Below are positions 1 through 64,000 of a stretch of 64,000 bases of DNA, one piece after another (positions within the stretch are counted from its first letter, which is position 1; every line of letters begins with the position of its first letter). A program made the position numbers and the translations under genes. The notes below the pieces were generated by a model. That model did not search any database. It was not told the origin of the DNA and saw only the letters and a list, made by a program, of their open reading frames with translations. The DNA lies in NCBI GenBank assembly GCA_963840965.1, contig CAWJAW010000006.1, positions 342,356 through 406,355 on the forward strand. The letters run 5' to 3'. This DNA comes from an uncultured Bacteroidales bacterium. Its GTDB lineage: Bacteria; Bacteroidota; Bacteroidia; Bacteroidales; VadinHA17.

Positions 1-2388
1 TTCAATGGCGTTTTCCGGACAAACAATCCTGCAGTTGTCGCATTTGGTACAGAGCAACTGATCAATCTGGTGTTTTTCGTATGGCTTGAACGGAATTGCG
101 TTAACCGGACAATCCTGTGCACATTTCGTGCATCCTGTGCATTTGTCGGTAATTTCATATTTTACAAGATCCCTGCATCTTTTTGAAGGGCATATTCCCC
201 GGGTGTGGGCTTCATATTCTTCCCTGAAGTATTTCAGTCCTGTTATAACCGGGTTCGGGGCTGTCTTCCCGAGTCCGCAGAGGCTTCCATTCTGGACATC
301 ATAGCACAGTTTTTCAAGTTCATCCAGTTCCGCTAAGGTTGCTTTGCCCTGAGTCAGTCTGGTAAGTATTTCGAGCATCTGCTTGGTTCCCACCCGGCAG
401 TAAGTGCATTTCCCACACGACTGCTTATGGGTGAATTCAAGGAAATATCTTGCCATGTCGACCATACAGTCGGTGTCGTCCAGAACAACCATTCCGCCTG
501 AACCCATCATGGCGCCAAGCCGTGTAAGTTCCTCATAGTCAACAGGAGTATCTGCAAGACGTTCCGGAATGCATCCGCCTGAAGGTCCTCCGATCTGAAC
601 AGCCTTGAATGTCCTGCCTTCAATAACTCCATGTCCGATTTTTTCTACAATATCCCGGATTGTCGTGCCCATCGGAACCTCAATAAGTCCACCTCTGGCT
701 ACTTTGCCGGCGAGTGCAAACACTTTGGTTCCCTTGCTTTTTTCGGTTCCGATATCGCTGAAGGAACGGGAACCATTATTTATTATCCAGGGTACAAGTG
801 AAAGAGTCTCAACATTGTTTACCAGGGTAGGCCGTCCGTTGAATCCTTTGACGGCAGGATATGGAGGTCGCAAGTGAGGTGTTCCACGTTTTCCCTCAAG
901 CGAGGCTATCAGTGCCGTCTCTTCACCGCAGACAAAAGCCCCTGCACCTTCAAAAACCTCTATGTCAAATGATAAATCCGATCCCAGTATATTTTTTCCT
1001 ATAATTCCTTTTTCCCTGCATATTTTCAGTGCATTCCTCACTCTTGAAACAGCAAGAGGATATTCTGCCCTTATGTAGAAAATTCCACGGTCGGCTCCCG
1101 TTGCAAATCCGGCAATGAGCATTCCTTCAATTATTCTGAAGGAAAATGACTCAAGAATCATCCTGTCCATAAAAGCCCCCGGGTCACCTTCATCACCGTT
1201 GCAGACGACATATTTGGGTTTCTCCTTCATTGCTGATGAGATTTCCCACTTCTTTCCGGTTAGAAATCCTGCTCCTCCTCGTCCTCTCAGTCCGCTTTCG
1301 GTAATTACCTGAATCACCTCCTGCGGATTATTGGCCATGAGCACTGCTTTAAGGGCCCTGAATCCGTCAAGAAGTTCATATTCATCGTATGAATCAGGTC
1401 TCATAACACCTCCGTTCAGAGTGGCTATGTGGTACTGGGTACTAAGAAAATTATTCAGAGTCTGTTCCCTTGTGTCAGCCGGTATATTAACCGGACTGTA
1501 AACCATATCATCTGAAAGGAAGGAATCTGCAATATTATTTAATCTGAATCTCAGTTTCTTGTCTAAGGACCTTGGTTTAACATGTTTAAGGATTATCTCT
1601 TCAACCTGGTCCTTTTTGACATTTGTGTAACGGGAACTTCCTTTTCCGTCAGAAACAATTTCCAGGAGGGGAGTCTGGTTACAAACGCCAACACAGCCGA
1701 CAGGCTTTACTTTGATGTTAAGATCGTAGTACTCCCTTACATCGAGGAGCTTACCCAGTATGTCCCTGCTTCCGCCTGCAACACAGCAAGATCCCAGTCC
1801 AATCCTGACTTCTGCATCATATTCCTCTTTTACTGAATCTTTTTTCTGAGCACTCTGCTTTCCGACAGTGTGGAGAAAATCCGTGACAATCTCAATAACT
1901 TCGGTAGGTTTCACGTGCCCGTAAGTTTTTTCATCTATCTGAACAACAGGCGCAAGAGTGCAGCATCCCAGACATGCAACTTCCTCAATCGAAAAGAGAT
2001 TATCAGGGGAGCTGTTCCTCTCTTCTGTGATCTTGAGATCTCTTTTGAATGCTTCAGAAATCAGTTCCGATCCTTTTACGTGGCACGCGGTTCCGGAACA
2101 TATTTTTATTGTGTGTTTCCCTGACGGTATGTGTCTGAACTGTGAATAAAAAGTTGAAACTCCTGATATCTGTCCGGGCGTGATTTCAGTCACCCTGCAG
2201 ATGTGCTTAAGAGCTTCAGAAGGAATATAATTAAGCCTTTTCTGGACTTCCTGGAGTACCAGAATCACCTTTTCCTTTCCGGTACCTGTTTCACTCACAA
2301 CAGTGTCAACCACCGAGATAATTTCTTCAACGGAAAGTGCGCCGGAGTTGCAGTTGCAGGTTTCAGTATGTTTAGTTTCCTCTTTCAA
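1..2388 (-). CDS. Fused NuoE-like/NuoF-like NAD(P)H-oxidising iron-sulfur flavoprotein (HydB/HndC-type); 3' end runs off the window
   Basis: It is absent from the ORF track because it has no stop inside the window. My minus-strand translation from TTG at 2386-2388 to position 1 is stop-free (796 codons). Motifs seen: NuoE-type 2Fe-2S (CSGTACHVKG, CLGCCTLAP); a second thioredoxin-like 2Fe-2S module (GSCCVAGG, GCVGVCNQ); NuoF FMN/NADH motifs (GLRGRGGAGF, CNGDEGDPGAF); SCGKCTYCR; and two CxxCxxCxxxCP ferredoxin motifs (CTGCTKCAQDCP, CTKCDNCRIVCP). The start codon is uncertain (TTG at 2388 or 2403). Confidence 0.85.
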   Translation of the reverse strand, partial: MKEETKHTETCNCNSGALSVEEIISVVDTVVSETGTGKEKVILVLQEVQKRLNYIPSEALKHICRVTEITPGQISGVSTFYSQFRHIPSGKHTIKICSGTACHVKGSELISEAFKRDLKITEERNSSPDNLFSIEEVACLGCCTLAPVVQIDEKTYGHVKPTEVIEIVTDFLHTVGKQSAQKKDSVKEEYDAEVRIGLGSCCVAGGSRDILGKLLDVREYYDLNIKVKPVGCVGVCNQTPLLEIVSDGKGSSRYTNVKKDQVEEIILKHVKPRSLDKKLRFRLNNIADSFLSDDMVYSPVNIPADTREQTLNNFLSTQYHIATLNGGVMRPDSYDEYELLDGFRALKAVLMANNPQEVIQVITESGLRGRGGAGFLTGKKWEISSAMKEKPKYVVCNGDEGDPGAFMDRMILESFSFRIIEGMLIAGFATGADRGIFYIRAEYPLAVSRVRNALKICREKGIIGKNILGSDLSFDIEVFEGAGAFVCGEETALIASLEGKRGTPHLRPPYPAVKGFNGRPTLVNNVETLSLVPWIINNGSRSFSDIGTEKSKGTKVFALAGKVARGGLIEVPMGTTIRDIVEKIGHGVIEGRTFKAVQIGGPSGGCIPERLADTPVDYEELTRLGAMMGSGGMVVLDDTDCMVDMARYFLEFTHKQSCGKCTYCRVGTKQMLEILTRLTQGKATLAELDELEKLCYDVQNGSLCGLGKTAPNPVITGLKYFREEYEAHTRGICPSKRCRDLVKYEITDKCTGCTKCAQDCPVNAIPFKPYEKHQIDQLLCTKCDNCRIVCPENAIE

Positions 2389-4109
2389 TTTTGTGAAATG
2401 CAAAAAATATTGTTTCTACCACGGATATAAATATTCTTGTCGGAAAATGCCGGGGTACAGTCAGTTGGTTCCCCGATCGGGGATTCCGCAATTAGCTGGA
2501 ATTCCGGACCGGCATTGACTACGTGCATCAATCCGCTTCTGTCGAGACAGTAAACCTTGTCCCCGGCAATGATCGGCGAAGCATAGAACTGATCCATGAA
2601 GTAGTGAGTCCACAGAGTATCTCCCTTTATGGCATCATAGCAAGCCACATCGCCTACTCCGGTTGATATAAAAAGATATTGCTCATTGGCAACCGGGCTC
2701 GAAACATCCGATGTGAACATGTTGTCTTCCCAGACTATCGAAGGACCAGGTCCCGGTTTCAATGCTGCCAGTCGTGAGTAATCCGTAACTGCATAAACAT
2801 ATTTACTGTTTATCGCAAGCGAAGGGGCTACATCACCGGAAAGTACTTCGATTGCCCATAATTCCTTACCAGTGGCCGGATCGAATGCCGCTACTTCCGG
2901 GTTGCCGTTTATTAGTACCTGAGTTGTTCCGTTAAAGGTTGCCACCGATGGGGAAGCCCATGTTGACCTGCCTCTCCTGATGGTTTCCCATTTAAGGTCG
3001 CCTGTGGCCGTGTCAAAGCCCATCATAGATACTTTCTCATCCGAGTCGAACTGGACTATGAGAAGTTCATCGTGAAGTATTACAGAGCATGAATAACCGT
3101 AAATGTTTGCCGGAGTTCCGATATTCTTGCCCCATTTAAGCTTACCTTCAAGATCGAGGCAAACGAGGTTTCCGTTTGCAAAAATTGCGCAAACGGAATT
3201 TCCGTCTGTAGCTGCAGTAGGAGCTGCCAGCCCCGTATCATGATCAGTATCCGGGGGGGCATCCGGCTGTCCGGGAAGGCCGGAGGCGGGAGCCGTCCAG
3301 AGAAGAGCGCCGGTGTTTTTGTCGAGACAGTATACTTCGCAGTCATTGCCTTCAGCACCGGTAACATAGAGTCTGTCGCCCCATATCACAGGGGAACTCT
3401 TTCCGTTTTTCGGAACACTTGCTTTCCATTTGATGTTTGTTCCGGTTTCAGCATTCCATTCAAACGGATAATCCTCACCGCCCGCAATGCCTCTGCCGTC
3501 CTGACCCCTGAAAAAAGGAAAATTGACAGGATCGGGCGAGAAAGCCACTGCCGCGACGGATGCTGATGTCTCGTCTTTTTCCTTTTTCTTCTCCCTCTTT
3601 TCGGCTAAGGCTGTTTGTTTTCCGGACAGGTCAGGCAAATCATTTCGCAAAATGAATGAAGATATTATTGCGGCAACAGTCAGGACTGACACAGTACCTG
3701 CAAGGTATTTTGAATACCGCGCTTTATCGGAGACCTGATCGGTTTTTTCTCCGGGTACAGAAGGAAGATCTTTCTCATTCCCTGCTATGAGCCTTTGACA
3801 CAGAACAAATATAACAGCTCCTGCGATCAGCAGCCAGGAACCCGTTTCAACCTGTCGGCGCGATGCGAAATAGGCCTTCCTGGCCATCAGATCGAGCGCC
3901 CTTACCTGTTCCGCCTTAACTGCATTTTCATGATCCTTGTCAAATTCTTCCTTCACCGACACAATTACGGGATTGTCAAGAGGATCGAGAACTTTCATCT
4001 GGACAACACTCAAAAGCATGGTCAGTGCTACGATGAGGGTAAATATCCCAGCACCGGTGCTAATCCCTCTGAGTATCTTCAGTTCCTTTTCTTCAAGCTT
4101 TATCATCAC
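2385..4109 (-). CDS. Membrane-anchored PQQ-like (BamB-like) beta-propeller repeat protein
   Basis: 574-aa ORF. The N-terminal ~170 aa carry three hydrophobic helices. Repeated propeller blades follow, with xxTGxxxW signatures (LDKNTGALLWT, FDTATGDLKWE, FDPATGKELWA, YDAIKGDTLWT). The stop TGA overlaps the TTG of the next gene. Confidence 0.8.
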   Translation of the reverse strand: MMIKLEEKELKILRGISTGAGIFTLIVALTMLLSVVQMKVLDPLDNPVIVSVKEEFDKDHENAVKAEQVRALDLMARKAYFASRRQVETGSWLLIAGAVIFVLCQRLIAGNEKDLPSVPGEKTDQVSDKARYSKYLAGTVSVLTVAAIISSFILRNDLPDLSGKQTALAEKREKKKEKDETSASVAAVAFSPDPVNFPFFRGQDGRGIAGGEDYPFEWNAETGTNIKWKASVPKNGKSSPVIWGDRLYVTGAEGNDCEVYCLDKNTGALLWTAPASGLPGQPDAPPDTDHDTGLAAPTAATDGNSVCAIFANGNLVCLDLEGKLKWGKNIGTPANIYGYSCSVILHDELLIVQFDSDEKVSMMGFDTATGDLKWETIRRGRSTWASPSVATFNGTTQVLINGNPEVAAFDPATGKELWAIEVLSGDVAPSLAINSKYVYAVTDYSRLAALKPGPGPSIVWEDNMFTSDVSSPVANEQYLFISTGVGDVACYDAIKGDTLWTHYFMDQFYASPIIAGDKVYCLDRSGLMHVVNAGPEFQLIAESPIGEPTDCTPAFSDKNIYIRGRNNIFCISQN

Positions 4110-5376
4110 TAGTCTTATTTAATTGTACAGGGCAATACTGAAAACATTTTCCACAACTGTAGCATTTGCCCTTATGTGGAACATATCCTGTTCTTCTGGT
4201 GCGTGTTGACAAAGAAACAAGGCTGAGTCCGAATGATAATCCGAGAAATAATCCCATCCAGATGGAGCCCTTCCGGAACCTCTCATGGGTTTTTATTTCC
4301 TTTTCAAACAGTTCAGCTTCCGTTGTGCCAGCTTCCTTAAAACCCAGGGCAGCCAGCGAAACAGCCGGGATTCCACTCTCAGCTTCAGCCCTGATTTCCC
4401 TGGCCAGCCTGACATCACTGTTCAGTCCGGTGAAAACCGGTGAAAGGGTTCCGAAAATTATAGCACCGGCTGCTGCAAAAAAGGGAACAAGAATTATATA
4501 TGTAAGAAAACGTTTTCTCTCTTTTTCAGGGTCAACCACCGGGCGGGCAACATCCGAAGGAAGGATGGCGTCGTACGGGCAAACATCCTCACACAGCCTG
4601 CAATTAATGCATTCGGCAGGGGTAATTGTCAGATGCTTGTTTGAGAACCTTGAGAATATATTCAGGAGTACACCATAAGGACATAAGTATCTGCAATATG
4701 GCCTGTTGATAAAAATCCCTGCAATAAGCAGCAATCCTCCAAATATTACCATTGTATAGGGTGCATCGAGCCTGAAGATGCCTACAAAGGGATCGTAACG
4801 GCATATAAGGAACTGGCTTTCAGTTGCAGCCGAAAGAACTGATATTCCCAGATAAATGAAAGGCACAGATATCATTACTGACTCAACAACCCTGGGAAGT
4901 TTGACGGTTTTGAAACCAACAAGCTCCTGAATGGCGCCAAGAGGACATACCCCCGCACAGAATACCCTTCCAAATAAAAGTGCAAAGATCAGAGGTATCA
5001 TGAAGAACAGGAGTGCCGTCAGGGGAATTGAATATCCCTTGTTGAAAATGGCAAGGGCAACATTCTGAACCGAGCCGACTGAACATATGCATCCCTCCCT
5101 GAAAAATCCGAAATAGGCGAGAGAGAAAACCGAAAGCCAGAGCAGTCCCTGACGTGACCTGACTTTCAGCGCCAGCCATGCTGCCACCGAAAGAGCCCCG
5201 ATGAGCACTGCAAGATCGATATATTCCCAAATGGGAGCTCTGTCAGCAGGCATCTGATGCTCGGGATAGACATATCCGGATTCAAACTCCGGCCTTGGAA
5301 ATCTTTCCTGTGCAAAAACCACCGCATGCCACGCAAACATGAGGAACAACAGGATATATGGCAATTTCTTTTTCAC
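4093..5376 (-). CDS. NapH/MauN/NosH-like integral-membrane polyferredoxin
   Basis: 427-aa ORF with multiple TM helices. It has two CX3CP motifs typical of the NapH/NosR family (FCAGVCPLG, YCRYLCPYG) and two 4Fe-4S motifs (CINCRLCEDVCP, CYSCGKCFQYCP). Confidence 0.8.
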   Translation of the reverse strand: MKKKLPYILLFLMFAWHAVVFAQERFPRPEFESGYVYPEHQMPADRAPIWEYIDLAVLIGALSVAAWLALKVRSRQGLLWLSVFSLAYFGFFREGCICSVGSVQNVALAIFNKGYSIPLTALLFFMIPLIFALLFGRVFCAGVCPLGAIQELVGFKTVKLPRVVESVMISVPFIYLGISVLSAATESQFLICRYDPFVGIFRLDAPYTMVIFGGLLLIAGIFINRPYCRYLCPYGVLLNIFSRFSNKHLTITPAECINCRLCEDVCPYDAILPSDVARPVVDPEKERKRFLTYIILVPFFAAAGAIIFGTLSPVFTGLNSDVRLAREIRAEAESGIPAVSLAALGFKEAGTTEAELFEKEIKTHERFRKGSIWMGLFLGLSFGLSLVSLSTRTRRTGYVPHKGKCYSCGKCFQYCPVQLNKTSDDKA

Positions 5377-5382
5377 CTTCAG

Positions 5383-5946
5383 TTAAATCTTTTCTTTTGG
5401 AAGATACTGCACTTTGTCTGAAATTCTGGAAATAGCATCCGACGGACAACTTCTTGCAATAGCACATTCATTGCAGTTAACGCAAAGGTTCTGGTCTATC
5501 TGCAGATAAAGTGAACCGTTCCCAAAGTCCTTGCATCCCTTTACGCATTTTCCGCATCCGTCGCAAAGTGCTTCATCTATTGTGTATTCAAAATAAGGTT
5601 CTTCTACAAATTTCCTGGTTATGGCAGCGGTTGGGCAGAGCTGGTTCTCAGCTCCGGTGCTGATGGTTTTTGTACCCTGCCGCAGATAGCCTCCGCAAAG
5701 ATCGCAATAGCCGCACATCTGGTGATTATGCATGCATTTGACCGCCGACGGAGTAAGGACACAGTGAGTCTTGCACTGTCCACATGTGTTGCATTTGTAC
5801 GGATCGATCTGCCAGACCGTTCCCGCGGTAGTAATCCTGGTAGACAGAACGACAGGCAAACCGATTACCGGTACAGCAACCAGAACTTTGCCGGCCTTCC
5901 GGACAAAATCCCTCCGGGATTGATATTTATTAGTATCTTTATTCAT
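5383..5946 (-). CDS. Tat-signal periplasmic polyferredoxin (NapG/MauM-like)
   Basis: I chose the start at MNKDTNKYQSRRDFVRKAG (twin-arginine motif SRRDFV plus a hydrophobic stretch). Four Cys clusters are present: CNTCGQCKTHC, CGYCDLCGG, CDGCGKCVKGC, CVNCNECAIARSCP. The longer 234-aa ORF-track version overlaps the upstream small ORF out of frame. Confidence 0.75.
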   Translation of the reverse strand: MNKDTNKYQSRRDFVRKAGKVLVAVPVIGLPVVLSTRITTAGTVWQIDPYKCNTCGQCKTHCVLTPSAVKCMHNHQMCGYCDLCGGYLRQGTKTISTGAENQLCPTAAITRKFVEEPYFEYTIDEALCDGCGKCVKGCKDFGNGSLYLQIDQNLCVNCNECAIARSCPSDAISRISDKVQYLPKEKI

Positions 5947-6124
5947 CTTTTGAGTATTTACTGCAGTCATTGTCACCTTTGCAGAGCCCATTACCCGGAC
6001 AGGTAGAACAGTCTTTTCCGCTGACAGTCCGTGATCCCAGTGCCAGGGCAAGAAAAGCAAGAAAGGCAAGCAAGAGGGTTCTTGCAAGCTTCTTTAAAAA
6101 CTCCGGTCTTGTTATATTATTCAT
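5939..6124 (-). CDS. Small (61 aa) signal/anchor peptide with a C-terminal 4-Cys motif; unknown function
   Basis: The N-terminus TRPEFLKKLARTLLLAFLAFLALALG resembles a Tat-type S/T-R-R-x-F-L-K motif but has Pro in place of the second Arg. The tail is CSTCPGNGLCKGDNDC. It sits between two genes with a 4-nt (ATGA) overlap upstream and an 8-nt (ATGAATAA) overlap downstream. This geometry is the main support that it is translated. Confidence 0.5.
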   Translation of the reverse strand: MNNITRPEFLKKLARTLLLAFLAFLALALGSRTVSGKDCSTCPGNGLCKGDNDCSKYSKDE

Positions 6125-7035
6125 TTTCTTCTAAATACATAAAGTTTATTGTCAAAGCTGTTTGCAGCATATATAGTCTCTCCATCGGCCGAAGCCACAT
6201 CCAGCGGGATCGACTGGTTAAAATCATTGTTCACCGAAACGAATTCAACGAACATACCGTCACGGTCAAGTATTTTGATTCTGTTTATTCCCTTTTCAGC
6301 AGTAACGAATCCCTGGGGGATAACTGCAAAATGTGCCGGGTTGCAGCATCCGCAAAACGCATCGGGGGCTGTTCCCGGTTCTCCGAATTCCGTAGTCTTC
6401 CTGCCGTCAGTGGTCCAGGTCTCGATTCTCCTGTTACCTGTATTGGCTGCAAAAACAAGATTTCCCGACACTGCTGCATCAAAGTAAGCACTCGGAATGA
6501 TAAATTTTTCATCTCCCTGACCCATCATCCTGAGAACTTCACCTTCTCTATCAAGAACAAACATCCTCTTATTCCCTGCATCGGCAATAACAACATGCTC
6601 CGGACTGGCCGATAGTGATGTTATTATGCTGTTCCCCTCGTAAGGTCCCCACTCTGAAATCAGTTTACCTGAAGAGGATACAAGGTAAATTGTCTCCGTT
6701 GTTGAAGCGAATACCGTATCACCCGAAACAGCTAGGGCGGTTATCTTTCCTTCAGTTTCAATAGACCATAGTACGCCAAGATTCTGATCCAGGGCGGTAA
6801 CAAATGCATCTCCGCCAAGAAACACCATTCCCCTCTCAGAGACGGCTACCGAGGTTAGGGATCCTGCCGGCAGGCTATAAGTTTTTTCAATGATCCACTC
6901 AGCCTCATATTCCTCAGTTGTTGTTGCTTCCGGCTTCTCAGTTCCTCCTGAACCTCTTGCCGCATCATAGATCATGTAGGCCATGAAGGCCAAAATTATG
7001 ATCAGTGAAAATAATGCTGCAGGTTTCTTTCCCAT
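6121..7035 (-). CDS. Membrane-anchored NHL-repeat six-bladed beta-propeller protein
   Basis: 304-aa ORF with an N-terminal hydrophobic anchor (LFSLIIILAFMAYMIY). NHL-like blades: IADAGNKRMFVLDREGEV, AANTGNRRIETWTTDGRK, TAEKGINRIKILDRDGMF, AANSFDNKLYVF. It also carries an unusual FCGCCNPAHF motif. Confidence 0.8.
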   Translation of the reverse strand: MGKKPAALFSLIIILAFMAYMIYDAARGSGGTEKPEATTTEEYEAEWIIEKTYSLPAGSLTSVAVSERGMVFLGGDAFVTALDQNLGVLWSIETEGKITALAVSGDTVFASTTETIYLVSSSGKLISEWGPYEGNSIITSLSASPEHVVIADAGNKRMFVLDREGEVLRMMGQGDEKFIIPSAYFDAAVSGNLVFAANTGNRRIETWTTDGRKTTEFGEPGTAPDAFCGCCNPAHFAVIPQGFVTAEKGINRIKILDRDGMFVEFVSVNNDFNQSIPLDVASADGETIYAANSFDNKLYVFRRK

Positions 7036-7036
7036 A

Positions 7037-8497
7037 TTAACTTTCTTTCCCTATATTAAGACAGACCATATTTCTTGCATCCCTCATAATGAGGAAGTTA
7101 CCTGCTATGGCCATCGGCCCCCAGGCCTCGATTCCGTCGAGCAGATCGAATTGTGAAAGCAGGGTTGCCTGCGAGCCATCAATTCTGAAGATGAAAAGGT
7201 TTGCATCATCATCGAGCAGTATCAGTTTGTCATCCTTTACTATAAAAGGTCCGAGTCCGCGACCGAATCTCATGTCCTTTCCGCTGCCCCATACAAGGGT
7301 TCTCAGATCGGACTTATGGTATGAAACAAGCTGTTTCTTCAGAGGACCTGCATTCTCAGGCATTACCGTCCATACGTAATCACCTGTGATGATTGGTGTC
7401 TGCTGGTCGCTTGAAATACCTTCCATTGCCTTGTGTGTCTCTATCACGGCAACAGAGTATCCTGATCCGTCAAAGTCGATCCTGATTTTTCCTCCGCCTG
7501 CCCCATAGCTGCCGAATACTGCTATTTCACCATTGCCCAAATGCACGGGAGAGGCTGCTGTTGTCGCCGGATTCCATTCCTTTGTTTTCCACAGGACCCT
7601 TCCGACATCGTTCCCGTCAGCAGCAACGCCTACAACGCCTCCAACGGCATTGTAAACGTACATTTTTCTTCCATGAATCACCATTGGGATTATAGACCCA
7701 TGCGACATCATCAGGGAGTCGGGGTTCGGGGTGCGCCACAGTATCTCGCCGTCAGCGCAATTCACACCGATCATCAGGGCTTTACCGCCGGGAGCAAGTA
7801 CAGCAACTTCGTTATCAATAAGAGGACACTGGCCGGAATAGAAATCGGGTGTGATTTTTCCCTTTGAACTTCCCGGTACGCCAAATTCCTTTTCCATGTC
7901 GATGGTCCAGAAAAGTTCCCCTGAAACGGGATCGACACACATCACATGCGACCTGGGTCCGACTGTAACCACGTATTTGTCGTTAACCGCAGGTATGGTA
8001 CGGGAATAGCCGTGATTACGCTTCATGTCGACATAATACCATCTCCGCCACAACTCCGTACCTGACTTGAGTGAGAAACAGCGAAGCATGTCCGCTTTTC
8101 TTCTTTCGTCGTAATCTAATAGATAAACTCTTCCGTTTTTGACAGCCGGGCCGGCATAGCCTTCACCGAGAGTGACCTTCCAGACAACAGGCGGACCTGT
8201 AGTGTCCCACGATTCTGCCATTTCGAAGGTATCCCTGACAATGTTGTCAAAGTTGGGTCCCCTGAACCTTGGCCATTCTCCCGGTACCAATTCGTCGAAG
8301 ATGCCCAGCGTATCAAAAAACTCACCTACTATAATTTCCTCTGATCGTGGTTCAAGTTTCGGTCTGTTGTCCATGCCCGGAACCCTCATCGTGAGTTCGG
8401 CAGGATAGTGATAGTCAGCCAGCCACCAGATAAGTACAGCGGCAAATATCACCGCCGACACTCCTGTTAAAAGCCTGTTATTTTTCTTTAATGTCAT
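7037..8497 (-). CDS. Membrane-anchored PQQ-like beta-propeller repeat protein
   Basis: I chose the start at MTLKKNNRLLTGVSAVIFAAVLIWWL (TM anchor). Blade motifs: FSLKSGTELWR, VDPVSGELFWT, NCADGEILWR. The longer ORF-track N-terminus would overlap the upstream gene by about 100 nt. Confidence 0.8.
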   Translation of the reverse strand: MTLKKNNRLLTGVSAVIFAAVLIWWLADYHYPAELTMRVPGMDNRPKLEPRSEEIIVGEFFDTLGIFDELVPGEWPRFRGPNFDNIVRDTFEMAESWDTTGPPVVWKVTLGEGYAGPAVKNGRVYLLDYDERRKADMLRCFSLKSGTELWRRWYYVDMKRNHGYSRTIPAVNDKYVVTVGPRSHVMCVDPVSGELFWTIDMEKEFGVPGSSKGKITPDFYSGQCPLIDNEVAVLAPGGKALMIGVNCADGEILWRTPNPDSLMMSHGSIIPMVIHGRKMYVYNAVGGVVGVAADGNDVGRVLWKTKEWNPATTAASPVHLGNGEIAVFGSYGAGGGKIRIDFDGSGYSVAVIETHKAMEGISSDQQTPIITGDYVWTVMPENAGPLKKQLVSYHKSDLRTLVWGSGKDMRFGRGLGPFIVKDDKLILLDDDANLFIFRIDGSQATLLSQFDLLDGIEAWGPMAIAGNFLIMRDARNMVCLNIGKES

Positions 8498-9833
8498 ATG
8501 CAAAAAGTGCCTCACCGTGTCTGATATAAAGCACACCATTGTGGATGACAGGGTGTGCCCAGAATGGACCGGATCCGCCATTTATTTTAAAACTGCTTAC
8601 AAGATCAAACTTAGCAGGATCGGGTCTGAGCAATCCCACATTGCCACTACGTTCCTCGTAAATATACAGCATACCGTCGGCGGCTATAACCGACCCCTTG
8701 TTATTCCAGTGTTTGTCCCACATCTTTTCTCCGGTGTTCCAGTCGATGCAGCACCAGTTCCCGTTCCCATTGTTTATCCAGTTTGCTCCGTAGATAAAGC
8801 CATCAACCATGACAACACCTCCGTGGTGAACATCAAGTACATCATGTGTCCATACAGCTTTAGCACTTTTTCCATCATCGCCGATATCAATCATTAAGCC
8901 CCCGTGATCATAGCCTCCGGTCATATAGACCCTGTTCCCTGAGAAAAGGGGAGTGACACACAAGATCTGACCTGTATCGTCTATATCGGATTTCCCAAGA
9001 GCCTCCCTGTGGTTTATTTTCCAAAGGATTGTTCCGTCAGATACATTTACACCAAAAATGAAACGGGGTGTTATGTTAATCAGGATCCTGATACCGGCCT
9101 TCTCAATCAGAATAGGGGAAAGGTAGGATGCCGGATCATTAATGCTTTCGGACCTCCAGATCACGTCGCCGGAATTCTTGTCAAAAGCAATGGTGGTGGT
9201 CTGAGGACCTCCGGAGGTGTAATAAATTTTGTCACCATCAATAATGGGCGATTCTGCTATTCCCCAGGGTCCGTAGGTGCCTCCATTCTCCTCACTTGCT
9301 TTCCTCGACCAGATTATTTCCCCCGAAATACCGTTTATGCATGCAAGGTCTCCAAATCCGCTCGTTACATATATTCTGTCGCCATCAACAGCAGGGGTAC
9401 ACCTGGTTTCAGGATACGATTTTTCCCAGAATCTGCCGTATGGAGTTTTCCATTTTATTTTTCCTGTGGGATCAAGTGCAATAAGAACATCGTTTGGTTC
9501 TTCAAGACCGGTGATGTAAATAGTATTATTCCCGAAAGTAACCGAGGAGTGGCCCTTGGGAAGTTCCGTATTCGACCATATCAGGGCTGGTCCGTCTTCG
9601 GGCCATGACTTCATCAGCCCTGTTTCGGCTGAGATACCTGTTCTGTTTGCTTCCCTCCATCCGGTAACCTTGCCATCATCTATCTGCACCGTTGTATTTT
9701 CAGACCTGTTTGCGAATGTGACGTCATTTTTTGTTTTGGTGACACCGGGATCGGAAAAGAAAAGGTAAAAAATCCCATACCCTATGGCTCCGATTATGAT
9801 AAGAGAGAGCACTATGATCAATATACGCTTCAT
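8478..9833 (-). CDS. Membrane-anchored PQQ-like beta-propeller repeat protein
   Basis: 451-aa ORF with an N-terminal anchor (MKRILIIVLSLIIIGAIGYGIFYLFF). Blades: GISGEIIWS, KNSGDVIWR, VSDGTILWK, WNTGEKMWD. It is a paralogue of the 9865-11127 product. Confidence 0.8.
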   Translation of the reverse strand: MKRILIIVLSLIIIGAIGYGIFYLFFSDPGVTKTKNDVTFANRSENTTVQIDDGKVTGWREANRTGISAETGLMKSWPEDGPALIWSNTELPKGHSSVTFGNNTIYITGLEEPNDVLIALDPTGKIKWKTPYGRFWEKSYPETRCTPAVDGDRIYVTSGFGDLACINGISGEIIWSRKASEENGGTYGPWGIAESPIIDGDKIYYTSGGPQTTTIAFDKNSGDVIWRSESINDPASYLSPILIEKAGIRILINITPRFIFGVNVSDGTILWKINHREALGKSDIDDTGQILCVTPLFSGNRVYMTGGYDHGGLMIDIGDDGKSAKAVWTHDVLDVHHGGVVMVDGFIYGANWINNGNGNWCCIDWNTGEKMWDKHWNNKGSVIAADGMLYIYEERSGNVGLLRPDPAKFDLVSSFKINGGSGPFWAHPVIHNGVLYIRHGEALFAYDIKEK

Positions 9834-9864
9834 ATTTTTGAATTTTCAATTTATACAAAGATAA

Positions 9865-11127
9865 CTATCTCGCCTTTAAATTAAATACCCCAAGGTATTC
9901 TCCGTGCCTGATGAACAACCGGCCTTTGCTAATTACCGGATGAGACCAGTATGGACCTGTACCCTTTGTAATACGGAACTGGCTTACCACATCGAGCTTT
10001 TCCTTGCCGGGTTTCACCAGACCTACATTTCCGGTGCGTTCTTCATAAATATAAAGCATTCCGTCGGCGGAAATAACTGATCCCTTATTGTGCCAATCGT
10101 TTATCCAGAGTGTTTTTCCGGTATTCCAGTCAACGCAAATCCATTTTCCCATTGAATTGTTATCATGAGTTGAACTGAAAATAAGGTCGCCAAGAAGTAC
10201 AGCGCCTCCGACATGAGGAGTAAGATCAGTGTTTTTCCATACAACGGTGGGAGCGGATCCGTCAGGATTGATCTTCAGTTTCACGGCAACCTGAGAGTAA
10301 CCGTTTGCAACAAGAAGAAATCCGTCGCGGTAGATTGGGGTGTTAATATGATTTCTTCGACCGCCCTGCTGTGCATTCAGACCTTCATAATCAACTTTCC
10401 AGAGAAGTTTTCCATCGGCTGTATTTATGCCAAGGATGCTCTTTGTTGTGACTGTAACAAGTATTTTCTTGCCTCCTGATTCGAAAACGAGCGGGTTTAC
10501 ATACTGGGTATCCTCATTTACTGGAGTTGTTGTCCATACAACTTTCCCGTCAGAGGTGTTGAATGCAACTGCTGCAGCAGCATTGCCTCCGGGGGTTCCG
10601 ATTACCTTGTTGTCCACAACCACCGGTGACTCCGAAATGCCAAATCTGGGCGCCGAAGCGTTATATTTCTGAAAGTAATTTACTGACCATACTATTTTCC
10701 CGTCAGTTCCAATGCAGACCATGTCGCCTGAACCACTGACAAGATAGAGCCTGCCGTTGGAATAGGTAGCGGTGCTTCGTGTATCGGGATAGTTACTGTC
10801 GGAAGATTTTCCGTATCGTGTTGACCATTTTACCTTCCCATCCTGGGTAAAGGCCGTAAGGTAGTCATCATCGCCTTTCCGTCCGGTGATATAAACCACA
10901 TCACCGGTCACAGTTGCACTCGAATAACCGGTACCGGCTTCCGATGATTCCCAAAGCAGTGATAGTCCGGCAGAAGGCCAGTTTTTCAGCAGCGACGACT
11001 CGGAATAAATACCGGTTCGGCCGCTGCCCCGCCATTCATTTACAGACTGTGAGTTAACCTGTAAAACGAAAATAAAGGTCAATAGACCCTGGATCAGTAG
11101 AAATTTAGTTTTTGCTGACATAATCAA
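9865..11127 (-). CDS. Secreted PQQ-like beta-propeller repeat protein (first gene of operon)
   Basis: 420-aa ORF with a signal peptide (KFLLIQGLLTFIFVLQVNSQ). Blades: GTDGKIVWS, TSDGKVVWT, TADGKLLWK, WNTGKTLWI. The C-terminal ~80 aa are near-collinear with the 8478-9833 product. Confidence 0.8.
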   Translation of the reverse strand: MIMSAKTKFLLIQGLLTFIFVLQVNSQSVNEWRGSGRTGIYSESSLLKNWPSAGLSLLWESSEAGTGYSSATVTGDVVYITGRKGDDDYLTAFTQDGKVKWSTRYGKSSDSNYPDTRSTATYSNGRLYLVSGSGDMVCIGTDGKIVWSVNYFQKYNASAPRFGISESPVVVDNKVIGTPGGNAAAAVAFNTSDGKVVWTTTPVNEDTQYVNPLVFESGGKKILVTVTTKSILGINTADGKLLWKVDYEGLNAQQGGRRNHINTPIYRDGFLLVANGYSQVAVKLKINPDGSAPTVVWKNTDLTPHVGGAVLLGDLIFSSTHDNNSMGKWICVDWNTGKTLWINDWHNKGSVISADGMLYIYEERTGNVGLVKPGKEKLDVVSQFRITKGTGPYWSHPVISKGRLFIRHGEYLGVFNLKAR

Positions 11128-11276
11128 GTATTTAAGTGTTGTGCCCGCAATATATAAAAACTCCTACAACCAAGTATAAAATCATGCTTATCAGCACCTT
11201 CCATAAACCAATATTTAATGTTTTTTAACATCTTTTCAGCTTTCAATTTTGCAATCTCAACTCAAGAACACCAGCA

Positions 11277-12032
11277 TCATGTATTCCTGACTATCCATGC
11301 CTTGAACCCTGCTGCCCTGTTCTTGCTGACATAAATCCGCTCAGGGGTCTCAACATCCAGAGTAACAAGCAAACGGCTGTCGAACCAGATCGTCAGATTC
11401 CTGACACTGTTCCGGGCAACGATGAATTGTTTGTTCGCCCTGATGAATTCCTCCGGATTCAATGTCGACTCAATCTGATCAAGCGTCCCGGGATAGGAAT
11501 ACCAGCTGCCGTTCTTCAGGCAGACTCTGGTGTTCTTGTCGGTGGTATAGAAGCATGACACCTCGTCCATACCTACCGGCTGAAGCTTGTCCCGTACAGG
11601 AATCAGAATTTTGTCCCGGTGTGACTTCCAGGGTACAAGCTGGCTGAGTTGGTCCAGGTATTTGACAATATCCTGCCTGGTGAGCTTCCTGAATTTTTCC
11701 AGTGCCCGTTTTAGGTCATCCGTTTTTATCGGCTTAAGCAGATAATCAATACTGTTGACCCTGAACGCTTCGATGGCGTACTGATCAAAAGCAGTCGTGA
11801 AAATGACAGGAGTCTCAATGGTCAGCTTGTCAAAAATTGAAAAAGCAGATCCGTCGGACAGGTGGATATCCATCAGGATCAGATCGGGCATAGTATTGTT
11901 TTTTAACCACCTGACAGTCTGACTTATACTTTCAGTATAGCCGGCAACCTCAGTTTCAGGTTCAATTTCCTTCAGTATCTCTACAAGATTCTCGTAGGCC
12001 GCAGTTTCGTCTTCCACAATCAGTATTCTCAT
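11277..12032 (-). CDS. LytTR-family response regulator
   Basis: REC domain (MRILIVEDE, DLILMDIHLSDGSAF) plus a C-terminal LytTR-like DNA-binding domain (FIRANKQFIVARNSVRNL). Confidence 0.9.
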   Translation of the reverse strand: MRILIVEDETAAYENLVEILKEIEPETEVAGYTESISQTVRWLKNNTMPDLILMDIHLSDGSAFSIFDKLTIETPVIFTTAFDQYAIEAFRVNSIDYLLKPIKTDDLKRALEKFRKLTRQDIVKYLDQLSQLVPWKSHRDKILIPVRDKLQPVGMDEVSCFYTTDKNTRVCLKNGSWYSYPGTLDQIESTLNPEEFIRANKQFIVARNSVRNLTIWFDSRLLVTLDVETPERIYVSKNRAAGFKAWIVRNT

Positions 12033-12037
12033 AGCGA

Positions 12038-13078
12038 CTATTTAAGAGGAAGATAAACGGTAAAAGTTTTGCCATCATTATCGATACGTATCTTCCGGTT
12101 CAGCAGCAGCAAGAATCGGCTTTCAAGGTTTTTGAGTCCGGTGCCGTTGGTTTCAGAGGGCACAAGCTTCGGATAAATGGGATTCGAAACCGCAAGCTCA
12201 AAGACGTCATTGAGCCATATCCTTACCTCCATCTTATGCTCACTGTCGATTGTGTTGTGAAGGACAATATTCTCAAGAAGAGGAAGAAGTGAAAGGACAG
12301 GTATCTTCAGATCGCGTTTATCAAACGGGACTTCTGCAGTGAATACAAGTTTTCTGGCAAAGCGGACTTCCATCATATAGCTGAAAGCTTTCAGAAAATC
12401 GAGCTCATCGGCAAGATTAACCATTACTTTTCTGTCGCTCTGAAGGATATAACGAAAAACATCCGAAAGCTTATTTACATATTCAAGAGTGAGTTCCTCG
12501 TTCTTCTTGCGTATCAGCAAGGTGAGTCCGTTAAGTGAGTTGAAGAAGAAATGTGGATTGATCTGATTGGTAAGTGCATTATATTGGCTTTCGAGATTTT
12601 CGATTCGCAGTTGCTCAATCTCATGCTCTTTTCTTCTCTGTTCCGAAACCAGGAATGTAATGTGACCTACAAGCATTGAAAAAATCAGAATCACAAAGAA
12701 CTGAAACAGAAGCAGTCCTGTAAACCATTCCTGTTTGGGGTTAAGAACCAGTGAAAACCCTATATAGATCCCGTAAGAGACCAGAGTAATCACCAAGCTG
12801 TAAACCAAACGTTTACTGAAAAAAAGAGTTTTCAGTTTCCTCAGATTGACACTTATCAGCAACCATGTCAGACAAGCAAAATATAGGTATCTGAAGATGA
12901 AGAAAAAAAGATGCACAGCATGCTTTGACTCCCCTAGATGATCACGTTCCATGGAAAAGAACGTGATATTGGGATAGATGAAGAACACCGAGCATATAAG
13001 ACTTAACAAAAACAGCCTGAGAGGAGTAATTTTCTCCGGAAGATTCGTTTCGTCCAGCTTTTTAAAAAGAGTTTTCAT
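12038..13078 (-). CDS. LytS/YehU-type sensor histidine kinase
   Basis: Multi-TM N-terminus. His_kinase (PF06580-type) signature NPHFFFNSLNGL, followed by an ATPase region. It lies 5 nt upstream of the response regulator. Confidence 0.85.
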   Translation of the reverse strand: MKTLFKKLDETNLPEKITPLRLFLLSLICSVFFIYPNITFFSMERDHLGESKHAVHLFFFIFRYLYFACLTWLLISVNLRKLKTLFFSKRLVYSLVITLVSYGIYIGFSLVLNPKQEWFTGLLLFQFFVILIFSMLVGHITFLVSEQRRKEHEIEQLRIENLESQYNALTNQINPHFFFNSLNGLTLLIRKKNEELTLEYVNKLSDVFRYILQSDRKVMVNLADELDFLKAFSYMMEVRFARKLVFTAEVPFDKRDLKIPVLSLLPLLENIVLHNTIDSEHKMEVRIWLNDVFELAVSNPIYPKLVPSETNGTGLKNLESRFLLLLNRKIRIDNDGKTFTVYLPLK

Positions 13079-13258
13079 TAAGTGTGCTCCAGTAAGGTCA
13101 GAGTCCCATGGTTCAGTCCTTTGCCCATTATTAATTGATTATTCCGTAAAGTGTCAGATTCATACAAATTTCACCTTTAAATTCTCCTTTGTTCGCCTGT
13201 AAGGCGTAAAAAAGAAAAAAAGATTCCTGATCACGAATAGAGTGATGTATCATATGGA

Positions 13259-15079
13259 TTAATCAGGTTTATTTTTTACAGTTCCATGATATCTTAAGTA
13301 TTTCCGCAGGGCTTCAACATGGTAAATAATCGGGTACAGCTCTTCGTCATACCACAGCATGGCAAAATAAAGGCCTATTGGGGCAGCATTAATATCAATC
13401 CGGTCAAGAAGCCAGCTAATCCCCCTCGAAGACTCCTCAGGGTATACCTCTGCAAGAGCGCTTATTGCCAGTGATGTCTCTTCCACCGAGCCTTCAGTCC
13501 CTGACTTCCCGCCCCAGCTACCCTCGATGTTTTGCTGTTTCAGAAGAAATTCCTGCGCTTTCCTTACCATAATATCTATCCTGTTGATGTATTCTTTTCC
13601 AGGACGTTTAAATCGGAGTGAATCGCTAAGGTAGATACAAACCTTGGCAGTGCCGTACACAGGATTTGTTTTGTCATCTGTCATCTGGTTTCCAAACCAC
13701 AACGGCAGCCATGATCCGTCATCCGACTGGTGCTTTTCCAGGTAAACGGTTGCCTTTGAGATAGTCCTGTCAATAGTGGCAAGCAGCTTTTTGTCCATTC
13801 TGTCATGAAGGACCTCGGCCGATTTCAGCAAAGCAAGCAATGCATGTCCGGTCAGATCGGCGCAGCTGCGGTCAAATGGCAGTTTACCCCAACCCTTGCA
13901 GAAGGTAGGAAATCCTCCGTCGCTATTTTGGAGTTTTATAAGCCATCTGCAACCATTTTCAACGGCAGATATTTCAGTCTTTTTCCCTGAAAAGAGAAGC
14001 AGTAGGGAAATGATAGCCCCCGGAGTGTCGTCGGCGTCAGGAACAGAGCCTGAATAGTTTGTCCAGCCCCAGCCGCCAGGAGATGCTCCATTGAAAGGAT
14101 GGATGGTTTTATACTGAAGTTTCAGGAGGTGATCCCGGAGGATATCGATTTCCTTTTGTTTCAAAGCAATGTTTATATCTTTCCCCATGGCCTTGATTGA
14201 AAGGGTGGTCACCCAGGTCGACAGATCCGTGTCGATCGGCCATCCGCCGTCCTCCCGCTGCTGGTTCCGAAGGAAACCAAGTCCCTTACGAACTGTATCA
14301 TTTTCGGTCTCTCCGCATTGAATAAGACACATAGCCACAAAACCTGTCAGCGGAATGGCTTCAAGAAAGCCTCCGCTTTCGGGAAGGAGTCCGTCCAGTT
14401 TTCTGATAGCAGGCCCTATGAGTTTCTCCCGTATCTGTCTGATTCCGGGTATGCCTGAGCTTCTCTTGCGGTGATGGTATATTCCAACGCCGATGAGGGC
14501 AGGGAGTGCATAGCTGACAACCTTTAAATTCAGGAACCTGTATAAGGAATCAGGCAGCAGGGTAAGCTCAAAGGGCAGGCGCGGAATCTTATCGAGTGAA
14601 GATGCGGGTAAAACGCCGCAAAGTGTAAGCATCGATAATATAGGAACCGAAAAAGTGTAATCATTTCCGTAAATATCCAGGATTGAACTAACAACACCCG
14701 AAGAATCCATTTTGATCCCGTAACCCGCCAACCAGTTATCCATTGCAGCAATAACATGTTTTCCCGAATCTCCGTCCTGACAGAAGTGAACTGCAGAGTA
14801 GCAAAGAAGAGTGGTGCTCAGGTTGCTTACCGATTCCGGAGTATCGCCATAACCTCCGTCTGCATTTATATTGCTGCAAAGCCATGTAAAACCTTTCTCA
14901 ACTCTTCCTGGATCGGCAGGTTCTTCTGACAGCTTCAAGGCAACTATCGACACTGATGTCGATAGTGCGCTTGTCGATAAACGGCCTGTCCAGAATCCCT
15001 CAGAATTGCGTTTTGCTATAAGGAGAGCAGCAAGTTCGTTGTATCTTTGAGTAATTCTATCCATGTCGGTATTAATCAT
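13259..15079 (-). CDS. Squalene-hopene-cyclase-like class II terpene cyclase
   Basis: 606-aa ORF. It has at least four QW-type repeats (KGLGFLRNQQREDGGW, NGCRWLIKLQNSDGGF, KATVYLEKHQSDDGSW, KAQEFLLKQQNIEGSW). A DxDD-type acid motif, VPDADDTPG, is encoded at 14027-14038. Confidence 0.8.
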   Translation of the reverse strand: MINTDMDRITQRYNELAALLIAKRNSEGFWTGRLSTSALSTSVSIVALKLSEEPADPGRVEKGFTWLCSNINADGGYGDTPESVSNLSTTLLCYSAVHFCQDGDSGKHVIAAMDNWLAGYGIKMDSSGVVSSILDIYGNDYTFSVPILSMLTLCGVLPASSLDKIPRLPFELTLLPDSLYRFLNLKVVSYALPALIGVGIYHHRKRSSGIPGIRQIREKLIGPAIRKLDGLLPESGGFLEAIPLTGFVAMCLIQCGETENDTVRKGLGFLRNQQREDGGWPIDTDLSTWVTTLSIKAMGKDINIALKQKEIDILRDHLLKLQYKTIHPFNGASPGGWGWTNYSGSVPDADDTPGAIISLLLLFSGKKTEISAVENGCRWLIKLQNSDGGFPTFCKGWGKLPFDRSCADLTGHALLALLKSAEVLHDRMDKKLLATIDRTISKATVYLEKHQSDDGSWLPLWFGNQMTDDKTNPVYGTAKVCIYLSDSLRFKRPGKEYINRIDIMVRKAQEFLLKQQNIEGSWGGKSGTEGSVEETSLAISALAEVYPEESSRGISWLLDRIDINAAPIGLYFAMLWYDEELYPIIYHVEALRKYLRYHGTVKNKPD

Positions 15080-15935
15080 TCAGAGAGCCCAGTGCTAGCA
15101 GGCCATAAAAAGTATACTCGATATCAGGATCAGGATCAAGCGGATGACCTGAAAAACCGCCTTCCCTGAATAGTGAATCTACAAAATCCAGCGAGTCCGG
15201 CCGTACTTCCCTCAGGTCGTATCCTTCAAACCATAGAGCATACAGTGCTACGGCAGTTGAAAGAAGATCGGATAAAGGAGTGGACCTGGTTGCCCTGAAA
15301 CCTCCCTTTCCGTCATAATATGACATCAGTGCATTAATAAGTTTATCCACAGGTTCCCTGAAACTCTTGCTGAGAACCAGCGAGGCTGCAATAACAGGGC
15401 AGGGGAGGGTTTCATGTCCTGTAACTGACGATAGGTTTTGCCTGATCCGGAACAAGCTTCTGTAATCCCTCAGGTAATAAAAACTCATCATGCTCAGGAA
15501 CGATCCGTAAAGTTGTTGATCTTTCATTCCTGCAGACTGCCTCAGTTTTGTGCCGAAGGATTTTCTGAGAGACTTTGCCTGTCCGCTGACAGCCGACAAA
15601 ATTGCAGCACAATGTAGATATACTCCCTCCGGTTCCTTCCGGCTGATCTCCGAGCTGACATAGGGCCAGACCAGTGAGCACTCCTGTTTCATTCCAAGTG
15701 CATCCGCAACAAACCAGCCAAAAAGAGTGTAATAAAGATCAGGATTCCCTGCCCTGTCCTTAAATCCGCCCGACTCTGCCTGTGAATTTCTGACGTAATC
15801 CCTCAGGCTGGCAGCAAATGCTGGGTCGAGAAGGTTCAGGGAAAGCTTCAGAATTTTTTCAGGACTTTTCCCTTCAAACTTCTTTAGATAAGGAGCTGCA
15901 AGAAGCCTATACATAATCTCCGAAAGTTTTTCCAA
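15072..15935 (-). CDS. Prenyltransferase/squalene-oxidase-repeat (alpha/alpha toroid) protein, half-size
   Basis: 287-aa ORF with spaced GGF repeats (AESGGFKD, GKGGFRA, REGGFSG) typical of prenyltransferase beta-subunit/terpene-cyclase toroids. I saw no DxDD motif. The start may be M at 15914, which gives an 8-nt overlap (ATGTATAG). Confidence 0.6.
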   Translation of the reverse strand: MEKLSEIMYRLLAAPYLKKFEGKSPEKILKLSLNLLDPAFAASLRDYVRNSQAESGGFKDRAGNPDLYYTLFGWFVADALGMKQECSLVWPYVSSEISRKEPEGVYLHCAAILSAVSGQAKSLRKSFGTKLRQSAGMKDQQLYGSFLSMMSFYYLRDYRSLFRIRQNLSSVTGHETLPCPVIAASLVLSKSFREPVDKLINALMSYYDGKGGFRATRSTPLSDLLSTAVALYALWFEGYDLREVRPDSLDFVDSLFREGGFSGHPLDPDPDIEYTFYGLLALGSLND

Positions 15936-17523
15936 CTATCTCATTAAGTGCGAGTTTAAGCTTCAGGTTGGTGATATCTTCCACGCACTGGTATGTCTTC
16001 TCCAGATACTCTGCAAGCATCGTTGTTATCTGTTCCCTGATGCTATATTTTTCTGCCATGAGATACAGTTCTTTCATTCTCTTGTTTTTCAACGCTTCTG
16101 TAACGACACTGAGGTCAGCTGCCCCGGCCTGTCCGGCCAGAAGTGAAATCAGAACCGACTGATCATCAAAGGACGAGAAGCCGTTTGCAACGGTGAAATC
16201 CTCAAGGTCATCCTTCATCTGGTAAGCGATTCCGATCAGATCGCTGAATTGTTCCAACAGTTCCAAAGTCTTCTTATCGGCACTTGACGCAATAGCCCCA
16301 ACCTGGAGTGACACCTTGAAGGCAGCAGAGGTTTTGTTCCTGAAAACCTCAATTATTTCATCCAGGGTGAGTATTCTTCCGTCGCGCCGGGCCATCAGTT
16401 CTTCTCCCTGTCCGATCGACATTGCCCTGTGACCCTGTGTAACTGCTTTAAAGCACTCACCGGTGCGGTCCGGAGACAGACCGCTTTCAGCCAGCAATCG
16501 GTAGCCCTCGCCGATAAGAAGATCGCCCAGGTTGATTGCAACAGGTATCCCGTAGCGGGTATGAATGGTTTCTTTTCCATACCGGAATGAATCATTGTCT
16601 TCAATGTCATCGTGAACCAGGGAGGCTTTATGGAAACACTCCACCGACATTGCCAGATGGGCCAGGAGGTCCAGATCCGGATTACTGTCAAATGCTTCAT
16701 AGGCAAGCACGGTAAGCAAAGGACGTATCCTTTTGCCTCCGGCCATAAGCATCTCCCTTACCATCTTTCCCGTTGCGGAACCGGCAAGTCCAATCATGCT
16801 ATCAATTCGCGACTCGGTGAAGAGGGCAGATGTTTTATCTTTCAAATTATTGATATTCAATAATTTAAAATCCGAATTCCTGTTAATGTAATTAATTTCC
16901 TCATTCACCCAGAGAGCATCGGCCTTTGTATCCTTACATCCGCATGTAACAAGGGGAATTCCGATAGCCGGAATCGAATATTTCGTAACCGAGCTGAACA
17001 TTTTTCTGAGCACGTCCATGCATCCTACTCCCACAACAGCATCAACCTTTCCGCTTTCAACAAGGCGGGTGGCAATTGTCGTGCCTTCTGCAACAATTGT
17101 AATGTATCCGAGGTCCTCCGCTTCCTTCAGGAAATTGCTGATACTGCAGTTTCCGCATTCACTGCACAAAAGGCCAAGTTCATCTTCAACTCCCGTGCAT
17201 AAATTACTGTTTCTAAGGCACATCGGAAGCAAAAGCATTCGGCGGTCGAATGGTATGGAACCAACAATGGGCCGCCATATTTCATTCCCCCCGCATACCA
17301 TTACAAATGCCTTGTGTCTTTCGTCCCAGTTGTTTTCCGCCATAAGTATGCCGGCGTAAACAGCCAGCTGATCGTATGAAACAGGCGGCATTATCTTCCT
17401 GTCAGAGAAGAATTTCCTCACTTTCTTCCTGATCTCCTCACGCTGCTCAGTATCCAGCGGAACAACCAGTGGCATAACAGCCTCCTGTTCAACTTCCTTT
17501 ATAGCCTGATTTATGTTATCCAT
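15907..17523 (-). CDS. DUF116-like Cys-rich domain fused to a trans-polyprenyl diphosphate synthase
   Basis: The N-terminal half matches my recollection of DUF116 (LLLPMCLRNSNLCTG, LCSECGNCSI, GYITIVAEGT, AVVGVGCMDVL). The C-terminal half carries both Asp-rich motifs: LVHDDIED (16597-16611) and QMKDDLED. I chose the start at MDNINQ (17523), which overlaps the upstream stop as ATGGATAA. Confidence 0.8.
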   Translation of the reverse strand: MDNINQAIKEVEQEAVMPLVVPLDTEQREEIRKKVRKFFSDRKIMPPVSYDQLAVYAGILMAENNWDERHKAFVMVCGGNEIWRPIVGSIPFDRRMLLLPMCLRNSNLCTGVEDELGLLCSECGNCSISNFLKEAEDLGYITIVAEGTTIATRLVESGKVDAVVGVGCMDVLRKMFSSVTKYSIPAIGIPLVTCGCKDTKADALWVNEEINYINRNSDFKLLNINNLKDKTSALFTESRIDSMIGLAGSATGKMVREMLMAGGKRIRPLLTVLAYEAFDSNPDLDLLAHLAMSVECFHKASLVHDDIEDNDSFRYGKETIHTRYGIPVAINLGDLLIGEGYRLLAESGLSPDRTGECFKAVTQGHRAMSIGQGEELMARRDGRILTLDEIIEVFRNKTSAAFKVSLQVGAIASSADKKTLELLEQFSDLIGIAYQMKDDLEDFTVANGFSSFDDQSVLISLLAGQAGAADLSVVTEALKNKRMKELYLMAEKYSIREQITTMLAEYLEKTYQCVEDITNLKLKLALNEIVGKTFGDYV

Positions 17524-18694
17524 AAGCTCCCATTCCAAAAAATGCAGTTTGTTTGGCAATCCTGTAAATAAAGTTTTTCTCAGGTATCACAGGGCAGGAT
17601 CCATGACTTGGCAGCCGGGGTGCTCTCTCAAGAGCATCCAGGTATTCAGGCCTGTTCGATGTGTTAATGGCATGATGCTTTTCACTGAAAGCTTTCACCC
17701 AGGCAGGATCTTCCATCAGCACACAGCCCTTTGTTTTCAAATGTATTTGCTCCCGGAAATCCCTCAGAAAATCAGAACCATCATAAGGTGATTTCAAGTC
17801 GCCCGATTTAACCCTATCTGCAGCTATTTGCAGAACCGGACAAGGTTCAACGTAACCGGCAGCATTAATATGATGACTCAGTCCGTCGGCTGCCGGGCAA
17901 AATGGTTCACCTTTGGCGCTCCAGTACGAATCAATCAGAACCATCGGAAACCTGGTACGTCCTTCAACAAGGAACTTTCTGAGACGCAGTATATCCTCCC
18001 CGTCAAGCGCAAGGTCATAATTGGGCATGCTGCCGGCTGGCCTGTAGATATAATACCAAAGGTAGAGGACTCCCATATCATGAAGCTTGTTTACAAATTC
18101 ATCCGACAGCGCCATGTCGATGTTCGATTTGCAGACGCTGATAGCCACACCGGTTATCAGTTTCTCCGACACGGCAGTACGAATAGCTTCAATAGTCCTG
18201 TTGTATATGTTATTTCCTCCGCGGCGGATGTCAGCAACCAGTTCATCCCCTTCAAGACTTATCAACGGAGTAACGTTGCCGTTTTTCCTGAGTTCCGCCG
18301 CTACTGATCTGGTAAGCATGGTGCCGTTCGTGAAGAGCTGGAAATAGCAATCCTGGTGCGTCCTGAAAATTTCCATCAGATCCGGATGCATAAGAGGTTC
18401 TCCTCCAAGAATCCCGGTGAAATAAGATCCATGTCTTTTCCCGTCCTCAATAACTGAATATATCTTTTCAAGCGGCATGTAATCAGGTTTACCGGCGACC
18501 GTGACCCAGCACCCCTGGCATCGAAGGTTACAGTCGTTCGTTACGGAAATGAATTGAAAAGCAGGGAAGGGCAAACCTTTCCTGACTCTCTTTCGGAATT
18601 TCCTGAAGCCAAGAAAGCCTTTCCATCCCATATTTATCAGGAATTTTCTCCGGCAGTTTCTGTCAGTATTAATAAAGTTTTTATATATCGACAT
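17516..18694 (-). CDS. Radical SAM enzyme, unassigned subfamily
   Basis: CX3CX2C motif CNLRCQGC (18509-18532), followed by GGEPLMHP and FTNGT motifs. I saw no B12-binding N-terminal domain and no SPASM-type Cys-rich C-terminus. Confidence 0.85.
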   Translation of the reverse strand: MSIYKNFINTDRNCRRKFLINMGWKGFLGFRKFRKRVRKGLPFPAFQFISVTNDCNLRCQGCWVTVAGKPDYMPLEKIYSVIEDGKRHGSYFTGILGGEPLMHPDLMEIFRTHQDCYFQLFTNGTMLTRSVAAELRKNGNVTPLISLEGDELVADIRRGGNNIYNRTIEAIRTAVSEKLITGVAISVCKSNIDMALSDEFVNKLHDMGVLYLWYYIYRPAGSMPNYDLALDGEDILRLRKFLVEGRTRFPMVLIDSYWSAKGEPFCPAADGLSHHINAAGYVEPCPVLQIAADRVKSGDLKSPYDGSDFLRDFREQIHLKTKGCVLMEDPAWVKAFSEKHHAINTSNRPEYLDALERAPRLPSHGSCPVIPEKNFIYRIAKQTAFFGMGAYG

Positions 18695-18709
18695 TGCTTC
18701 AGCTAAAAT

Positions 18710-19510
18710 TTAGGATGACTCATCACGTGCCCTGTCCCTCTCCGAGAGCGCCTTTTTCATAGCTTCTTTTCTGATGATCGACTGCCTTTTCAGTTTCCTT
18801 CCCTGGAGGGCCTGGTATATGTCATTTCCCAGGAATTCTTTAATATCATGTGCCTGTCTCTGCTGCTCCGATTGCTCGTCTATCTCCTCCGAACCGCCGA
18901 TTGCACCTCCGTGCCTGTATTTCGGAAAGATGATAGCAGTGGCAGGACAAATCCTTGCACAAGCCGGACAATTGTTCTTGCAGCCTTCCGGATTGGTAAC
19001 AATCACATGGCCTTCTTCCTTTTTGTAAACCCCGAAAAGGCAGAAATCAGCACACTGGCCGCAAGAGGTGCATCTCGAATAATCTATAAGCGGATACCAT
19101 GAGGGCCATCCTGATCCTTCTGTAATTTCAGTGACGAGGGGCGTTCCGTTCCGGTACCCGCAGAATTCGTCAATCTGCCTTGCAGCTTCTGAGACAGATG
19201 AATCAATCAGATTAAGATGACTGAACTGGGGAGAGGGGGTATTTAAATCCCTGGCCTGCCCGAACAGAATTTCCATGCTTCTTCTGTGACAACCAAGGAC
19301 AAGACAATCGTCACCAGCAGAAAGCAATTCCGCCAGCTTATCCTTCTTTTTTGCGGCTAAGCCGCACAGATCCGACAACCTTGTGACCCTTGAGGGTACT
19401 TTTCCCAGATGTCCTTCTACATCCTTCAGCAAGTCCGCATCGATTCTCTCGCCGCCGCAATTGCATAATATAATATGTTTGCCGGTAATCAGCCCGGAAA
19501 TATTTTCCAT
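18710..19510 (-). CDS. 2x[4Fe-4S] ferredoxin-domain protein with an N-terminal Cys-containing domain
   Basis: CTSCGQCADFC and CKNNCPACARICP motifs. The N-terminal IILCNCGG ... LVLGCHRRS resembles MvhD/FlpD-type domains, but this is a weak resemblance from memory. It is the first gene of the terpenoid operon. Confidence 0.7.
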   Translation of the reverse strand: MENISGLITGKHIILCNCGGERIDADLLKDVEGHLGKVPSRVTRLSDLCGLAAKKKDKLAELLSAGDDCLVLGCHRRSMEILFGQARDLNTPSPQFSHLNLIDSSVSEAARQIDEFCGYRNGTPLVTEITEGSGWPSWYPLIDYSRCTSCGQCADFCLFGVYKKEEGHVIVTNPEGCKNNCPACARICPATAIIFPKYRHGGAIGGSEEIDEQSEQQRQAHDIKEFLGNDIYQALQGRKLKRQSIIRKEAMKKALSERDRARDESS

Positions 19511-19705
19511 CGTGCAAAAATAACAAAACCACCGGTCATATAATGCTTAATTACCCCTCACCAAGGCAAATCCTGAAATGAAAAAGAAAAACAGGGGTTT
19601 AAAACGAAAATGACGGAAGCATAATGATATTGTCAAGGGTTACCGGTTTAATTTGATAAATTATCTTATTTTTATTGCCGGTGAAACCCGAAAACTACAA
19701 AGGCG

Positions 19706-20764
19706 ATGGAAATGGATGATTTTGATGATTTTAAGATCATTTTATGGCTTATACTCTTTCTTCTTTTTGGCATTGTGATAATTACCTGCAAACGATTGCC
19801 GGATGAAGTGATCATGACCGTTAACGGGCCTGAATCGCCCGGCAGGATGGGTATTACCCTTGAGCACGAGCACATTCTGGTGGATTTTATCGGTGCCGAC
19901 AGCACAGGATATTTCAGATGGAATAAGGATTCGGTGATAGCAAAAGCTCTTCCTTTTGTATTGGCCGCAAAGCAAAATGGAGTGAAAACCTTTATTGAGG
20001 CCACTCCGCAGTGGCTGGGAAGGGACCCTGTAATGCTTAAATCACTCTCAAGAGCCTCAGGAATAAACTTTATTACAAATACCGGATATTACGGTGCACA
20101 AAGCAATAAATACATCCCAAAAAGTATTTTTTCTATGGATGCAGCAGAAATTGCTGATCTGTGGATCGAAGAATATAAAAACGGAATTGAGGGAACAGGT
20201 ATCAAACCGGGATTTATAAAGATCGCCGTGAATCCCGACGATCAGCTTTCTCCTGAACACATAAAAATCATAAAAGCAGCTTCGATTGCCCATCTTGAAA
20301 CCGGACTTGTGATCGCATCCCACACCGGACCTGATGGTCCGGCCTTTGAACAGATTGAAATCCTTAAGCAATCCGGTGCCGATCCTTCGGCTTTCATCTG
20401 GGTTCATGCCCAGAGAGGAACCATTGAAGGAAATATAAGGGCTGCAAGGGAAGGAACATGGATCTCTCTCGATAACATCCGGATAAGAAATATCGAACCC
20501 GGCTCCCCTAACAGTGTGGAATGGTATGCCGACAGGATAGCCCGGCTCAAGGATGAAGGCCTTCTTGAAAAAGTTCTTGTCTCTCACGATTCCGGATGGT
20601 ATGACCCTGATAAGCCTCAAGGAGGAAACTTCAACGGTTATAACGACATCTTTGATGCCTTATTACCGGCCCTCAGAAACAGGGGTTTTACCGATGATGA
20701 CATCGACCAGATCCTTGTTAAAAACCCGGGCAGGGCGTATGCAATCAGAATCAGAAAATTGTAG
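19706..20764 (+). CDS. Phosphotriesterase-family (PTE/PHP-like) amidohydrolase, possible lipoprotein
   Basis: GITLEHEHILVDF metal-binding HxH motif and VLVSHDSGW near the C-terminus. The N-terminus LFLLFGIVIITC looks like a lipoprotein signal. An alternative start is MTVNGP at 19814. Confidence 0.75.
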   Translation: MEMDDFDDFKIILWLILFLLFGIVIITCKRLPDEVIMTVNGPESPGRMGITLEHEHILVDFIGADSTGYFRWNKDSVIAKALPFVLAAKQNGVKTFIEATPQWLGRDPVMLKSLSRASGINFITNTGYYGAQSNKYIPKSIFSMDAAEIADLWIEEYKNGIEGTGIKPGFIKIAVNPDDQLSPEHIKIIKAASIAHLETGLVIASHTGPDGPAFEQIEILKQSGADPSAFIWVHAQRGTIEGNIRAAREGTWISLDNIRIRNIEPGSPNSVEWYADRIARLKDEGLLEKVLVSHDSGWYDPDKPQGGNFNGYNDIFDALLPALRNRGFTDDDIDQILVKNPGRAYAIRIRKL

Positions 20765-20827
20765 TGCCAGAATAATTTATCTTGTCTTCACTTCTGACAG
20801 TCTAACCCAAATCCTTACAAAACCCTT

Positions 20828-22258
20828 ATGAAACCTGCAATCCCTCTGACCCTCTGCACATCACTCGCAGTTGCTTCCTGCTCACAGGCAGGAAAGGACT
20901 CACCCCTTCCCAATATTGTTTACATTCTGGCCGACGACCTCGGCTATGGTGATCTGAGTTGTTATGGCCAGAAGAAATTCTTAACCCCCAATATCGACAG
21001 GCTAGCCAGTCAGGGAATGCTTTACCGTCAGCATTATACAGGCTGCACGGTTAGCGCTCCGTCGCGGTCGTGTCTCATGACCGGACTTCATACCGGGCAC
21101 ACTCCCATAAGAGGCAACAAGGAGTGGAAACCGGAAGGTCAATGGCCTCTTCCGGCGACATCTGTCACAGTGGCTGAAATGCTAAAGACAAAGGGCTACT
21201 CAACAGGAGCCTACGGCAAATGGGGTCTTGGCTATATCAATAGCGAGGGTGATCCCAACTCCCAGGGCTTCGACGAATTCTATGGCTACAACTGTCAGCG
21301 GCTTGCCCATAACTACTTTCCCGACCATTTGTGGCATAACAGGGAAATGATTCTCCTGCATGCCAACGACAGCAGCCGCACAGGTGCCTACAGTCCGGAC
21401 CTTATCCATGCCGAGGCCCTGAAATTCATCGAAAAGAACAGGAACAATAAGTTTTTCATGTTCTACCCCACAACCATTCCCCATGCCGAACTGGTGGCTA
21501 AGGAAGAGTACATGCAAAAATTCAGGGGTAAATTTGATCCTGAAAAGGTATTCAAAGGCGTTGATGACGGTCCTGAATTCAGACAGGGTCCCTATGGCTC
21601 ACAGCCCGAATCCCACGCAGCCTTTGCAGCTATGGTGACTCAGCTTGACGACTATGTGGGTGAGATAATGGAAAAACTGGCAGAGCTTGGTCTTGAAGAA
21701 AATACGATTGTAATTTTTGCATCCGACAACGGCCCCCATCTTGAAGGCGGCGCCGATCCCGACTACTTCGAAAGTAACGGACCCCTCAGGGGAAATAAGA
21801 GGGATATGTATGAGGGCGGAATCAGGACACCGATGATAGTAAGATGGCCTGACCGGGTGAGACCGGGATCCGTATCTGATCACATTTCAGCATTCTGGGA
21901 TATAATGCCGACAATTGCAGAAATAGCTGGAATTGACGTCCCTGCAGGAACTGACGGGATTTCTTTCCTTCCTGAATTGCTAGGTAAGAAGCAGAAAAAA
22001 CACGAATACCTCTACTGGGAATTCCACGAGCAGGGCGGAAAGATAGCAGTAAGAATGGGAGACTGGAAAGCGGTTAAGCTGAATGCCGACAAAGGGCCGG
22101 AGAGCACTATCGAGCTTTATGACCTTTCGGCTGATGAAGGTGAAACAACTGACCTGGCACCATCCAATCCTGACCTGGTAAAGAAACTGGAACAAGTGAT
22201 GAATGATGCACATGTTCCATCAGAAATTTTTCCATTCCCCTTTGAAGTAAGTAAGTAA
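20828..22258 (+). CDS. Sulfatase (Ser-type formylglycine motif)
   Basis: PNIVYILADDLGYGD and the FGly motif S-A-P-S-R-S-C-L-M-T-G. N-terminal lipoprotein-like signal. Confidence 0.9.
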   Translation: MKPAIPLTLCTSLAVASCSQAGKDSPLPNIVYILADDLGYGDLSCYGQKKFLTPNIDRLASQGMLYRQHYTGCTVSAPSRSCLMTGLHTGHTPIRGNKEWKPEGQWPLPATSVTVAEMLKTKGYSTGAYGKWGLGYINSEGDPNSQGFDEFYGYNCQRLAHNYFPDHLWHNREMILLHANDSSRTGAYSPDLIHAEALKFIEKNRNNKFFMFYPTTIPHAELVAKEEYMQKFRGKFDPEKVFKGVDDGPEFRQGPYGSQPESHAAFAAMVTQLDDYVGEIMEKLAELGLEENTIVIFASDNGPHLEGGADPDYFESNGPLRGNKRDMYEGGIRTPMIVRWPDRVRPGSVSDHISAFWDIMPTIAEIAGIDVPAGTDGISFLPELLGKKQKKHEYLYWEFHEQGGKIAVRMGDWKAVKLNADKGPESTIELYDLSADEGETTDLAPSNPDLVKKLEQVMNDAHVPSEIFPFPFEVSK

Positions 22259-22259
22259 A

Positions 22260-23777
22260 ATGAACCTTAAACTCTTGACAGGATCAGCCGGAATTATTTC
22301 AGCATCACTGACCCAGATAAGCTTTTCGCAACCTGCGGAAAAGCCCAATATAATCATTATTCTTGCCGACGATCTTGGCTATGGCGACGTCAGCTGCTAT
22401 GGTGCAACCCGTCTGAAAACGCCGAATATTGACAGGATTGCAAACCAGGGACTACAGTTTACGAATGGCTATTGCACCTCAGCAACGAGCACCCCTTCGC
22501 GGTATTCACTGCTCACCGGACAATATGCCTGGCGGCGTGAAGGCACCAGTATTCTGCCCGGGGACGCTTCTGCCCTGATTAAACCAGGCAGCATCACCCT
22601 TCCTTCAGTAATAAAAACCGCCGGATATACAACCGGCGTTGTGGGTAAGTGGCACCTCGGACTTGGTCCCGAAGGAGGTCCCGACTGGAACGGTGAAATC
22701 AGACCGGGACCACTGGATATCGGCTTCGATTACAGCTTTTTAATTCCTGCCACAGGCGATCGTGTACCCTGTGTATATGTTGAAAACAGGAGGGTGGTGG
22801 AACTTGATCACGCTGATCCGATTTCAGTCGATTACAGTAAAAAGATCGGGGACTGGCCCACCGGCAAGGAGAACCCTGAACTCCTTAAAATGCATCCCAG
22901 CCACGGGCACGACATGACCATTGTAAACGGAATCAGCCGTATCGGTTACATGACCGGCGGAAGGTCAGCACTGTGGATCGATGAGGATATGGCCGATGTC
23001 ATTACCTCCAAGGCAGTTAAGTTCATCGAAGATAATCATGAAGTACCATTCTTTCTCTACTTCGCAACCCACGACATCCATGTTCCGAGGGTTCCCAACG
23101 GACGGTTCGCAGGCAAAAGCGGAATGGGCCCCAGGGGGGATGCAATCCTTGAATTCGACTGGTCAGTGGGAGAGATAGTAAAAGCGGTTAAAAGAATGAA
23201 GTTAGAAAAGAACACCCTTATAATTGTTACCAGTGATAACGGTCCGGTGGTGGATGACGGCTACCGCGACCAGGCGGTTGAACTTCTGGGTTCTCACAAG
23301 CCGGCCGGAAAACTTCGCGGAGGAAAATACAGCGCTTTTGAGGGAGGAACAAGAGTGGTTTTCATAACTTCCTGGAAAGGAACGATAAAGAAAGGCGTTT
23401 CCGATGCATTATTCAGCCAGATCGACCTGATGGCTTCGCTTGCAGGTCTGGCAGGAGCTATAATCCCTGAAGGCGGAGCTCCGGACAGCAGGAACCACAT
23501 GGATGTACTGACCGGAAAATCGGACAAATGCCGGGAGTGGGTAGTGGAACAACCATCCGGGAACAGGCTGTCAATAGTCAGTAAAGGATGGAAACTTATT
23601 GAACCGGGCCAGGGACCTAAGATCCAGGTCAACACGAACACCGAAACCGGATATGACAAGAATTACCAGCTGTATAATCTCCAGACTGACCCGGGAGAAA
23701 AGAATAATGAAGCAAGTAGAGAGCCGGCTGTTGTTAAGGAATTAACAGATCTCCTTAACTCTATAAAAGCCAGATGA
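22260..23777 (+). CDS. Sulfatase (Ser-type)
   Basis: PNIIIILADDLGYGD and the motif S-T-P-S-R-Y-S-L-L-T-G. It starts 1 nt after the preceding stop. Confidence 0.9.
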   Translation: MNLKLLTGSAGIISASLTQISFSQPAEKPNIIIILADDLGYGDVSCYGATRLKTPNIDRIANQGLQFTNGYCTSATSTPSRYSLLTGQYAWRREGTSILPGDASALIKPGSITLPSVIKTAGYTTGVVGKWHLGLGPEGGPDWNGEIRPGPLDIGFDYSFLIPATGDRVPCVYVENRRVVELDHADPISVDYSKKIGDWPTGKENPELLKMHPSHGHDMTIVNGISRIGYMTGGRSALWIDEDMADVITSKAVKFIEDNHEVPFFLYFATHDIHVPRVPNGRFAGKSGMGPRGDAILEFDWSVGEIVKAVKRMKLEKNTLIIVTSDNGPVVDDGYRDQAVELLGSHKPAGKLRGGKYSAFEGGTRVVFITSWKGTIKKGVSDALFSQIDLMASLAGLAGAIIPEGGAPDSRNHMDVLTGKSDKCREWVVEQPSGNRLSIVSKGWKLIEPGQGPKIQVNTNTETGYDKNYQLYNLQTDPGEKNNEASREPAVVKELTDLLNSIKAR

Positions 23778-23819
23778 AATATGAAACAAATTAAAGGCAC
23801 TTTTTGATATGATAACCAT

Positions 23820-25304
23820 ATGAATCAGACAATGATAACCCTACGGTCAACACTTAATCTCGGGCTTGTTTCACTGGCTGCAGTACAGGCAGGCGCCCGG
23901 ACGACAGAATCTTTACAACCCCGCACCCCGAATATAATTCTTATCCTAATGGATGATATGGGTTATGGAGACATCGGCAGGACGGGAGCTGTACAATATA
24001 ATACACCAAATCTCGACAGGCTGGCCTCCCATGGAATGCAGTTCACTTGGTATTATTGCCCGCAGGCTGTGAGCAGTGCTTCGAGGGCAGGACTGTTGAC
24101 CGGCTGCTACCCAAACAGGGTAGGCATTACAGGAGCCCTGATGCCATGGGCTGTCAATGGAATAAACAGCCAGGAAACAACAATAGCTGAAACACTTAAA
24201 ACAAGGGGATACCATACAGGAGTAATTGGTAAATGGCACCTGGGACATCACAGGGAATTTCTTCCATTGCAGCATGGATTCGATGAATATTATGGAATTC
24301 CCTATTCCAACGACATGTGGCCCGTCGATTTTGACGGTATACCCATTCATCTTAAAGACACCACAAGCAATAAAATGAAGTACCCCGTGCTGCCTCTGAT
24401 CGAAGGCAATGAAAAAACGGGAGAAGTCAGGACCCTCTCTGATCAGGACAAACTGACCTCGGATTATACCCAAAGGGCAGTGAAGTTCATTGAAAGCCAT
24501 GCAAAGGAACCCTTCTTCCTTTATTTTCCACATTCGATGGTTCACATACCGCTTGGAGTATCCTCAACATTCCGGGGCAAGAGCAACCAGGGATTATACG
24601 GCGATGTCATGATGGAAGTTGACTGGTCGGTAGGGGAGATAATGAAGGCCCTTGAACGAAACGGCCTGGATAACAATACACTTGTTATATTCACCAGCGA
24701 CAACGGTCCCTGGCTAAACTTTGGTAACCATGCCGGATCAACCGGCGGACTTCGCGAAGGCAAGGGAAGCACCTGGGAAGGAGGACACAGGGTTCCCTGT
24801 ATAATGAAATGGCCGGGTGTCATCCCTGAAGGCACAATATGCAACCAGCTGGCCTCATCGATAGACATTCTCCCAACAATCGCCAGCATTACAGGGGCAG
24901 ATCTTCCTGCATTGAAAATTGACGGTGTCAGTATTCTTCCACTTATGATGGGAGAAGAAAATATTTCCCCCCGCCGTGAATTCTACTATTATTATCAGAC
25001 CAACAGCCTGGAAGCCGTCCAGCGCGATTTCTGGAAACTGGTTTTGCCTCATCAGGGACGTACCTACAGGGATATGAAACCGGGAGCGGACGGCTGGCCG
25101 GGTCCGACAGGTACTGAGACGATTTCAGAACCTCAGTTATTCGATCTCCGGCGCGATCCGGGTGAATGGTATAACGTGGCAATGTATTATCCCGAAAAGG
25201 TTAAAGAACTTTTGCAACTTGCTGATGAAGCAAGAAATGACCTTGGTGATGCTCTTACAGATACCCCGGGCATGAACAGGAGAAAAGCAGGAACGCTTAA
25301 ATAA
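23820..25304 (+). CDS. Sulfatase (Ser-type, Ala at +2)
   Basis: PNIILILMDDMGYGD and the motif S-S-A-S-R-A-G-L-L-T-G. Confidence 0.9.
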   Translation: MNQTMITLRSTLNLGLVSLAAVQAGARTTESLQPRTPNIILILMDDMGYGDIGRTGAVQYNTPNLDRLASHGMQFTWYYCPQAVSSASRAGLLTGCYPNRVGITGALMPWAVNGINSQETTIAETLKTRGYHTGVIGKWHLGHHREFLPLQHGFDEYYGIPYSNDMWPVDFDGIPIHLKDTTSNKMKYPVLPLIEGNEKTGEVRTLSDQDKLTSDYTQRAVKFIESHAKEPFFLYFPHSMVHIPLGVSSTFRGKSNQGLYGDVMMEVDWSVGEIMKALERNGLDNNTLVIFTSDNGPWLNFGNHAGSTGGLREGKGSTWEGGHRVPCIMKWPGVIPEGTICNQLASSIDILPTIASITGADLPALKIDGVSILPLMMGEENISPRREFYYYYQTNSLEAVQRDFWKLVLPHQGRTYRDMKPGADGWPGPTGTETISEPQLFDLRRDPGEWYNVAMYYPEKVKELLQLADEARNDLGDALTDTPGMNRRKAGTLK

Positions 25305-25311
25305 GTAAAAA

Positions 25312-25369
25312 GTTGGCAGTTGGCAGTTGGCAGAATTTGGAGCCCTGTGCCCTGTGCCCTGTGCCCTGA
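25312..25369. repeat. Two adjacent 7-bp tandem arrays: (GTTGGCA)x3 then (GCCCTGT)x3-4
   Basis: Read directly. GTTGGCA repeats at 25312-25332. GCCCTGT/GCCCTGA repeats at 25342-25369 and decays further on. The arrays lie in the intergenic gap between two sulfatase genes. Confidence 0.9.
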
Positions 25370-25421
25370 GCCGCACGCCAACAACAAGTAACCAGCAACA
25401 AACAAAATACCCTCAAACCCA

Positions 25422-27104
25422 ATGAACCTCAAATCTCTTATCGGAGTCGGAGCAGCATCACTGCTTACGGCTTCCGCCTACAGTCAGCAGACACCCCGTC
25501 AGCCTAACATTCTCTGGATATCCACTGAGGATTTGAGCCCCAGACTGGGATGCTATGGCGACCTTACCGCCAGGACACCGAATATCGACCGGCTTGCTTC
25601 GCAGGGAGTGAGATTCACCAATGTCTTTACAACTGCCGCGATAAGCGCGCCTTGCAGGGCGGGCATTATAACCGGAATGTATCAGACATCGATCGGGTGT
25701 ATGCACATGAGGACCACCTCTTTCCGCCGAAGCGCTGAGAATCCGGTTGAATTCACCGCAGTTCCTCCCCATTATGTAAAGGCTTTCACTGAAAATATGC
25801 GGACCGCCGGCTACTACTGCACCAATAACAACAAAACCGACTATCAGTTTGCAAAGGACCCGGTTCCGGCAAGCATCTGGGATGAATGCAGCAGAAATGC
25901 CCATTATAAGAACCGTTCCGACCATAGCCAGCCATTCTTTGCCGTTTTCAACTGGGTAGGAACCCACGAAAGCCAGAACTGGGATATCAGCAAGGTTAAA
26001 ACCGACCCGAAATCAGTTCCTGTGCCACCATATTATCCCGACAATGAAATTGTAAGAAAGAATATAGCCAGGTTTTACGACAACATTGCCAGGCTTGATT
26101 CAGTAGTAGGAGTGATGCTTAATGAACTTGAAAGAGAAGGGGAGCTTGACAACACAATTATTTTCTTCTGGGGCGATCATGGCGACGGTCTGCCCAGGGG
26201 AAAAAGGTGGTTGTATGACTCCGGGCTGAGGATTCCACTCATTATTAAATTCCCCGACGGAATGAATGCCGGAACTGTTGACGACAGGCTGATCAGTTCC
26301 ATCGACTTTGGACCATCGGTTCTTTCTCTCGCAGGGATTCCGATTCCCGCTCACATGCAGGGGAGACCTTTCCTCGGCAGTCAGACAAAACCTGAAAGGG
26401 ATGCCGTTTATGCAGCCCGCGACAGGGTTGATGAATCTTACGACATGATACGTTCGGTAAGAACAAAAGACTATCTGTACATTCGCAATTACTACCCCAA
26501 CGAGTCATTTCAGATTTGGGTTCCCTACCTTAACAACATGCCCATCTACAAGGAAATGCTACGACTCGATGCTGAAGGCAGATTAACAGGACCTCAGAAA
26601 TCATGGATGGCTTCCACAAGGCCTCCCGAGGAGCTTTATGACGTTAGGAATGACCCGTACCAGATAAACAACCTTGCAGATGATCCAAAGTTCCGCAAAG
26701 CACTTGATGAACTCAGGGAAAAACATGAACAATGGACGCTGGCTACAGGAGACCTGGGCCACATGAATGAACCTGAGATGATAAGGCAAATGTGGCCCGA
26801 TATGAAACAACCCGTGACCGACACCCCTTATTTCATTGTCAACTCACCTGAGGACAGGGCATCAAAAAACCTGAGGGCAGGAGGTTCATACTCCTCCCCG
26901 ATGACACTGGCATTTTACTGTCCGACCCACGGAGCATCAGTAGTTTATACCTTTGAAGATAAGGAAAATCCTCACTGGCTTTTGTATTCAGGACCAATGC
27001 ACCTTAAACCCGGTAATCACAATATTCGCGTAAAGGCAGTCCGTTACGGATACCGCGACAGTGAAGAACTGAAAGGATCATTTGAAATCAAACAGACAAA
27101 ATAG
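25422..27104 (+). CDS. Sulfatase (Ser-type), longer C-terminal domain
   Basis: PNILWISTEDL and the motif S-A-P-C-R-A-G-I-I-T-G. 560 aa. Confidence 0.9.
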   Translation: MNLKSLIGVGAASLLTASAYSQQTPRQPNILWISTEDLSPRLGCYGDLTARTPNIDRLASQGVRFTNVFTTAAISAPCRAGIITGMYQTSIGCMHMRTTSFRRSAENPVEFTAVPPHYVKAFTENMRTAGYYCTNNNKTDYQFAKDPVPASIWDECSRNAHYKNRSDHSQPFFAVFNWVGTHESQNWDISKVKTDPKSVPVPPYYPDNEIVRKNIARFYDNIARLDSVVGVMLNELEREGELDNTIIFFWGDHGDGLPRGKRWLYDSGLRIPLIIKFPDGMNAGTVDDRLISSIDFGPSVLSLAGIPIPAHMQGRPFLGSQTKPERDAVYAARDRVDESYDMIRSVRTKDYLYIRNYYPNESFQIWVPYLNNMPIYKEMLRLDAEGRLTGPQKSWMASTRPPEELYDVRNDPYQINNLADDPKFRKALDELREKHEQWTLATGDLGHMNEPEMIRQMWPDMKQPVTDTPYFIVNSPEDRASKNLRAGGSYSSPMTLAFYCPTHGASVVYTFEDKENPHWLLYSGPMHLKPGNHNIRVKAVRYGYRDSEELKGSFEIKQTK

Positions 27105-27443
27105 ACAGGCAACCTGACCCGACCGGATAACACACGGGTTAAAAGCCATTGCGGCCTTACTGAAAATTTCGACAACACGCTTATAATCAATGCCGAGGGT
27201 GTACCATTTTCCTCCGCCAAAGTAGGTTTTGGCCTGAACCAGGAAAGTTTTCGGGGCCATCATCTCGAGCTGTTCATCACTGCCTCTCCACGAAGTTTTC
27301 GGTATCTGAAGTTATCTGAAGTCACGGCGAATTAACCACATCGACTATCCGGAGGACTCCTTTTGCAGTGCTTTCTGAATGAATGAACGGCGCGATGAAC
27401 TAATGGCGGTACGGTTTTAATTGAATTACTTCTTATATCAGTT

Positions 27444-28832
27444 TTATAAAATCTTTCTGCTAATTAAATCTGTGACAGCAGGATTTCCGGGCTTGCCCAT
27501 GCAGCAGTTCTTGAATTTCTTTCCCGATCCGCAGGGGCAGGGATCGTTCCGGCCCGGGGCAACAGGTTTTACAACCTGGTTTTCCCTGTTTCTTATCCAG
27601 TTCATAACATTGGCAGGAGGGCGCTTGTTATTAAGCTCCTCTGCCATGAATTTCATATAGGGCTCAACATGCTTAAAGAATATCTTATATCCCTCGCACA
27701 GATAATTCAGTCCGGGCTCCCCGTCAGGTGTTGTAAGGAAACGGTGTTTCGGGCATTCTCCGTGACACATGTATCTCACATCGCACCTAAGGCAATGCCG
27801 GGGAAGCTTGTTTCTCTTGTTAACGCCAAAGTCAAACTGCATCTGCAACTTGGCAAGTTCGATGAGCGGAGTATCCCCAATGTTTCCCAGGTAATACTCG
27901 GGATAAACAAAGTGATCGCAAGAATAAACATCACCGTTATGTTCCATGACAAGAGCATCGCCGCACGTATCGTTGAAGACGCATAATCCAGGATTCTCCC
28001 CAACATAATTGGCCAGGCTGGCATCAAATATCTGGACATAATACCTGGCAACATCATTCCTTACCCATTCATCAAAAATGGTGATCAGGAACTTTCCAAA
28101 TTCAACCGAAGGAACTGTGAAAGGGGCCACACGCGGATGGTTTTGATGAATTGGAGCTATGAGCCTAAGATCATCGGGCTCACTCTGTTCGTTTTCAAAT
28201 TCAACCACTGGCAGAAACTGCATGAATCCACTGCCGATTTTTTTAAGGAAACGGTAGGTCTCCGAAGCATAATTAACATTATAGCTGTTGACTACGCTCA
28301 GGGTGTTGAACTCGACGTTGTGCTTATGAAGGAGTTCAATTCCGTTCATCACTTTCCGGAATGTAGGGCGTCCCGATCTTGTCCGCCTGAAGTGGTCGTG
28401 GTTATGCTCATCTCCGTCAATTGATATCCCTACAAGAAAATTATTGTCTTTAAAAAAACTGCACCAGTCGTCATCAAGCCTCGTTCCGTTGGTCTGAAAA
28501 GCATTTTCAATTTTCTTGTCCCCGGCAAATTTCTTTTGCAGGTCAACTGCCCTTCGGAAAAAATCAAGTCCCATAAGTGTCGGTTCACCGCCCTGCCAGG
28601 TGAAAGTTACAACAGGTACCTGATTAGCCTCGATAAACTGCCTTGTAAAATTCTCAAGCAGTTCATCCGTCATCCTCATTTTGGAATCAGTGCCGTACAG
28701 TTTGCTCTTCTCAAGATAATAACAGTAAGTGCAGTTCAGGTTACATGACGATCCGGCAGGCTTCAGCATCACCTGAAAGGCATTAGGCCGTTTCAGCTTT
28801 AGTGCATCGGAATAGAGAAGGGTGGGCTTCAT
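27444..28832 (-). CDS. Anaerobic sulfatase-maturating radical SAM enzyme (anSME) with a C-terminal SEC-C motif
   Basis: CNLNCTYCYY radical SAM motif, and SPASM-like Cys clusters (CVFNDTCG, CDHF, CLRCDVRYMCHGECP). The C-terminal CPCGSGKKFKNCC is encoded at 27501-27539. Confidence 0.85.
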   Translation of the reverse strand: MKPTLLYSDALKLKRPNAFQVMLKPAGSSCNLNCTYCYYLEKSKLYGTDSKMRMTDELLENFTRQFIEANQVPVVTFTWQGGEPTLMGLDFFRRAVDLQKKFAGDKKIENAFQTNGTRLDDDWCSFFKDNNFLVGISIDGDEHNHDHFRRTRSGRPTFRKVMNGIELLHKHNVEFNTLSVVNSYNVNYASETYRFLKKIGSGFMQFLPVVEFENEQSEPDDLRLIAPIHQNHPRVAPFTVPSVEFGKFLITIFDEWVRNDVARYYVQIFDASLANYVGENPGLCVFNDTCGDALVMEHNGDVYSCDHFVYPEYYLGNIGDTPLIELAKLQMQFDFGVNKRNKLPRHCLRCDVRYMCHGECPKHRFLTTPDGEPGLNYLCEGYKIFFKHVEPYMKFMAEELNNKRPPANVMNWIRNRENQVVKPVAPGRNDPCPCGSGKKFKNCCMGKPGNPAVTDLISRKIL

Positions 28833-28890
28833 GCGGTAAATGTAGAAATTTTTAATATATTTAAGCAGTTAACCCTTTCATCGTCAAATC

Positions 28891-30168
28891 ATGCAAAGAA
28901 GAAAATTCATTGAAATGGCATCATACGGCTCAGCCGCTTTTGCCACCTCGTTATATTTCCCGAAGTCTTCACAGGAAAAGAAACTAAAGCTGGGACTCAT
29001 TGGTTCCGGCTGGTACGGAATGGTTGATGCAGTAGCTGCAATAAAGGCAGGAGGTGTTGAATTAGCAGCGGTATGCGATGTCGACTCGGAGCATCTGTCC
29101 TCAAGTGCCACAGAACTTGAAAAGCTGCAGGGTTACAAACCGCTTACCTTCAAGTATTATTCCGAACTTCTCGACGTAAAAGGTCTTGATGCCGTTATAA
29201 TTGGTACAATCCCTCACTGGCACGCCCTGCAGTTCATTGCCGCATGCAAAAAAGGACTGGATGTTTACTGTGAGAAGCCGCTTGCATACGATGTTCTTGA
29301 AGGACTTGCGATGGTCAGGGCGGCACGTGAGGCAGGCAATATAGTCCAGGTCGGATTCCAGCGCCGGCAGGCATTATCATATCAGAAAGCCCGTGAGCTG
29401 ATAGAAGCGGGAAGGATTGGTGATGTCCATCAGGTTGTTGCCCAGATCCATTACAATCCCGGACCCCAGGATACGAAGATTCAGGAGCCGCCTGCAACGC
29501 TCGACTGGGAAGAATGGTGCGGACCTGCTCCTAAGCTCGATTACCGTCCCAGCATAGGGCACAAATCGTGGAGGCTGGAAAAGGAATACGGCAATGGTCA
29601 TCTGGTCGACTGGGGTATCCATCATATCGATATTATCCGCAAGATGATGGGAGAGGGGATGCCCGATGACATTTTTGCAACAGGTGGCATTCTGGCGCTG
29701 AAAGGTCAGATCACATCTCCCGACACACTTAACGTGAAGTTCGGATTTAAGAAAGCCCCCGTATTCTGGCAGCACAAGCTATGGGGCAACGGCGATGTGA
29801 CAAGGGAATTCAACAACGGAATCTTCTTCTATGGCGACAAAGGGACAATTTTTGTTGAAGACTCTAAGGTGGTTGTCTTTCCAACAGGCAGGGACGCAAA
29901 AAGAGAGGATATTCCGGTTCCGGCTCCCCTGATGCAGGAAAATCACGTGGAGAACTTCATCAAAGCGGTTAGGAACAAGGACAAAAGCCTGATAAGCTGC
30001 ACTCCCGATGATGCCTTCAAATCAACGGCAACGGTCCAGCTTGCTATGATCTCCCTCTATTCGGGCAGTTCTGTCAGATGGGATGATGAAAAGAAGGAGG
30101 TCATTGGCAATCCGGAAGCATCTTCAATGCTTGCAAGAGAATACAGGGGTGCTTACAAACATCCTTAA
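28891..30168 (+). CDS. Gfo/Idh/MocA-family oxidoreductase with Tat-type signal
   Basis: MQRRKFIEMASYGSAAFATS signal, then the Rossmann motif LGLIGSGWYG. Confidence 0.85.
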   Translation: MQRRKFIEMASYGSAAFATSLYFPKSSQEKKLKLGLIGSGWYGMVDAVAAIKAGGVELAAVCDVDSEHLSSSATELEKLQGYKPLTFKYYSELLDVKGLDAVIIGTIPHWHALQFIAACKKGLDVYCEKPLAYDVLEGLAMVRAAREAGNIVQVGFQRRQALSYQKARELIEAGRIGDVHQVVAQIHYNPGPQDTKIQEPPATLDWEEWCGPAPKLDYRPSIGHKSWRLEKEYGNGHLVDWGIHHIDIIRKMMGEGMPDDIFATGGILALKGQITSPDTLNVKFGFKKAPVFWQHKLWGNGDVTREFNNGIFFYGDKGTIFVEDSKVVVFPTGRDAKREDIPVPAPLMQENHVENFIKAVRNKDKSLISCTPDDAFKSTATVQLAMISLYSGSSVRWDDEKKEVIGNPEASSMLAREYRGAYKHP

Positions 30169-30261
30169 AAGGAAAATATTTACGCTACACAAGTGAGCAT
30201 TTTTCTTACTTTTACAACCACGTACCCATTACCTATACCTAAACCATAATCACTTTTAACT

Positions 30262-32265
30262 ATGAAAAAAACCACCTGTTTTCTGATTTCAGGTCTTTCT
30301 GTGATTTTTCTCCTCTTTTCGTGTCGCGGAGCAAATAAACCTGAGCAGACTGTGCTTGGCAACCGTGCCGTTGAAATTATTAAAAAGAGCGGACTGGAGT
30401 TCAAGGACCACAACAAGAATGGCAAACTTGACCCGTATGAAGACTGGAGGCTTACAGCTGATGAACGTGCCACATATCTGGCCTCACAGATGACTCTCGA
30501 AGAAAAAGCCGGTCTGATGCACATCACTTCAGAACGCCGGCTGGGCCGAGGAGGGCCGTTCGGAGGTGTCGCAGCCGAACCTGCTGCCGATGCCGTTAAG
30601 ATTATTCCGGAGGATCCCTTTCCTGCTTCAGTTGATTATGTAAACAACCGCCATCTTCATTTTCTGATCCTCCGCGACAACATTCCGGCATCGCAGCTTG
30701 CATCGCGTAATAACAAATATCAGGAGTTAGCTGAACAGACACGTCTGGGTATACCAATCGTTTTCACTTCGAATCCAAGAAATCATGCCGGCAACATTGA
30801 ATTTGGCATCACGGAGGCCAGCGGTCAGTTTTCACTCTGGCCTGGTCAGCTTGGACTTGCCGCCGCCCACGATTCATCACTGATAAGAAAGTTTGCTGAA
30901 ATTGCCCGTAAGGAATGGAGAGCATCCGGTATCAGGAAGATCTACGGATATCAGGTCGAAGTTGCCACTGAACCCAGGTGGCGTCGGATCAGCGGCACCT
31001 TCGGTGAAAGCCCGGAACTGAATGCTAATTATACTTTTGCACTGGTTCGCGGATTTCAGGGCAAGGTTATCAACAGTGAATCTGTTGTGCATACAATCAA
31101 GCACTTCCCTGGCGACGGTCCCGTTTACCTTGGTCTCGACCCCCATTATGCTGAAGGGCAATGGGCAGTTTATCCCACCGAAGGCAGTCTTTTCAAATAT
31201 CACCTTCCTCCCTTTCAGGCAGCATTCGACGCCGGTGTCAGTTCGCTCATGAGTTATTACAACCGTCCTTACAACGAGATGTCGGTTCCTCAATACAAGG
31301 GCATGTTGTTTGAATCGGTGGCCGGAGCATACAATAAGGGCATCATCGGTGATCTTGCGAGGGAGATGGGATTTACCGGTTATGTGAATACAGACAGCGG
31401 GATACTCAGCAACACCGCCTGGGGAGTAGCAGATCTGTCGCTGGAAGAGCGCTATGCCAAGGCAGTAAAGGCTGGATCGGCTATATTCTCTGACTACAAT
31501 GATCCCACCGGGCTTATCAATGCTGTAAAAACGGGATTACTGACTGAAGAAGATCTTAATCCGGCTGTAAGGGCTTTGCTTAAAGAAATTTTTGCTCTTG
31601 GGTTATTTGAGAATCCCTATGTGGATCCCGAAGAAGCTCAGAGAGTTGCAGAGGATCCTGCATCGCAGGCCCTGGCTGATGAAGCCCACAGGAAATCGGT
31701 GGTTCTTCTCCGCAATTCAGGCATCCTGCCCCTTGCAGAAAACAAAAAGGTTTATGTCGAAGTATTCAATGGTAACAACAGCGAAGCCACAACCAAAGCA
31801 GTCCAAGAAATGGCAGGCAAGTCGATGCATGTGGTGGACAACCTTTCGGAAGCTGACGCTGCACTGGTATGGGTGATGCCATCAACCTACCAGATATCTG
31901 CCGAAAAGGGTATGTCGATCACCCTTAACAAGGATACGGGAATTGATGTAGCAAAAGTAAAATCGATCGAATCGAAAGTGCCGACAGTGCTTGTAATCAA
32001 CCTGGTCAATCCATGGGTAATAAATGAAATAGAGCCAAAGGCTGCTGCAGTCCTTGCTACTTTCGGACTTAAGGGAGAAGCCCTTCTTGATGTACTATAT
32101 GGACGCTTCAATCCGACTGGAAAACTGCCCCTGACAATCCCGAAGGATCAGGAAGCAGTTGAGAAAAATGCATCGGATGTACCCGGCTATGCCGAGAATT
32201 TTGACTACACCTACACCAATGCCGAGGGCAATAAATACGTATTCGGCTTTGGATTAAGCTATTAG
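30262..32265 (+). CDS. Glycoside hydrolase family 3 (beta-glycosidase), lipoprotein
   Basis: Lipoprotein signal LLFSC. GH3-type KHFPGDGP and GYVNTDSG (nucleophile-region) motifs. 667 aa. Confidence 0.85.
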   Translation: MKKTTCFLISGLSVIFLLFSCRGANKPEQTVLGNRAVEIIKKSGLEFKDHNKNGKLDPYEDWRLTADERATYLASQMTLEEKAGLMHITSERRLGRGGPFGGVAAEPAADAVKIIPEDPFPASVDYVNNRHLHFLILRDNIPASQLASRNNKYQELAEQTRLGIPIVFTSNPRNHAGNIEFGITEASGQFSLWPGQLGLAAAHDSSLIRKFAEIARKEWRASGIRKIYGYQVEVATEPRWRRISGTFGESPELNANYTFALVRGFQGKVINSESVVHTIKHFPGDGPVYLGLDPHYAEGQWAVYPTEGSLFKYHLPPFQAAFDAGVSSLMSYYNRPYNEMSVPQYKGMLFESVAGAYNKGIIGDLAREMGFTGYVNTDSGILSNTAWGVADLSLEERYAKAVKAGSAIFSDYNDPTGLINAVKTGLLTEEDLNPAVRALLKEIFALGLFENPYVDPEEAQRVAEDPASQALADEAHRKSVVLLRNSGILPLAENKKVYVEVFNGNNSEATTKAVQEMAGKSMHVVDNLSEADAALVWVMPSTYQISAEKGMSITLNKDTGIDVAKVKSIESKVPTVLVINLVNPWVINEIEPKAAAVLATFGLKGEALLDVLYGRFNPTGKLPLTIPKDQEAVEKNASDVPGYAENFDYTYTNAEGNKYVFGFGLSY

Positions 32266-32288
32266 AAAATTCTTCAATAAAGTTATTC

Positions 32289-32325
32289 AAGATGCGGCAG
32301 GAAAATCCTTGCCGCATCTTTTATT
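32289..32325 (+). terminator. Intrinsic terminator after the GH3 gene
   Basis: AAGATGCGGCAGG / CCTTGCCGCATCTT stem (one bulge) followed by TTTTATT. Confidence 0.75.
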
Positions 32326-32490
32326 CTGCAAAACTGACCAGAAGAACCTGAATGAAAGGGTTGTCTGAAAATATTTGAAACATAAGGTCAGGGATTAATA
32401 TCTTTTCTCTTAAATTAGTCACCGATTGGGGAAGCTCCTGTAACGCCTGCTTATATTCCTTTGTTCTTTCTTCCGGAAAAGATAATTTAT

Positions 32491-33409
32491 ATGAGAATCA
32501 GAAAGAAACTTATCATCCCGCTCCTGATAATTGGCATGCCCTGGCAACTACGGTCAGGACCTCGATGAATTGCTCGGCAAAGTATCTTCCGATGACACCC
32601 CCGACTTTGTTTACGGGATCTTCAAGGGCACCACGATAATAAACGGACAGTCAGTAGAGCTTGCAGGGCACAACGACCTTCGTTTTCTTGTTTCACACAG
32701 GTTTGGAGCAGTCAACAGCGGCCTGTACAATTTTTTCGGACTCGACCAGGGCACTACCCGCCTGGGTTTTGAATACGGTATAAAGAACAGAATATCATTC
32801 ATAATCGGCCGAAGCAGTTATGAAAAAACCTATGACGGCGGCATAAAGCTTAGAATACTCAATCAGCAGAAAGGGGCAAGGAACATCCCTGTTGCCGTCA
32901 CTGTTTATTCTGCATTCTTCGCAAACACTATGCGATGGGAAGATCCGGAAAGAGAAAACCTTTTCTCCTCAAGATTTGCCTATTCAACCCAGATTCTTGC
33001 CGCCCGGAAATTCAATAAAAACCTTTCACTTCAGATCAGTCCTTCATTTGTCCATTTCAATCTGGTACCATCAGTTGACGATCAGAACAACATCTTTTCC
33101 CTTGGATTCGGAGGAAGATATAAGCTGGGGTCCAGGTTCGCGGTTAACGGAGAATACTTCTGGCTTTTTCCCGGACTTACCTCTGAAGATTAAGCAAATT
33201 CACTTTCCCTGGGGGTTGACATTGAAACCGGAGGACATGTATTCCAGCTTCATTGTACAAATTCCCAGCTCATGTTTGCTCCGGGATATATTGCGCGTTC
33301 TGATGGAAAATGGACTGATGGCAACGTCTTTTTCGGATTTAACATTTACCGGAACTTTTCACTTGGCAGAAAGTATGAAAGCGGTTCCGAAATCCTTGTC
33401 AGCCCATGA
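32491..33409 (+). pseudogene. Disrupted outer-membrane beta-barrel-like gene (resembles the DUF5777 family)
   Basis: The signal peptide (MRIRKKLIIPLLIIG) is in a different frame from the body, which starts at 32531. The body carries an in-frame TAA at 33191-33193. The same frame then continues for 71 more codons (SLGVDIETGGHVFQLHCTNS...FFGFNIYRNF) to a TGA at 33407-33409, which overlaps the next ATG. Confidence 0.65.
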
Positions 33410-33966
33410 AGAAAATTATATTCATATTCCTGCTTGCAATAAAGTCAGCTTATGCTTTGTCCCAAGATCTTGATGGGATATTTATATGCAAAAACGGAAG
33501 GATAGACTTTATTTCCGATGCCCCGCTCGAGCTCATCAAGGCATCCAATGATAAGCTGTCAGGTGTGCTCAACCTGAACGACCGGGCATTTTCATTCACA
33601 GTTCCGGTCAAAGCTTTTGAAGGCTTTAACAACAGCCTTCAGAGGGTCCATTTCAATGAAGATTACATGGAAACGGAAATACACCCTAACTCTACCTTCA
33701 AAGGCAGAATAATAGAAGAGGTTGACCTGACGGTTCCGGGACAGTATAAGATCAGGGCCAAGGGCAAGCTTAATATTCACGGCATCGAAATTGACCGTAT
33801 TATCAGATGCGATCTTGATGTAAATTCTGACCAGATAAGTGCCGGAGCAGAATTTACTGTTTTTATTGCCGACCATAATATTACTATACCTTCAATACTT
33901 AATCAGAAGATCGCCACAGAGATCAAGGTTAACGTAAAACTTACCCTCATACCCTCAGCAAAGTAA
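33406..33966 (+). CDS. YceI-like (polyisoprenoid/lipid-binding) domain protein, secreted
   Basis: 186 aa with a signal peptide. The pattern and length are consistent with YceI-like proteins. This is recalled by eye and not verified. Confidence 0.5.
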   Translation: MKKIIFIFLLAIKSAYALSQDLDGIFICKNGRIDFISDAPLELIKASNDKLSGVLNLNDRAFSFTVPVKAFEGFNNSLQRVHFNEDYMETEIHPNSTFKGRIIEEVDLTVPGQYKIRAKGKLNIHGIEIDRIIRCDLDVNSDQISAGAEFTVFIADHNITIPSILNQKIATEIKVNVKLTLIPSAK

Positions 33967-33975
33967 CTATACTCA

Positions 33976-35599
33976 ATGCGAATGAAAAAGGGAATGCTTC
34001 CCATATTGCTGATTGTATTCCTTATGATTGAATCCAGGGCCTTTGCCCAGGCGCCTTTCCTTAAAAACTATGAACTGTTCAGGGGAAGGGAAGACTATAA
34101 TGTAAATATAGTTTACCAGGATAACAGAGGCTGGATATGGTTTGGTACCGACAGAGGCCTGTTCCGTTTCGATGGGGTTAATAACGTCCTCTTTACGACG
34201 GCGGACAGTCTGGCAAACAACAACATTACAGCCCTTCATCTCAAGCCTGACGGATTACTGTGGATCGGTCACAGGAACGGAAAAATAACATTGTACGATG
34301 GCAAAACTTTTCGTCCCTTCAATCCTGAGGAGGGACTCGGCGAAATAACCATATCCGATATAATATCTGATTCTGATGGAGTAATCTGGTTCTCAACTCT
34401 GGGGGAGGGTGTTTACAGGTGGGACGGTAAATACCTATCTAACCTGAATACAGATGATGGTATTTCCGACAACTATGTCTACGATATTGAACTGGATAAT
34501 AAAGGCACACTATGGTTCGCCTCTGATAATGGGATTACCAAATTCTCAGACAGCCGGCCGGAAGTTTTGTCAATAAGGGACGGCCTTTCTGACAATATTG
34601 TCAGGGTCATCAAGGCTTCACCCGGCGGCCAGTTATGGATAGGAACCGACGAGAAAGGCATTTCAGTTTACAATACTGAAACCGGGTCTTTCTTTAATAT
34701 CGGGGGATGGGAATACAGTGCTGTTACAGGTTTAACAATTAACAGGGAAAATGAAGTCTGGATCGGAACGGAAAGCGATGGAAAAATACAGCTGCAGCTT
34801 GGTGAACTTAGTTTTAACTACCGGGCTATCAGGATCACTGCCGGCACGGAATCAGCAAAAATCAATTCTGTAATCCTGGATTTTGAGGAAAATATCTGGA
34901 TAGGAGGAAAGAAATTTGTCTCTCAGGTCTTGCCTCCCATATTTGAATTTCTGAATGCATCCTCCGGAACTCCGTTTGAAATCAGTTACAGCATTGCTGT
35001 TGATGATGAAAAGAATCTCTGGGTATGCAGCGAAAAGGGACTTTTCAGGGGGGTACCAGGCCTTTCATGATCTTTCACCTGGGAAAATATCAGTAAAAGA
35101 CTAAATGCAGGTAAAACGAATTTTATCTCACTTTTAATCGACAATGACCGGCAAGTCTGGGCAGGAACTTACGACGGAGGTGAGCCTCGACCAGCGAAAC
35201 TGGCTCAGGTCACCTGATTCTTCGTTTGCATTTACAATAACTCCCCCATTCTGGAGAAGATTATGGTTCCTTGCATCAGTTGCAATCCTGTTCTTCCTGG
35301 CAATCTATGTGTACATCAGGTTTCGAGTACGTTCTCTTGAGCGGGAAAAGATAATCCTTGAAGAGGAAGTATTGAAGAGAACCATGGAAATAAGAAAACA
35401 AAACACGATCCTTGAAGAACAGAAGGTCCAGATAGAGTACCAAAGAGATCTTGCCCGCGAACAAAAGGAGAAAATTGAAGCTCAGAAAGAAGAAATCCAG
35501 TCAAGCATACATTATGCCCACAGAATTCAATCGGCAGTCCTGCCGTCAAGGAACAGAATGGATGCACTCCTGAAGGACTATTTCATACTAAGTAAACCT
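33976..35599 (+). pseudogene. Decayed two-component-regulator-propeller sensor / SpoIIE(PP2C)-type phosphatase (SiaA-like)
   Basis: Reg_prop repeats (GWIWFGTDRGLFRF, LWIGHRNG, IWFSTLGEGVY, LWFASDNGI, LWIGTDEKGI) run to a stop at 35070. A further repeat (QVWAGTYDGG) is in another frame. A third frame then carries PPFWRRLWF-TM-coiled coil-SIHYAHRIQSAVLP...FILSKP, where homology ends at about 35599. No PP2C catalytic domain follows. Confidence 0.65.
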
Positions 35600-35668
35600 T
35601 GTGAGATAGGTAATGGGGATCAGGATTACAAGCCCCAGGGAAAACTGAACAAGAAGCAGATCAATGAT

Positions 35669-36085
35669 TTATGTTTCATCTTTGGGTTCCGGTTCCTTCT
35701 GAATGAATTCAAAAGGCATCCGGGCCATTCGTTCCATTTCCTTTCCCACTTCAAGCATATCCGGATCATCTGATTCGTAATGCCACCTTATCTTAATTCC
35801 GTCATGTTCTGATCTCGCTGCCGAAACGAGTTTGCAGAAATCCATAAGATATTTTGCAGATGAAGAATTGAAGTAATTTAAATCAAGGTTGAATTCAACG
35901 CTGCGTGTCTTCCCGGGAGGCTGGGATCTATAACTCGAGAACTCCTTGATCCACGTAATGATCTGATTATAAAATAACGGTACATTGGGAGGTCTTGATT
36001 CTCCTGAAATCTCAAATATATTGTTTTCAGGATCAAAATTTATTTTTGGGGAATTTGCCGTACTCTCTATAAATAGTTTTTTCAT
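35669..36085 (-). CDS. DUF1987 / SiaC-like regulatory phosphoprotein
   Basis: N-terminus MKKLFIESTANSPKINFDPENNIFEISGESRPPNVPLFYNQIITWI matches the DUF1987 pattern as I recall it. Confidence 0.7.
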   Translation of the reverse strand: MKKLFIESTANSPKINFDPENNIFEISGESRPPNVPLFYNQIITWIKEFSSYRSQPPGKTRSVEFNLDLNYFNSSSAKYLMDFCKLVSAARSEHDGIKIRWHYESDDPDMLEVGKEMERMARMPFEFIQKEPEPKDET

Positions 36086-36630
36086 TGTAAATGATTATCA
36101 ACTGCAATTGTAATTTCCAGAAAATCAAATCCTTCTTCAAGCTTTCGTATTGTGTAGGAAATCTCAGAGCCCGACTTCAATTTGATAAGTATAAGTCCGA
36201 GACCTGCTCCTGTTGCATCCTTTTTCGATTCCTCGTTGACTCTTTTTCTAAATAAATCCTTCAATGCATTCTCACTTAGATTATTGACCTCGTCAATCTT
36301 GTGAATTATCTTTTCAGCATCAGCTGTCCTGATCGCATTATCGGCCTTTATAAAAATCCTGCCGCATTTTTTTTCTATGGAAATCGTGGGTTCACCCGCA
36401 TGTTTTGCCGGAATTTCGCTTTCCGAATACTTTATTATGTTCTCAAGAATCTCAACCACAATGCCGTAAACTCTTTTGCCGGTCACCTTGTCGAGCTCCG
36501 CGAATTCACCTGCCTGCATCAGCTCCTTTAACAGGATGTTAAGTTTCTCATAATCAACCGGACCTGAATAATGCAGAAAACTGTCAGGAGAGTGAATATT
36601 TTCGTTTTTTTCAGACATGCTGATATTCAA
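36082..36630 (-). CDS. SiaB-like (HATPase-like) protein kinase
   Basis: 182 aa, 4-nt overlap with the DUF1987 gene. It has a GAGLGL ATP-lid-like motif, and its position matches the SiaB/SiaC pairing. Confidence 0.55.
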   Translation of the reverse strand: MNISMSEKNENIHSPDSFLHYSGPVDYEKLNILLKELMQAGEFAELDKVTGKRVYGIVVEILENIIKYSESEIPAKHAGEPTISIEKKCGRIFIKADNAIRTADAEKIIHKIDEVNNLSENALKDLFRKRVNEESKKDATGAGLGLILIKLKSGSEISYTIRKLEEGFDFLEITIAVDNHLQ

Positions 36631-36877
36631 AAATTAACTGACCTTGTACACTTATCAACAAAGATATATTTATTGGCAATATCAAGGTTTGAAATCCAAT
36701 GGTTTTTACAGATATGGTATCCCATTAGTGATGCATTGAGCAAAACCGTTTGAAGTGCAATCTAAAAACTCGCTGAATTAATTAATGTAAAGGAAGCACT
36801 TGAAGGACAAGCTGAAATTCTTGATAAGCCAGGAATCCCGTTGCGAACATCCTGAAAGGAGTTTCGGGGAAGAACTT

Positions 36878-37978
36878 TCAAAACTCACTTAAATACTCTT
36901 CGAGGTCATATTGTTTACACAATTCCCGGTATTCCATGAGAAGCTCCTCGTTAAAGGGCACTCCTTTATCCTTACGCTTCATCCAGGTATCATATTCCTT
37001 TTCACCGGCTGTATAAATACGTGTCTGTCCGGGCATTTTCCTCGAAGCCCTGAGATCTCTCAGGATATTTCCGGTAGTTCGCTTAAAATCATCGGGATCC
37101 GTAAAGGCATTGATATCAATTGCTATGAAAAAATGGCCCAGGGAATAGGGGACTTTTTTCCCTTCTTCCAACCCTGTCAGCATTTTAAGGTAAGCCCCCT
37201 GTTGAAGGGCTGACGACAATATCTCCACAACCGTTGCATAGCCGTATCCCTTATACCCCCCGGTATCTTCACCTATGCCGCCGAGAGGTGTAAAAGCTGC
37301 CCGGCCTGCAATAAGATCTTCCAAAACTTCGTGGGGATCTGTCTTACTTTCTCCGCTTTCATCGATAACAAGTCCTTTAGGCAATTCCTTCCCGCTTCTC
37401 GCAAAAAGTTCCACTTTCCCCCGTTGTATTATTGATGTTGCGCAATCGAGAAGAAAAGGGAACGGTTCATCGGAAGGGATTCCGAATGTAAGCGGATTTG
37501 TTCCGAGCATATTTTCAACTCCGAAGGTCGGGGCTATTGACGGGCGGGCATTTGTGCCCGTAATTCCTATCATATCCTTTTTCACAGCCATCAAGGGGTA
37601 ATACCCCGCAAAACCATAATGGGTTGAGTTCCTTACCGCAACCATTCCCATACCGTATTTACCGGCTTTGTCTATTGCCATTCCCATGGCTTTGCTCGAT
37701 ATTACATGGCCCAATCCGTTATGGCCGTCAATGACTGCAGTGGTTGGACTCTCCCTTACAACTCCGGTCACAGTCACGGGATTCAGGATTCCATCACTTA
37801 TCCTGTCGAGGTATATCTGTTTTAGCCTGTTTACACCGTGTGAATCAAATCCCAGTTTATCAGCCGTTATAAGAACATCAGCCACTATCCTTGCATCATC
37901 CTCCGGTACGCCTGCCCTTTGTAATACCTTTGTCATGAACTTCCCGACAATATCGAATTTTACATTTTTCTGCTGCAT
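36878..37978 (-). CDS. Ldh_2-family (malate/L-lactate/sulfolactate-type) dehydrogenase
   Basis: 366 aa with GFDSHGVNRL, NSTHYGFAGYY and GGYKGYGYA motifs. Confidence 0.8.
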   Translation of the reverse strand: MQQKNVKFDIVGKFMTKVLQRAGVPEDDARIVADVLITADKLGFDSHGVNRLKQIYLDRISDGILNPVTVTGVVRESPTTAVIDGHNGLGHVISSKAMGMAIDKAGKYGMGMVAVRNSTHYGFAGYYPLMAVKKDMIGITGTNARPSIAPTFGVENMLGTNPLTFGIPSDEPFPFLLDCATSIIQRGKVELFARSGKELPKGLVIDESGESKTDPHEVLEDLIAGRAAFTPLGGIGEDTGGYKGYGYATVVEILSSALQQGAYLKMLTGLEEGKKVPYSLGHFFIAIDINAFTDPDDFKRTTGNILRDLRASRKMPGQTRIYTAGEKEYDTWMKRKDKGVPFNEELLMEYRELCKQYDLEEYLSEF

Positions 37979-38038
37979 GCTTATGTGTATTAATAACTGT
38001 TTAAAAAAAAGACCCTGACAACAGACAGGAAATTCAGA

Positions 38039-39442
38039 TCATTTTCCGATACAGAAATTCCTGAAAATATTCCCAAGTATCTCATCTGATGTGATTTGGC
38101 CCGTTATCTCCCCAAGGTAATGAATAGACTGGCGGATATCCATTGCAATCAGGTCTTCAGGCAGGTGATCTTCCAGTCCTGCAATAACCCTTCCGAGGCT
38201 TTCGGAAACATGTTTCAGAGCCTCTGAATGCCGTATATTAGTCACTATCACATCTTCATTTTCAATGCTGTCCGCCTCAACAAGAATGCCCAGCTTTTCC
38301 CTGAGTTCATCCAAACCAGTATTTTCCTTTGCTGAGATGAAAAGAAGTGAATCGTTCTCTTCCACAACGATTTCCCTCCTCAGTTTGTTGGTAACACCCG
38401 TATCGGCCGTGTCAATCTTGTTAATAACAATAACGAGCCTCTTGTCCGATCCCCTTATCATCTCCTTCACCATGCTGGCTCTCTGGTTTATCACTGAAGC
38501 CTGATCCGATACATCATCCACCAGCAGCACCACTGTAGCCTGCATTATTTTTTCCTTTGTCTTATGAATACCAAGGCTTTCAATTACATCCGATGTCTCC
38601 CGGAGGCCTGCCGTATCAATAAACCTGTACTCGATCCCGTGAATAACAATAGTATCTTCAATGACGTCCCTGGTTGTTCCGGGCAGGTCTGAAACAATAG
38701 CCCGCTCTTCATTGAGAAGGGTGTTAAGAAGGGTAGATTTTCCGGAATTTGGTTTCCCGACAATTGCCACCGGTATTCCGTTCCTGATAACATTTCCAAG
38801 CCGGAAAGAATCAGCCAGCCTGTCTGCCATTCCTTTTACCCTGGAGACAATGGACATCAGCTCTTTCCTGTCGGCGAATTCCACATCCTCTTCACCGAAG
38901 TCCAATTCAAGCTCGATAAGTGAGGCAAACCTAAGCAATTCATTTCTCAGGCTTTTTATCTCTGCCGAGAATCCTCCCCTCATCTGGCTGAAAGCAACCC
39001 GGTGGGCCGACCTTGTTCCTGAAGCAATCAGATCGGCAACGGCTTCAGCCTGCGAAAGGTCCATTTTACCATTTAAAAAAGCCCTTTGGGTAAATTCTCC
39101 GGGCAAAGCAGGAACTGCTCCCTCCGAAATCAGCGATTCAAGAATCCGGGAAACGATATATGTAGAAGCATGACAGGAAATTTCAACTGAATCTTCGCCG
39201 GTGTAAGAATGAGGAGCTCTGAATTTGCTTACCACTACCTCATCGATTATCTCGTCTCCCTTCCGAATATCACCATGCAATGATCTGTATCCGGGCAGAT
39301 CCGGAAACTTAAGGTTCTTGTCCGTAGGGAAAAAGATCCTTTCGCAGATGAGAAAGGTAATATTCCCGCTTACCCTTATTACCGATATAGCGCCTCCCCT
39401 TGCAGTTGCAGGGGCACAGATGGTCTCCTCGTGCCTGAGCAT
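38039..39442 (-). CDS. mnmE: tRNA modification GTPase MnmE
   Basis: G1 motif GKPNSGKSTL, DTAGLRE, NKID, and the C-terminal CIGK. Confidence 0.95.
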   Translation of the reverse strand: MLRHEETICAPATARGGAISVIRVSGNITFLICERIFFPTDKNLKFPDLPGYRSLHGDIRKGDEIIDEVVVSKFRAPHSYTGEDSVEISCHASTYIVSRILESLISEGAVPALPGEFTQRAFLNGKMDLSQAEAVADLIASGTRSAHRVAFSQMRGGFSAEIKSLRNELLRFASLIELELDFGEEDVEFADRKELMSIVSRVKGMADRLADSFRLGNVIRNGIPVAIVGKPNSGKSTLLNTLLNEERAIVSDLPGTTRDVIEDTIVIHGIEYRFIDTAGLRETSDVIESLGIHKTKEKIMQATVVLLVDDVSDQASVINQRASMVKEMIRGSDKRLVIVINKIDTADTGVTNKLRREIVVEENDSLLFISAKENTGLDELREKLGILVEADSIENEDVIVTNIRHSEALKHVSESLGRVIAGLEDHLPEDLIAMDIRQSIHYLGEITGQITSDEILGNIFRNFCIGK

Positions 39443-39517
39443 TTCAGTTCGTCTGACAACCGCAAAGATAACGAGTTACACCACGGAAAGCAACAGTGCA
39501 GTATCAGTTTAAAGTAG

Positions 39518-40288
39518 TCACTGCTGAAGGTTCTGCAATGAAAATACATAATCATCCACCTTGCCGCCTTCAGTTATATTGTTGAAAAGTATTTCCGATT
39601 TTCTGCCGGTCTTCAGATTGCTGGCCACCATGTTCTTAATCATGTATTTGCCATCTTTCATCGGGAACGTGGCCTTTGTCTCGATTACCTTAAAAAGTTC
39701 ATCATCAAAATTATAGAACTCCATTTTCATCACCTCATACTTATCTTTCGATATATGACTGACCTTCCTTGAATAACCGTATTCATCAGCCTTGTCTTCG
39801 TTATTCGGAATGCTTTCGATTATCCAGTTACCATCCGTTCCGGCGTTACCGAGAAGCTTGTGATTGAAATCAGAAACGGCAGGGGAGGTCATATCAGCGT
39901 TTGTGAACTCCGAGCTCATGAAACTCCGGCCCTTTTCGGAAGTGACAATGCGCCGTGTCTTCTTCAATGCAGGCAGATAGATCCACATCTCATCAGCCGT
40001 ATTCTTGTTGTCGACAATAAGCATCGCAGTGCCTCTTACATCAGCAGGCTCCATAAACCTTACAAGCCTTTTTTCCAGACCATCTTCAAAGCTTTTGGTT
40101 GTCATTGAGATGGTCCTGTTTCTCTCTGAACCGTTTTTTTCGGTTATTGTGAGCCTGAGGGTCGCACTCAGGGTGGAAGCTAAGCTAAGCTCACGGCTCC
40201 TGTTCATGATCTCAACTGCGCCGGGCTGCTGGGCTGTTGCCGGCATAAGTGGCAGAAGTAATCCCAGTATTATTGCTTTCGTTCTCAT
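39518..40288 (-). CDS. LolA-like outer-membrane lipoprotein-sorting protein
   Basis: RLVRFMEPADVRGTAMLI...EMWIYLPALKKTRRI...SFMSSEFTNADM pattern. Signal peptide present. Confidence 0.8.
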   Translation of the reverse strand: MRTKAIILGLLLPLMPATAQQPGAVEIMNRSRELSLASTLSATLRLTITEKNGSERNRTISMTTKSFEDGLEKRLVRFMEPADVRGTAMLIVDNKNTADEMWIYLPALKKTRRIVTSEKGRSFMSSEFTNADMTSPAVSDFNHKLLGNAGTDGNWIIESIPNNEDKADEYGYSRKVSHISKDKYEVMKMEFYNFDDELFKVIETKATFPMKDGKYMIKNMVASNLKTGRKSEILFNNITEGGKVDDYVFSLQNLQQ

Positions 40289-42579
40289 TTTTCTTCTTTA
40301 TTAATTGATTTTTGTGAATTGAATCCTATAAAAGCCGGTTTGTATTTCAAAAGAAAAGCCGGCACAATTAAAAGTGCTCCGATAAGGCACGAGCCTATAC
40401 TGATAAACACCAGGTAGCCGAAAAACCTGATCGATGTGAACCCTGAAAAGATAAGTGCTCCAAACCCGGTCATAACGCTAAGAGCGTTAATAATGATGCT
40501 CCTGCCGATTGTCCGGATCGCTGCCGAGGTCGCTTCCGGCCACGAAAGGCCCGAATTAATCTGAATATTGAAGTTCCAGATATACTGTATTGTAAAATCA
40601 ACACCTACACCGATCATGATGGAAGAAAGAAGGGCCGTGGCTGCATCCAGGGGTATTCCTGAATAACCCATGAACCCGAACAAAATCACAATCGATGCAA
40701 AAAGAGGAACAGATCCTGTCAACCCTCCTCTGAATGACCTGAATATCAGGGAAAGCAGGAGCAGGACCGTTAATACGGCAAAAAGGAGAGAAGAGATCTG
40801 TCCCCTGATAATTGACTCCGCAAAATCGCCCATTATAAGGGCATATCCGCCTATGCTGACTATTGCATCCATTCCGGATGTGAGTTCTGTTATCCTGGCG
40901 CTGACAGGCCTGACAAACTTTTTATCGGGTTTTGAAAACCTGACCAGCACATGTGCCTTCGAATATTCCATATCCGACAGCTGACGGAAGTCTTCCGGGT
41001 CGCCGCTCATGCTGTAAAGCTCGAACATCTGGGCAATCGCCTCACGGCTATTGGGTATAATGTCATAGCCTTCCTCGCCGCTTGTGTAGATAGCCTTGCT
41101 CATCTCCCTTACAACCTGTGATATACTGAATACATTTCCGACACCTTCAAGGCCTTTGACTTCATTGGTCAGCTTGTCGATCCCTTTCATAAGGGCGGGG
41201 TCATTAATGTCGCCCTCTATCATCACAGAAATGGTCTGGGATCCTCCGAATTTTTCATTGATAATCTCCGATGCCTTTTTCACCGGATGATTCGAAGAAA
41301 AATAATTCTCCATATTTGTATCGATCCGGATGAAAACAGTGCCTGCCGCAAACAGCAGAATTACTGCAGCAAAGACAATCAGAATTCTGCCGGGATGCCT
41401 TATCACCAGATCCGAAAGCTTTGCAAGGAATCTGTCAAAGAAAGTACGATCGTTCCTTTTTCTTTTACCGGAAATCAATCCCTCATTATTTATGCTGATA
41501 AGCGAAGGTATCAGCAGCAGACTCATCAGAAGTGCAAGTAAAACTCCTGCTGCTGCCAGCACCCCGACCTGCTTTGCAGGAATTATCGAGTGGGTTAATA
41601 ATCCCAAAATACCTGCTACTGTTGTCAGTCCGCTGAAAAGAATAGGCATGCTCAGCGATTTGAACAAACTTTTCAGCAAATCATTAACCGGAGTACCCGG
41701 ATTCCTCAGCTTAAGCTCCTGAAACCTGGCTACCAGATAGATTCCATAGTTGTTCGCTACCCCTATCATAATAACAGGCACCAGAACGGTAATTATCGAC
41801 ATTTTCCAGTCCAGAAGGGGTACCAGTGCCATGCTGAATGCCGTTGTGAGAAAGACGACGCTGAAAGGCATAACCACACTGCGCCAGTTGCCAAGGTTCA
41901 GCCGAAGCACCAGCAGCATAATTATCAGTGCTGCCGGAATAAGCTTGATTGCATCCTTCTTTACATCCCTCAGAAGGCTCTTTCGTATATAAGGCAGGCC
42001 GCCCTTCATAATCTCAGCCTTTCCCGGCCTGGAACTTACAATCGAATCGATCCTGTCAGTAGTGATATTTTCACCTATAGTGGCATTTACGGTAGCCGTA
42101 ACTGAGGCAGTGGTGAAATCGGAAGAAACCACGATATCACGTGCAAAGTCATTTGCCAGGATTTCTTCCCTGAGTTTATCCGTATCACCCATATCTGAAG
42201 GGATGTCCTCAATTAATGGCTTCACCACCATCATTCCTTCTTCACTGCTTATACTGCTGACGGTGAAAGGAGATATTCTGTTGGTGATCCCACCCAGCTT
42301 TGAAATTCCCCTGTCAATCTCTTTTATTCGCTGTAGATTTTCAGTATCAAGGATATAACTGTCGGAAAAAAGGATCATAACCATGTCCTGTGTCCCGAAC
42401 TCATTCTCAATTCTGTCGGTCTGCTGCCTCGAATCAATAGATTCCGGGATATAGTTCCTTATGTCGGGATCAACTTTCATCCGCGGAATAAGCACCAGCG
42501 ATCCGGCCCCGATCAGGAAGCAGCATGCTATTATAAAATACCTGTATTTGTAGATAAAAGAAGCCATATCAGAAATCAA
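40285..42579 (-). CDS. MMPL/RND-superfamily transporter
   Basis: 764 aa with two 6-TM bundles separated by large loops. 4-nt overlap with the LolA-like gene. Confidence 0.85.
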   Translation of the reverse strand: MISDMASFIYKYRYFIIACCFLIGAGSLVLIPRMKVDPDIRNYIPESIDSRQQTDRIENEFGTQDMVMILFSDSYILDTENLQRIKEIDRGISKLGGITNRISPFTVSSISSEEGMMVVKPLIEDIPSDMGDTDKLREEILANDFARDIVVSSDFTTASVTATVNATIGENITTDRIDSIVSSRPGKAEIMKGGLPYIRKSLLRDVKKDAIKLIPAALIIMLLVLRLNLGNWRSVVMPFSVVFLTTAFSMALVPLLDWKMSIITVLVPVIMIGVANNYGIYLVARFQELKLRNPGTPVNDLLKSLFKSLSMPILFSGLTTVAGILGLLTHSIIPAKQVGVLAAAGVLLALLMSLLLIPSLISINNEGLISGKRKRNDRTFFDRFLAKLSDLVIRHPGRILIVFAAVILLFAAGTVFIRIDTNMENYFSSNHPVKKASEIINEKFGGSQTISVMIEGDINDPALMKGIDKLTNEVKGLEGVGNVFSISQVVREMSKAIYTSGEEGYDIIPNSREAIAQMFELYSMSGDPEDFRQLSDMEYSKAHVLVRFSKPDKKFVRPVSARITELTSGMDAIVSIGGYALIMGDFAESIIRGQISSLLFAVLTVLLLLSLIFRSFRGGLTGSVPLFASIVILFGFMGYSGIPLDAATALLSSIMIGVGVDFTIQYIWNFNIQINSGLSWPEATSAAIRTIGRSIIINALSVMTGFGALIFSGFTSIRFFGYLVFISIGSCLIGALLIVPAFLLKYKPAFIGFNSQKSINKEEK

Positions 42580-43963
42580 CCCTTAGTGAAACATATACCC
42601 CATTCATGAAATCTTCAACAATATCGTAAAGTGAACCCTTACTGCCGGAATAAATTTCTACCCCGGCAACTACAGTGAGCCCGTCTGAAGGCTTTACCCT
42701 TAATTCGGGCATCACCAGCAGGTCGTGCGAGGTGAAATTGTACAGAGTGGTTAGCGAAGGAAGGATCTTTCCGTACATCAGTTCCGCTTCCGCCCTGAGT
42801 CCGGCAGAATGGTAAAACTCATACATCTGATAATTGTAAAGCCTGTTAAAAGCACCAACCTGTTGTTCCACATAATCACCGGCATCAAATTCAGGATTGG
42901 CAAGCAGCGGGGCAAAACCGGAGAAGTCGATCTCCGTTCCCAGTAACGGATCGACTTCGGAGGGAACAAAATCCGAAACATGCTTGCCGCTGTATTCAGC
43001 CGTTACCCTCCATATCCCTCCGGCCCAGTCGGCACCGACGGCCCATTCCAGTTCAGAAAAAGGGACATATTCATTTCCCGTGTATGAAAGAGCAGGATCT
43101 GACCAGGCGGCTTCACCGCGAATCCCAAATGGTCCCGCAATGGTTTCAAAATCAGCACCCAGAACCCTGTTATGGTAAGGCTTAACTGATAATCCGACTT
43201 CCATTATTGGTATGGTCTGTTCAAGTTCAAGATTGAAGGTGGTAAGCGCAATTCCCGGCATTGGATCATACCCGTCGAACCATGAAACAGAGAAGTCGAT
43301 CAGCCTGGGATGAAAATCAGCCCGCAGGGCATAACTGTATATTTTGCTGTCAGTTACAAGTGAAGGAAGTTGCTCAATTCCAACAAAAGAGGGCAGGGGA
43401 ATGGGATCGATTATCAGGACCGAAGGCCGGTAATAGGGGATGAAAACAGCTTCAAGGCTGACAGGTGCCCATGGAGTTATCCTGGCAGCAACAAGAAGAT
43501 TAGCCATGTCCATATCCTCCCTGTCGGGTGAACGCATAACAGTATTGATAGGAGAGAGTCGGTTAGTCGGGTTGGTAAAATCGCACCGGCCCCATTTTAT
43601 TATTTTCTGGCCTGCTGAAACATTCCACTTTGCACCGTTCACCTGAACCCAGGCTTCACGGATGTCTATACTGCTGACAGGTTCATTGAATTCAGCGCCG
43701 TACCTGAAACGGACGTCAGCAAAAGCCTTAAAACCCTTACCTCTGCCTGTCTCGAGCTTCAGACCGATGTCAGAGAAGGCGGTAGGCACATGCAGCCTAT
43801 CTTCATCCTTTTTAGTCCATGAATATAATCCGCCCCTGACAAATCCGCCAAACACAACTGGAGAGTTGATAATATCAATGTCAACGGTGTTTATAGTATC
43901 CTGCCCGCTTACCGGAATGAAAAACAAAAGAAGCAAAACCGCCACAAAGATTGGAGTCTTCAT
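42569..43963 (-). CDS. Outer-membrane beta-barrel protein of unknown function
   Basis: Signal peptide, alternating amphipathic strands, and a C-terminal aromatic residue (RVDF). It is the first gene of the MMPL operon, with an 11-nt overlap. Confidence 0.5.
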   Translation of the reverse strand: MKTPIFVAVLLLLFFIPVSGQDTINTVDIDIINSPVVFGGFVRGGLYSWTKKDEDRLHVPTAFSDIGLKLETGRGKGFKAFADVRFRYGAEFNEPVSSIDIREAWVQVNGAKWNVSAGQKIIKWGRCDFTNPTNRLSPINTVMRSPDREDMDMANLLVAARITPWAPVSLEAVFIPYYRPSVLIIDPIPLPSFVGIEQLPSLVTDSKIYSYALRADFHPRLIDFSVSWFDGYDPMPGIALTTFNLELEQTIPIMEVGLSVKPYHNRVLGADFETIAGPFGIRGEAAWSDPALSYTGNEYVPFSELEWAVGADWAGGIWRVTAEYSGKHVSDFVPSEVDPLLGTEIDFSGFAPLLANPEFDAGDYVEQQVGAFNRLYNYQMYEFYHSAGLRAEAELMYGKILPSLTTLYNFTSHDLLVMPELRVKPSDGLTVVAGVEIYSGSKGSLYDIVEDFMNGVYVSLRVDF

Positions 43964-44074
43964 TTTTCAGTTTTTTACAAATGAACAATAAGAAAAGACT
44001 CCTGTCGCTTCATCCGCTCTATCCGCACCTGTCCGGGAAGATTTAAAGGTGCGTCCCGCTTTGGCCGTACGTGG

Positions 44075-45199
44075 TTATTTTGAAATCCCGACTATCTTTT
44101 CCCTGTAATTACTGGGCGTCTGACCGGTCTGACTCTTGAAAAAAGAATTGAAGGTGGTTTTTGAATTGAAGCCTGAATCCAGAGCTATTGCCAGAATGGT
44201 ATAGTTGTTATATTGAGGATCGTTAAACCTTTCAATAACCTCCCTTGTCCTGTATTCATTTACAAATACAAAAAAGTTTTTTCTGTAGGTTTCATTCAGT
44301 ACCTGTGTGATATGATGCCGGGAAATACCGGTCTTCTGGCTGAGATCGTGAATGGTCAGATTGCCGTCGAGATATGGCTTTTTTGCTTCCATGTAAACCA
44401 GGAGCCGGGAGAGATATTTTTCAGCCTGTGCTTTCTTCAGACCGCTCCTGGTGTATTTCCCGGTTTCCTTCTTCTCACCGTCCTTTTCGCTCAGAAGTAC
44501 TTCACCGAAAATAACAGGTTGTTTGATGCCATAAAAACTGTACACAATGCAAAAAATGGTGATAAATCCGAAGATGACAAAATAGGGGTCGAATGGAATA
44601 AAGTTCCCGAGTATATCCAGACCGCCAAGAATAAACATTGTGAAGTAAGCAACATAGAAACTGATGGTAAGGATCTTGAGCCAGTTAAGGGTGATCCGTT
44701 GGGATGTGAAGGATGTAAGGTTTTTCAGGTTCGATTGATGCTTCTTTATTTTTATGAAAGAAAGAATGCTGTATGCAGTTATCGATAGAAAAAATGAGAC
44801 CGAGTAGACTATTCTGAGTGAGATTAGTTTGTCGGGTCTGAAAAAGCCTCCCAGGTCGCTTACCAGGGGTTCCGACCTGAATATCACCGAAACGGTAAAG
44901 AAAACGAAGAAAGGTAAAAAATGGATCAGTTCAACAGGCTTAAACTTCTTTTCCGTAGTGGTCATGTAACTTACATAGAGAAACAGCAGGGGGCCGTAAG
45001 TGAAAGTAATAAAAGGGAAGGAATACATTTCGATGACTTTGCTGTTCAGCAGGGCAAATATCATCTCCACGCAGAAAATAAAGAGCCATGCTGCCATTAC
45101 ACGGTTTGCAAAAGTATATGGCTTTTTAGTTGAGATTAGCAGTCCTGCAAATAATGACTGATATATCCCTATATATAAAACCGGCTCTATATTTACCAT
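44075..45199 (-). CDS. Membrane-tethered AraC-family transcriptional regulator
   Basis: Multi-TM N-terminus and a C-terminal HTH_18/AraC domain (LTIHDLSQKTGISRHHITQVLN...GFNSKTTFNSFFK). Confidence 0.85.
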   Translation of the reverse strand: MVNIEPVLYIGIYQSLFAGLLISTKKPYTFANRVMAAWLFIFCVEMIFALLNSKVIEMYSFPFITFTYGPLLFLYVSYMTTTEKKFKPVELIHFLPFFVFFTVSVIFRSEPLVSDLGGFFRPDKLISLRIVYSVSFFLSITAYSILSFIKIKKHQSNLKNLTSFTSQRITLNWLKILTISFYVAYFTMFILGGLDILGNFIPFDPYFVIFGFITIFCIVYSFYGIKQPVIFGEVLLSEKDGEKKETGKYTRSGLKKAQAEKYLSRLLVYMEAKKPYLDGNLTIHDLSQKTGISRHHITQVLNETYRKNFFVFVNEYRTREVIERFNDPQYNNYTILAIALDSGFNSKTTFNSFFKSQTGQTPSNYREKIVGISK

Positions 45200-45359
45200 A
45201 ATACAAAGGATCTGAAATCAGAAGAATTCTTTGACCGGTCTTCCTGATTCTTTCCAAATATAGCCAAATTGAATCAATTAATTCCTTTATATTTGGAATT
45301 CATGACAGGCCCGTAAGGCTCATCATGATAAATGTTATTCAGTTAGATATCCGGCTATT

Positions 45360-46229
45360 ATGAGCATACTCGTTAACAAGGATTCCAGGGTTCTGGTACA
45401 GGGTATAACAGGCAGCGAGGGCACCTTCCATGCCACCCAGATGATAGAGTACGGAACATTGGTAGTCGGGGGAGTCACCCCCGGTAAGGGGGGAACAACG
45501 CACCTCGGCCTTCCGGTCTTCGATACCGTCGGTGAGGCAGTCAAAGCGACGGGCGCTAATGTGTCGATCATTTTTGTTCCTCCTCAGGCAGGCGGAGATG
45601 CCATAATGGAAGCTGCAGCCGCAGGAGTCGGGCTTATCGTGGCAATTACAGAGGGAATCCCCGTAAGCGATATGGTTAAGGCAAAGGAATACATCAAGGC
45701 GTTCGGTTGCCGGCTGATAGGACCGAACTGTCCGGGAATCATCACCCCTGGTGAGGCCAAGGTGGGAATAATGCCCGGATTCATCCACAGGAAAGGACAT
45801 ATAGGGATTATTTCCAGGTCGGGCACCCTTGCATACGAGGCGGTCGACCAGATTACCAGTATGGGACTGGGTCAATCCACCGGACTTGGGATCGGCGGCG
45901 ATCCTGTGGTGGGCACTTCAATCCTTGATGCGGTTAAACTGATGATGGAAGATGACGAAACAAGTGCAATGGTAATAATAGGAGAGATAGGCGGGACCAT
46001 GGAAACTGAGGCAGCAGAATGGATAAGGGATAACGGGACAAAGCCGGTAATAGCTTTCATAGCAGGTCAGACAGCTCCAAAAGGAAGACGCATGGGACAT
46101 GCCGGGGCAATAATAGGAGGGAAGGCCGACACTGCAGGCGACAAAATCCGGATAATGAAAGAATGTGGTGTCCACGTTGTTGAATCGCCGGCTGATATTG
46201 GCAAAAAAGTGTCTCTGGTAGTAAAATAA
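45360..46229 (+). CDS. sucD: Succinate--CoA ligase subunit alpha
   Basis: [40 protein letters not shown] motifs. Confidence 0.95.
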
Positions 46230-46260
46230 TGCCGGTTTATACTCCATTTCCTGTTTTTTC

Positions 46261-46268
46261 TATATTTG
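46261..46268 (+). promoter_or_regulatory. Bacteroidota-type -7 box TATATTTG upstream of fabG
   Basis: Exact match to the TAnnTTTG consensus, 38 nt upstream of the ATG at 46306. Confidence 0.5.
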
Positions 46269-46305
46269 TAGGCCAAATTTGGAGAAAACCAAAAAGAATA
46301 CACTA

Positions 46306-47052
46306 ATGAACTTACTTGAAGGAAAAACAGCTCTTATAACCGGTGCATCAAGGGGAATAGGCAAAACCATTGCGATGAAGTTCGCCCTTGAAGGAGCATC
46401 GATAGCAATTACGAACGTTGCTGAAGATGAGGAATTCCTCAATACTATAGAGGAATTAAAGGCACATAAGGTAAATGTCAAAGGCTATGTTTCCAATGCA
46501 GCTGACTTTGCTGATTCCAATCGAGTGATCGAGGAGATTATCAGGGATTTCGGCAGAATAGACATTCTGGTCAATAATGCCGGGATAACCAGGGACAATC
46601 TTCTTATGAGAATGACCGAAGAACAGTGGGATCTGGTGATCGGCGTCAATCTGAAGTCGGTATTTAATTTGACAAAGGCTGTCCTTCAGACAATGGTAAA
46701 GCAGAAAAACGGTTCCATAATAAACATGAGTTCGGTTGTAGGAGTTTCAGGCAATGCAGGTCAGAGCAACTATTCAGCATCGAAGGCTGGGATGATTGGT
46801 TTTACGAAAAGTATTGCCAAGGAGGTTGGCTCCAGAAATATAAGGTGCAACGCAATAGCCCCGGGATTCATCATAACGGAAATGACGGAAAAACTGCCTC
46901 CCGACGTTAAAACCGAATGGATTAGCAAGATCCCGCTTCGTAGGGGAGGAACACCCGAGGATGTGGCAAACACCGCTGTTTTTCTGGCTTCCGACCTGTC
47001 ATCATATGTATCCGGACAAACAATTCATGTCTGCGGGGGAATGTTAACATAA
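46306..47052 (+). CDS. fabG: 3-oxoacyl-ACP reductase FabG
   Basis: GKTALITGASRGIG, NNAGI, YSASKAG. I prefer the ATG at 46306 over the TTG at 46279. Confidence 0.9.
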   Translation: MNLLEGKTALITGASRGIGKTIAMKFALEGASIAITNVAEDEEFLNTIEELKAHKVNVKGYVSNAADFADSNRVIEEIIRDFGRIDILVNNAGITRDNLLMRMTEEQWDLVIGVNLKSVFNLTKAVLQTMVKQKNGSIINMSSVVGVSGNAGQSNYSASKAGMIGFTKSIAKEVGSRNIRCNAIAPGFIITEMTEKLPPDVKTEWISKIPLRRGGTPEDVANTAVFLASDLSSYVSGQTIHVCGGMLT

Positions 47053-47081
47053 GAAATATGCTATTTTTTAAATATTATTAT

Positions 47082-47089
47082 TATATTTG
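47082..47089 (+). promoter_or_regulatory. -7 box TATATTTG preceding a structured leader or small RNA
   Basis: Exact TAnnTTTG match, 8 nt before a 10-bp long-range stem that ends in a U-run. Confidence 0.4.
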
Positions 47090-47202
47090 TAGAACCGCAG
47101 GGCGCCTATCCTTATAGCACGAGGAAATGCAGCGAGACATATTTATTCCACACTTATTTTAAACAGGCGTCCTGCTTCTTTTTTTTAATGGCATGGTCCT
47201 GA

Positions 47203-48429
47203 ATGCTTAATTATATTTTCTTTCTGTTCATTCTGATTCCTGTTGCTGGATATCTGCTTGAAAGATATCTGGAACATCTCAATGTCAGGATGTGGTCTGA
47301 TAAGCTCCCCGAAAAGCTTAAAGGGATCTGTGATGAAAAGGAGTACCGTAGAACACAACTCTATTACAGGGAAAATCTAAAACTTTCGTTCTGGTCCTCG
47401 ACCTTAAACCTGGCGGTAATAATTGTAATGCTGGCGGCCGGAGGCTTTGCTCTTATCGACAACATAGCCAGATCGATGAGCGGAAACAATATCATCATTG
47501 CTTTAATTTTTTTCGGAATCATCGGAATTTCATCAGAACTGATAAACCTGCCATTCTCATGGTTCGACACCTTCGTAATTGAAAAGAAGTTCGGATTCAA
47601 CACGATGACAAAGCGCACCTTCATCACCGACCAACTCAAATCATGGTTTATTGCATTGATGGTTGGCGTTCCCGTCCTGGCTATAGTGACCTGGATATAC
47701 TACAAGACTGAAAAAGGATTCTGGATCTATGCCTGGCTGCTTATTACCGCATTCACTGTGTTTGTCAATTTCTTCTATTCGGAATGGATTGTACCGCTCT
47801 TCAACAGGCAGACACCCCTTATTGACAGCCCGCTCAGAACCATGATCGAGGCATTTGCAGAAAAAGCAGGCTTCAGGCTTAAGAATATTTATGTTATAGA
47901 CGGATCAAAGAGAAGCACCAAAGCCAACGCATATTTTTCGGGATTCGGATCAAAAAAGAGAATTGTTCTTTATGATACTCTGATCAGGGAAATGAGCGAT
48001 GAAGAAATAGTTGCTGTTCTTGCACATGAAATCGGGCACTACAAAAAGAAACATGTCGTCCGAAACATCATTTCATCGGTGCTTCTGACCGGTCTTATGC
48101 TGTTCCTTTTTTCCAGAATAGTTGGGAATCCGGTGCTTTCAACAGCTCTGGGAGCCGAAATTCCGGGCTTTCACATCGGGCTGATTGCCTTCGGAATACT
48201 TTACAGTCCTCTGTCGCTGATTATTGGTCTTCTTTCAAACTACATCTCACGGCGAAATGAATTCGAGGCAGACAGATTTGTCAGGGACAATTATGAATCA
48301 AAGAAACTGGCTTCTGCACTTAAACTACTATCTGTCAAAAATTTATCAAACATGATGCCTCATCCGGCATATGTATTCTTCCATTATTCTCATCCGCCTC
48401 TTCTGGCAAGGCTCGAAAAATTGGAATAA
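47203..48429 (+). CDS. M48-family (Ste24/HtpX-like) membrane zinc metallopeptidase
   Basis: HEIGHYKKKH zinc motif and multiple TM helices. 408 aa. Confidence 0.85.
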   Translation: MLNYIFFLFILIPVAGYLLERYLEHLNVRMWSDKLPEKLKGICDEKEYRRTQLYYRENLKLSFWSSTLNLAVIIVMLAAGGFALIDNIARSMSGNNIIIALIFFGIIGISSELINLPFSWFDTFVIEKKFGFNTMTKRTFITDQLKSWFIALMVGVPVLAIVTWIYYKTEKGFWIYAWLLITAFTVFVNFFYSEWIVPLFNRQTPLIDSPLRTMIEAFAEKAGFRLKNIYVIDGSKRSTKANAYFSGFGSKKRIVLYDTLIREMSDEEIVAVLAHEIGHYKKKHVVRNIISSVLLTGLMLFLFSRIVGNPVLSTALGAEIPGFHIGLIAFGILYSPLSLIIGLLSNYISRRNEFEADRFVRDNYESKKLASALKLLSVKNLSNMMPHPAYVFFHYSHPPLLARLEKLE

Positions 48430-48433
48430 TTTT

Positions 48434-48441
48434 TATATTTG
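48434..48441 (+). promoter_or_regulatory. -7 box TATATTTG upstream of tRNA-Thr
   Basis: Exact TAnnTTTG match, 12 nt before the tRNA 5' end. Confidence 0.55.
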
Positions 48442-48452
48442 CATCCTGATTG

Positions 48453-48525
48453 GCCACCTTAGCTCAGTTGGTAGAGCAGCTCATTCGTAATGAGCAGGTC
48501 CGGGGTTCGAGTCCCCGAGGTGGCT
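48453..48525 (+). tRNA. tRNA-Thr (anticodon CGT)
   Basis: Folded by hand. Acceptor GCCACCT/AGGTGGC, D-arm GCTC-AGTTGGTA-GAGC, anticodon arm GCTCA-TTCGTAA-TGAGC, T-arm CGGGG-TTCGAGT-CCCCG. Confidence 0.95.
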
Positions 48526-48569
48526 CACCTGGGTTCCGATACCGCTGGCCGGATACGGAAATGTTCATT

Positions 48570-48643
<74 letters not shown>

Positions 48644-48667
48644 AAATGTCCTACACAGGTATAAATA

Positions 48668-48709
48668 TTTTCAGGTAGAGACAAGGCATGCCTTGTCTCT
48701 ACCTGAAAA
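48668..48709. terminator. Perfect 42-bp palindrome (likely bidirectional terminator) after the tRNA pair
   Basis: TTTTCAGGTAGAGACAAGGCA|TGCCTTGTCTCTACCTGAAAA, flanked by T/A runs. Confidence 0.8.
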
Positions 48710-48717
48710 AAATTACA

Positions 48718-49959
48718 ATGAAAGCCGAAATATTAACCATTGGAGACGAACTGCTGATAGGCCAGACAATAGACACCAATTCAGCGTGGATCGGCTCAGA
48801 ACTGAGCATGGCAGGATTTGATGTCATGAAGAGAACTTCTATCCATGATATCAGGAGCGACATTCTGAAAGCTCTTGAAGAAGCTGAAGGGAAAAGCGAT
48901 GTGGTAATTATAACCGGCGGACTCGGGCCTACCAGCGATGACATCACCAAACCTGCCCTTTGTGATTTTTTCGTTACAAAGCTTGTGATGAATCCTGAAG
49001 TACTTGCCATGATAACTGAAATGATGAACAGGAGAAGTTTCCCCATGAACCTAAATAACAGGAGACAGGCGGAGGTTCCCGAATCATGCAGGGTTCTTAC
49101 CAACGCCGCGGGAACGGCTCCGGGCATGTGGTTCGAAAGAGGCGGCACCATTTTCGTTTCGCTCCCGGGAGTCCCGTCAGAGATGAAATACCTGATGAAC
49201 ACTCATGTCCTTCCGGAGCTTAAGCAACGCTTTAGATCACAGGCAATTGTTCATAGAAATATAATGACTTACGGAGCACCCGAAGCGCTGCTTGCCGAGA
49301 AACTTGAAGGCTTTGAGGCCGCATTGCCTGCCGGTATAAAACTGGCCTATCTTCCCTCATCTGGTATTATCAAGCTCCGGCTTACGGGAACCGGGCCGGA
49401 TGCGGGTTCAGTGGCTGAACTCATTGAAGAGCGGGTCCGCTTCCTTTACTCGACAATACCCGACCTGATTTATGGAGAGGAGGGGGAGACCCTTGAAATG
49501 GCTGTAGGCAGGCTGCTCAGGAAAAGAGGGAAGACCATGGGTACTGCAGAAAGCTGTACCGGAGGCAATATTGCCAGACTCATAACAAGCGTGCCAGGCA
49601 GCTCTGATTATTTCATTGGTTCGGTTGTTTCGTATGCCAACTCTGTCAAGACAAATCTCCTGGGCGTGGATGACAAACTCATTGATAACTTCGGTGCAGT
49701 GAGCGAACCTGTTGTAATAGCTATGGCTGAAGGAGCCAGAACATTGCTTTCCGTCGATTATGCCATAGCCACATCGGGAATTGCAGGTCCTGACGGAGGA
49801 ACCGAATCCAAACCCGTCGGAACACTGTGGACGGCTGTCTCATCCGGTTCAGGAACGAAAGCCGAGATGCATACCTTCGGATCCGACAGGCTTACCAACA
49901 TTAACAGGTTCTCAAATGTTGCGCTCAATCTGCTGAGAAAGCAGATACTCAAGGACTAA
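48718..49959 (+). CDS. cinA: CinA-family protein (MoCF-like domain plus nicotinamide-nucleotide amidase)
   Basis: MKAEILTIGDELLIGQTIDTNSAWI, and the C-terminal TAESCTGG motif. I chose the ATG at 48718 because the ORF-track start lies inside the palindrome. Confidence 0.9.
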   Translation: MKAEILTIGDELLIGQTIDTNSAWIGSELSMAGFDVMKRTSIHDIRSDILKALEEAEGKSDVVIITGGLGPTSDDITKPALCDFFVTKLVMNPEVLAMITEMMNRRSFPMNLNNRRQAEVPESCRVLTNAAGTAPGMWFERGGTIFVSLPGVPSEMKYLMNTHVLPELKQRFRSQAIVHRNIMTYGAPEALLAEKLEGFEAALPAGIKLAYLPSSGIIKLRLTGTGPDAGSVAELIEERVRFLYSTIPDLIYGEEGETLEMAVGRLLRKRGKTMGTAESCTGGNIARLITSVPGSSDYFIGSVVSYANSVKTNLLGVDDKLIDNFGAVSEPVVIAMAEGARTLLSVDYAIATSGIAGPDGGTESKPVGTLWTAVSSGSGTKAEMHTFGSDRLTNINRFSNVALNLLRKQILKD

Positions 49960-50079
49960 AGCGATTTTTTACGCATTGTTGAAAAAAATTGCAGCAATAA
50001 TTTGGTTAATAAGATTAAAATCACGTATTTTGCGCTTCATTTTTCAAAAAGACACAAGTAAAGAATAAATAGGGAATCA

Positions 50080-50322
50080 ATGGCAAAGGTTTGTCAGGTC
50101 ACAGGAAAGAAGGCGGTAGTTGGGAACAATGTATCGCATTCAAAGAGAAGGACAAAGAGAAAGTTTTACCCCAATCTTTTTGTGAAGAAGTATTATTTGC
50201 CGGAGGAGGAAAGGTGGATTACTCTCAAAGTGTCTGCTGCCGGAATCCGCACTATAAACAAGAAAGGCCTGACGGCTGTTCTTAAGGAAGCAAAGGAAAA
50301 AGGTCACATTGTGAATTACTAA
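50080..50322 (+). CDS. rpmB: 50S ribosomal protein L28
   Basis: [33 protein letters not shown]. Confidence 0.95.
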
Positions 50323-50336
50323 AATAAGATCAGGAA

Positions 50337-50525
50337 ATGGCAAAGAAGGCTAAGGGGAACAGGCAGCAGGTCATCCTGGAATGCACTGAGCAAAAGGAAA
50401 GTGGTGTGCCGGGTATGTCGCGCTACATAACAACAAAAAACAGGAAGAATACACCTGACCGTCTTGAAAGAAGGAAATACAACCCCATCCTCAAGAAAGT
50501 CACTGTTCACAGAGAAATCAAGTAA
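50337..50525 (+). CDS. rpmG: 50S ribosomal protein L33
   Basis: [18 protein letters not shown]...[22 protein letters not shown]. Confidence 0.95.
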
Positions 50526-50537
50526 AAGCATAATACC

Positions 50538-50693
50538 ATGGCAAAGAAAGTTGTAGCAACACTTAAAACCGGTACCGGCAAGTCTTTTACCAAATGCATT
50601 AAAATGACCAGGTCGGAAAAAACCGGATCATACCAGTTTAAGGAAGAGGTGGTTCATAATGATCATATCAAGGACTTTTTCACGAAGAAATAG
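50538..50693 (+). CDS. DUF4295-family small protein (51 aa)
   Basis: It falls below the ORF-track length cutoff. I translated MAKKVVATLKTGTGKSFTKCIKMTRSEKTGSYQFKEEVVHNDHIKDFFTKK. The position after rpmG is conserved in Bacteroidota. Confidence 0.8.
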   Translation: MAKKVVATLKTGTGKSFTKCIKMTRSEKTGSYQFKEEVVHNDHIKDFFTKK

Positions 50694-50719
50694 TACCATT
50701 CTTTTCAATCAGATATCAG

Positions 50720-50755
50720 AAGCTTTCTTCGTGCCTGAAGAAAGCTTTTTTTTTA
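50720..50755 (+). terminator. Intrinsic terminator after the rpmB-rpmG-DUF4295 operon
   Basis: AAGCTTTCTTC-GTGCCT-GAAGAAAGCTT followed by T8. Confidence 0.85.
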
Positions 50756-50761
50756 TATTTG
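50754..50761 (+). promoter_or_regulatory. -7 box TATATTTG upstream of ftsY
   Basis: Exact TAnnTTTG match, 22 nt upstream of the ATG at 50783. Confidence 0.5.
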
Positions 50762-50782
50762 CCATTCAATAATAATTTCTTC

Positions 50783-51748
50783 ATGGGCTGGTTTGGTAAG
50801 GGAAGCAAGGAGAACAAGGAGGTCCTGAACAAAGGCCTTGAAAAAACAAAGGAGAATGTCTTCACAAGATTGTCAAGGGCAGTTGTCGGCAAGTCAAAGG
50901 TTGACGATGAGGTACTTGACAACCTTGAGGAAGCTCTCGTTTCATCAGATGTCGGTGTTGCAACCACTCTCAGGATAATTGAGCGTATTGAAGCAAGGGC
51001 AGCAAGGGATAAATACCTTAACACTTCAGAGCTGAACAGGATACTCAGGGAAGAAGTCGCTACCCTCCTTGAAAGCAGTAAGACAGGTCCGGTCATTGAT
51101 TTCACTTCACCACTTCCCGGATCCCCTTACATTATAATGGTTGTGGGGGTAAACGGCTCCGGAAAGACCACCACTATCGCTAAACTGGCTTACCAGTACA
51201 AGATGGCCGGAAAAAAGGTTCTGCTCGGAGCTGCCGATACCTTCAGGGCTGCAGCAATCGACCAACTTCAGATTTGGGCCGACAGGGCAGGGGTTCAGAT
51301 TGTCAGGCAGAACATGGGATCCGACCCGGCTTCAGTTGCTTTTGATTCAGTGAAATCGGGTGTTGCAGGAAATTTTGATGTGGTCATTATTGATACTGCC
51401 GGAAGGCTCCACAACAAGATAAACCTTATGTCAGAGCTTTCGAAGATCAAACGGGTAATGGAAAAGGTTGTGTCCGAAGCTCCCCATGAGGTACTTCTTG
51501 TACTTGACGGATCGACAGGCCAGAATGCTTTTGAACAGGCAAAGCAGTTTACCGCTGCCACAAGCGTTACAGCTCTGGCTATAACAAAACTCGACGGCAC
51601 TGCAAAAGGCGGAGTTGTGATCGGGATTTCCGACCAGTTCGGGATACCCGTGAAATATATAGGTTTAGGAGAAAAGCTAACCGATCTTCAGGTATTCAAC
51701 CCCCAGGAATTCGTTGATTCACTTTTCTCACAGGAAACAGACATTTAA
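50783..51748 (+). CDS. ftsY: Signal recognition particle receptor FtsY
   Basis: GVNGSGKTTTIAKLA, DTAGRLH, TKLDGTAKGG. I prefer the ATG (MGWFGKG) over the TTG at 50759. Confidence 0.95.
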   Translation: MGWFGKGSKENKEVLNKGLEKTKENVFTRLSRAVVGKSKVDDEVLDNLEEALVSSDVGVATTLRIIERIEARAARDKYLNTSELNRILREEVATLLESSKTGPVIDFTSPLPGSPYIIMVVGVNGSGKTTTIAKLAYQYKMAGKKVLLGAADTFRAAAIDQLQIWADRAGVQIVRQNMGSDPASVAFDSVKSGVAGNFDVVIIDTAGRLHNKINLMSELSKIKRVMEKVVSEAPHEVLLVLDGSTGQNAFEQAKQFTAATSVTALAITKLDGTAKGGVVIGISDQFGIPVKYIGLGEKLTDLQVFNPQEFVDSLFSQETDI

Positions 51749-51765
51749 CATCTATACTTCCCGAA

Positions 51766-53085
51766 TTGCAAAAAGGCACTGTCGATAAGCTTGTGAATAT
51801 AGTAACACTGGGTTGTTCAAAGAACACGGTTGACTCGGAGAAACTGCTCAGGCAGATCAGCGCAGGAGGATATACAGTTGCATCCGATTCATCGTCCGAG
51901 ACTGCCGATACGGTAATAATAAACACCTGTGGTTTCATCAACGATGCAAAGGAGGAAAGCATCGACACCATCCTTCGCTATGTAAAGGCTAGTCGTGAAG
52001 GCCGTGTAAGGAAACTGTATGTCATGGGCTGTCTTTCGGAACGATACAGAGATGCCCTTCAGCAGGAGATCCCTGAAGTGGATAAATACTTCGGAGTCAA
52101 CAATATGGAAGATATTCTGCAGGAACTGGGCACTGGCACCCGCAGTGAACTCCTTCCCGAAAGGGTGCTCACGGGTCCCGCCCATTACGCTTACCTGAAA
52201 GTTTCTGAAGGCTGCGACAGAAAGTGTTCTTTTTGTGCCATACCAATAATCAGGGGAAAGTATATATCCCGTCCGATTAATGAGATTATAAGGGAAGCAG
52301 AAATACTTGCGGACAAGGGTGTAAGGGAATTGATACTCATAGCGCAGGACCTCGGTTACTACGGACTCGACATTTACGGAAAGAGGGAGCTGCCCCGGCT
52401 TGTCTCACAGCTCCTTTCCATTGAGTCTCTGGAATGGATCAGGCTTCATTACCTTTATCCGGCAGGCTTTCCATCGGGGATCATCGATCTGATGAAGGAC
52501 AATCCAAAGATCTGCAGTTATATAGATATCCCCATACAGCATATATCCGACAGGATGCTCAGGATAATGAAACGTTCGCACACAGGGAAGGCAACCCGCG
52601 ATCTCCTTCACAGGATAAGGCGTGAACTTCCCGGCGCAGCCGTCAGGACAACTCTCATAGCAGGTCATCCAGGTGAGACCGAAAAAGATTATAATGAGCT
52701 CAGGGAGTTCATTTCCGGTTACAGGTTCGACCGGCTGGGCGTTTTTGCCTACAGCCATGAAGAGGGAACATATTCCGGAGAAAAGTATGCTGATGATGTT
52801 CCTGGAAAAGTAAAGGAATCAAGGGTATCCGAACTTATGGCTATCCAGCAGTCGATTTCCGCGGAACTCAACAGTCGTAAAACCGGCCATGTCTTAAAAG
52901 TCGTGATCGACAGGAGGGAAGGGGACTATTTTATTGGAAGAACCGAACACGATAGTCCTGAGGTTGACAATGAAGTCCTGATAAGCACAAAAGACGAACT
53001 CATACCTGGCAGTTTCCACGACATCCTGATAACCGGATCGGCAGAATTCGATCTTTTCGGAACACCGTCAAAAAATCCTTATTGA
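51766..53085 (+). CDS. rimO: Ribosomal protein S12 methylthiotransferase RimO
   Basis: VNIVTLGCSKNTVDSE, the radical SAM motif CDRKCSFC, and a C-terminal TRAM-like region. The start is non-ATG (TTG at 51766 or GTG at 51793) and uncertain. Confidence 0.9.
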   Translation: MQKGTVDKLVNIVTLGCSKNTVDSEKLLRQISAGGYTVASDSSSETADTVIINTCGFINDAKEESIDTILRYVKASREGRVRKLYVMGCLSERYRDALQQEIPEVDKYFGVNNMEDILQELGTGTRSELLPERVLTGPAHYAYLKVSEGCDRKCSFCAIPIIRGKYISRPINEIIREAEILADKGVRELILIAQDLGYYGLDIYGKRELPRLVSQLLSIESLEWIRLHYLYPAGFPSGIIDLMKDNPKICSYIDIPIQHISDRMLRIMKRSHTGKATRDLLHRIRRELPGAAVRTTLIAGHPGETEKDYNELREFISGYRFDRLGVFAYSHEEGTYSGEKYADDVPGKVKESRVSELMAIQQSISAELNSRKTGHVLKVVIDRREGDYFIGRTEHDSPEVDNEVLISTKDELIPGSFHDILITGSAEFDLFGTPSKNPY

Positions 53086-53091
53086 AAGGAC

Positions 53092-55629
53092 TTATTCTGT
53101 TGGCGGCAGTTCAGGCTCCTTCTTCTTCTGTATCTTTATCTTTATCTCCGATTTGGCGGAGTTGAATCCGACATGAATTGTATCACCTTCCTTGAGTTCA
53201 GCTTTTATAAGGACTTCCGCCATGGGGTCCTCCAGATATTTCTGAATCGCCCGCTTCAGTGGTCTGGCTCCATAATTGGCGTCAAATCCTCTTTCAGCAA
53301 TGTGATCACGGGCTGCTGTTGCAATCTTAAGCTGGTAGCCAAGAGAGTTCACCCTGTCGTACAATCCCTTTAATTCAAGATCGATGATCTTGTTAATCTC
53401 CTCTTTCCCAAGTGAGTTAAACATTATTACGTCATCGATCCTGTTAAGAAATTCGGGGGCAAAGGTCTTCTGCAGGGCTTTTTGAAGTATGCTTTTTGCC
53501 TGCTCATCACGTGTGGCTTTCTTTGCACTGGTATCAAAACCGATACCATGACCGAACTCAGCCAGCTGCCGGGTTCCGATATTTGACGTCAGAATCACAA
53601 TAGTATTCCGGAAATCAACTCTTCGTCCGAGGCTGTCGGTAAGCTGTCCTTCATCTAGTACCTGCAGCAGTATGTGAAAGACATCGGGGTGAGCCTTTTC
53701 AATCTCATCCAGAAGTACCACAGAATAAGGTTTTCTTCTTACCTTTTCAGTAAGTTGCCCGCCTTCCTCATAACCCACGTATCCGGGAGGTGCTCCGACG
53801 AGCCTCGACACTGAAAATTTTTCCATGTACTCGCTCATATCGACCCTGATGAGATTATCGGTGGTGTCGAAAAGGAATTTAGCCAGCACTTTGGCGAGCT
53901 GGGTCTTACCCACGCCTGTGGGACCAAGGAAGATGAAAGTGCCGATAGGCTTGTTGGGATCTTTCAATCCGGCCCTGTTACGCTGAATCGATTTCACCAC
54001 CTTGGCGATCGCTTCATTCTGACCTATAACACTTCCGCTCAGTTCATCAGCCATCTTGAGCAGGCGGGTTCCTTCAGTCTGTGCAATGCGCTGCACCGGA
54101 ACCCCTGTCATCATGGCAACAACTTCTGCAACCTTTTCAGCATCGACAGTCTCCCGGTTAACCGCAAGTTCCTTTTCCCACTTTTTCTTTTCCTGGTCAA
54201 TCAAGTCAAGCAGGTCCTTCTCTTTGTCGCGGAAGCTGGCAGCCTTTTCGAAATTCTGATTTTTCACTGCCATCATCTTCTCCTTCTTTGTATCCTCGAG
54301 CTGTTTTTCGAGCGAAAGGATCTTTTCCGGTACGACAATATTGGAGATATGAACCCGAGATCCTGATTCATCGAGGGCATCGATAGCTTTGTCAGGAAGG
54401 TGCCGGTCGGAAATATATCTGTTGGTAAGTTTCACACAGGCATCAATAGCTTCATCGGTGTACATGACATTATGATGTTCTTCATACCTTTCCTTGATGT
54501 TATGAAGAATATGGATGGTCTCTTCAATTGAAGTCGGTTCAACCATTACCTTCTGAAATCTTCTTTCAAGGGCTCCGTCCTTTTCAATATGCTGACGATA
54601 TTCATCGAGTGTTGTCGCACCGATGCACTGAATTTCGCCTCGTGCCAGGGCCGGCTTCAGCATATTCGCTGCATCGAGCGACCCTGTTGCACCTCCGGCT
54701 CCGACTATTGTGTGGATCTCGTCGATAAAGAGGATTATATTGTCATTCTTGGACAGTTCATTCAGGATGGCTTTCATTCTTTCCTCGAACTGTCCACGGT
54801 ATTTGGTTCCTGCCACAATTGAAGCCAGGTCGAGTGCAACTACTCTTTTATTAAACAGTACTCTCGAGACATTCTTTTTTATTATCCTTAGTGCCAGTCC
54901 TTCTGCAATCGCTGATTTTCCAACACCCGGCTCACCGATAAGTACAGGGTTGTTCTTTTTTCTCCTTGAAAGAATCTGTGCCAGACGCTCTATTTCCCTC
55001 TCACGACCGACCACCGGGTCAAGTCGTCCTTCCTCTGCTGCTTTTGTCAGGTCAATTCCGAAATTATCGAGTACAGGAGTGTCGGATGATGGTTTGGATG
55101 ACGAGGAGGATGACTGGCCTCTTCCGGTACCGCCGCCGCCAAATGACTGTCCCTCATCGTCCTCTTCCCTCGGGAAATCGGCTTTAGCGCTCGGCAGACC
55201 GGCTTCCACAGCTCTTCTGACTGCCTGGTAATCGACATCCAGTTCAGTAAGGAACCTTGTCACCAACGCATTTTCATCCTTTAGAATTGCGAGCAGGAGA
55301 TGTTCTGAGTCGATTACCGGACTCTTGAGTGACTTTGCTTCAAGGTAAACCAATTTTAGAATCCTTTCGGTGCTTCGAAGCAGGGGAATTATTTCATGGT
55401 CGGCCACCGCAATCGGGCTTTCTATTTTTATACTTTTTTCAAGTGAGCCCTTCAGTACCAACAGGTCTATTCCCTGGTTCAAAAGTATCTCAACTGCCAC
55501 ACCCTCTCCATCCCTCAGGATGCCAAGGAATAAATGCTCCGGGCTTATATGACTGTTGCCCAGCCTTATGGCCTCTTCCTTGCTGTATCCCAGGATATCC
55601 TTAACCCTTTGTGAAAACTGTGAATCCAT
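53092..55629 (-). CDS. clpC: ATP-dependent Clp protease ATP-binding subunit, ClpC-type
   Basis: Two Clp_N repeats and two AAA+ modules (GEPGVGKSA, GPTGVGKTQ). It has a short UVR-like linker (NQNFEKAASFRDKEK) and an IGF loop (GHGIGF). Confidence 0.9.
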   Translation of the reverse strand: MDSQFSQRVKDILGYSKEEAIRLGNSHISPEHLFLGILRDGEGVAVEILLNQGIDLLVLKGSLEKSIKIESPIAVADHEIIPLLRSTERILKLVYLEAKSLKSPVIDSEHLLLAILKDENALVTRFLTELDVDYQAVRRAVEAGLPSAKADFPREEDDEGQSFGGGGTGRGQSSSSSSKPSSDTPVLDNFGIDLTKAAEEGRLDPVVGREREIERLAQILSRRKKNNPVLIGEPGVGKSAIAEGLALRIIKKNVSRVLFNKRVVALDLASIVAGTKYRGQFEERMKAILNELSKNDNIILFIDEIHTIVGAGGATGSLDAANMLKPALARGEIQCIGATTLDEYRQHIEKDGALERRFQKVMVEPTSIEETIHILHNIKERYEEHHNVMYTDEAIDACVKLTNRYISDRHLPDKAIDALDESGSRVHISNIVVPEKILSLEKQLEDTKKEKMMAVKNQNFEKAASFRDKEKDLLDLIDQEKKKWEKELAVNRETVDAEKVAEVVAMMTGVPVQRIAQTEGTRLLKMADELSGSVIGQNEAIAKVVKSIQRNRAGLKDPNKPIGTFIFLGPTGVGKTQLAKVLAKFLFDTTDNLIRVDMSEYMEKFSVSRLVGAPPGYVGYEEGGQLTEKVRRKPYSVVLLDEIEKAHPDVFHILLQVLDEGQLTDSLGRRVDFRNTIVILTSNIGTRQLAEFGHGIGFDTSAKKATRDEQAKSILQKALQKTFAPEFLNRIDDVIMFNSLGKEEINKIIDLELKGLYDRVNSLGYQLKIATAARDHIAERGFDANYGARPLKRAIQKYLEDPMAEVLIKAELKEGDTIHVGFNSAKSEIKIKIQKKKEPELPPTE

Positions 55630-55888
55630 AATTATTAACTGAATATTTTTTGGACAATCATGTTGTAAGCCATTATGTCAGCCAAACTGCGACAAAATTA
55701 CTGATTCCATGAAAACCAAAGTTAAATTTAATAGAATATATGAATGGCAATTTTCATGCCCATTTATAAACAATTAATGTTAAAAAGTCACTGCCCATAG
55801 TGGTCTGCAGCAACCAAATTTTCACTATTTTCGTAATCAAATATGTTCCCCGGAGGAACGGTCGTATCTTTTTAATTTATAAATTATT

Positions 55889-58414
<2,526 letters not shown>

Positions 58415-58476
58415 TAAGTAATGTTTTAAATTTGAAAAGTTTTTTAAGGACAATTAATTAAACAAATGCGATAATT

Positions 58477-59637
58477 ATGAAAAAGGTTTTTCTGCTACTT
58501 GCAGTTATTTCTATCTCCGCTGCTACATTTGCCCAGAAGGGTAAAGTAACGAGCGCCCTCACGTTGATCGAGCAGGGATCTCTTGACAAGGCCAAAGAAG
58601 CACTCGACCAGGCAATGACACATCCCAAATCGATGAACTGGTTCAATACTTACTTTGCCAAGGGTAAACTTGCTCAAGCCGTTTTCAAATCGGACAATCC
58701 GACATTCAAGGCATACTATACCGATCCCCTCAGCGAAGCTTATGCCGCTTATGAAAAATCAATGGAACTCGATGACAAGGGAGGCGCTAAAAAGAAGATC
58801 ATTACAGGCATGGTTTACAACTCGCTTGCACTCGACCTCTACTCACAGGGTGGACAGCTGTTCGAGGCAGGAGATTATGCAGGTGCCCTGAAATCATTCG
58901 AAACCCAGATCGCTATCACTGAAAGCGATAATTATGTTGGGGTTACAGATACGGGAATGTATTACAATGCCGGGTTGGCAGCGATGAATGCAAAAGATCA
59001 TCAGAAAGCGATTAAGTATTTCGAAAAATGCGCCGAAATGCAATACCAGGGTATCAATCCCTACTTTCAGATATCTCAGAACTATCTTGAAATGGGAGAT
59101 ACAACAAAGGCAGAGACTATACTTGTTGACCTTCGTAACAAATACTCAGATGACAAGAATGTCACTCTCCAGCTTATCGATCTTTACATCAAAGCCGGTA
59201 AGAACAAGGAAGCTCTGGAGAACCTTGCTATTGCCAGGGCAAATGATCCCGATAATTACAGCCTGCACTTTGCTGAAGGTATTATCTACCTGAACGAAGA
59301 CAGATTCGATGAGGCAATTGAAAGACTTACAAAATCAGTCGAGCTGAAATCTGATTTCTACGACAGCCAGTACGGACTCGGGGCTTCATTTATCAACAAG
59401 GCTTCAGATATGTTCGCCAAGGCTAATGATATAATGGATGTCAACGAATACAACAAGGCTATTGATGCAGCCATGGCTGTATTTGCAAAAGCTCTTCCTT
59501 ACATGGAGAAAGCCAATGAATTGAAACCTGATGATATTTTCGCCATGAGGAGCCTCAGGGAACTTTACTACCGGCTCAAGATGACAGAAAAATATGATGC
59601 TGTTAAGGCTAAACTTGATACCTTGGAACAACAGTAA
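58477..59637 (+). CDS. Tetratricopeptide-repeat protein, secreted
   Basis: Signal peptide and TPR-like helical repeats. It sits in the conserved position after gyrA. Confidence 0.75.
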   Translation: MKKVFLLLAVISISAATFAQKGKVTSALTLIEQGSLDKAKEALDQAMTHPKSMNWFNTYFAKGKLAQAVFKSDNPTFKAYYTDPLSEAYAAYEKSMELDDKGGAKKKIITGMVYNSLALDLYSQGGQLFEAGDYAGALKSFETQIAITESDNYVGVTDTGMYYNAGLAAMNAKDHQKAIKYFEKCAEMQYQGINPYFQISQNYLEMGDTTKAETILVDLRNKYSDDKNVTLQLIDLYIKAGKNKEALENLAIARANDPDNYSLHFAEGIIYLNEDRFDEAIERLTKSVELKSDFYDSQYGLGASFINKASDMFAKANDIMDVNEYNKAIDAAMAVFAKALPYMEKANELKPDDIFAMRSLRELYYRLKMTEKYDAVKAKLDTLEQQ

Positions 59638-59673
59638 TCCCAAAAAGATTAGTTACTGTAAAATATTGGGAAG

Positions 59674-59706
59674 AGCCTTTCCGTTAAACGGAGAGGCTTT
59701 TTCTAT
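59674..59706 (+). terminator. Intrinsic terminator after the TPR gene
   Basis: AGCCTTTCCGT-TAA-ACGGAGAGGCT (one G-U pair), followed by TTTTTCTATTTT. Confidence 0.8.
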
Positions 59707-59738
59707 TTTATTGCCTAACCTCACGAAAATTCCGGATC

Positions 59739-60557
59739 ATGAATAAAATTCTCTGCTCTTTCTTTTTGTCCATTATTATCTTCTCGGCCGGTTGTACCAA
59801 ACAGGATAATCCCGAACCCGGAGACCCGGGCAAGGTTATCGTCCTGATGTATCACAGGATTGTAAAAGGGGAGGCCACCAACCTGTATGAAAGGAGTCTG
59901 GAAAATCTCGAAGCCGATCTTTTGTATCTTGACAATAACAATATTAAGGTAATCAGCTTTGCAGACCTGGGTGAATTCAGTGAACAGGGATCAATACCTG
60001 AGGGAAATTATGCAATCATAACCTTTGACGATGGCGATAGCTCATGGTATACGCTTGTGCGTCAATTACTTATTGAGTATAATATGAAGGCTGCATTCTT
60101 TCTTTGGACATATAAGATCGGTAGTGATTCATTCATGACATGGGAAGAAGTTGAAGACATGAGCAACTATATGGTAAAGGGTGGCGAAAGGCCATTCACT
60201 TTCGGATCTCATTCATATTCACATACATATCTTTACGACAACAGAAACAGATATGCTACCCTTGCTGAATATCAGAGTTTTCTTGATTATGAACTGGGAA
60301 GGTCAAAAGAAATAATTGAACAGCATGCACCCGGTGATGTTAATGTTTTTTCACTTCCTTACGGAAACGGTGCCGGTGATTCGGAAATAATTGCAGCAGC
60401 AGAGCGAAACGGTTATAAATTTATCCGCACCTCAATCTGGTCAGCCATTGATAATACAAATCTTGATCTGATGGTGATTCCGAGTCTGCCGATGCTTGAT
60501 GCGGCAGAGCCCGACCTGATAGGGTACTACCTGGGCATTTCAGAGACCTATAATTAA
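59739..60557 (+). CDS. Polysaccharide deacetylase (NodB-homology) lipoprotein
   Basis: Lipoprotein signal IFSAGC, ITFDDGDSSWY, HSYSH. Confidence 0.85.
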   Translation: MNKILCSFFLSIIIFSAGCTKQDNPEPGDPGKVIVLMYHRIVKGEATNLYERSLENLEADLLYLDNNNIKVISFADLGEFSEQGSIPEGNYAIITFDDGDSSWYTLVRQLLIEYNMKAAFFLWTYKIGSDSFMTWEEVEDMSNYMVKGGERPFTFGSHSYSHTYLYDNRNRYATLAEYQSFLDYELGRSKEIIEQHAPGDVNVFSLPYGNGAGDSEIIAAAERNGYKFIRTSIWSAIDNTNLDLMVIPSLPMLDAAEPDLIGYYLGISETYN

Positions 60558-61096
60558 TACTTCATCTTATCGAACAAACAAACGGTAGGGGAAACCAACA
60601 TAATCATTTTCCTCAGCCTGAAATTCAAATATATTCTATTTTACATAATATTAATTATAGGAAATATATCCAAGCCATTTCAGACTGGTGTGAATGTCAT
60701 GCAAGTCCTGCTAGCGTAGTGATACCATTGTTTAAATAAAGGATCCATACGGATTTCTCGGTGAACACGGGTAATGCGCGGATTGTCTCAAATAATAAAA
60801 TCAGTGATATCAGTGAAATCCGTGGTAAAATAACACAAACCAGATTAGATTTTTCCCAGTTAGTCCAGATCTTTCTAACCCTGGTTAAAGCAAAAAGATG
60901 CGTTAGTGCGGTAAATATAAAAAATCAATTTTATATATTGTTAATAGTCAGCAATCTAAAAAGTTCAAAATTCAATTTTCAGGGCCCCTCCCCTTCCGAA
61001 ACAGCAAAAAAAACGACCGTATAACTATATCGCATTGATAATAAGTACATTACCAATTACAAATAATAGTCTACAGCCGTTCCCACTTAATTTCTT

Positions 61097-61168
61097 AACG
61101 CCTCAATGCCGTCACGCCTTAACGCCTTTATGCCGTTATGCCGTTATTCGGTACCGCCGTCACGCCTT
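61097..61168. repeat. About 9 imperfect copies of an 8-bp tandem unit (NAYGCCKT)
   Basis: Units read directly: AACGCCTC AATGCCGT CACGCCTT AACGCCTT TATGCCGT TATGCCGT TATTCGGT ACCGCCGT CACGCCTT. The last unit overlaps the final codons and stop of the dehydrogenase gene. Confidence 0.85.
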
Positions 61169-62794
61169 CCTTATCTCGTCCTTCAATCTCTGAATATGCC
61201 CGCGGCCAAGTCCTTTGACTTCACAGCCAAGCTGGAAGTATCTCCTGATATTGTCATCAGATAATATACCGAAGCAATCGATTATGGCTGCAGGTCTGCC
61301 AATTTTTTTCACGACTTTATCGGGATCAAGGCCGAGATATGCCTTGTGAGGTACTGCCAGAATGACTGCATCAGCATCCCTGAGGGCTTTGTCGAGATTC
61401 TCCTGAACCTTTATCTCCTTAAGCTTATCCTGGTTCCTGAAGAACCGGGCTTTACTTTGTCCTACGCCAGGAAAAGTATCCTGCTGTTCAAATTCCCACC
61501 AGTGTTCTACATAAGGATCATGTACACGGATCTCGGCACCCATTTCAGCAAGTTTCCTTATAACTACTTCCGATCCGCTGTAACGGGTATCACCAACATC
61601 TTCACGGTATGCAGCTCCCAGCACCAGTATTTCTGCACCTGCTATCGGCTGTCCCATATTCCTGAGCGCGTCGCGGGTGAGCTGACCGACGTGTAGACCC
61701 CTGGTATCATTAATATCAATTGCCATCGGGGTAATCTTGAAGATATCATCCTCAAAACCAAGTATATGCTTGTAAGCCCAGAGTCCCAGACCGCCGTCCT
61801 TGGGAAGACAGTATCCCCCGATTCCGGGTCCCGGAAATATCATGTTACTGTGTGTCGGACGTACCTTTATCGCTTTGATAACCTTGATAAGGTCAACGCC
61901 GTTCCTTTCGGCGAAGAGGCTCCACTCATCCAGGAAAGCCAGGATAGTTGCCCGGTAGCTGTTCTCGACTATCTTGGCAGTCTCCGATTCAATGGGCCTG
62001 TCCATGACAGTCAGCGGAAATTTTTCAGTATTAAGTACTTCCGTCAGGAATTTCTCAACCCTTTGTTTTGCCTTTTCATTAATTCCGCTGCACACTCTCC
62101 AGAAATCGCGGATGCTGGCCACATAATTCTTACCCGGCATCACTCTCTCGTAGCTGTGCGCCAGAAGCGGATCGGTCTTGATACCTCTTTTCCTGAACAC
62201 CTTCTTCATTATAGGATAGGCCACCTGTTCAGTTGTTCCGGGCGCCACCGTCGTTTCGATCAGGACAAGAGCTTCGGCAGGGATATGTTCCGCAATGACA
62301 TGCAGTGAAGCTTCAAGGGCTGCCATATCAGTCTCGCCGGTACGCACGTTCCCAAGTTCTTCCTTAATATAATCGCACTGCACATCAACAACAACCACAT
62401 CGGCAAGCTTCAGAACATCATATGTATAAGTTGCGATCAGCGTTTTCTTTAGGTTGACGCACCTTGCAATCATGGGATCCACTTCGGGGTCTTCAGCCTT
62501 AACCGGTGAGACTCCCCTGTTCAGAAGGGGAATCTTCCAAAAGCTTCTCGGGCTTGGGCGCTGCATGCCAATCACAAACTTAGAAGGGTTGCCATTCTTG
62601 TCAACAGTGTCGGCAACGATGGCAGCCATGACTGCACCCACAAAGCCTACTCCCATCACCACGACGATCTCCCGTCCCTTGGAGCGTTCCTTTTCAACAC
62701 GTTTTTTGATGGTCTCGAATTCCTTAACATAATCCTCAGGTTTTGGCAGCGCGAATTTCTCTCCTGCCGGACTGACTGAATACTTCTCACTCAT
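61160..62794 (-). CDS. Nucleotide-sugar dehydrogenase (UDP-glucose/GDP-mannose dehydrogenase family), long form
   Basis: VVVMGVGFVGAVMAA Rossmann motif and the catalytic GIGGYCLPKDG. At 544 aa it has about 40 extra N-terminal residues. Confidence 0.85.
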   Translation of the reverse strand: MSEKYSVSPAGEKFALPKPEDYVKEFETIKKRVEKERSKGREIVVVMGVGFVGAVMAAIVADTVDKNGNPSKFVIGMQRPSPRSFWKIPLLNRGVSPVKAEDPEVDPMIARCVNLKKTLIATYTYDVLKLADVVVVDVQCDYIKEELGNVRTGETDMAALEASLHVIAEHIPAEALVLIETTVAPGTTEQVAYPIMKKVFRKRGIKTDPLLAHSYERVMPGKNYVASIRDFWRVCSGINEKAKQRVEKFLTEVLNTEKFPLTVMDRPIESETAKIVENSYRATILAFLDEWSLFAERNGVDLIKVIKAIKVRPTHSNMIFPGPGIGGYCLPKDGGLGLWAYKHILGFEDDIFKITPMAIDINDTRGLHVGQLTRDALRNMGQPIAGAEILVLGAAYREDVGDTRYSGSEVVIRKLAEMGAEIRVHDPYVEHWWEFEQQDTFPGVGQSKARFFRNQDKLKEIKVQENLDKALRDADAVILAVPHKAYLGLDPDKVVKKIGRPAAIIDCFGILSDDNIRRYFQLGCEVKGLGRGHIQRLKDEIRKA

Positions 62795-62940
62795 ATGGGG
62801 TTAATTTGGTTCTGGTTTATTATTTGAAAAAATCTACATAACAGCCTGAATCCGTGAATGGACTGTCAATCCTCTATTACGGACAAAATATCAAGTTATT
62901 GTGCCTCCACGCATAAAATTGAATCTGTACTTTATCAATT

Positions 62941-63999
62941 TCAAATGGTTTTAAGAATATCCCTTAAAAGACCGTCGAAATCGAGAGCGTTATCGGGCCG
63001 GTGTGAAAATCCGAGAACCACAACAACAAGCTCACTGGAGGGCAATATGAAAATCATCTGCCCGTCGTGCCCCTGACATGAGTACATGTCTTCGGGCGCT
63101 GACGGATAATCCCGGCTCCTGTTAAGCCAGAAAAGAGCGCCATACTCCCCCTCACTGGCAGATGCAGGAGTATGTGTATAATCAACCCACCCTTCAGGAA
63201 GAATTCTTTCGCCGCAAAAGACTCCGTCGTTAAGATAAAGCAACCCGAACCTTGCATAATCGCGTGCCGTCGCGTAAAGATATGATGAACCAACAAGGTC
63301 ACCAGACGGATCGACTTCAAAGACAGCATTGGTAATTCCTATCTTTTCAAGCAGCTTGTCATGAACAAAAGCATAACATGAGGTATCGCTATCAAATTCA
63401 TTTCTGATGAGACTTGTAAGAATGTTGGCAGTCCCTGAGGAATAATTCCATTGGGTTCCTGCAGGATGTACCATCGGCTTGTTAACAGCGAAACTGCTCA
63501 TGTCACCCTTGTCAAAAAGCATCAGGTTCACATCCGACCTGCTTCCATAATCCTCGTTCCACTCCAGACCGCTTTGCATCTGCAGAAGGTCGTTTAGAGT
63601 GATAAGGCTCCGCTCGTCATCTTTCCATTCCTCTATCCCGGCTGGCTCCGAAATATCCATTTTCCCCATCCCGGCAAGAACGCCGGCAATAGCATTTATA
63701 AAACTCTTAGCCATCGACCAGCTGAGAAAGCGGGTATCCTTGCCGAGTCCTGACCTGTATTTCTCTGCTACAGGTATCCCTTTGTGGAGGACAACAAAAG
63801 CAAACGGTATTCCGCCATACGCGGTGTCATCCACCAGTTTCCATGCGATTTCAGTTATGGCAGTCCTGTCAATGCCCGTGTCGACGGTATCGGGCATCAT
63901 ATCTCCCAAGGGCCATGCAGTTGTACCGCGAATATAGCCGGGATCGGTATCTGCCGCATAAACTTTTCTTTTGAGCTCTTCCACAGATACATCCTTCAC
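62941..63999 (-). CDS. Serine hydrolase (beta-lactamase/transpeptidase-like family), probably 5'-truncated by the window edge
   Basis: S-x-x-K motif (SWSMAKS). The ORF is open to the window end, and the GTG at 63999 may not be the true start. Confidence 0.75.
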   Translation of the reverse strand: MKDVSVEELKRKVYAADTDPGYIRGTTAWPLGDMMPDTVDTGIDRTAITEIAWKLVDDTAYGGIPFAFVVLHKGIPVAEKYRSGLGKDTRFLSWSMAKSFINAIAGVLAGMGKMDISEPAGIEEWKDDERSLITLNDLLQMQSGLEWNEDYGSRSDVNLMLFDKGDMSSFAVNKPMVHPAGTQWNYSSGTANILTSLIRNEFDSDTSCYAFVHDKLLEKIGITNAVFEVDPSGDLVGSSYLYATARDYARFGLLYLNDGVFCGERILPEGWVDYTHTPASASEGEYGALFWLNRSRDYPSAPEDMYSCQGHDGQMIFILPSSELVVVVLGFSHRPDNALDFDGLLRDILKTI

Positions 64000-64000
64000 C

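Follow-up and report, generated by a model that had tools for sequence, protein, structure and literature searches.

A conserved gene cluster joining beta-propellers, NapG/NapH-like iron-sulfur proteins and a NuoEF-type flavoprotein in Bacteroidales and other phyla

The window, that is the whole stretch of 64,000 nucleotides that was analysed, carries at positions 1-11127 nine open reading frames, P1-P9, in the order in which the first-pass annotation had listed them (Table 1). Its description of nine co-directional genes separated by gaps of at most 31 nt or overlapping held up, with all genes on the minus strand. Calculated from starts consistent with homologue lengths, the spacing was a 31-nt gap (P1/P2), a 20-nt overlap (P2/P3), a 1-nt gap (P3/P4), overlaps of 4 nt (P4/P5) and 8 nt (P5/P6), a 6-nt gap (P6/P7), a 17-nt overlap (P7/P8) and a TTGA overlap of the P8 stop with the TTG start of P9. 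The gene count stood, but starts and extent required correction: P3 most likely begins at 8497 and not at 8581, P6 begins at 5946, P9 lacks approximately 11 codons as it is cut by the window edge, and the operon runs on to the left beyond position 1. For P1, the TTG start gives 420 aa and an ATG at 11121 is likelier. The assigned gene identities (propellers, Cys-rich peptide, ferredoxin, NapH-like protein and NuoEF) were borne out by Pfam and NCBIfam models, PDB matches and predicted folds.

Table 1. Genes of the cluster and the adjoining regulatory pair.
Feature	Positions	Strand	Assignment	Basis
P9	1..2388	minus	fused NuoE + [2Fe-2S] + NuoF (FMN, [4Fe-4S]) + C-terminal 2x[4Fe-4S]	Pfam, NCBIfam
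P8	2385..4109	minus	three-TM anchor + PQQ_2 propeller, 574 aa	PQQ_2 E 3e-35
P7	4093..5376	minus	polytopic NapH/NosR-like polyferredoxin, 427 aa	PF12801 (Fer4_5) twice, E 4e-16
P6	5383..5946	minus	Tat-signal ferredoxin, 187 aa	Fer4 family matches
P5	5939..6124	minus	Cys-rich peptide, 61 aa	translation, homologues
P4	6121..7035	minus	N-terminally anchored 6-bladed NHL propeller, 304 aa	PDB sequence matches, AF2 fold
P3	7037..8497	minus	N-terminally anchored 8-bladed propeller, 486 aa	homologue lengths, AF2 fold
P2	8478..9833	minus	N-terminally anchored PQQ_2 propeller, 451 aa	PQQ_2 E 6.5e-28
P1	9865..11127	minus	secreted PQQ_2-type beta-propeller	PQQ_2 E 6e-21
LytTR response regulator	11277-12032	minus	LytTR response regulator	Pfam family of the orthologous pair in locus L002
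His_kinase-family sensor	12038-13078	minus	His_kinase-family sensor	Pfam family of the orthologous pair in locus L002

Pfam searches proposed earlier recovered PQQ_2 in P1, P2, P3 and P8 (E from 2e-17 to 3e-35) and PF12801 in P7, but the NHL model missed P4, which was assigned through PDB sequence matches (E 8e-14). Topology was predicted by hydropathy scan: P2 (segment 4-22), P3 and P4 each have a single N-terminal anchor, P8 has three transmembrane segments and P1 none, its N-terminal signal-like stretch being judged only by eye. P1 is found in some of the related loci but not in others, P2 is its paralogue, and synteny revealed that presence and copy number of both vary among genomes. Translational coupling ties P8 to P7 as well as to P9, and its PDB sequence matches to BamB and tetrathionate hydrolase were weak.

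P3 was the most conserved propeller, with a median identity in the Bacteroidales set (69.5%) equal to that of the FeS proteins and with homologues of 486-488 aa at 100% coverage. Its residues D128, R166, Q223, H266, T367 and R472 are invariant in distant relatives, and the best fold matches of its AF2 model (pLDDT 81) were BamB and tetrathionate hydrolase (13-16% identity, TM 0.5-0.7). We consider P3 a candidate catalytic or binding subunit, any catalytic role being inferred. The P4 model (pLDDT 82.5) resembled TRIM2/Thin NHL domains (TM 0.70-0.77). A vicinal pair Cys230-Cys231, within a CCNP motif, is invariant in P4, and across phyla conservation reaches 90% or more for CCNP, E247, K248, R252, K254, D152, D186 and D279. 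Single-polypeptide fusions of P3 with P4 are numerous among distant metagenome loci from other phyla.

The 61-aa frame P5 is a real gene: it was found in 66 of 72 related Bacteroidales loci with C39, C42, C48 and C54 invariant. Its N-region is Tat-like but degenerate (RxxF(L/I)K), a single hydrophobic helix is present, and the C terminus forms a four-Cys knot (C-x2-C-x5-C-x5-C). Distant versions have a true SRR(E/D)(L/F) motif and a C-x5-C-x2-C-x5-C arrangement. P6 combines an SRRDFVRK signal with 16 conserved Cys, sufficient for four [4Fe-4S] motifs, and the RR pair and all 16 Cys were invariant in 75 Bacteroidales and 58 distant homologues. P7, with seven hydrophobic segments by the hydropathy scan, contains the two CX3CP motifs noticed before, together with two CX2CX2CX3CP motifs split by a two-helix insert; C96, C98 and C192, in loops predicted to be periplasmic, are also invariant, and all 15 Cys are kept across phyla. 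P6 scored 18.7 bits against TIGR00397 (cut-off 178.85) and P7 49-52 bits against NapH and NosR models (cut-offs from 213 to 1000). Both lie far under these thresholds and are thus classed as like those families and not as members, P6 being NapG-like in design. No CxxCH motif was present in any of the proteins and no haem c, Mo, Cu or FMN_bind/ApbE genes were found in any locus examined, in line with the previously stated absence of molybdopterin, haem c and copper-centre motifs.

Homologues of P9 have 807 aa. Its best PDB sequence matches were StnB (8oh5_B, E 3e-203; approximately 60% identity over the NuoF part) and NfnB (9n5u_B, 9bov_B), followed by HydB subunits of bifurcating hydrogenases; judged by domains and matches, P9 is a BfuC-BfuB fusion of the Stn/Nfn type. 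Since it is of this type, ferredoxin is likely its second substrate. The region left of the window, where a HydA or FdhA catalytic subunit had been suspected, was inspected in relatives: NuoEF is followed there by D1, a 355-aa FeS-only BfuA/NuoG-N-like protein in which no catalytic domain of the HydA or FdhA kind is present. D1 aligns with the FeS portion at the N terminus of NfnA/StnA, HydA and HoxU, and lacks the NADPH/FAD domains that a transhydrogenase requires; D1 of locus L132 retains a Rossmann-domain remnant.

The cluster is real and strongly conserved. The gene set was identified in at least 75 Bacteroidales loci and in 80 metagenome loci at approximately 40% identity, and as gene order is kept in over 150 independent loci, the arrangement is not due to chance. 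Among Bacteroidales loci with sufficient flank, counted relative to the NapH-like gene, P6 was present in 73/73, P8 in 73/74, P3 in 65/66, P4 in 66/70 and NuoEF in 58/69. Very distant loci (GC 35-72%), retrieved with the P3-P4 alignment A5 as bait, gave 54/57 for P6, 42/45 for P7, 30/34 for P8, 21/25 for NuoEF and 20/24 for D1. In relatives the cluster continues with D1, a sixth secreted propeller, a GT4 glycosyltransferase, a LolD/MacB-type ABC ATPase (62/62 Bacteroidales loci) and an FtsX permease of approximately 1100 aa; in locus L001 all genes from P8 through FtsX overlap by 4 to 32 nt. Module order is shuffled in some distant metagenome loci, and in several of the very distant ones the propeller-GT-ABC-FtsX block has been relocated upstream and still stays with the cluster, so the neighbourhood survives rearrangement. 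Source names (among them Sedimentisphaerales, Phycisphaerae, Gemmatimonadota, Armatimonadota, Mariniphaga and Bacteroidales, some loci being named Planctomycetota) place it in anaerobes from four phyla or more; digesters and sediments are the origin of the named carriers, Bacteroidales and Phycisphaerae/Sedimentisphaerales, groups that are mostly fermenters and need electron sinks, not sources. Neither outcome that would have refuted the first-pass annotation was borne out: after NuoEF comes the FeS-only D1 and not HydA or FdhA, and propellers almost never occurred without redox genes, L119 being the one exception. Synteny across genomes supports its view that propellers, NapG/NapH-like pair and NuoEF form one redox system without a recognisable reductase. 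No paper describing the cluster was found in a literature search, as had been supposed, and it is apparently undescribed.

Among known systems, NapGH, NosGH and MauMN share the pairing of a Tat 16-Cys ferredoxin with a PF12801 membrane protein bearing two CX3CP and two 4Fe-4S motifs, and the presumed role of connecting a periplasmic enzyme with electrons from the membrane or cytoplasm. In contrast, beyond its low family scores, P7 has an N-terminal periplasmic RFPxPxF segment and, with the insert between its 4Fe-4S motifs, three extra invariant Cys; moreover, the cluster has no NapA, NosZ or MauAB partner and carries a cytoplasmic NADH flavoprotein. P9 and D1 resemble the Bfu enzymes Stn and NfnABC (PDB 8oh5, 9n5u, 9bov) in the BfuC and BfuB domain set and in the N-terminal FeS part of StnA/NfnA. 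However, BfuC and BfuB are fused here, BfuA is cut down to an FeS wire without NADPH/FAD, H-cluster or pterin domain, and the third-substrate side is apparently a membrane/periplasmic module, not among the partners described in PMC9304861. The ApbE-flavinylated NapH-like systems of Meheust et al. 2021 (PMC8238504), most of them uncharacterised, likewise join NapH-like modules to periplasmic oxidoreductases, whereas here the Tat ferredoxin and four-Cys peptide replace the flavinylated domain, and the propellers are neither quinoproteins nor cd1 reductases. The UetH/UetI and Gmet_0556 EET clusters also encode NHL propellers together with periplasmic electron carriers, but they are based on multihaem cytochromes and porins, both missing here, and P4 differs by its invariant CCNP. 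Tetrathionate hydrolase (PDB 6l8a, 7cqy) and BamB are 8-bladed, cofactor-less PQQ_2-type propellers like P3, which nevertheless has a membrane anchor instead of a lipobox; a P3 counterpart of the hydrolase's catalytic Asp is not established, and no BAM gene context exists at the cluster.

We propose, with about equal weight for and against, that P1-P9 and D1 form one membrane-spanning, four-layer redox complex delivering electrons to a propeller-based periplasmic terminal module. On our best reading, it would be free of cytochrome, Mo, Cu and flavinylation and fed by NADH/ferredoxin or quinol. The cytoplasmic head would consist of P9 and D1, the latter a wire putatively derived from Stn/NfnABC transhydrogenases after loss of NADPH/FAD and FDH-like parts; NADH would be oxidised at FMN and ferredoxin exchanged probably via the C-terminal 2x[4Fe-4S]. 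P7 would accept electrons on its cytoplasmic side, at the CX3CP and 4Fe-4S sites, with the P8 three-helix anchor probably packed on it, and where the Bfu head is absent may draw on quinol, as NapH does. P6, probably together with P5, would serve as the periplasmic wire to inner-membrane-anchored propellers, with P3 and P4 as core and P1, P2, P8 and the downstream propeller in accessory roles. The P4 Cys-Cys pair and the P3 Arg/His/Asp/Gln site may bind and reduce a periplasmic acceptor; sulfane sulfur, polythionate or disulfide is our leading guess, itself rather unlikely to be right. Published precedents are NapH-like modules that serve reductases as well as oxidases outside the cytosol, propeller enzymes such as ExaA and NirS among them (PMC8238504), and the Bfu family, where electrons of a third substrate enter through BfuA and no partner has been assigned for 17-18 clades (PMC9304861). 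If true, fermentative anaerobes would discharge NADH/ferredoxin electrons outside the cytoplasm, and with a high-potential acceptor the head could drive ferredoxin reduction by NADH. Observation covers gene content, motifs for cofactors, signals of topology, co-inheritance across phyla and the fusions, while a physical complex, outward flow, catalysis by P3/P4 and the acceptor are inferred; of the NAD(P)H- or quinol-linked chain ending at propellers envisaged earlier, unity of the system is supported by synteny, but electron direction and terminal propellers remain inference. Several points count against the complex: none of the propellers can be given a cofactor or a known active site, and the best fold matches of P3, the scaffold BamB and tetrathionate hydrolase, reach only 13-16% identity and TM 0.5-0.7; a hydrophobic helix retained between the domains of some P3-P4 fusions would set them on opposite membrane sides; the NuoEF-D1 pair, an optional module, is missing from 11/69 Bacteroidales loci; L119 has P3-P4 with the propeller-GT-ABC block alone; and no expression or biochemical data exist for the cluster. 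To our knowledge, a membrane-crossing electron route is not established for NapH-type proteins, which also weighs against it.

It is unlikely, though conceivable, that the propellers lack catalytic activity and act as scaffolds or adhesins, in the manner of BamB or EET-cluster NHL proteins, and that FeS electrons go elsewhere: to the menaquinone pool via a Bfu-driven NADH/ferredoxin:quinone oxidoreductase, to soluble periplasmic enzymes encoded elsewhere, or to an extracellular solid/humic acceptor held by propellers. The top rank of BamB among P3 fold matches, the lack of cofactor motifs, the variable copy number of P1 and P2, the structural interpretation of NHL proteins in Uet and Geobacter EET clusters and the interaction of NapH with quinol (PMC8238504) are compatible with this. 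However, P3 equals the FeS subunits in conservation, pure scaffolds do not usually keep invariant polar/Cys residues across phyla as P3 and P4 do, a purely quinone-directed enzyme has no need of a Tat-exported four-cluster ferredoxin, and the cluster contains no conserved gene for an outer-membrane conduit. We find it very improbable that NuoEF-D1 is a separate Stn/Nfn-like cytoplasmic enzyme merely syntenic, or by chance, with an unrelated propeller operon; the loci without this pair, the similarity to StnB and the Rossmann remnant would fit, but P9 has overlapping start and stop codons with each of its two neighbours, the adjacency has persisted across at least four phyla and rearrangements, and D1 has lost what a transhydrogenase needs.

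Envelope biogenesis or modification, in which GT4 and the MacB/LolD-type ABC-FtsX make and export a glycoconjugate handled by propellers in the periplasm and modified with reducing power from the FeS chain, appears improbable. The translational coupling of secreted propeller, GT4, ATPase and permease to redox genes in L001, the invariable ABC gene, the cohesion of the block despite changed gene order, its sole company with P3-P4 in L119 and weak matches of GT4 to EPS and glycolipid transferases favour it; against it, no case is known to us in which an NADH/ferredoxin-Bfu head supplies glycan chemistry of the envelope, the cluster lacks conserved genes for a flippase, a polymerase or other polysaccharide functions, and the propeller-GT fusion was seen once, in L001, where it may be an assembly artefact. 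Inward flow, with propellers oxidising a periplasmic donor and the head reducing NAD+ and ferredoxin, is also quite doubtful: a donor near -400 mV would be needed with no donor-activating cofactor visible, quinoprotein signatures are absent (29-44 bits versus the TIGR03075 cut-off of 480), and the carriers, as fermenters, need sinks. Nevertheless, Bfu enzymes are reversible (PMC9304861) and NapH-like modules serve oxidases too, e.g. ExaA-type propeller dehydrogenases (PMC8238504).

The four-layer complex assigns no role to the conserved GT4 and ABC/FtsX transporter, a further point against it. Directly upstream of the operon lies the LytTR/His_kinase pair, which is not at the cluster in most loci and stands beside or within it in L002, L003, L006, L010, L041, L047 and L057; it is a possible regulator of the operon.

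The nine operon genes P1-P9 are all encoded on the minus strand, with adjacent genes overlapping or separated by gaps of 31 nt or less and with P8 and P9 joined by a start/stop overlap, TTGA. P9 is incomplete at the window edge (796 aa visible vs 807 aa in homologues). Inspection of the N-termini revealed a cleavable-looking signal in P1 and, together with a hydropathy scan, one N-terminal anchor with positive charges on its N-side in each of P2, P3 and P4; the scan also gave three transmembrane helices in P8, and the twin-arginine signal of P6 reads SRRDFVRK. These export signals place P6 and the propellers, and probably the small peptide P5, in the periplasm. The haem c motif CxxCH is absent from every operon protein. 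From gene layout, domain, topology and CxxCH results, the first-pass annotation therefore described the operon content accurately. The search of window positions 1-20000 against Rfam for a riboswitch or other upstream RNA returned zero matches at E <=1, and the scan for sigma-70 promoters and terminators, an uninformative method for Bacteroidota, gave chance-level output. Directly upstream of P1 is a two-gene regulatory pair, which was also seen beside or inside the cluster in loci L002, L003, L006, L010, L041, L047 and L057 and is missing from most loci.

Features of the operon and its surroundings, with presence in related loci. Counts refer only to loci with enough flank; Bacteroidales synteny was established by tblastn relative to P7
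Feature	Position	Strand	Assignment	Bacteroidales loci	Metagenome loci
P1	9865-11127	minus	PQQ_2 (Pfam/NCBIfam)		
P2	8478-9833	minus	PQQ_2 (Pfam/NCBIfam)		
P3	7037-8497	minus	PQQ_2 (Pfam/NCBIfam)	65/66	
P4	6121-7035	minus	NHL by PDB sequence search and predicted fold	66/70	
P5	5939-6124	minus	4-Cys mini-protein	66/72	
P6	5383-5946	minus	twin-arginine signal, 16 Cys	73/73	54/57
P7	4093-5376	minus	Fer4_5 twice (Pfam/NCBIfam)		42/45
P8	2385-4109	minus	PQQ_2 (Pfam/NCBIfam)	73/74	30/34
P9	1-2388	minus	NuoE, extra 2Fe-2S, NuoF and two 4Fe-4S motifs (Pfam/NCBIfam)	58/69	21/25
D1	1st after NuoEF gene in L001/L002		355-aa protein	53/68	20/24
D2b	2nd after NuoEF gene in L001/L002		secreted PQQ_2 propeller		
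GT4	3rd after NuoEF gene in L001/L002		GT4 glycosyltransferase		
ABC	4th after NuoEF gene in L001/L002		ABC ATPase, LolD/MacB-like	62/62	
FtsX	5th after NuoEF gene in L001/L002		FtsX-type permease, duplicated, ~1100 aa		
Regulatory pair	11277-13078	minus	LytTR response regulator and His_kinase-family sensor		
Terpenoid-like set	within 13259-19510	minus	squalene-hopene-cyclase-like alpha/alpha-toroid protein, 606 aa		
Terpenoid-like set	within 13259-19510	minus	287-aa protein, no Pfam match		
Terpenoid-like set	within 13259-19510	minus	DUF116 and polyprenyl synthase fusion, 550 aa		
Terpenoid-like set	within 13259-19510	minus	radical SAM protein, 392 aa		
Terpenoid-like set	within 13259-19510	minus	4Fe-4S protein, 266 aa		
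Phosphotriesterase-family gene	19706-20764	plus	PF02126, N-terminal hydrophobic segment		
Sulfatase array	20828-28832	plus (sulfatases)	four tandem sulfatases, then radical SAM/SPASM protein with SEC-C motif		
GH3 gene	30262-32265		GH3		

The DNA to the left of position 1 was read through proxies, namely loci L003 and L005 (~95% identical NapH-like proteins) and L001 and L002, the latter two on contigs of 2.28 Mb and 264 kb, respectively. In L001 and L002 five further genes with overlaps of 4-32 nt come after the NuoEF gene. D1, the first of them, contains a Fer2_4 [2Fe-2S] domain, a GltD-type Fer4_20 and an Nqo3-type ferredoxin domain, without H-cluster, molybdopterin or NAD(P)H/FAD domain. 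A hydrogenase or formate dehydrogenase downstream is ruled out, the gene next to NuoEF being FeS-only; the catalytic subunit (HydA or FdhA) for which the first-pass annotation had pointed to this side of the window is thus not there in the proxy loci. In L001, one 839-aa ORF (16424-18943) contains D2b and GT4 as well as a hydrophobic segment; it may reflect the loss of a stop codon or faulty assembly and, because it is confined to this locus, was not counted as evidence.

The cytoplasmic protein P9 has its best solved relatives in the transhydrogenase subunits StnB (8oh5_B, E 3e-203) and NfnB (9n5u_B, 9bov_B), followed by HydB of bifurcating hydrogenases; NuoF and Nqo1 of complex I had much lower scores and are without the terminal domains. 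The core of the electron-bifurcating Bfu family, defined by a NuoE-type [2Fe-2S] BfuC and a BfuB with FMN/NADH site and N3-type [4Fe-4S] cluster, is complete in P9 (PF01257, E 1e-46; PF01512, E 1e-42; PF10589, E 2e-32). Bfu-type BfuB differs from non-bifurcating NuoF homologues in an extra N-terminal [2Fe-2S] and C-terminal 2x[4Fe-4S] (PMC9304861), and P9 has both: a 2Fe-2S ferredoxin match at residues 205-281 aligns with StnB 2-78, and residues 748-800 match Fer4_21 and Fer4_7. The alignment of D1 with NfnA and StnA covers their N-terminal ~170 residues. On these relationships and the domain content, we read the head as a Stn/Nfn-derived Bfu module from which the third-substrate domain has been removed, its bifurcating activity being inferred. 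BfuB clades without an assigned third substrate (17-18) have been reported (PMC9304861). A Sedimentisphaerales-type BfuA-like gene in locus L132 (18732-20294, 520 aa) has a short Pyr_redox_2/NAD_binding_8 Rossmann segment left, which is missing from the 355-aa Bacteroidales D1; judged from its sequence, this version resembles a transitional stage in the evolution from NfnA/StnA to an FeS-only wire.

P7 was compared with the NapH/MauN/NosH-NosR polyferredoxin families (PF12801, TIGR02163, NF007013 and NF046105). Its two PF12801 stretches (E 4e-16) qualify it as a unit of this type, and 15 Cys are kept across phyla: two CX3CP pairs (C140/C144 and C228/C232, invariant, each followed by P), two CX2CX2CX3CP motifs ~140 residues apart with two transmembrane helices between them, and C96, C98 and C192, which by NapH-based topology would lie in periplasm-side loops. 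P6 displays the Tat signal and four 4Fe-4S motifs of NapG/MauM proteins, the RR and 16 Cys being kept in 75 + 58 homologues. Membership in NapG, NapH or NosR proper was rejected on curated scores, P7 reaching 51.7 bits vs 213 for TIGR02163, 48.9 vs 234 for NapH and 48.8 vs 1000 for NosR, and P6 18.7 bits against a cut-off of 178.85 for TIGR00397 (NapG/MauM). Neither NapA, NosZ, MauAB or a reductive dehalogenase, nor an N-terminal FMN-binding domain of the NosR/PceC type, was found in the window or in ~160 related loci. P5 of Bacteroidales has a single Arg and C-x2-C-x5-C-x5-C spacing; outside this order it shows the canonical SRR(E/D)(L/F) motif and C-x5-C-x2-C-x5-C spacing. No solved relative of its Cys knot was found. 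Motifs for a continuous FeS path occur on both membrane sides, and no conventional catalytic cofactor is present.

The predicted model of P3 is an 8-bladed propeller (pLDDT 81), for which the fold search returned nothing beyond BamB and tetrathionate hydrolase (13-16% identical); D128, R166, Q223, H266, T367 and R472 remain unchanged even where overall identity falls to 35-45%. P4 is missed by the Pfam NHL model, which matches only some of its homologues; it was recognised as a six-bladed NHL protein by PDB sequence matches (E 8e-14), and its predicted fold (pLDDT 82.5) resembles TRIM2 and Thin (TM 0.70-0.77, rmsd 3.2-3.7 A), with only eukaryotic NHL domains returned by the fold search. Conserved in P4 are a vicinal Cys-Cys (CCNP) and D152, D186, E205, E247, K248, R252, K254 and D279. 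The propellers were rejected as PQQ-dependent dehydrogenases: with PF01011 (cut-off 26.7 bits), P2 remained below at 20.7 bits and P8 exceeded it at 30.6 bits, yet without an individual matched stretch, and TIGR03075 scores were 29-44 bits vs 480. BamB membership was likewise rejected, as TIGR03300 scores were low (25-74 bits vs 285), transmembrane anchors or SPI-type signals stand in place of a lipobox, no BAM genes were found near the operon, and the fold alone is shared.

Close homologues of P7 (68-95% identical) number in the thousands and bear no annotation beyond '4Fe-4S binding protein', 'ferredoxin' or 'NosR/NirI family'. At least 546 relatives were confirmed in GTDB species genomes, and the best 80 of these loci all belong to uncultured Bacteroidales/Bacteroidota from digesters, fens, soils and sediments. 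P9 and D1 are jointly missing in ten Bacteroidales loci, where P8 is directly followed by the D2b-GT-ABC block, which makes the NADH head an optional module. Between loci, P1 and P2 differ in presence and copy number. Across 50 complete loci, the median identity of P3 (69.5%) equals those of P6 (71.4%), P7 (67.6%) and P9 (71.3%) and exceeds those of P4 (52.6%) and P8 (59.4%). In L061 (9429-13403), from an outlier Bacteroidales genome (CP070687.1) and the eleventh locus without P9 and D1, most of the cluster is missing: only P6-P7 are kept, followed by a 722-aa Peptidase_S74 (endosialidase chaperone) protein in place of the propellers.

Beyond this order, a profile search with P3 yielded 301 clusters (50% identity) at E <1e-30. 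P3 and P4 are sometimes fused: in several of these clusters P3 and the NHL domain form a single polypeptide, and some fusions, e.g. P0382 and P0388, keep a hydrophobic helix between the domains. With distant P3-NHL fusions (alignment A5) as bait, a scan of JGI metagenomes gave at least 578 confirmed stretches, of which 80 loci with GC from 35% to 72% were kept; cluster genes were present in them at ~40-55% identity. Several of these metagenome loci (L093, L094, L132, L153 and L157) have the D2b-GT4-ABC-FtsX block upstream of P3 and not downstream of D1, and its association with the cluster thus outlasts rearrangement. Clustering of leftover ORFs added only the FtsX permease and a small peptide as conserved families, and no conserved cytochrome, ApbE, FMN_bind, porin, Mo enzyme or Cu enzyme was revealed by it. 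Carriers identified by exact-sequence look-up were Sedimentisphaerales, Phycisphaerae, Planctomycetota, Gemmatimonadota, Armatimonadota, Mariniphaga and Bacteroidales. The genes of the set show both co-inheritance and translational coupling. The first-pass linkage of propellers to redox genes held in both locus sets, where propellers, FeS genes and NuoEF occur together, but not in L119, the one locus with P3-P4 and the GT/ABC block without redox genes.

We propose that NADH oxidation would take place at the P9 FMN and ferredoxin exchange at the C-terminal clusters of this protein, and that electrons would reach the cytoplasmic P7 clusters via D1; in the head-less variants, where the electron source is open, quinol may be the donor to P7. 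Electrons would then cross the membrane to P6, possibly with participation of P5, and have the P3/P4 pair as their endpoint; there, the P4 Cys-Cys and the polar site of P3 would act on a periplasmic acceptor. Since the head is dispensable and of Bfu type, the data point to an acceptor potential above that of menaquinol; speculatively, such an acceptor could allow the head to perform NADH-dependent ferredoxin reduction by bifurcation. The identity of the acceptor is open. There are only weak pointers to a sulfane-sulfur, polythionate or disulfide species: tetrathionate hydrolase is the sole enzymatic structural relative, thiol motifs are present in the periplasm (the CC of P4, the four Cys of P5), and the invariant residues of P3, largely basic or polar, would fit an anionic ligand.

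The same propellers could instead serve as a scaffold or adhesin, with a quinone-directed or extracellular endpoint, as BamB is the top fold match and a structural role is assigned to the NHL proteins of the Uet and Geobacter EET clusters; the conservation pattern, however, speaks against this, and the cluster has no outer-membrane conduit gene. The GT4 and ABC/FtsX genes belong to the operon and are unexplained by the outward route to P3/P4 that we prefer. They would be accounted for, as would locus L119, by an envelope glycoconjugate system drawing on periplasmic reducing power, which is nevertheless without precedent, and other polysaccharide genes are missing. Inward flow of electrons would be thermodynamically demanding and lacks a suitable catalytic cofactor, while a fortuitous juxtaposition of genes is contradicted by their overlaps and by synteny kept across phyla and through rearrangements.

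We classify the cluster as a variant of known electron-transfer system types, its design borrowing from the NapGH/NosGH/MauMN modules, from the modular NapH-like extracytosolic systems of Meheust et al. and from the Bfu family. The NapH-like systems of Meheust et al. have partners such as the propeller enzymes ExaA and NirS, always with flavinylated FMN domains (PMC8238504). No description of the present gene combination was found in open-access full-text literature. That the terminal chemistry is new is a real possibility, albeit a minority one in our estimate. Similarly tentative is the reading as a novel, respiratory-like complex in which a Bfu head is mounted on a NapH-type conduit and the cofactor-poor pair of P3 with the NHL protein P4 forms a terminal reductase working through a [4Fe-4S]-fed vicinal Cys-Cys, the complex being free of haem, molybdopterin, copper and covalently bound flavin. 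If true, fermentative members of Bacteroidota, Planctomycetota and other phyla could couple NADH oxidation to ferredoxin reduction, paid for by an acceptor in the periplasm that might be a sulfur or disulfide species. The cluster is common, and dominant anaerobic polymer degraders of digesters, peat, soils and sediments are among its carriers. Should it be an electron outlet for NADH and ferredoxin, these carriers would possess an unrecognised route of redox balancing, possibly of energy conservation, one orphan Bfu lineage would gain its missing 'third substrate' side, and beta-propeller/NHL proteins now annotated as 'BamB' or 'hypothetical' would acquire a new chemistry.

Further upstream in the window, the five-gene set of a possible terpenoid pathway, with its cyclase-like gene ~2 kb from the operon, was left out of the system because its adjacency to the operon is limited to the four closest relatives. 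One distant protein, P0364, is a fusion of a squalene-hopene-cyclase-like toroid to a P3-type propeller. The phosphotriesterase-family gene separates the terpenoid-like genes from the sulfatase array, whose radical SAM/SPASM protein looks like an anaerobic sulfatase-maturating enzyme. The carriers look like sulfated-glycan degraders, a functional link to the cluster being without data; in L068, two sulfatases lie just upstream of the cluster copy.

Follow-up and report, generated by a model that had tools for sequence, protein, structure and literature searches.

A tightly packed operon of five genes, conserved across Bacteroidota and the Planctomycetes-Verrucomicrobia group (PVC), links a prenyl-chain synthase, iron-sulfur and radical enzymes and a squalene-hopene-like cyclase whose clade has no known product, and thus probably makes an undescribed cyclic isoprenoid lipid. 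The operon has been identified at positions 13259-19510 of a 64-kb window, the whole stretch of uncultured Bacteroidales DNA that was analysed (64,000 nucleotides). The observation behind the original prediction, a compact terpenoid operon combining these five proteins without a squalene synthase, held within the limits of the search described below. Its interpretation was supported only in part.

All five genes lie on the minus strand and encode, successively, an Fe-S protein (18710-19510, 266 aa), a radical SAM enzyme (17516-18694, 392 aa), a DUF116 domain fused to a polyprenyl synthase (15907-17523, 538 aa from the ATG), a toroid protein (15072-15914, 280 aa from the ATG) and a cyclase (13259-15079, 606 aa). 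The spacing, checked base by base, is a 15-nt gap followed by three 8-nt overlaps of the form ATGnnnTAA/TAG: ATGGATAA, ATGTATAG and ATGATTAA. The length of 287 aa originally given for the toroid protein counts from an upstream TTG, a start incompatible with the 8-nt overlap claimed in the same prediction. All predicted domain assignments were confirmed.

The Fe-S protein possesses a 2x[4Fe-4S] ferredoxin domain, with Fer4 family (dicluster) hits at aa 138-195, whereas its PorD/HgcB-like hits are all below their cut-offs. In addition to what had been predicted, it carries an N-terminal domain with four nearly invariant cysteines (C16, C18, C49 and C74); further conserved cysteines lie at 147-188. 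The radical SAM enzyme (PF04055, 70 bits) is probably of the twitch/SPASM type, with a CNLRCQGC motif at residues 55-62 and conserved cysteines at 266, 285 and 324. Its family profile is closest to SkfB (66 bits), aligned through the auxiliary-cluster region, while the HpnH model scores 41.8 against a cut-off of 225.

The fusion protein combines DUF116 (PF01976, 100 bits), a Cys-rich, flavodoxin-like domain with a predicted Fe-S cluster, and a trans-polyprenyl diphosphate synthase (PF00348, 148 bits). The arrangement C102-x6-C109-x10-C120-x2-C123-x2-C126 is conserved in the former. In the latter, the first Asp-rich motif (FARM; ECFHKASLVHDDIED, with DDIED at residue 305) and the second (SARM; DDLED at residue 438) are conserved in both FCB and PVC versions. 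The fusion of DUF116 to a polyprenyl synthase had already been noted in Pirellula staleyi, and a role of DUF116 predicted (PMC5898192).

The 280-aa protein of the window hits no Pfam model on its own; however, 20 of 25 homologues hit PF00432, and its AlphaFold model (pLDDT 90.2) is a single-domain alpha/alpha toroid. None of 72 homologues has a DxDD motif. It is a partner of the cyclase or, in some relatives, a fused extra domain of it, since natural fusions to the cyclase N-terminus have been found in three relatives (P0129, P0149 and P0195).

The cyclase is a class II (protonation-type) terpenoid cyclase by sequence, with SQHop_cyclase_N (74 bits) and SQHop_cyclase_C (97 bits) domains and four QW-like repeats. 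Its DADD motif (residues 348-351) aligns with the catalytic DVDD (D374-D377) of the Alicyclobacillus squalene-hopene cyclase (AaSHC), and PDxDDT is kept in 267 of 268 family members. A non-homologous position of the catalytic acid or of the DDxxD motifs had been set beforehand as grounds for refutation, but alignment placed the catalytic Asp motif and both DDxxD motifs at homologous positions. The AlphaFold model (pLDDT 92.3) has a two-domain (beta-gamma) fold whose best match is AaSHC (TM 0.75, E 9e-21, 19% identity), followed by drimenyl-PP synthase, OSC and bacterial diterpene cyclases. All curated squalene-hopene cyclase (SHC), OSC and tetrahymanol-synthase cut-offs are missed by far: TIGR01507, 74.7 against 431; TIGR01787, 103 against 323; TIGR03463, 73 against 851; and TIGR04277, 35 against 500. 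As predicted, the enzyme is therefore not a canonical member of these groups.

The arrangement is far beyond chance: among related genome loci with enough flank, 63 of 65 carry all five genes in the same order and on the same strand. The genes also occur in relatives named as Planctomycetota, Phycisphaerae and similar PVC groups, including six PVC-type loci (designated L081, L084, L086, L088, L090 and L091). In loci anchored on the DUF116-synthase fusion with enough flank, the Fe-S protein is present in 33 of 41, a radical SAM in 32 of 41, the toroid in 37 of 46 and the cyclase in 29 of 46. The five genes are not an obligate unit, as nine of the fusion loci have the toroid but no adjacent cyclase, cyclase genes of this family also occur alone (three loci), and one occurs with only the beta-propeller module described below.

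In many genomes the unit is larger than the five genes originally described. A periplasmic/membrane module of beta-propellers and NapGH-like ferredoxins recurs beside it, is sometimes translationally coupled or fused to it, and is represented in the window at 2385-11127 of the minus strand by four PQQ_2 beta-propellers (9865-11127, 8478-9833, 7037-8581 and 2385-4109), an NHL-like protein (6121-7035), a ferredoxin with a Tat export signal (5383-6087; SRRDFVRK motif) and a NapH/MauN-like membrane polyferredoxin (4093-5376), identified by Pfam and NCBIfam searches and by N-terminal transmembrane or signal segments. Beta-propeller genes lie in 35 related loci, most often just downstream of the cyclase, and the NHL-like and ferredoxin genes in 18-25. 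In L084 the module overlaps the core genes in one operon, and one relative (P0161) is a cyclase-TM-PQQ fusion. Between the operon and this module (11277-13078, minus strand) lie a LytTR response regulator (11277-12032) and a His_kinase sensor (12038-13078), a possible regulator recurring in 13-14 related loci at varying positions beside the cluster.

No SQS_PSY-type protein and no sqs or hpnCDE gene was found in the window, where the ORFs of at least 150 aa were considered and nearly all of them scanned against Pfam, or among the recurrent neighbours of related loci; this result does not extend to the whole genome. No characterised pathway matching the operon was found in the papers searched, in agreement with the original prediction, and the 2026 review of lipid-modifying radical SAM enzymes lists nothing like it. 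However, the cyclase lineage is not new to the literature. It matches the "SHC-like / unknown function" clade of FCB and PVC bacteria flagged in the phylogenies of 2020 (Santana-Molina et al., PMC7306690) and 2025 (The Evolutionary History and Modern Diversity of Triterpenoid Cyclases, PMC12414744) in its length range (550-700 aa), its taxa (Bacteroidota/FCB, Planctomycetota, Verrucomicrobiota and Kiritimatiellia), its retained catalytic residues and a genomic context pointing away from squalene, and judged from those published trees it is probably the same family. Those papers give no substrate, product or gene-cluster description; the conserved Fe-S, radical SAM, DUF116-synthase and toroid partners, the fusions and the periplasmic module are added here.

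The best explanation, held at a probability of about 0.5, is that the locus encodes an uncharacterised, oxygen-independent pathway to a cyclised isoprenoid lipid that does not start from squalene. The analysis itself establishes that the synthase domain has every feature of a chain-elongating trans-prenyl diphosphate synthase, that the cyclase is a two-domain class II enzyme with an intact DxDD proton donor, belonging to a large FCB/PVC family distinct from SHC, OSC and tetrahymanol synthase, that the toroid is its physical partner, because the two are fused in some lineages, and that the gene set is conserved across phyla. The remaining steps, including substrate, chain length and product, are inferred from sequence and context. 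The synthase would make an all-trans polyprenyl diphosphate of C20 or longer: compared with 1WY0 and 5JFQ, it has Ala at position -5 before the first Asp-rich motif, where its closest solved relatives (C20 synthases) have Tyr or Phe, and it has Phe at -8, which by our reading of published mutagenesis points to roughly C25-C30. Nevertheless, the FARM region (DDIEDN) also resembles eukaryotic-type C20 synthases, and C20 is not excluded. The linear polyprenyl substrate originally proposed remains an inference. The fused DUF116 domain, fed by the neighbouring Fe-S protein, would carry out or gate a reductive step on that chain, although a redox-catalytic role for DUF116 is a prediction only. The toroid-cyclase pair would then protonate the terminal double bond and fold the chain into rings, and the adjacent periplasmic module would use, modify or export the product.

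In this view the radical SAM enzyme is a tailoring step that varies between lineages, being twitch-type here, B12-domain-like in some lineages and absent in one locus. The original description of the Fe-S protein as a dedicated donor for the radical step is too narrow, since a 33%-identical full-length homologue stays next to the DUF116-synthase fusion in the Phycisphaerae locus L088, which has no radical SAM gene, and in other loci the protein sits next to the B12-domain-like radical SAM type. The argument from a missing radical SAM rests on few loci, namely L088 and two in the metagenome set. The non-squalene reading is in line with the literature, where the clade is reported as sister to cyclases acting on all-head-to-tail polyprenyl chains (PMC12414744) and the genomic context of the Planctomycetes members suggests a precursor other than squalene (PMC7306690).

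Two alternatives remain possible but unlikely, to a similar degree. In the first, the DUF116-synthase fusion, the Fe-S protein and the radical SAM enzyme together join two prenyl chains, by reductive head-to-head or radical tail-to-tail coupling, giving a squalene-like hydrocarbon for the cyclase without an Sqs/HpnCDE-type enzyme or NADPH. Three proteins with predicted Fe-S clusters surround the synthase, one of them fused to it, and the Fe-S protein and the fusion form the most constant pair. The literature notes anaerobes with cyclases but no known squalene synthase and expects undiscovered precursor pathways (PMC7306690). Radical SAM enzymes such as Tes form C-C bonds between isoprenoid chains, and the GDGT-MAS structure is a weak hit for this enzyme. 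However, the synthase keeps all elongation motifs (GKRIRP, FARM, KT, YQxxDD) typical of regular head-to-tail synthases, there is no precedent for DUF116 catalysis, and the radical SAM is replaceable by an unrelated type or absent, so it is unlikely to be the core coupling enzyme.

In the second, the product is a membrane cofactor rather than a structural lipid, a cyclised prenyl, possibly meroterpenoid or quinone-like, molecule serving the neighbouring periplasmic redox module. The two modules are linked by recurrent adjacency, translational coupling and the cyclase-TM-propeller fusion, NapH-like proteins are quinol dehydrogenases, the toroid is most similar in fold to the MstE-type meroterpenoid cyclases, and L084 adds a NuoEF-like NADH module. 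On the other hand, no aromatic prenyltransferase (UbiA/ABBA) or aromatic-head biosynthesis gene recurs in the loci, and about half of them lack the module within 10 kb, including those of Draconibacterium orientale and Tangfeifania.

Ordinary hopanoid synthesis, with a divergent SHC acting on squalene made by genes elsewhere in the genome and an HpnH-like side-chain extension by the radical SAM enzyme, is less likely still. It is favoured by the structural match to AaSHC, the two-domain fold, the DxDD and QW motifs, the radical SAM gene next to the cyclase, as in hpn loci, and public annotations of relatives as "squalene--hopene cyclase". It is opposed by the low identity, the hopene-cyclase and HpnH scores far below cut-off, the extra toroid and Fe-S proteins, a conserved head-to-tail prenyl synthase in place of HpnCDE, and the absence of hpnG or any other hpn gene among recurrent neighbours. 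The literature, moreover, places FCB/PVC sequences of this kind outside SHC and finds SHC nearly absent from FCB bacteria. The least likely reading is that the cyclase-like proteins are alpha/alpha-toroid binding or hydrolytic proteins (like TED domains, glycoside hydrolases or prenyltransferase beta subunits), as the widely shared fold, the missing DxDD of the toroid protein and weak Pfam hits to TED_complement and Pec_lyase might suggest, because PDxDDT is retained across phyla at the position of the SHC proton donor, the gene is adjacent and often translationally coupled to a prenyl diphosphate synthase, and the full-length two-domain structural matches are all class II terpene cyclases.

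Among other related systems, the Bacillus sporulenol (sesquarterpene) pathway (HepS/HepT, YtpB, SqhC) also employs a class II cyclase on a precursor derived from a regular polyprenyl diphosphate instead of squalene, and the synthase aligns end to end with HepT. However, no YtpB-type class IB synthase and no HepS is seen among the operon genes or recurrent neighbours, the cyclase is not in the Bacillota SqhC group described in the literature, and the Fe-S and radical SAM components have no counterpart. The epoxy-polyprenyl cyclases Lon15 and AtoE, of the reported sister clade, act on all-head-to-tail chains (C25, C40) but need an O2-dependent epoxidation, while the present family keeps DxDD, the alkene-protonation motif, and sits with Fe-S and radical SAM genes instead of an epoxidase. 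The best structural matches of the toroid protein are monodomain class II cyclases (MstE and the myxobacterial proteins 8PAK/8PAJ), drimenyl-PP synthase and RabGGTase beta, with a query-normalised TM of about 0.6 for the monodomain cyclases and protein prenyltransferase beta subunits, and its sequence profile hits RabGGTase beta repeats. In contrast to these, it has no DxD or DxDD acid motif and no conserved Cys or His that could bind Zn, is shorter, and is fused to or paired with a two-domain cyclase.

Through base-by-base reading of the locus, five co-directional genes have been confirmed on the minus strand at 13259-19510, encoding successively an Fe-S protein (18710-19510), a radical SAM enzyme (17516-18694), a DUF116 domain fused to a polyprenyl synthase (DUF116-PPS, 15907-17523), a protein of 280 residues (15072-15914) and a cyclase of 606 residues (13259-15079). 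The genes are separated by a 15-nt gap followed by three 8-nt overlaps, ATGGATAA, ATGTATAG and ATGATTAA. The length of 287 residues given for the fourth protein in the original prediction counts from an upstream TTG, which does not fit the 8-nt overlap described in that same prediction. Pfam and NCBIfam searches confirmed the Fer4 dicluster, Radical_SAM, DUF116 plus polyprenyl_synt and SQHop_cyclase_N/C domains. An Rfam scan of the operon and its leader returned nothing, and a scan for sigma-70 promoters and terminators remained at background level; a weak hairpin followed by a T-run after the cyclase stop codon was not counted.

The cyclase carries DADD at residues 348-351 and four QW-like repeats. 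In a search against PDB sequences, its VPDADDT segment aligned with YPDVDDT (D374-D377) of the Alicyclobacillus squalene-hopene cyclase (AaSHC), although the whole match reached only 49.7 bits, and PDxDDT is kept in 267 of 268 aligned family members. At the same time, all curated models are missed by a wide margin: squalene-hopene cyclase (HpnF; TIGR01507) scores 74.7 bits against a cut-off of 431.1, the generic squalene/oxidosqualene cyclase model TIGR01787 103.3 against 322.7, oxidosqualene cyclase (OSC; TIGR03463) 72.6 against 851 and tetrahymanol synthase (TIGR04277) 35.2 against 500. The AlphaFold model (pLDDT 92.3) matches AaSHC best (TM 0.75/0.73, E 8.7e-21, 19% identity), followed by drimenyl-PP synthase, human OSC and bacterial diterpene cyclases. 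The enzyme is therefore a two-domain (beta-gamma) class II cyclase of alpha/alpha-barrel fold, as predicted from sequence and model, but not a canonical SHC.

The family of this cyclase is large, as at least 486 representatives of 50%-identity clusters match with E no greater than 1e-30. Close relatives come from Bacteroidales and Prolixibacteraceae, including the cultured Draconibacterium, Tangfeifania and Maribellus, whereas more distant ones, at 38-46% identity, are named Kiritimatiellia, Phycisphaerae, Planctomycetota and Verrucomicrobia. With regard to its length (within 550-700 residues), its FCB/PVC hosts, its retained catalytic residues and its separation from other cyclases on the basis of scores alone, the protein matches the “SHC-like / unknown function” clade described in the literature (PMC7306690, PMC12414744). 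The substrate of this clade is explicitly stated to be unknown, and the clade is reported as sister to cyclases acting on head-to-tail epoxy-polyprenyl chains (PMC12414744), while its Planctomycetes members are said to have a genomic context suggesting a precursor other than squalene (PMC7306690).

In 63 of 65 genome loci with enough upstream sequence, all five genes lie in the same order and on the same strand, and this holds down to 46% cyclase identity and about 30% Fe-S protein identity. High-GC and other distant loci (L081, L084, L086 and L090 of the set of related loci) show the same core. In a metagenome scan anchored on DUF116-PPS, counted only where the flank was long enough, the Fe-S protein was present in 33 of 41 loci, a radical SAM in 32 of 41, the toroid protein of 280 residues in 37 of 46 and the cyclase in 29 of 46. 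The set is not always complete. Cyclase genes of the same family occur without the other four genes in L036, which keeps only a beta-propeller / NapGH-like module, and in L085, L087 and L089; conversely, nine DUF116-PPS loci have the toroid but no adjacent cyclase (for example L105, L115, L137 and L145). In L115 (6531-8297) and L109 (9979-11610), proteins of 589 and 544 residues, respectively, with no Pfam or NCBIfam hit follow the DUF116-synthase / toroid region where the cyclase normally sits.

The 280-residue protein gave no family hit on its own, the window copy lying below the reporting threshold, but 20 of 25 homologues match the prenyltransferase / terpene-cyclase alpha-alpha toroid model (PF00432, best E 3.3e-9), and the family profile finds RabGGTase beta. 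Its predicted structure (pLDDT 90.2) is a single toroid closest to the monodomain class II cyclases 8PAK and MstE, then to drimenyl-PP synthase and RabGGTase beta. The acid motif DxDD of class II terpene cyclases is absent from all 72 homologues. A conserved PDIEYT was considered as a degenerate DxDD, but this was rejected as evidence, because the same D...Y/T pattern recurs in every repeat of the toroid. A profile-profile comparison of the toroid with the cyclase aligned only a short repeat segment and did not assign the toroid to the beta or the gamma domain. In the natural fusions P0129, P0149 and P0195 the toroid is joined to the N-terminus of the cyclase, and the window protein matches the P0129 N-terminus at 30% identity (E 2e-25); the two therefore work together physically. 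It has been noted that unusually many substitutions fall on the SHC-type dimer surface on the stem of this clade (PMC12414744), which a new partner on that surface would explain, although this link is our inference.

The synthase domain passes the PF00348 cut-off (147.7 bits against 27) and carries the motifs of trans-isoprenyl diphosphate synthases; (i) DDIED at residue 305 (first Asp-rich motif, FARM); (ii) DDLED at residue 438 (second, SARM); (iii) the IPP-binding GKRxRP / KT motifs. R265, R267, K397, Q435, D438 and D439 are invariant. The signature ECFHKA[ST]L[VI]HDDIED and the DUF116 motif C-x6-C-x10-C-x2-C-x2-C are conserved in the six FCB and five distant (PVC-type) synthases aligned. 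With respect to chain length, all NCBIfam equivalogs (FPP, GGPP, HepT, OPP and others) fall far below their cut-offs. The closest solved enzymes are the archaeal-type GGPP synthases 1WY0 and 5JFQ, with Tyr or Phe five residues before FARM, whereas this family has Ala-Ser at -5/-4 and Phe at -8. In published mutagenesis of such synthases, a small residue at -5 reportedly lengthens the products beyond C20 and a bulky residue at -8 limits them, which would suggest about C25-C30, but the DDIEDN context also resembles eukaryotic-type C20 enzymes.

The DUF116 domain (PF01976 / COG1852) scores 100.3 bits against 25 and has the Cys-rich CxxCxxC signature, with C102, C109, C120, C123, C126, C168 and C196 conserved. 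Makarova et al. predicted DUF116 to be a flavodoxin-like Fe-S electron-transfer domain and noted its fusion to a polyprenyl synthase in Pirellula staleyi (PMC5898192). The Fe-S protein carries a conserved N-terminal four-Cys domain in addition to its two [4Fe-4S] motifs. In Phycisphaerae locus L088 a full-length homologue (33% identity, E 7e-40) precedes DUF116-PPS, an MFS transporter, the toroid and the cyclase, with no radical SAM gene. In L109, L132 and L139 (and by position L140) the slot between the Fe-S protein and the synthase is filled by an unrelated radical SAM of 512-542 residues with a B12-domain-like N-terminus, and a toroid-cyclase fusion in L082 sits next to a PhpK-like B12 radical SAM.

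The radical SAM enzyme of the window possesses the CX3CX2C cluster motif, with C55, C59 and C62 invariant, and scores 70 bits against 29.5 for PF04055. It is not the adenosyl-hopene transferase HpnH (TIGR03470), as it reaches 41.8 bits against 225.05, no better than for many unrelated radical SAM models. In the profile comparison it is closest to SkfB-type twitch/SPASM enzymes, with an alignment through residue 315; 7 of 26 homologues give weak SPASM hits, and C266, C285 and C324 are conserved, but no CX2CX5CX3C motif is present. PDB sequence searches with the radical SAM and Fe-S proteins gave only generic relatives. No counterpart of the enzyme was found in the 2026 review of lipid-modifying radical SAM enzymes, and the Bipolaricaulota “terpenoid cluster” (DUF116, SHC, HpnH-like radical SAM and prenyl synthase) is only a loose parallel with no biochemical link. 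We therefore read the radical SAM as a lineage-variable tailoring step, and the Fe-S protein with DUF116-PPS as the constant redox pair.

Taken as an observation, the five-gene arrangement is real and non-random. The interpretation given in the original prediction is partly supported; its core, namely a self-supplied prenyl chain, a class II cyclase and a combination that is not characterised, is the best-supported reading, but three corrections apply. First, the cyclase lineage has already been flagged in the literature as of unknown function. Second, the Fe-S protein, proposed as a dedicated electron donor for the radical step, is tied to the DUF116-synthase rather than to the radical SAM enzyme alone. 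Third, the functional unit often extends into a periplasmic redox module. The gene order, domains, motifs, fusions and conservation are direct results of the analysis, whereas the cyclised product, the substrate and its length, the tailoring role of the radical SAM and the redox pairing are inferred from sequence, predicted structure and gene context. No squalene or phytoene synthase was found among the window ORFs scanned, and no Sqs or HpnCDE recurs within +/-10 kb of 80 related loci.

Cyclic terpenoids such as hopanoids and sterols regulate membranes and are major molecular fossils, and it has been stated that finding the substrate of this clade would constrain how alkene-using and epoxide-using cyclases evolved (PMC12414744). 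The locus turns this question into a defined experiment, as it names the likely substrate-supplying synthase, an obligate-looking partner domain for the cyclase, the redox and radical components, and cultured hosts carrying the same five genes (Draconibacterium, Maribellus and Tangfeifania). The family is common in anoxic habitats, so its product could be an abundant lipid that has been overlooked. A further-reaching possibility, which is not excluded but remains unlikely on present evidence, is that FCB and PVC bacteria, many of them anaerobes of sediments and digesters, may use the operon to make polycyclic lipids of the tricyclohexaprenol type from a regular C25-C35 polyprenyl chain by a ferredoxin-driven route needing neither O2 nor squalene. 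Such a route would give a biological source for the tricyclic terpanes (cheilanthanes) of the rock record, whose origin is not known, and would reveal a first catalytic role for DUF116, as a reductive partner of a prenyl synthase.

Downstream of the operon on the same strand (2385-11127) lie four PQQ_2 beta-propellers with N-terminal anchors or signal peptides, an NHL-like protein, a ferredoxin with a Tat signal (SRRDFVRK) and a NapH/MauN-like 7-TM polyferredoxin. This module, of unknown function, is co-conserved with the cyclase in many FCB and PVC loci: beta-propeller genes lie in 35 related loci, most often just downstream of the cyclase, and the NHL-like and ferredoxin genes in 18-25. In L084 the module overlaps the core genes in one long operon that also holds a NuoEF-like module, and in the fusion protein P0161 a propeller is joined to the cyclase through a transmembrane helix. 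The propeller ORFs 7037-8581 and 8478-9833, as listed, overlap by about 100 nt; the listed starts of the former and of the ferredoxin ORF (5383-6087, TTG) are probably too far upstream, and the Tat signal begins at an internal Met. A LytTR response regulator and a His_kinase sensor (11277-13078, minus strand) are inserted between the cyclase operon and the propeller module, and the same pair recurs in 13-14 related loci at different positions, either upstream of the Fe-S gene or inside the propeller module. A CobW-like G3E GTPase (metallochaperone type) and a SaoE / SO_0444-like permease, both absent from this window, recur next to the cluster in many relatives (just after the cyclase in L010, L018, L022, L026, L032-L034 and L074; L090 3636-4784; L084 1060-2136), which hints at delivery of a metal centre.

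Elsewhere in the window, the region 19706-28832 contains a phosphotriesterase-family gene, four sulfatase genes and an anaerobic-sulfatase-maturase-like radical SAM/SPASM protein with a SEC-C motif (27444-28832), which looks like a sulfated-glycan utilisation set and points to an anaerobic lifestyle. An MMPL-family transporter, a LolA-like protein and a 464-residue protein with no family hit form a lipid-export-type trio at 39518-43963 (minus strand), about 25 kb from the cyclase operon; hopanoid producers use an MMPL/RND exporter (HpnN), but a link to the operon would be by analogy only. A DUF5777 membrane beta-barrel lies next to a YceI-like protein at 32531-33966 (plus strand), and YceI proteins bind polyisoprenoids. 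Finally, tRNA-Thr (CGT) and tRNA-Gly (CCC) genes are arranged in tandem at 48453-48643 (plus strand).
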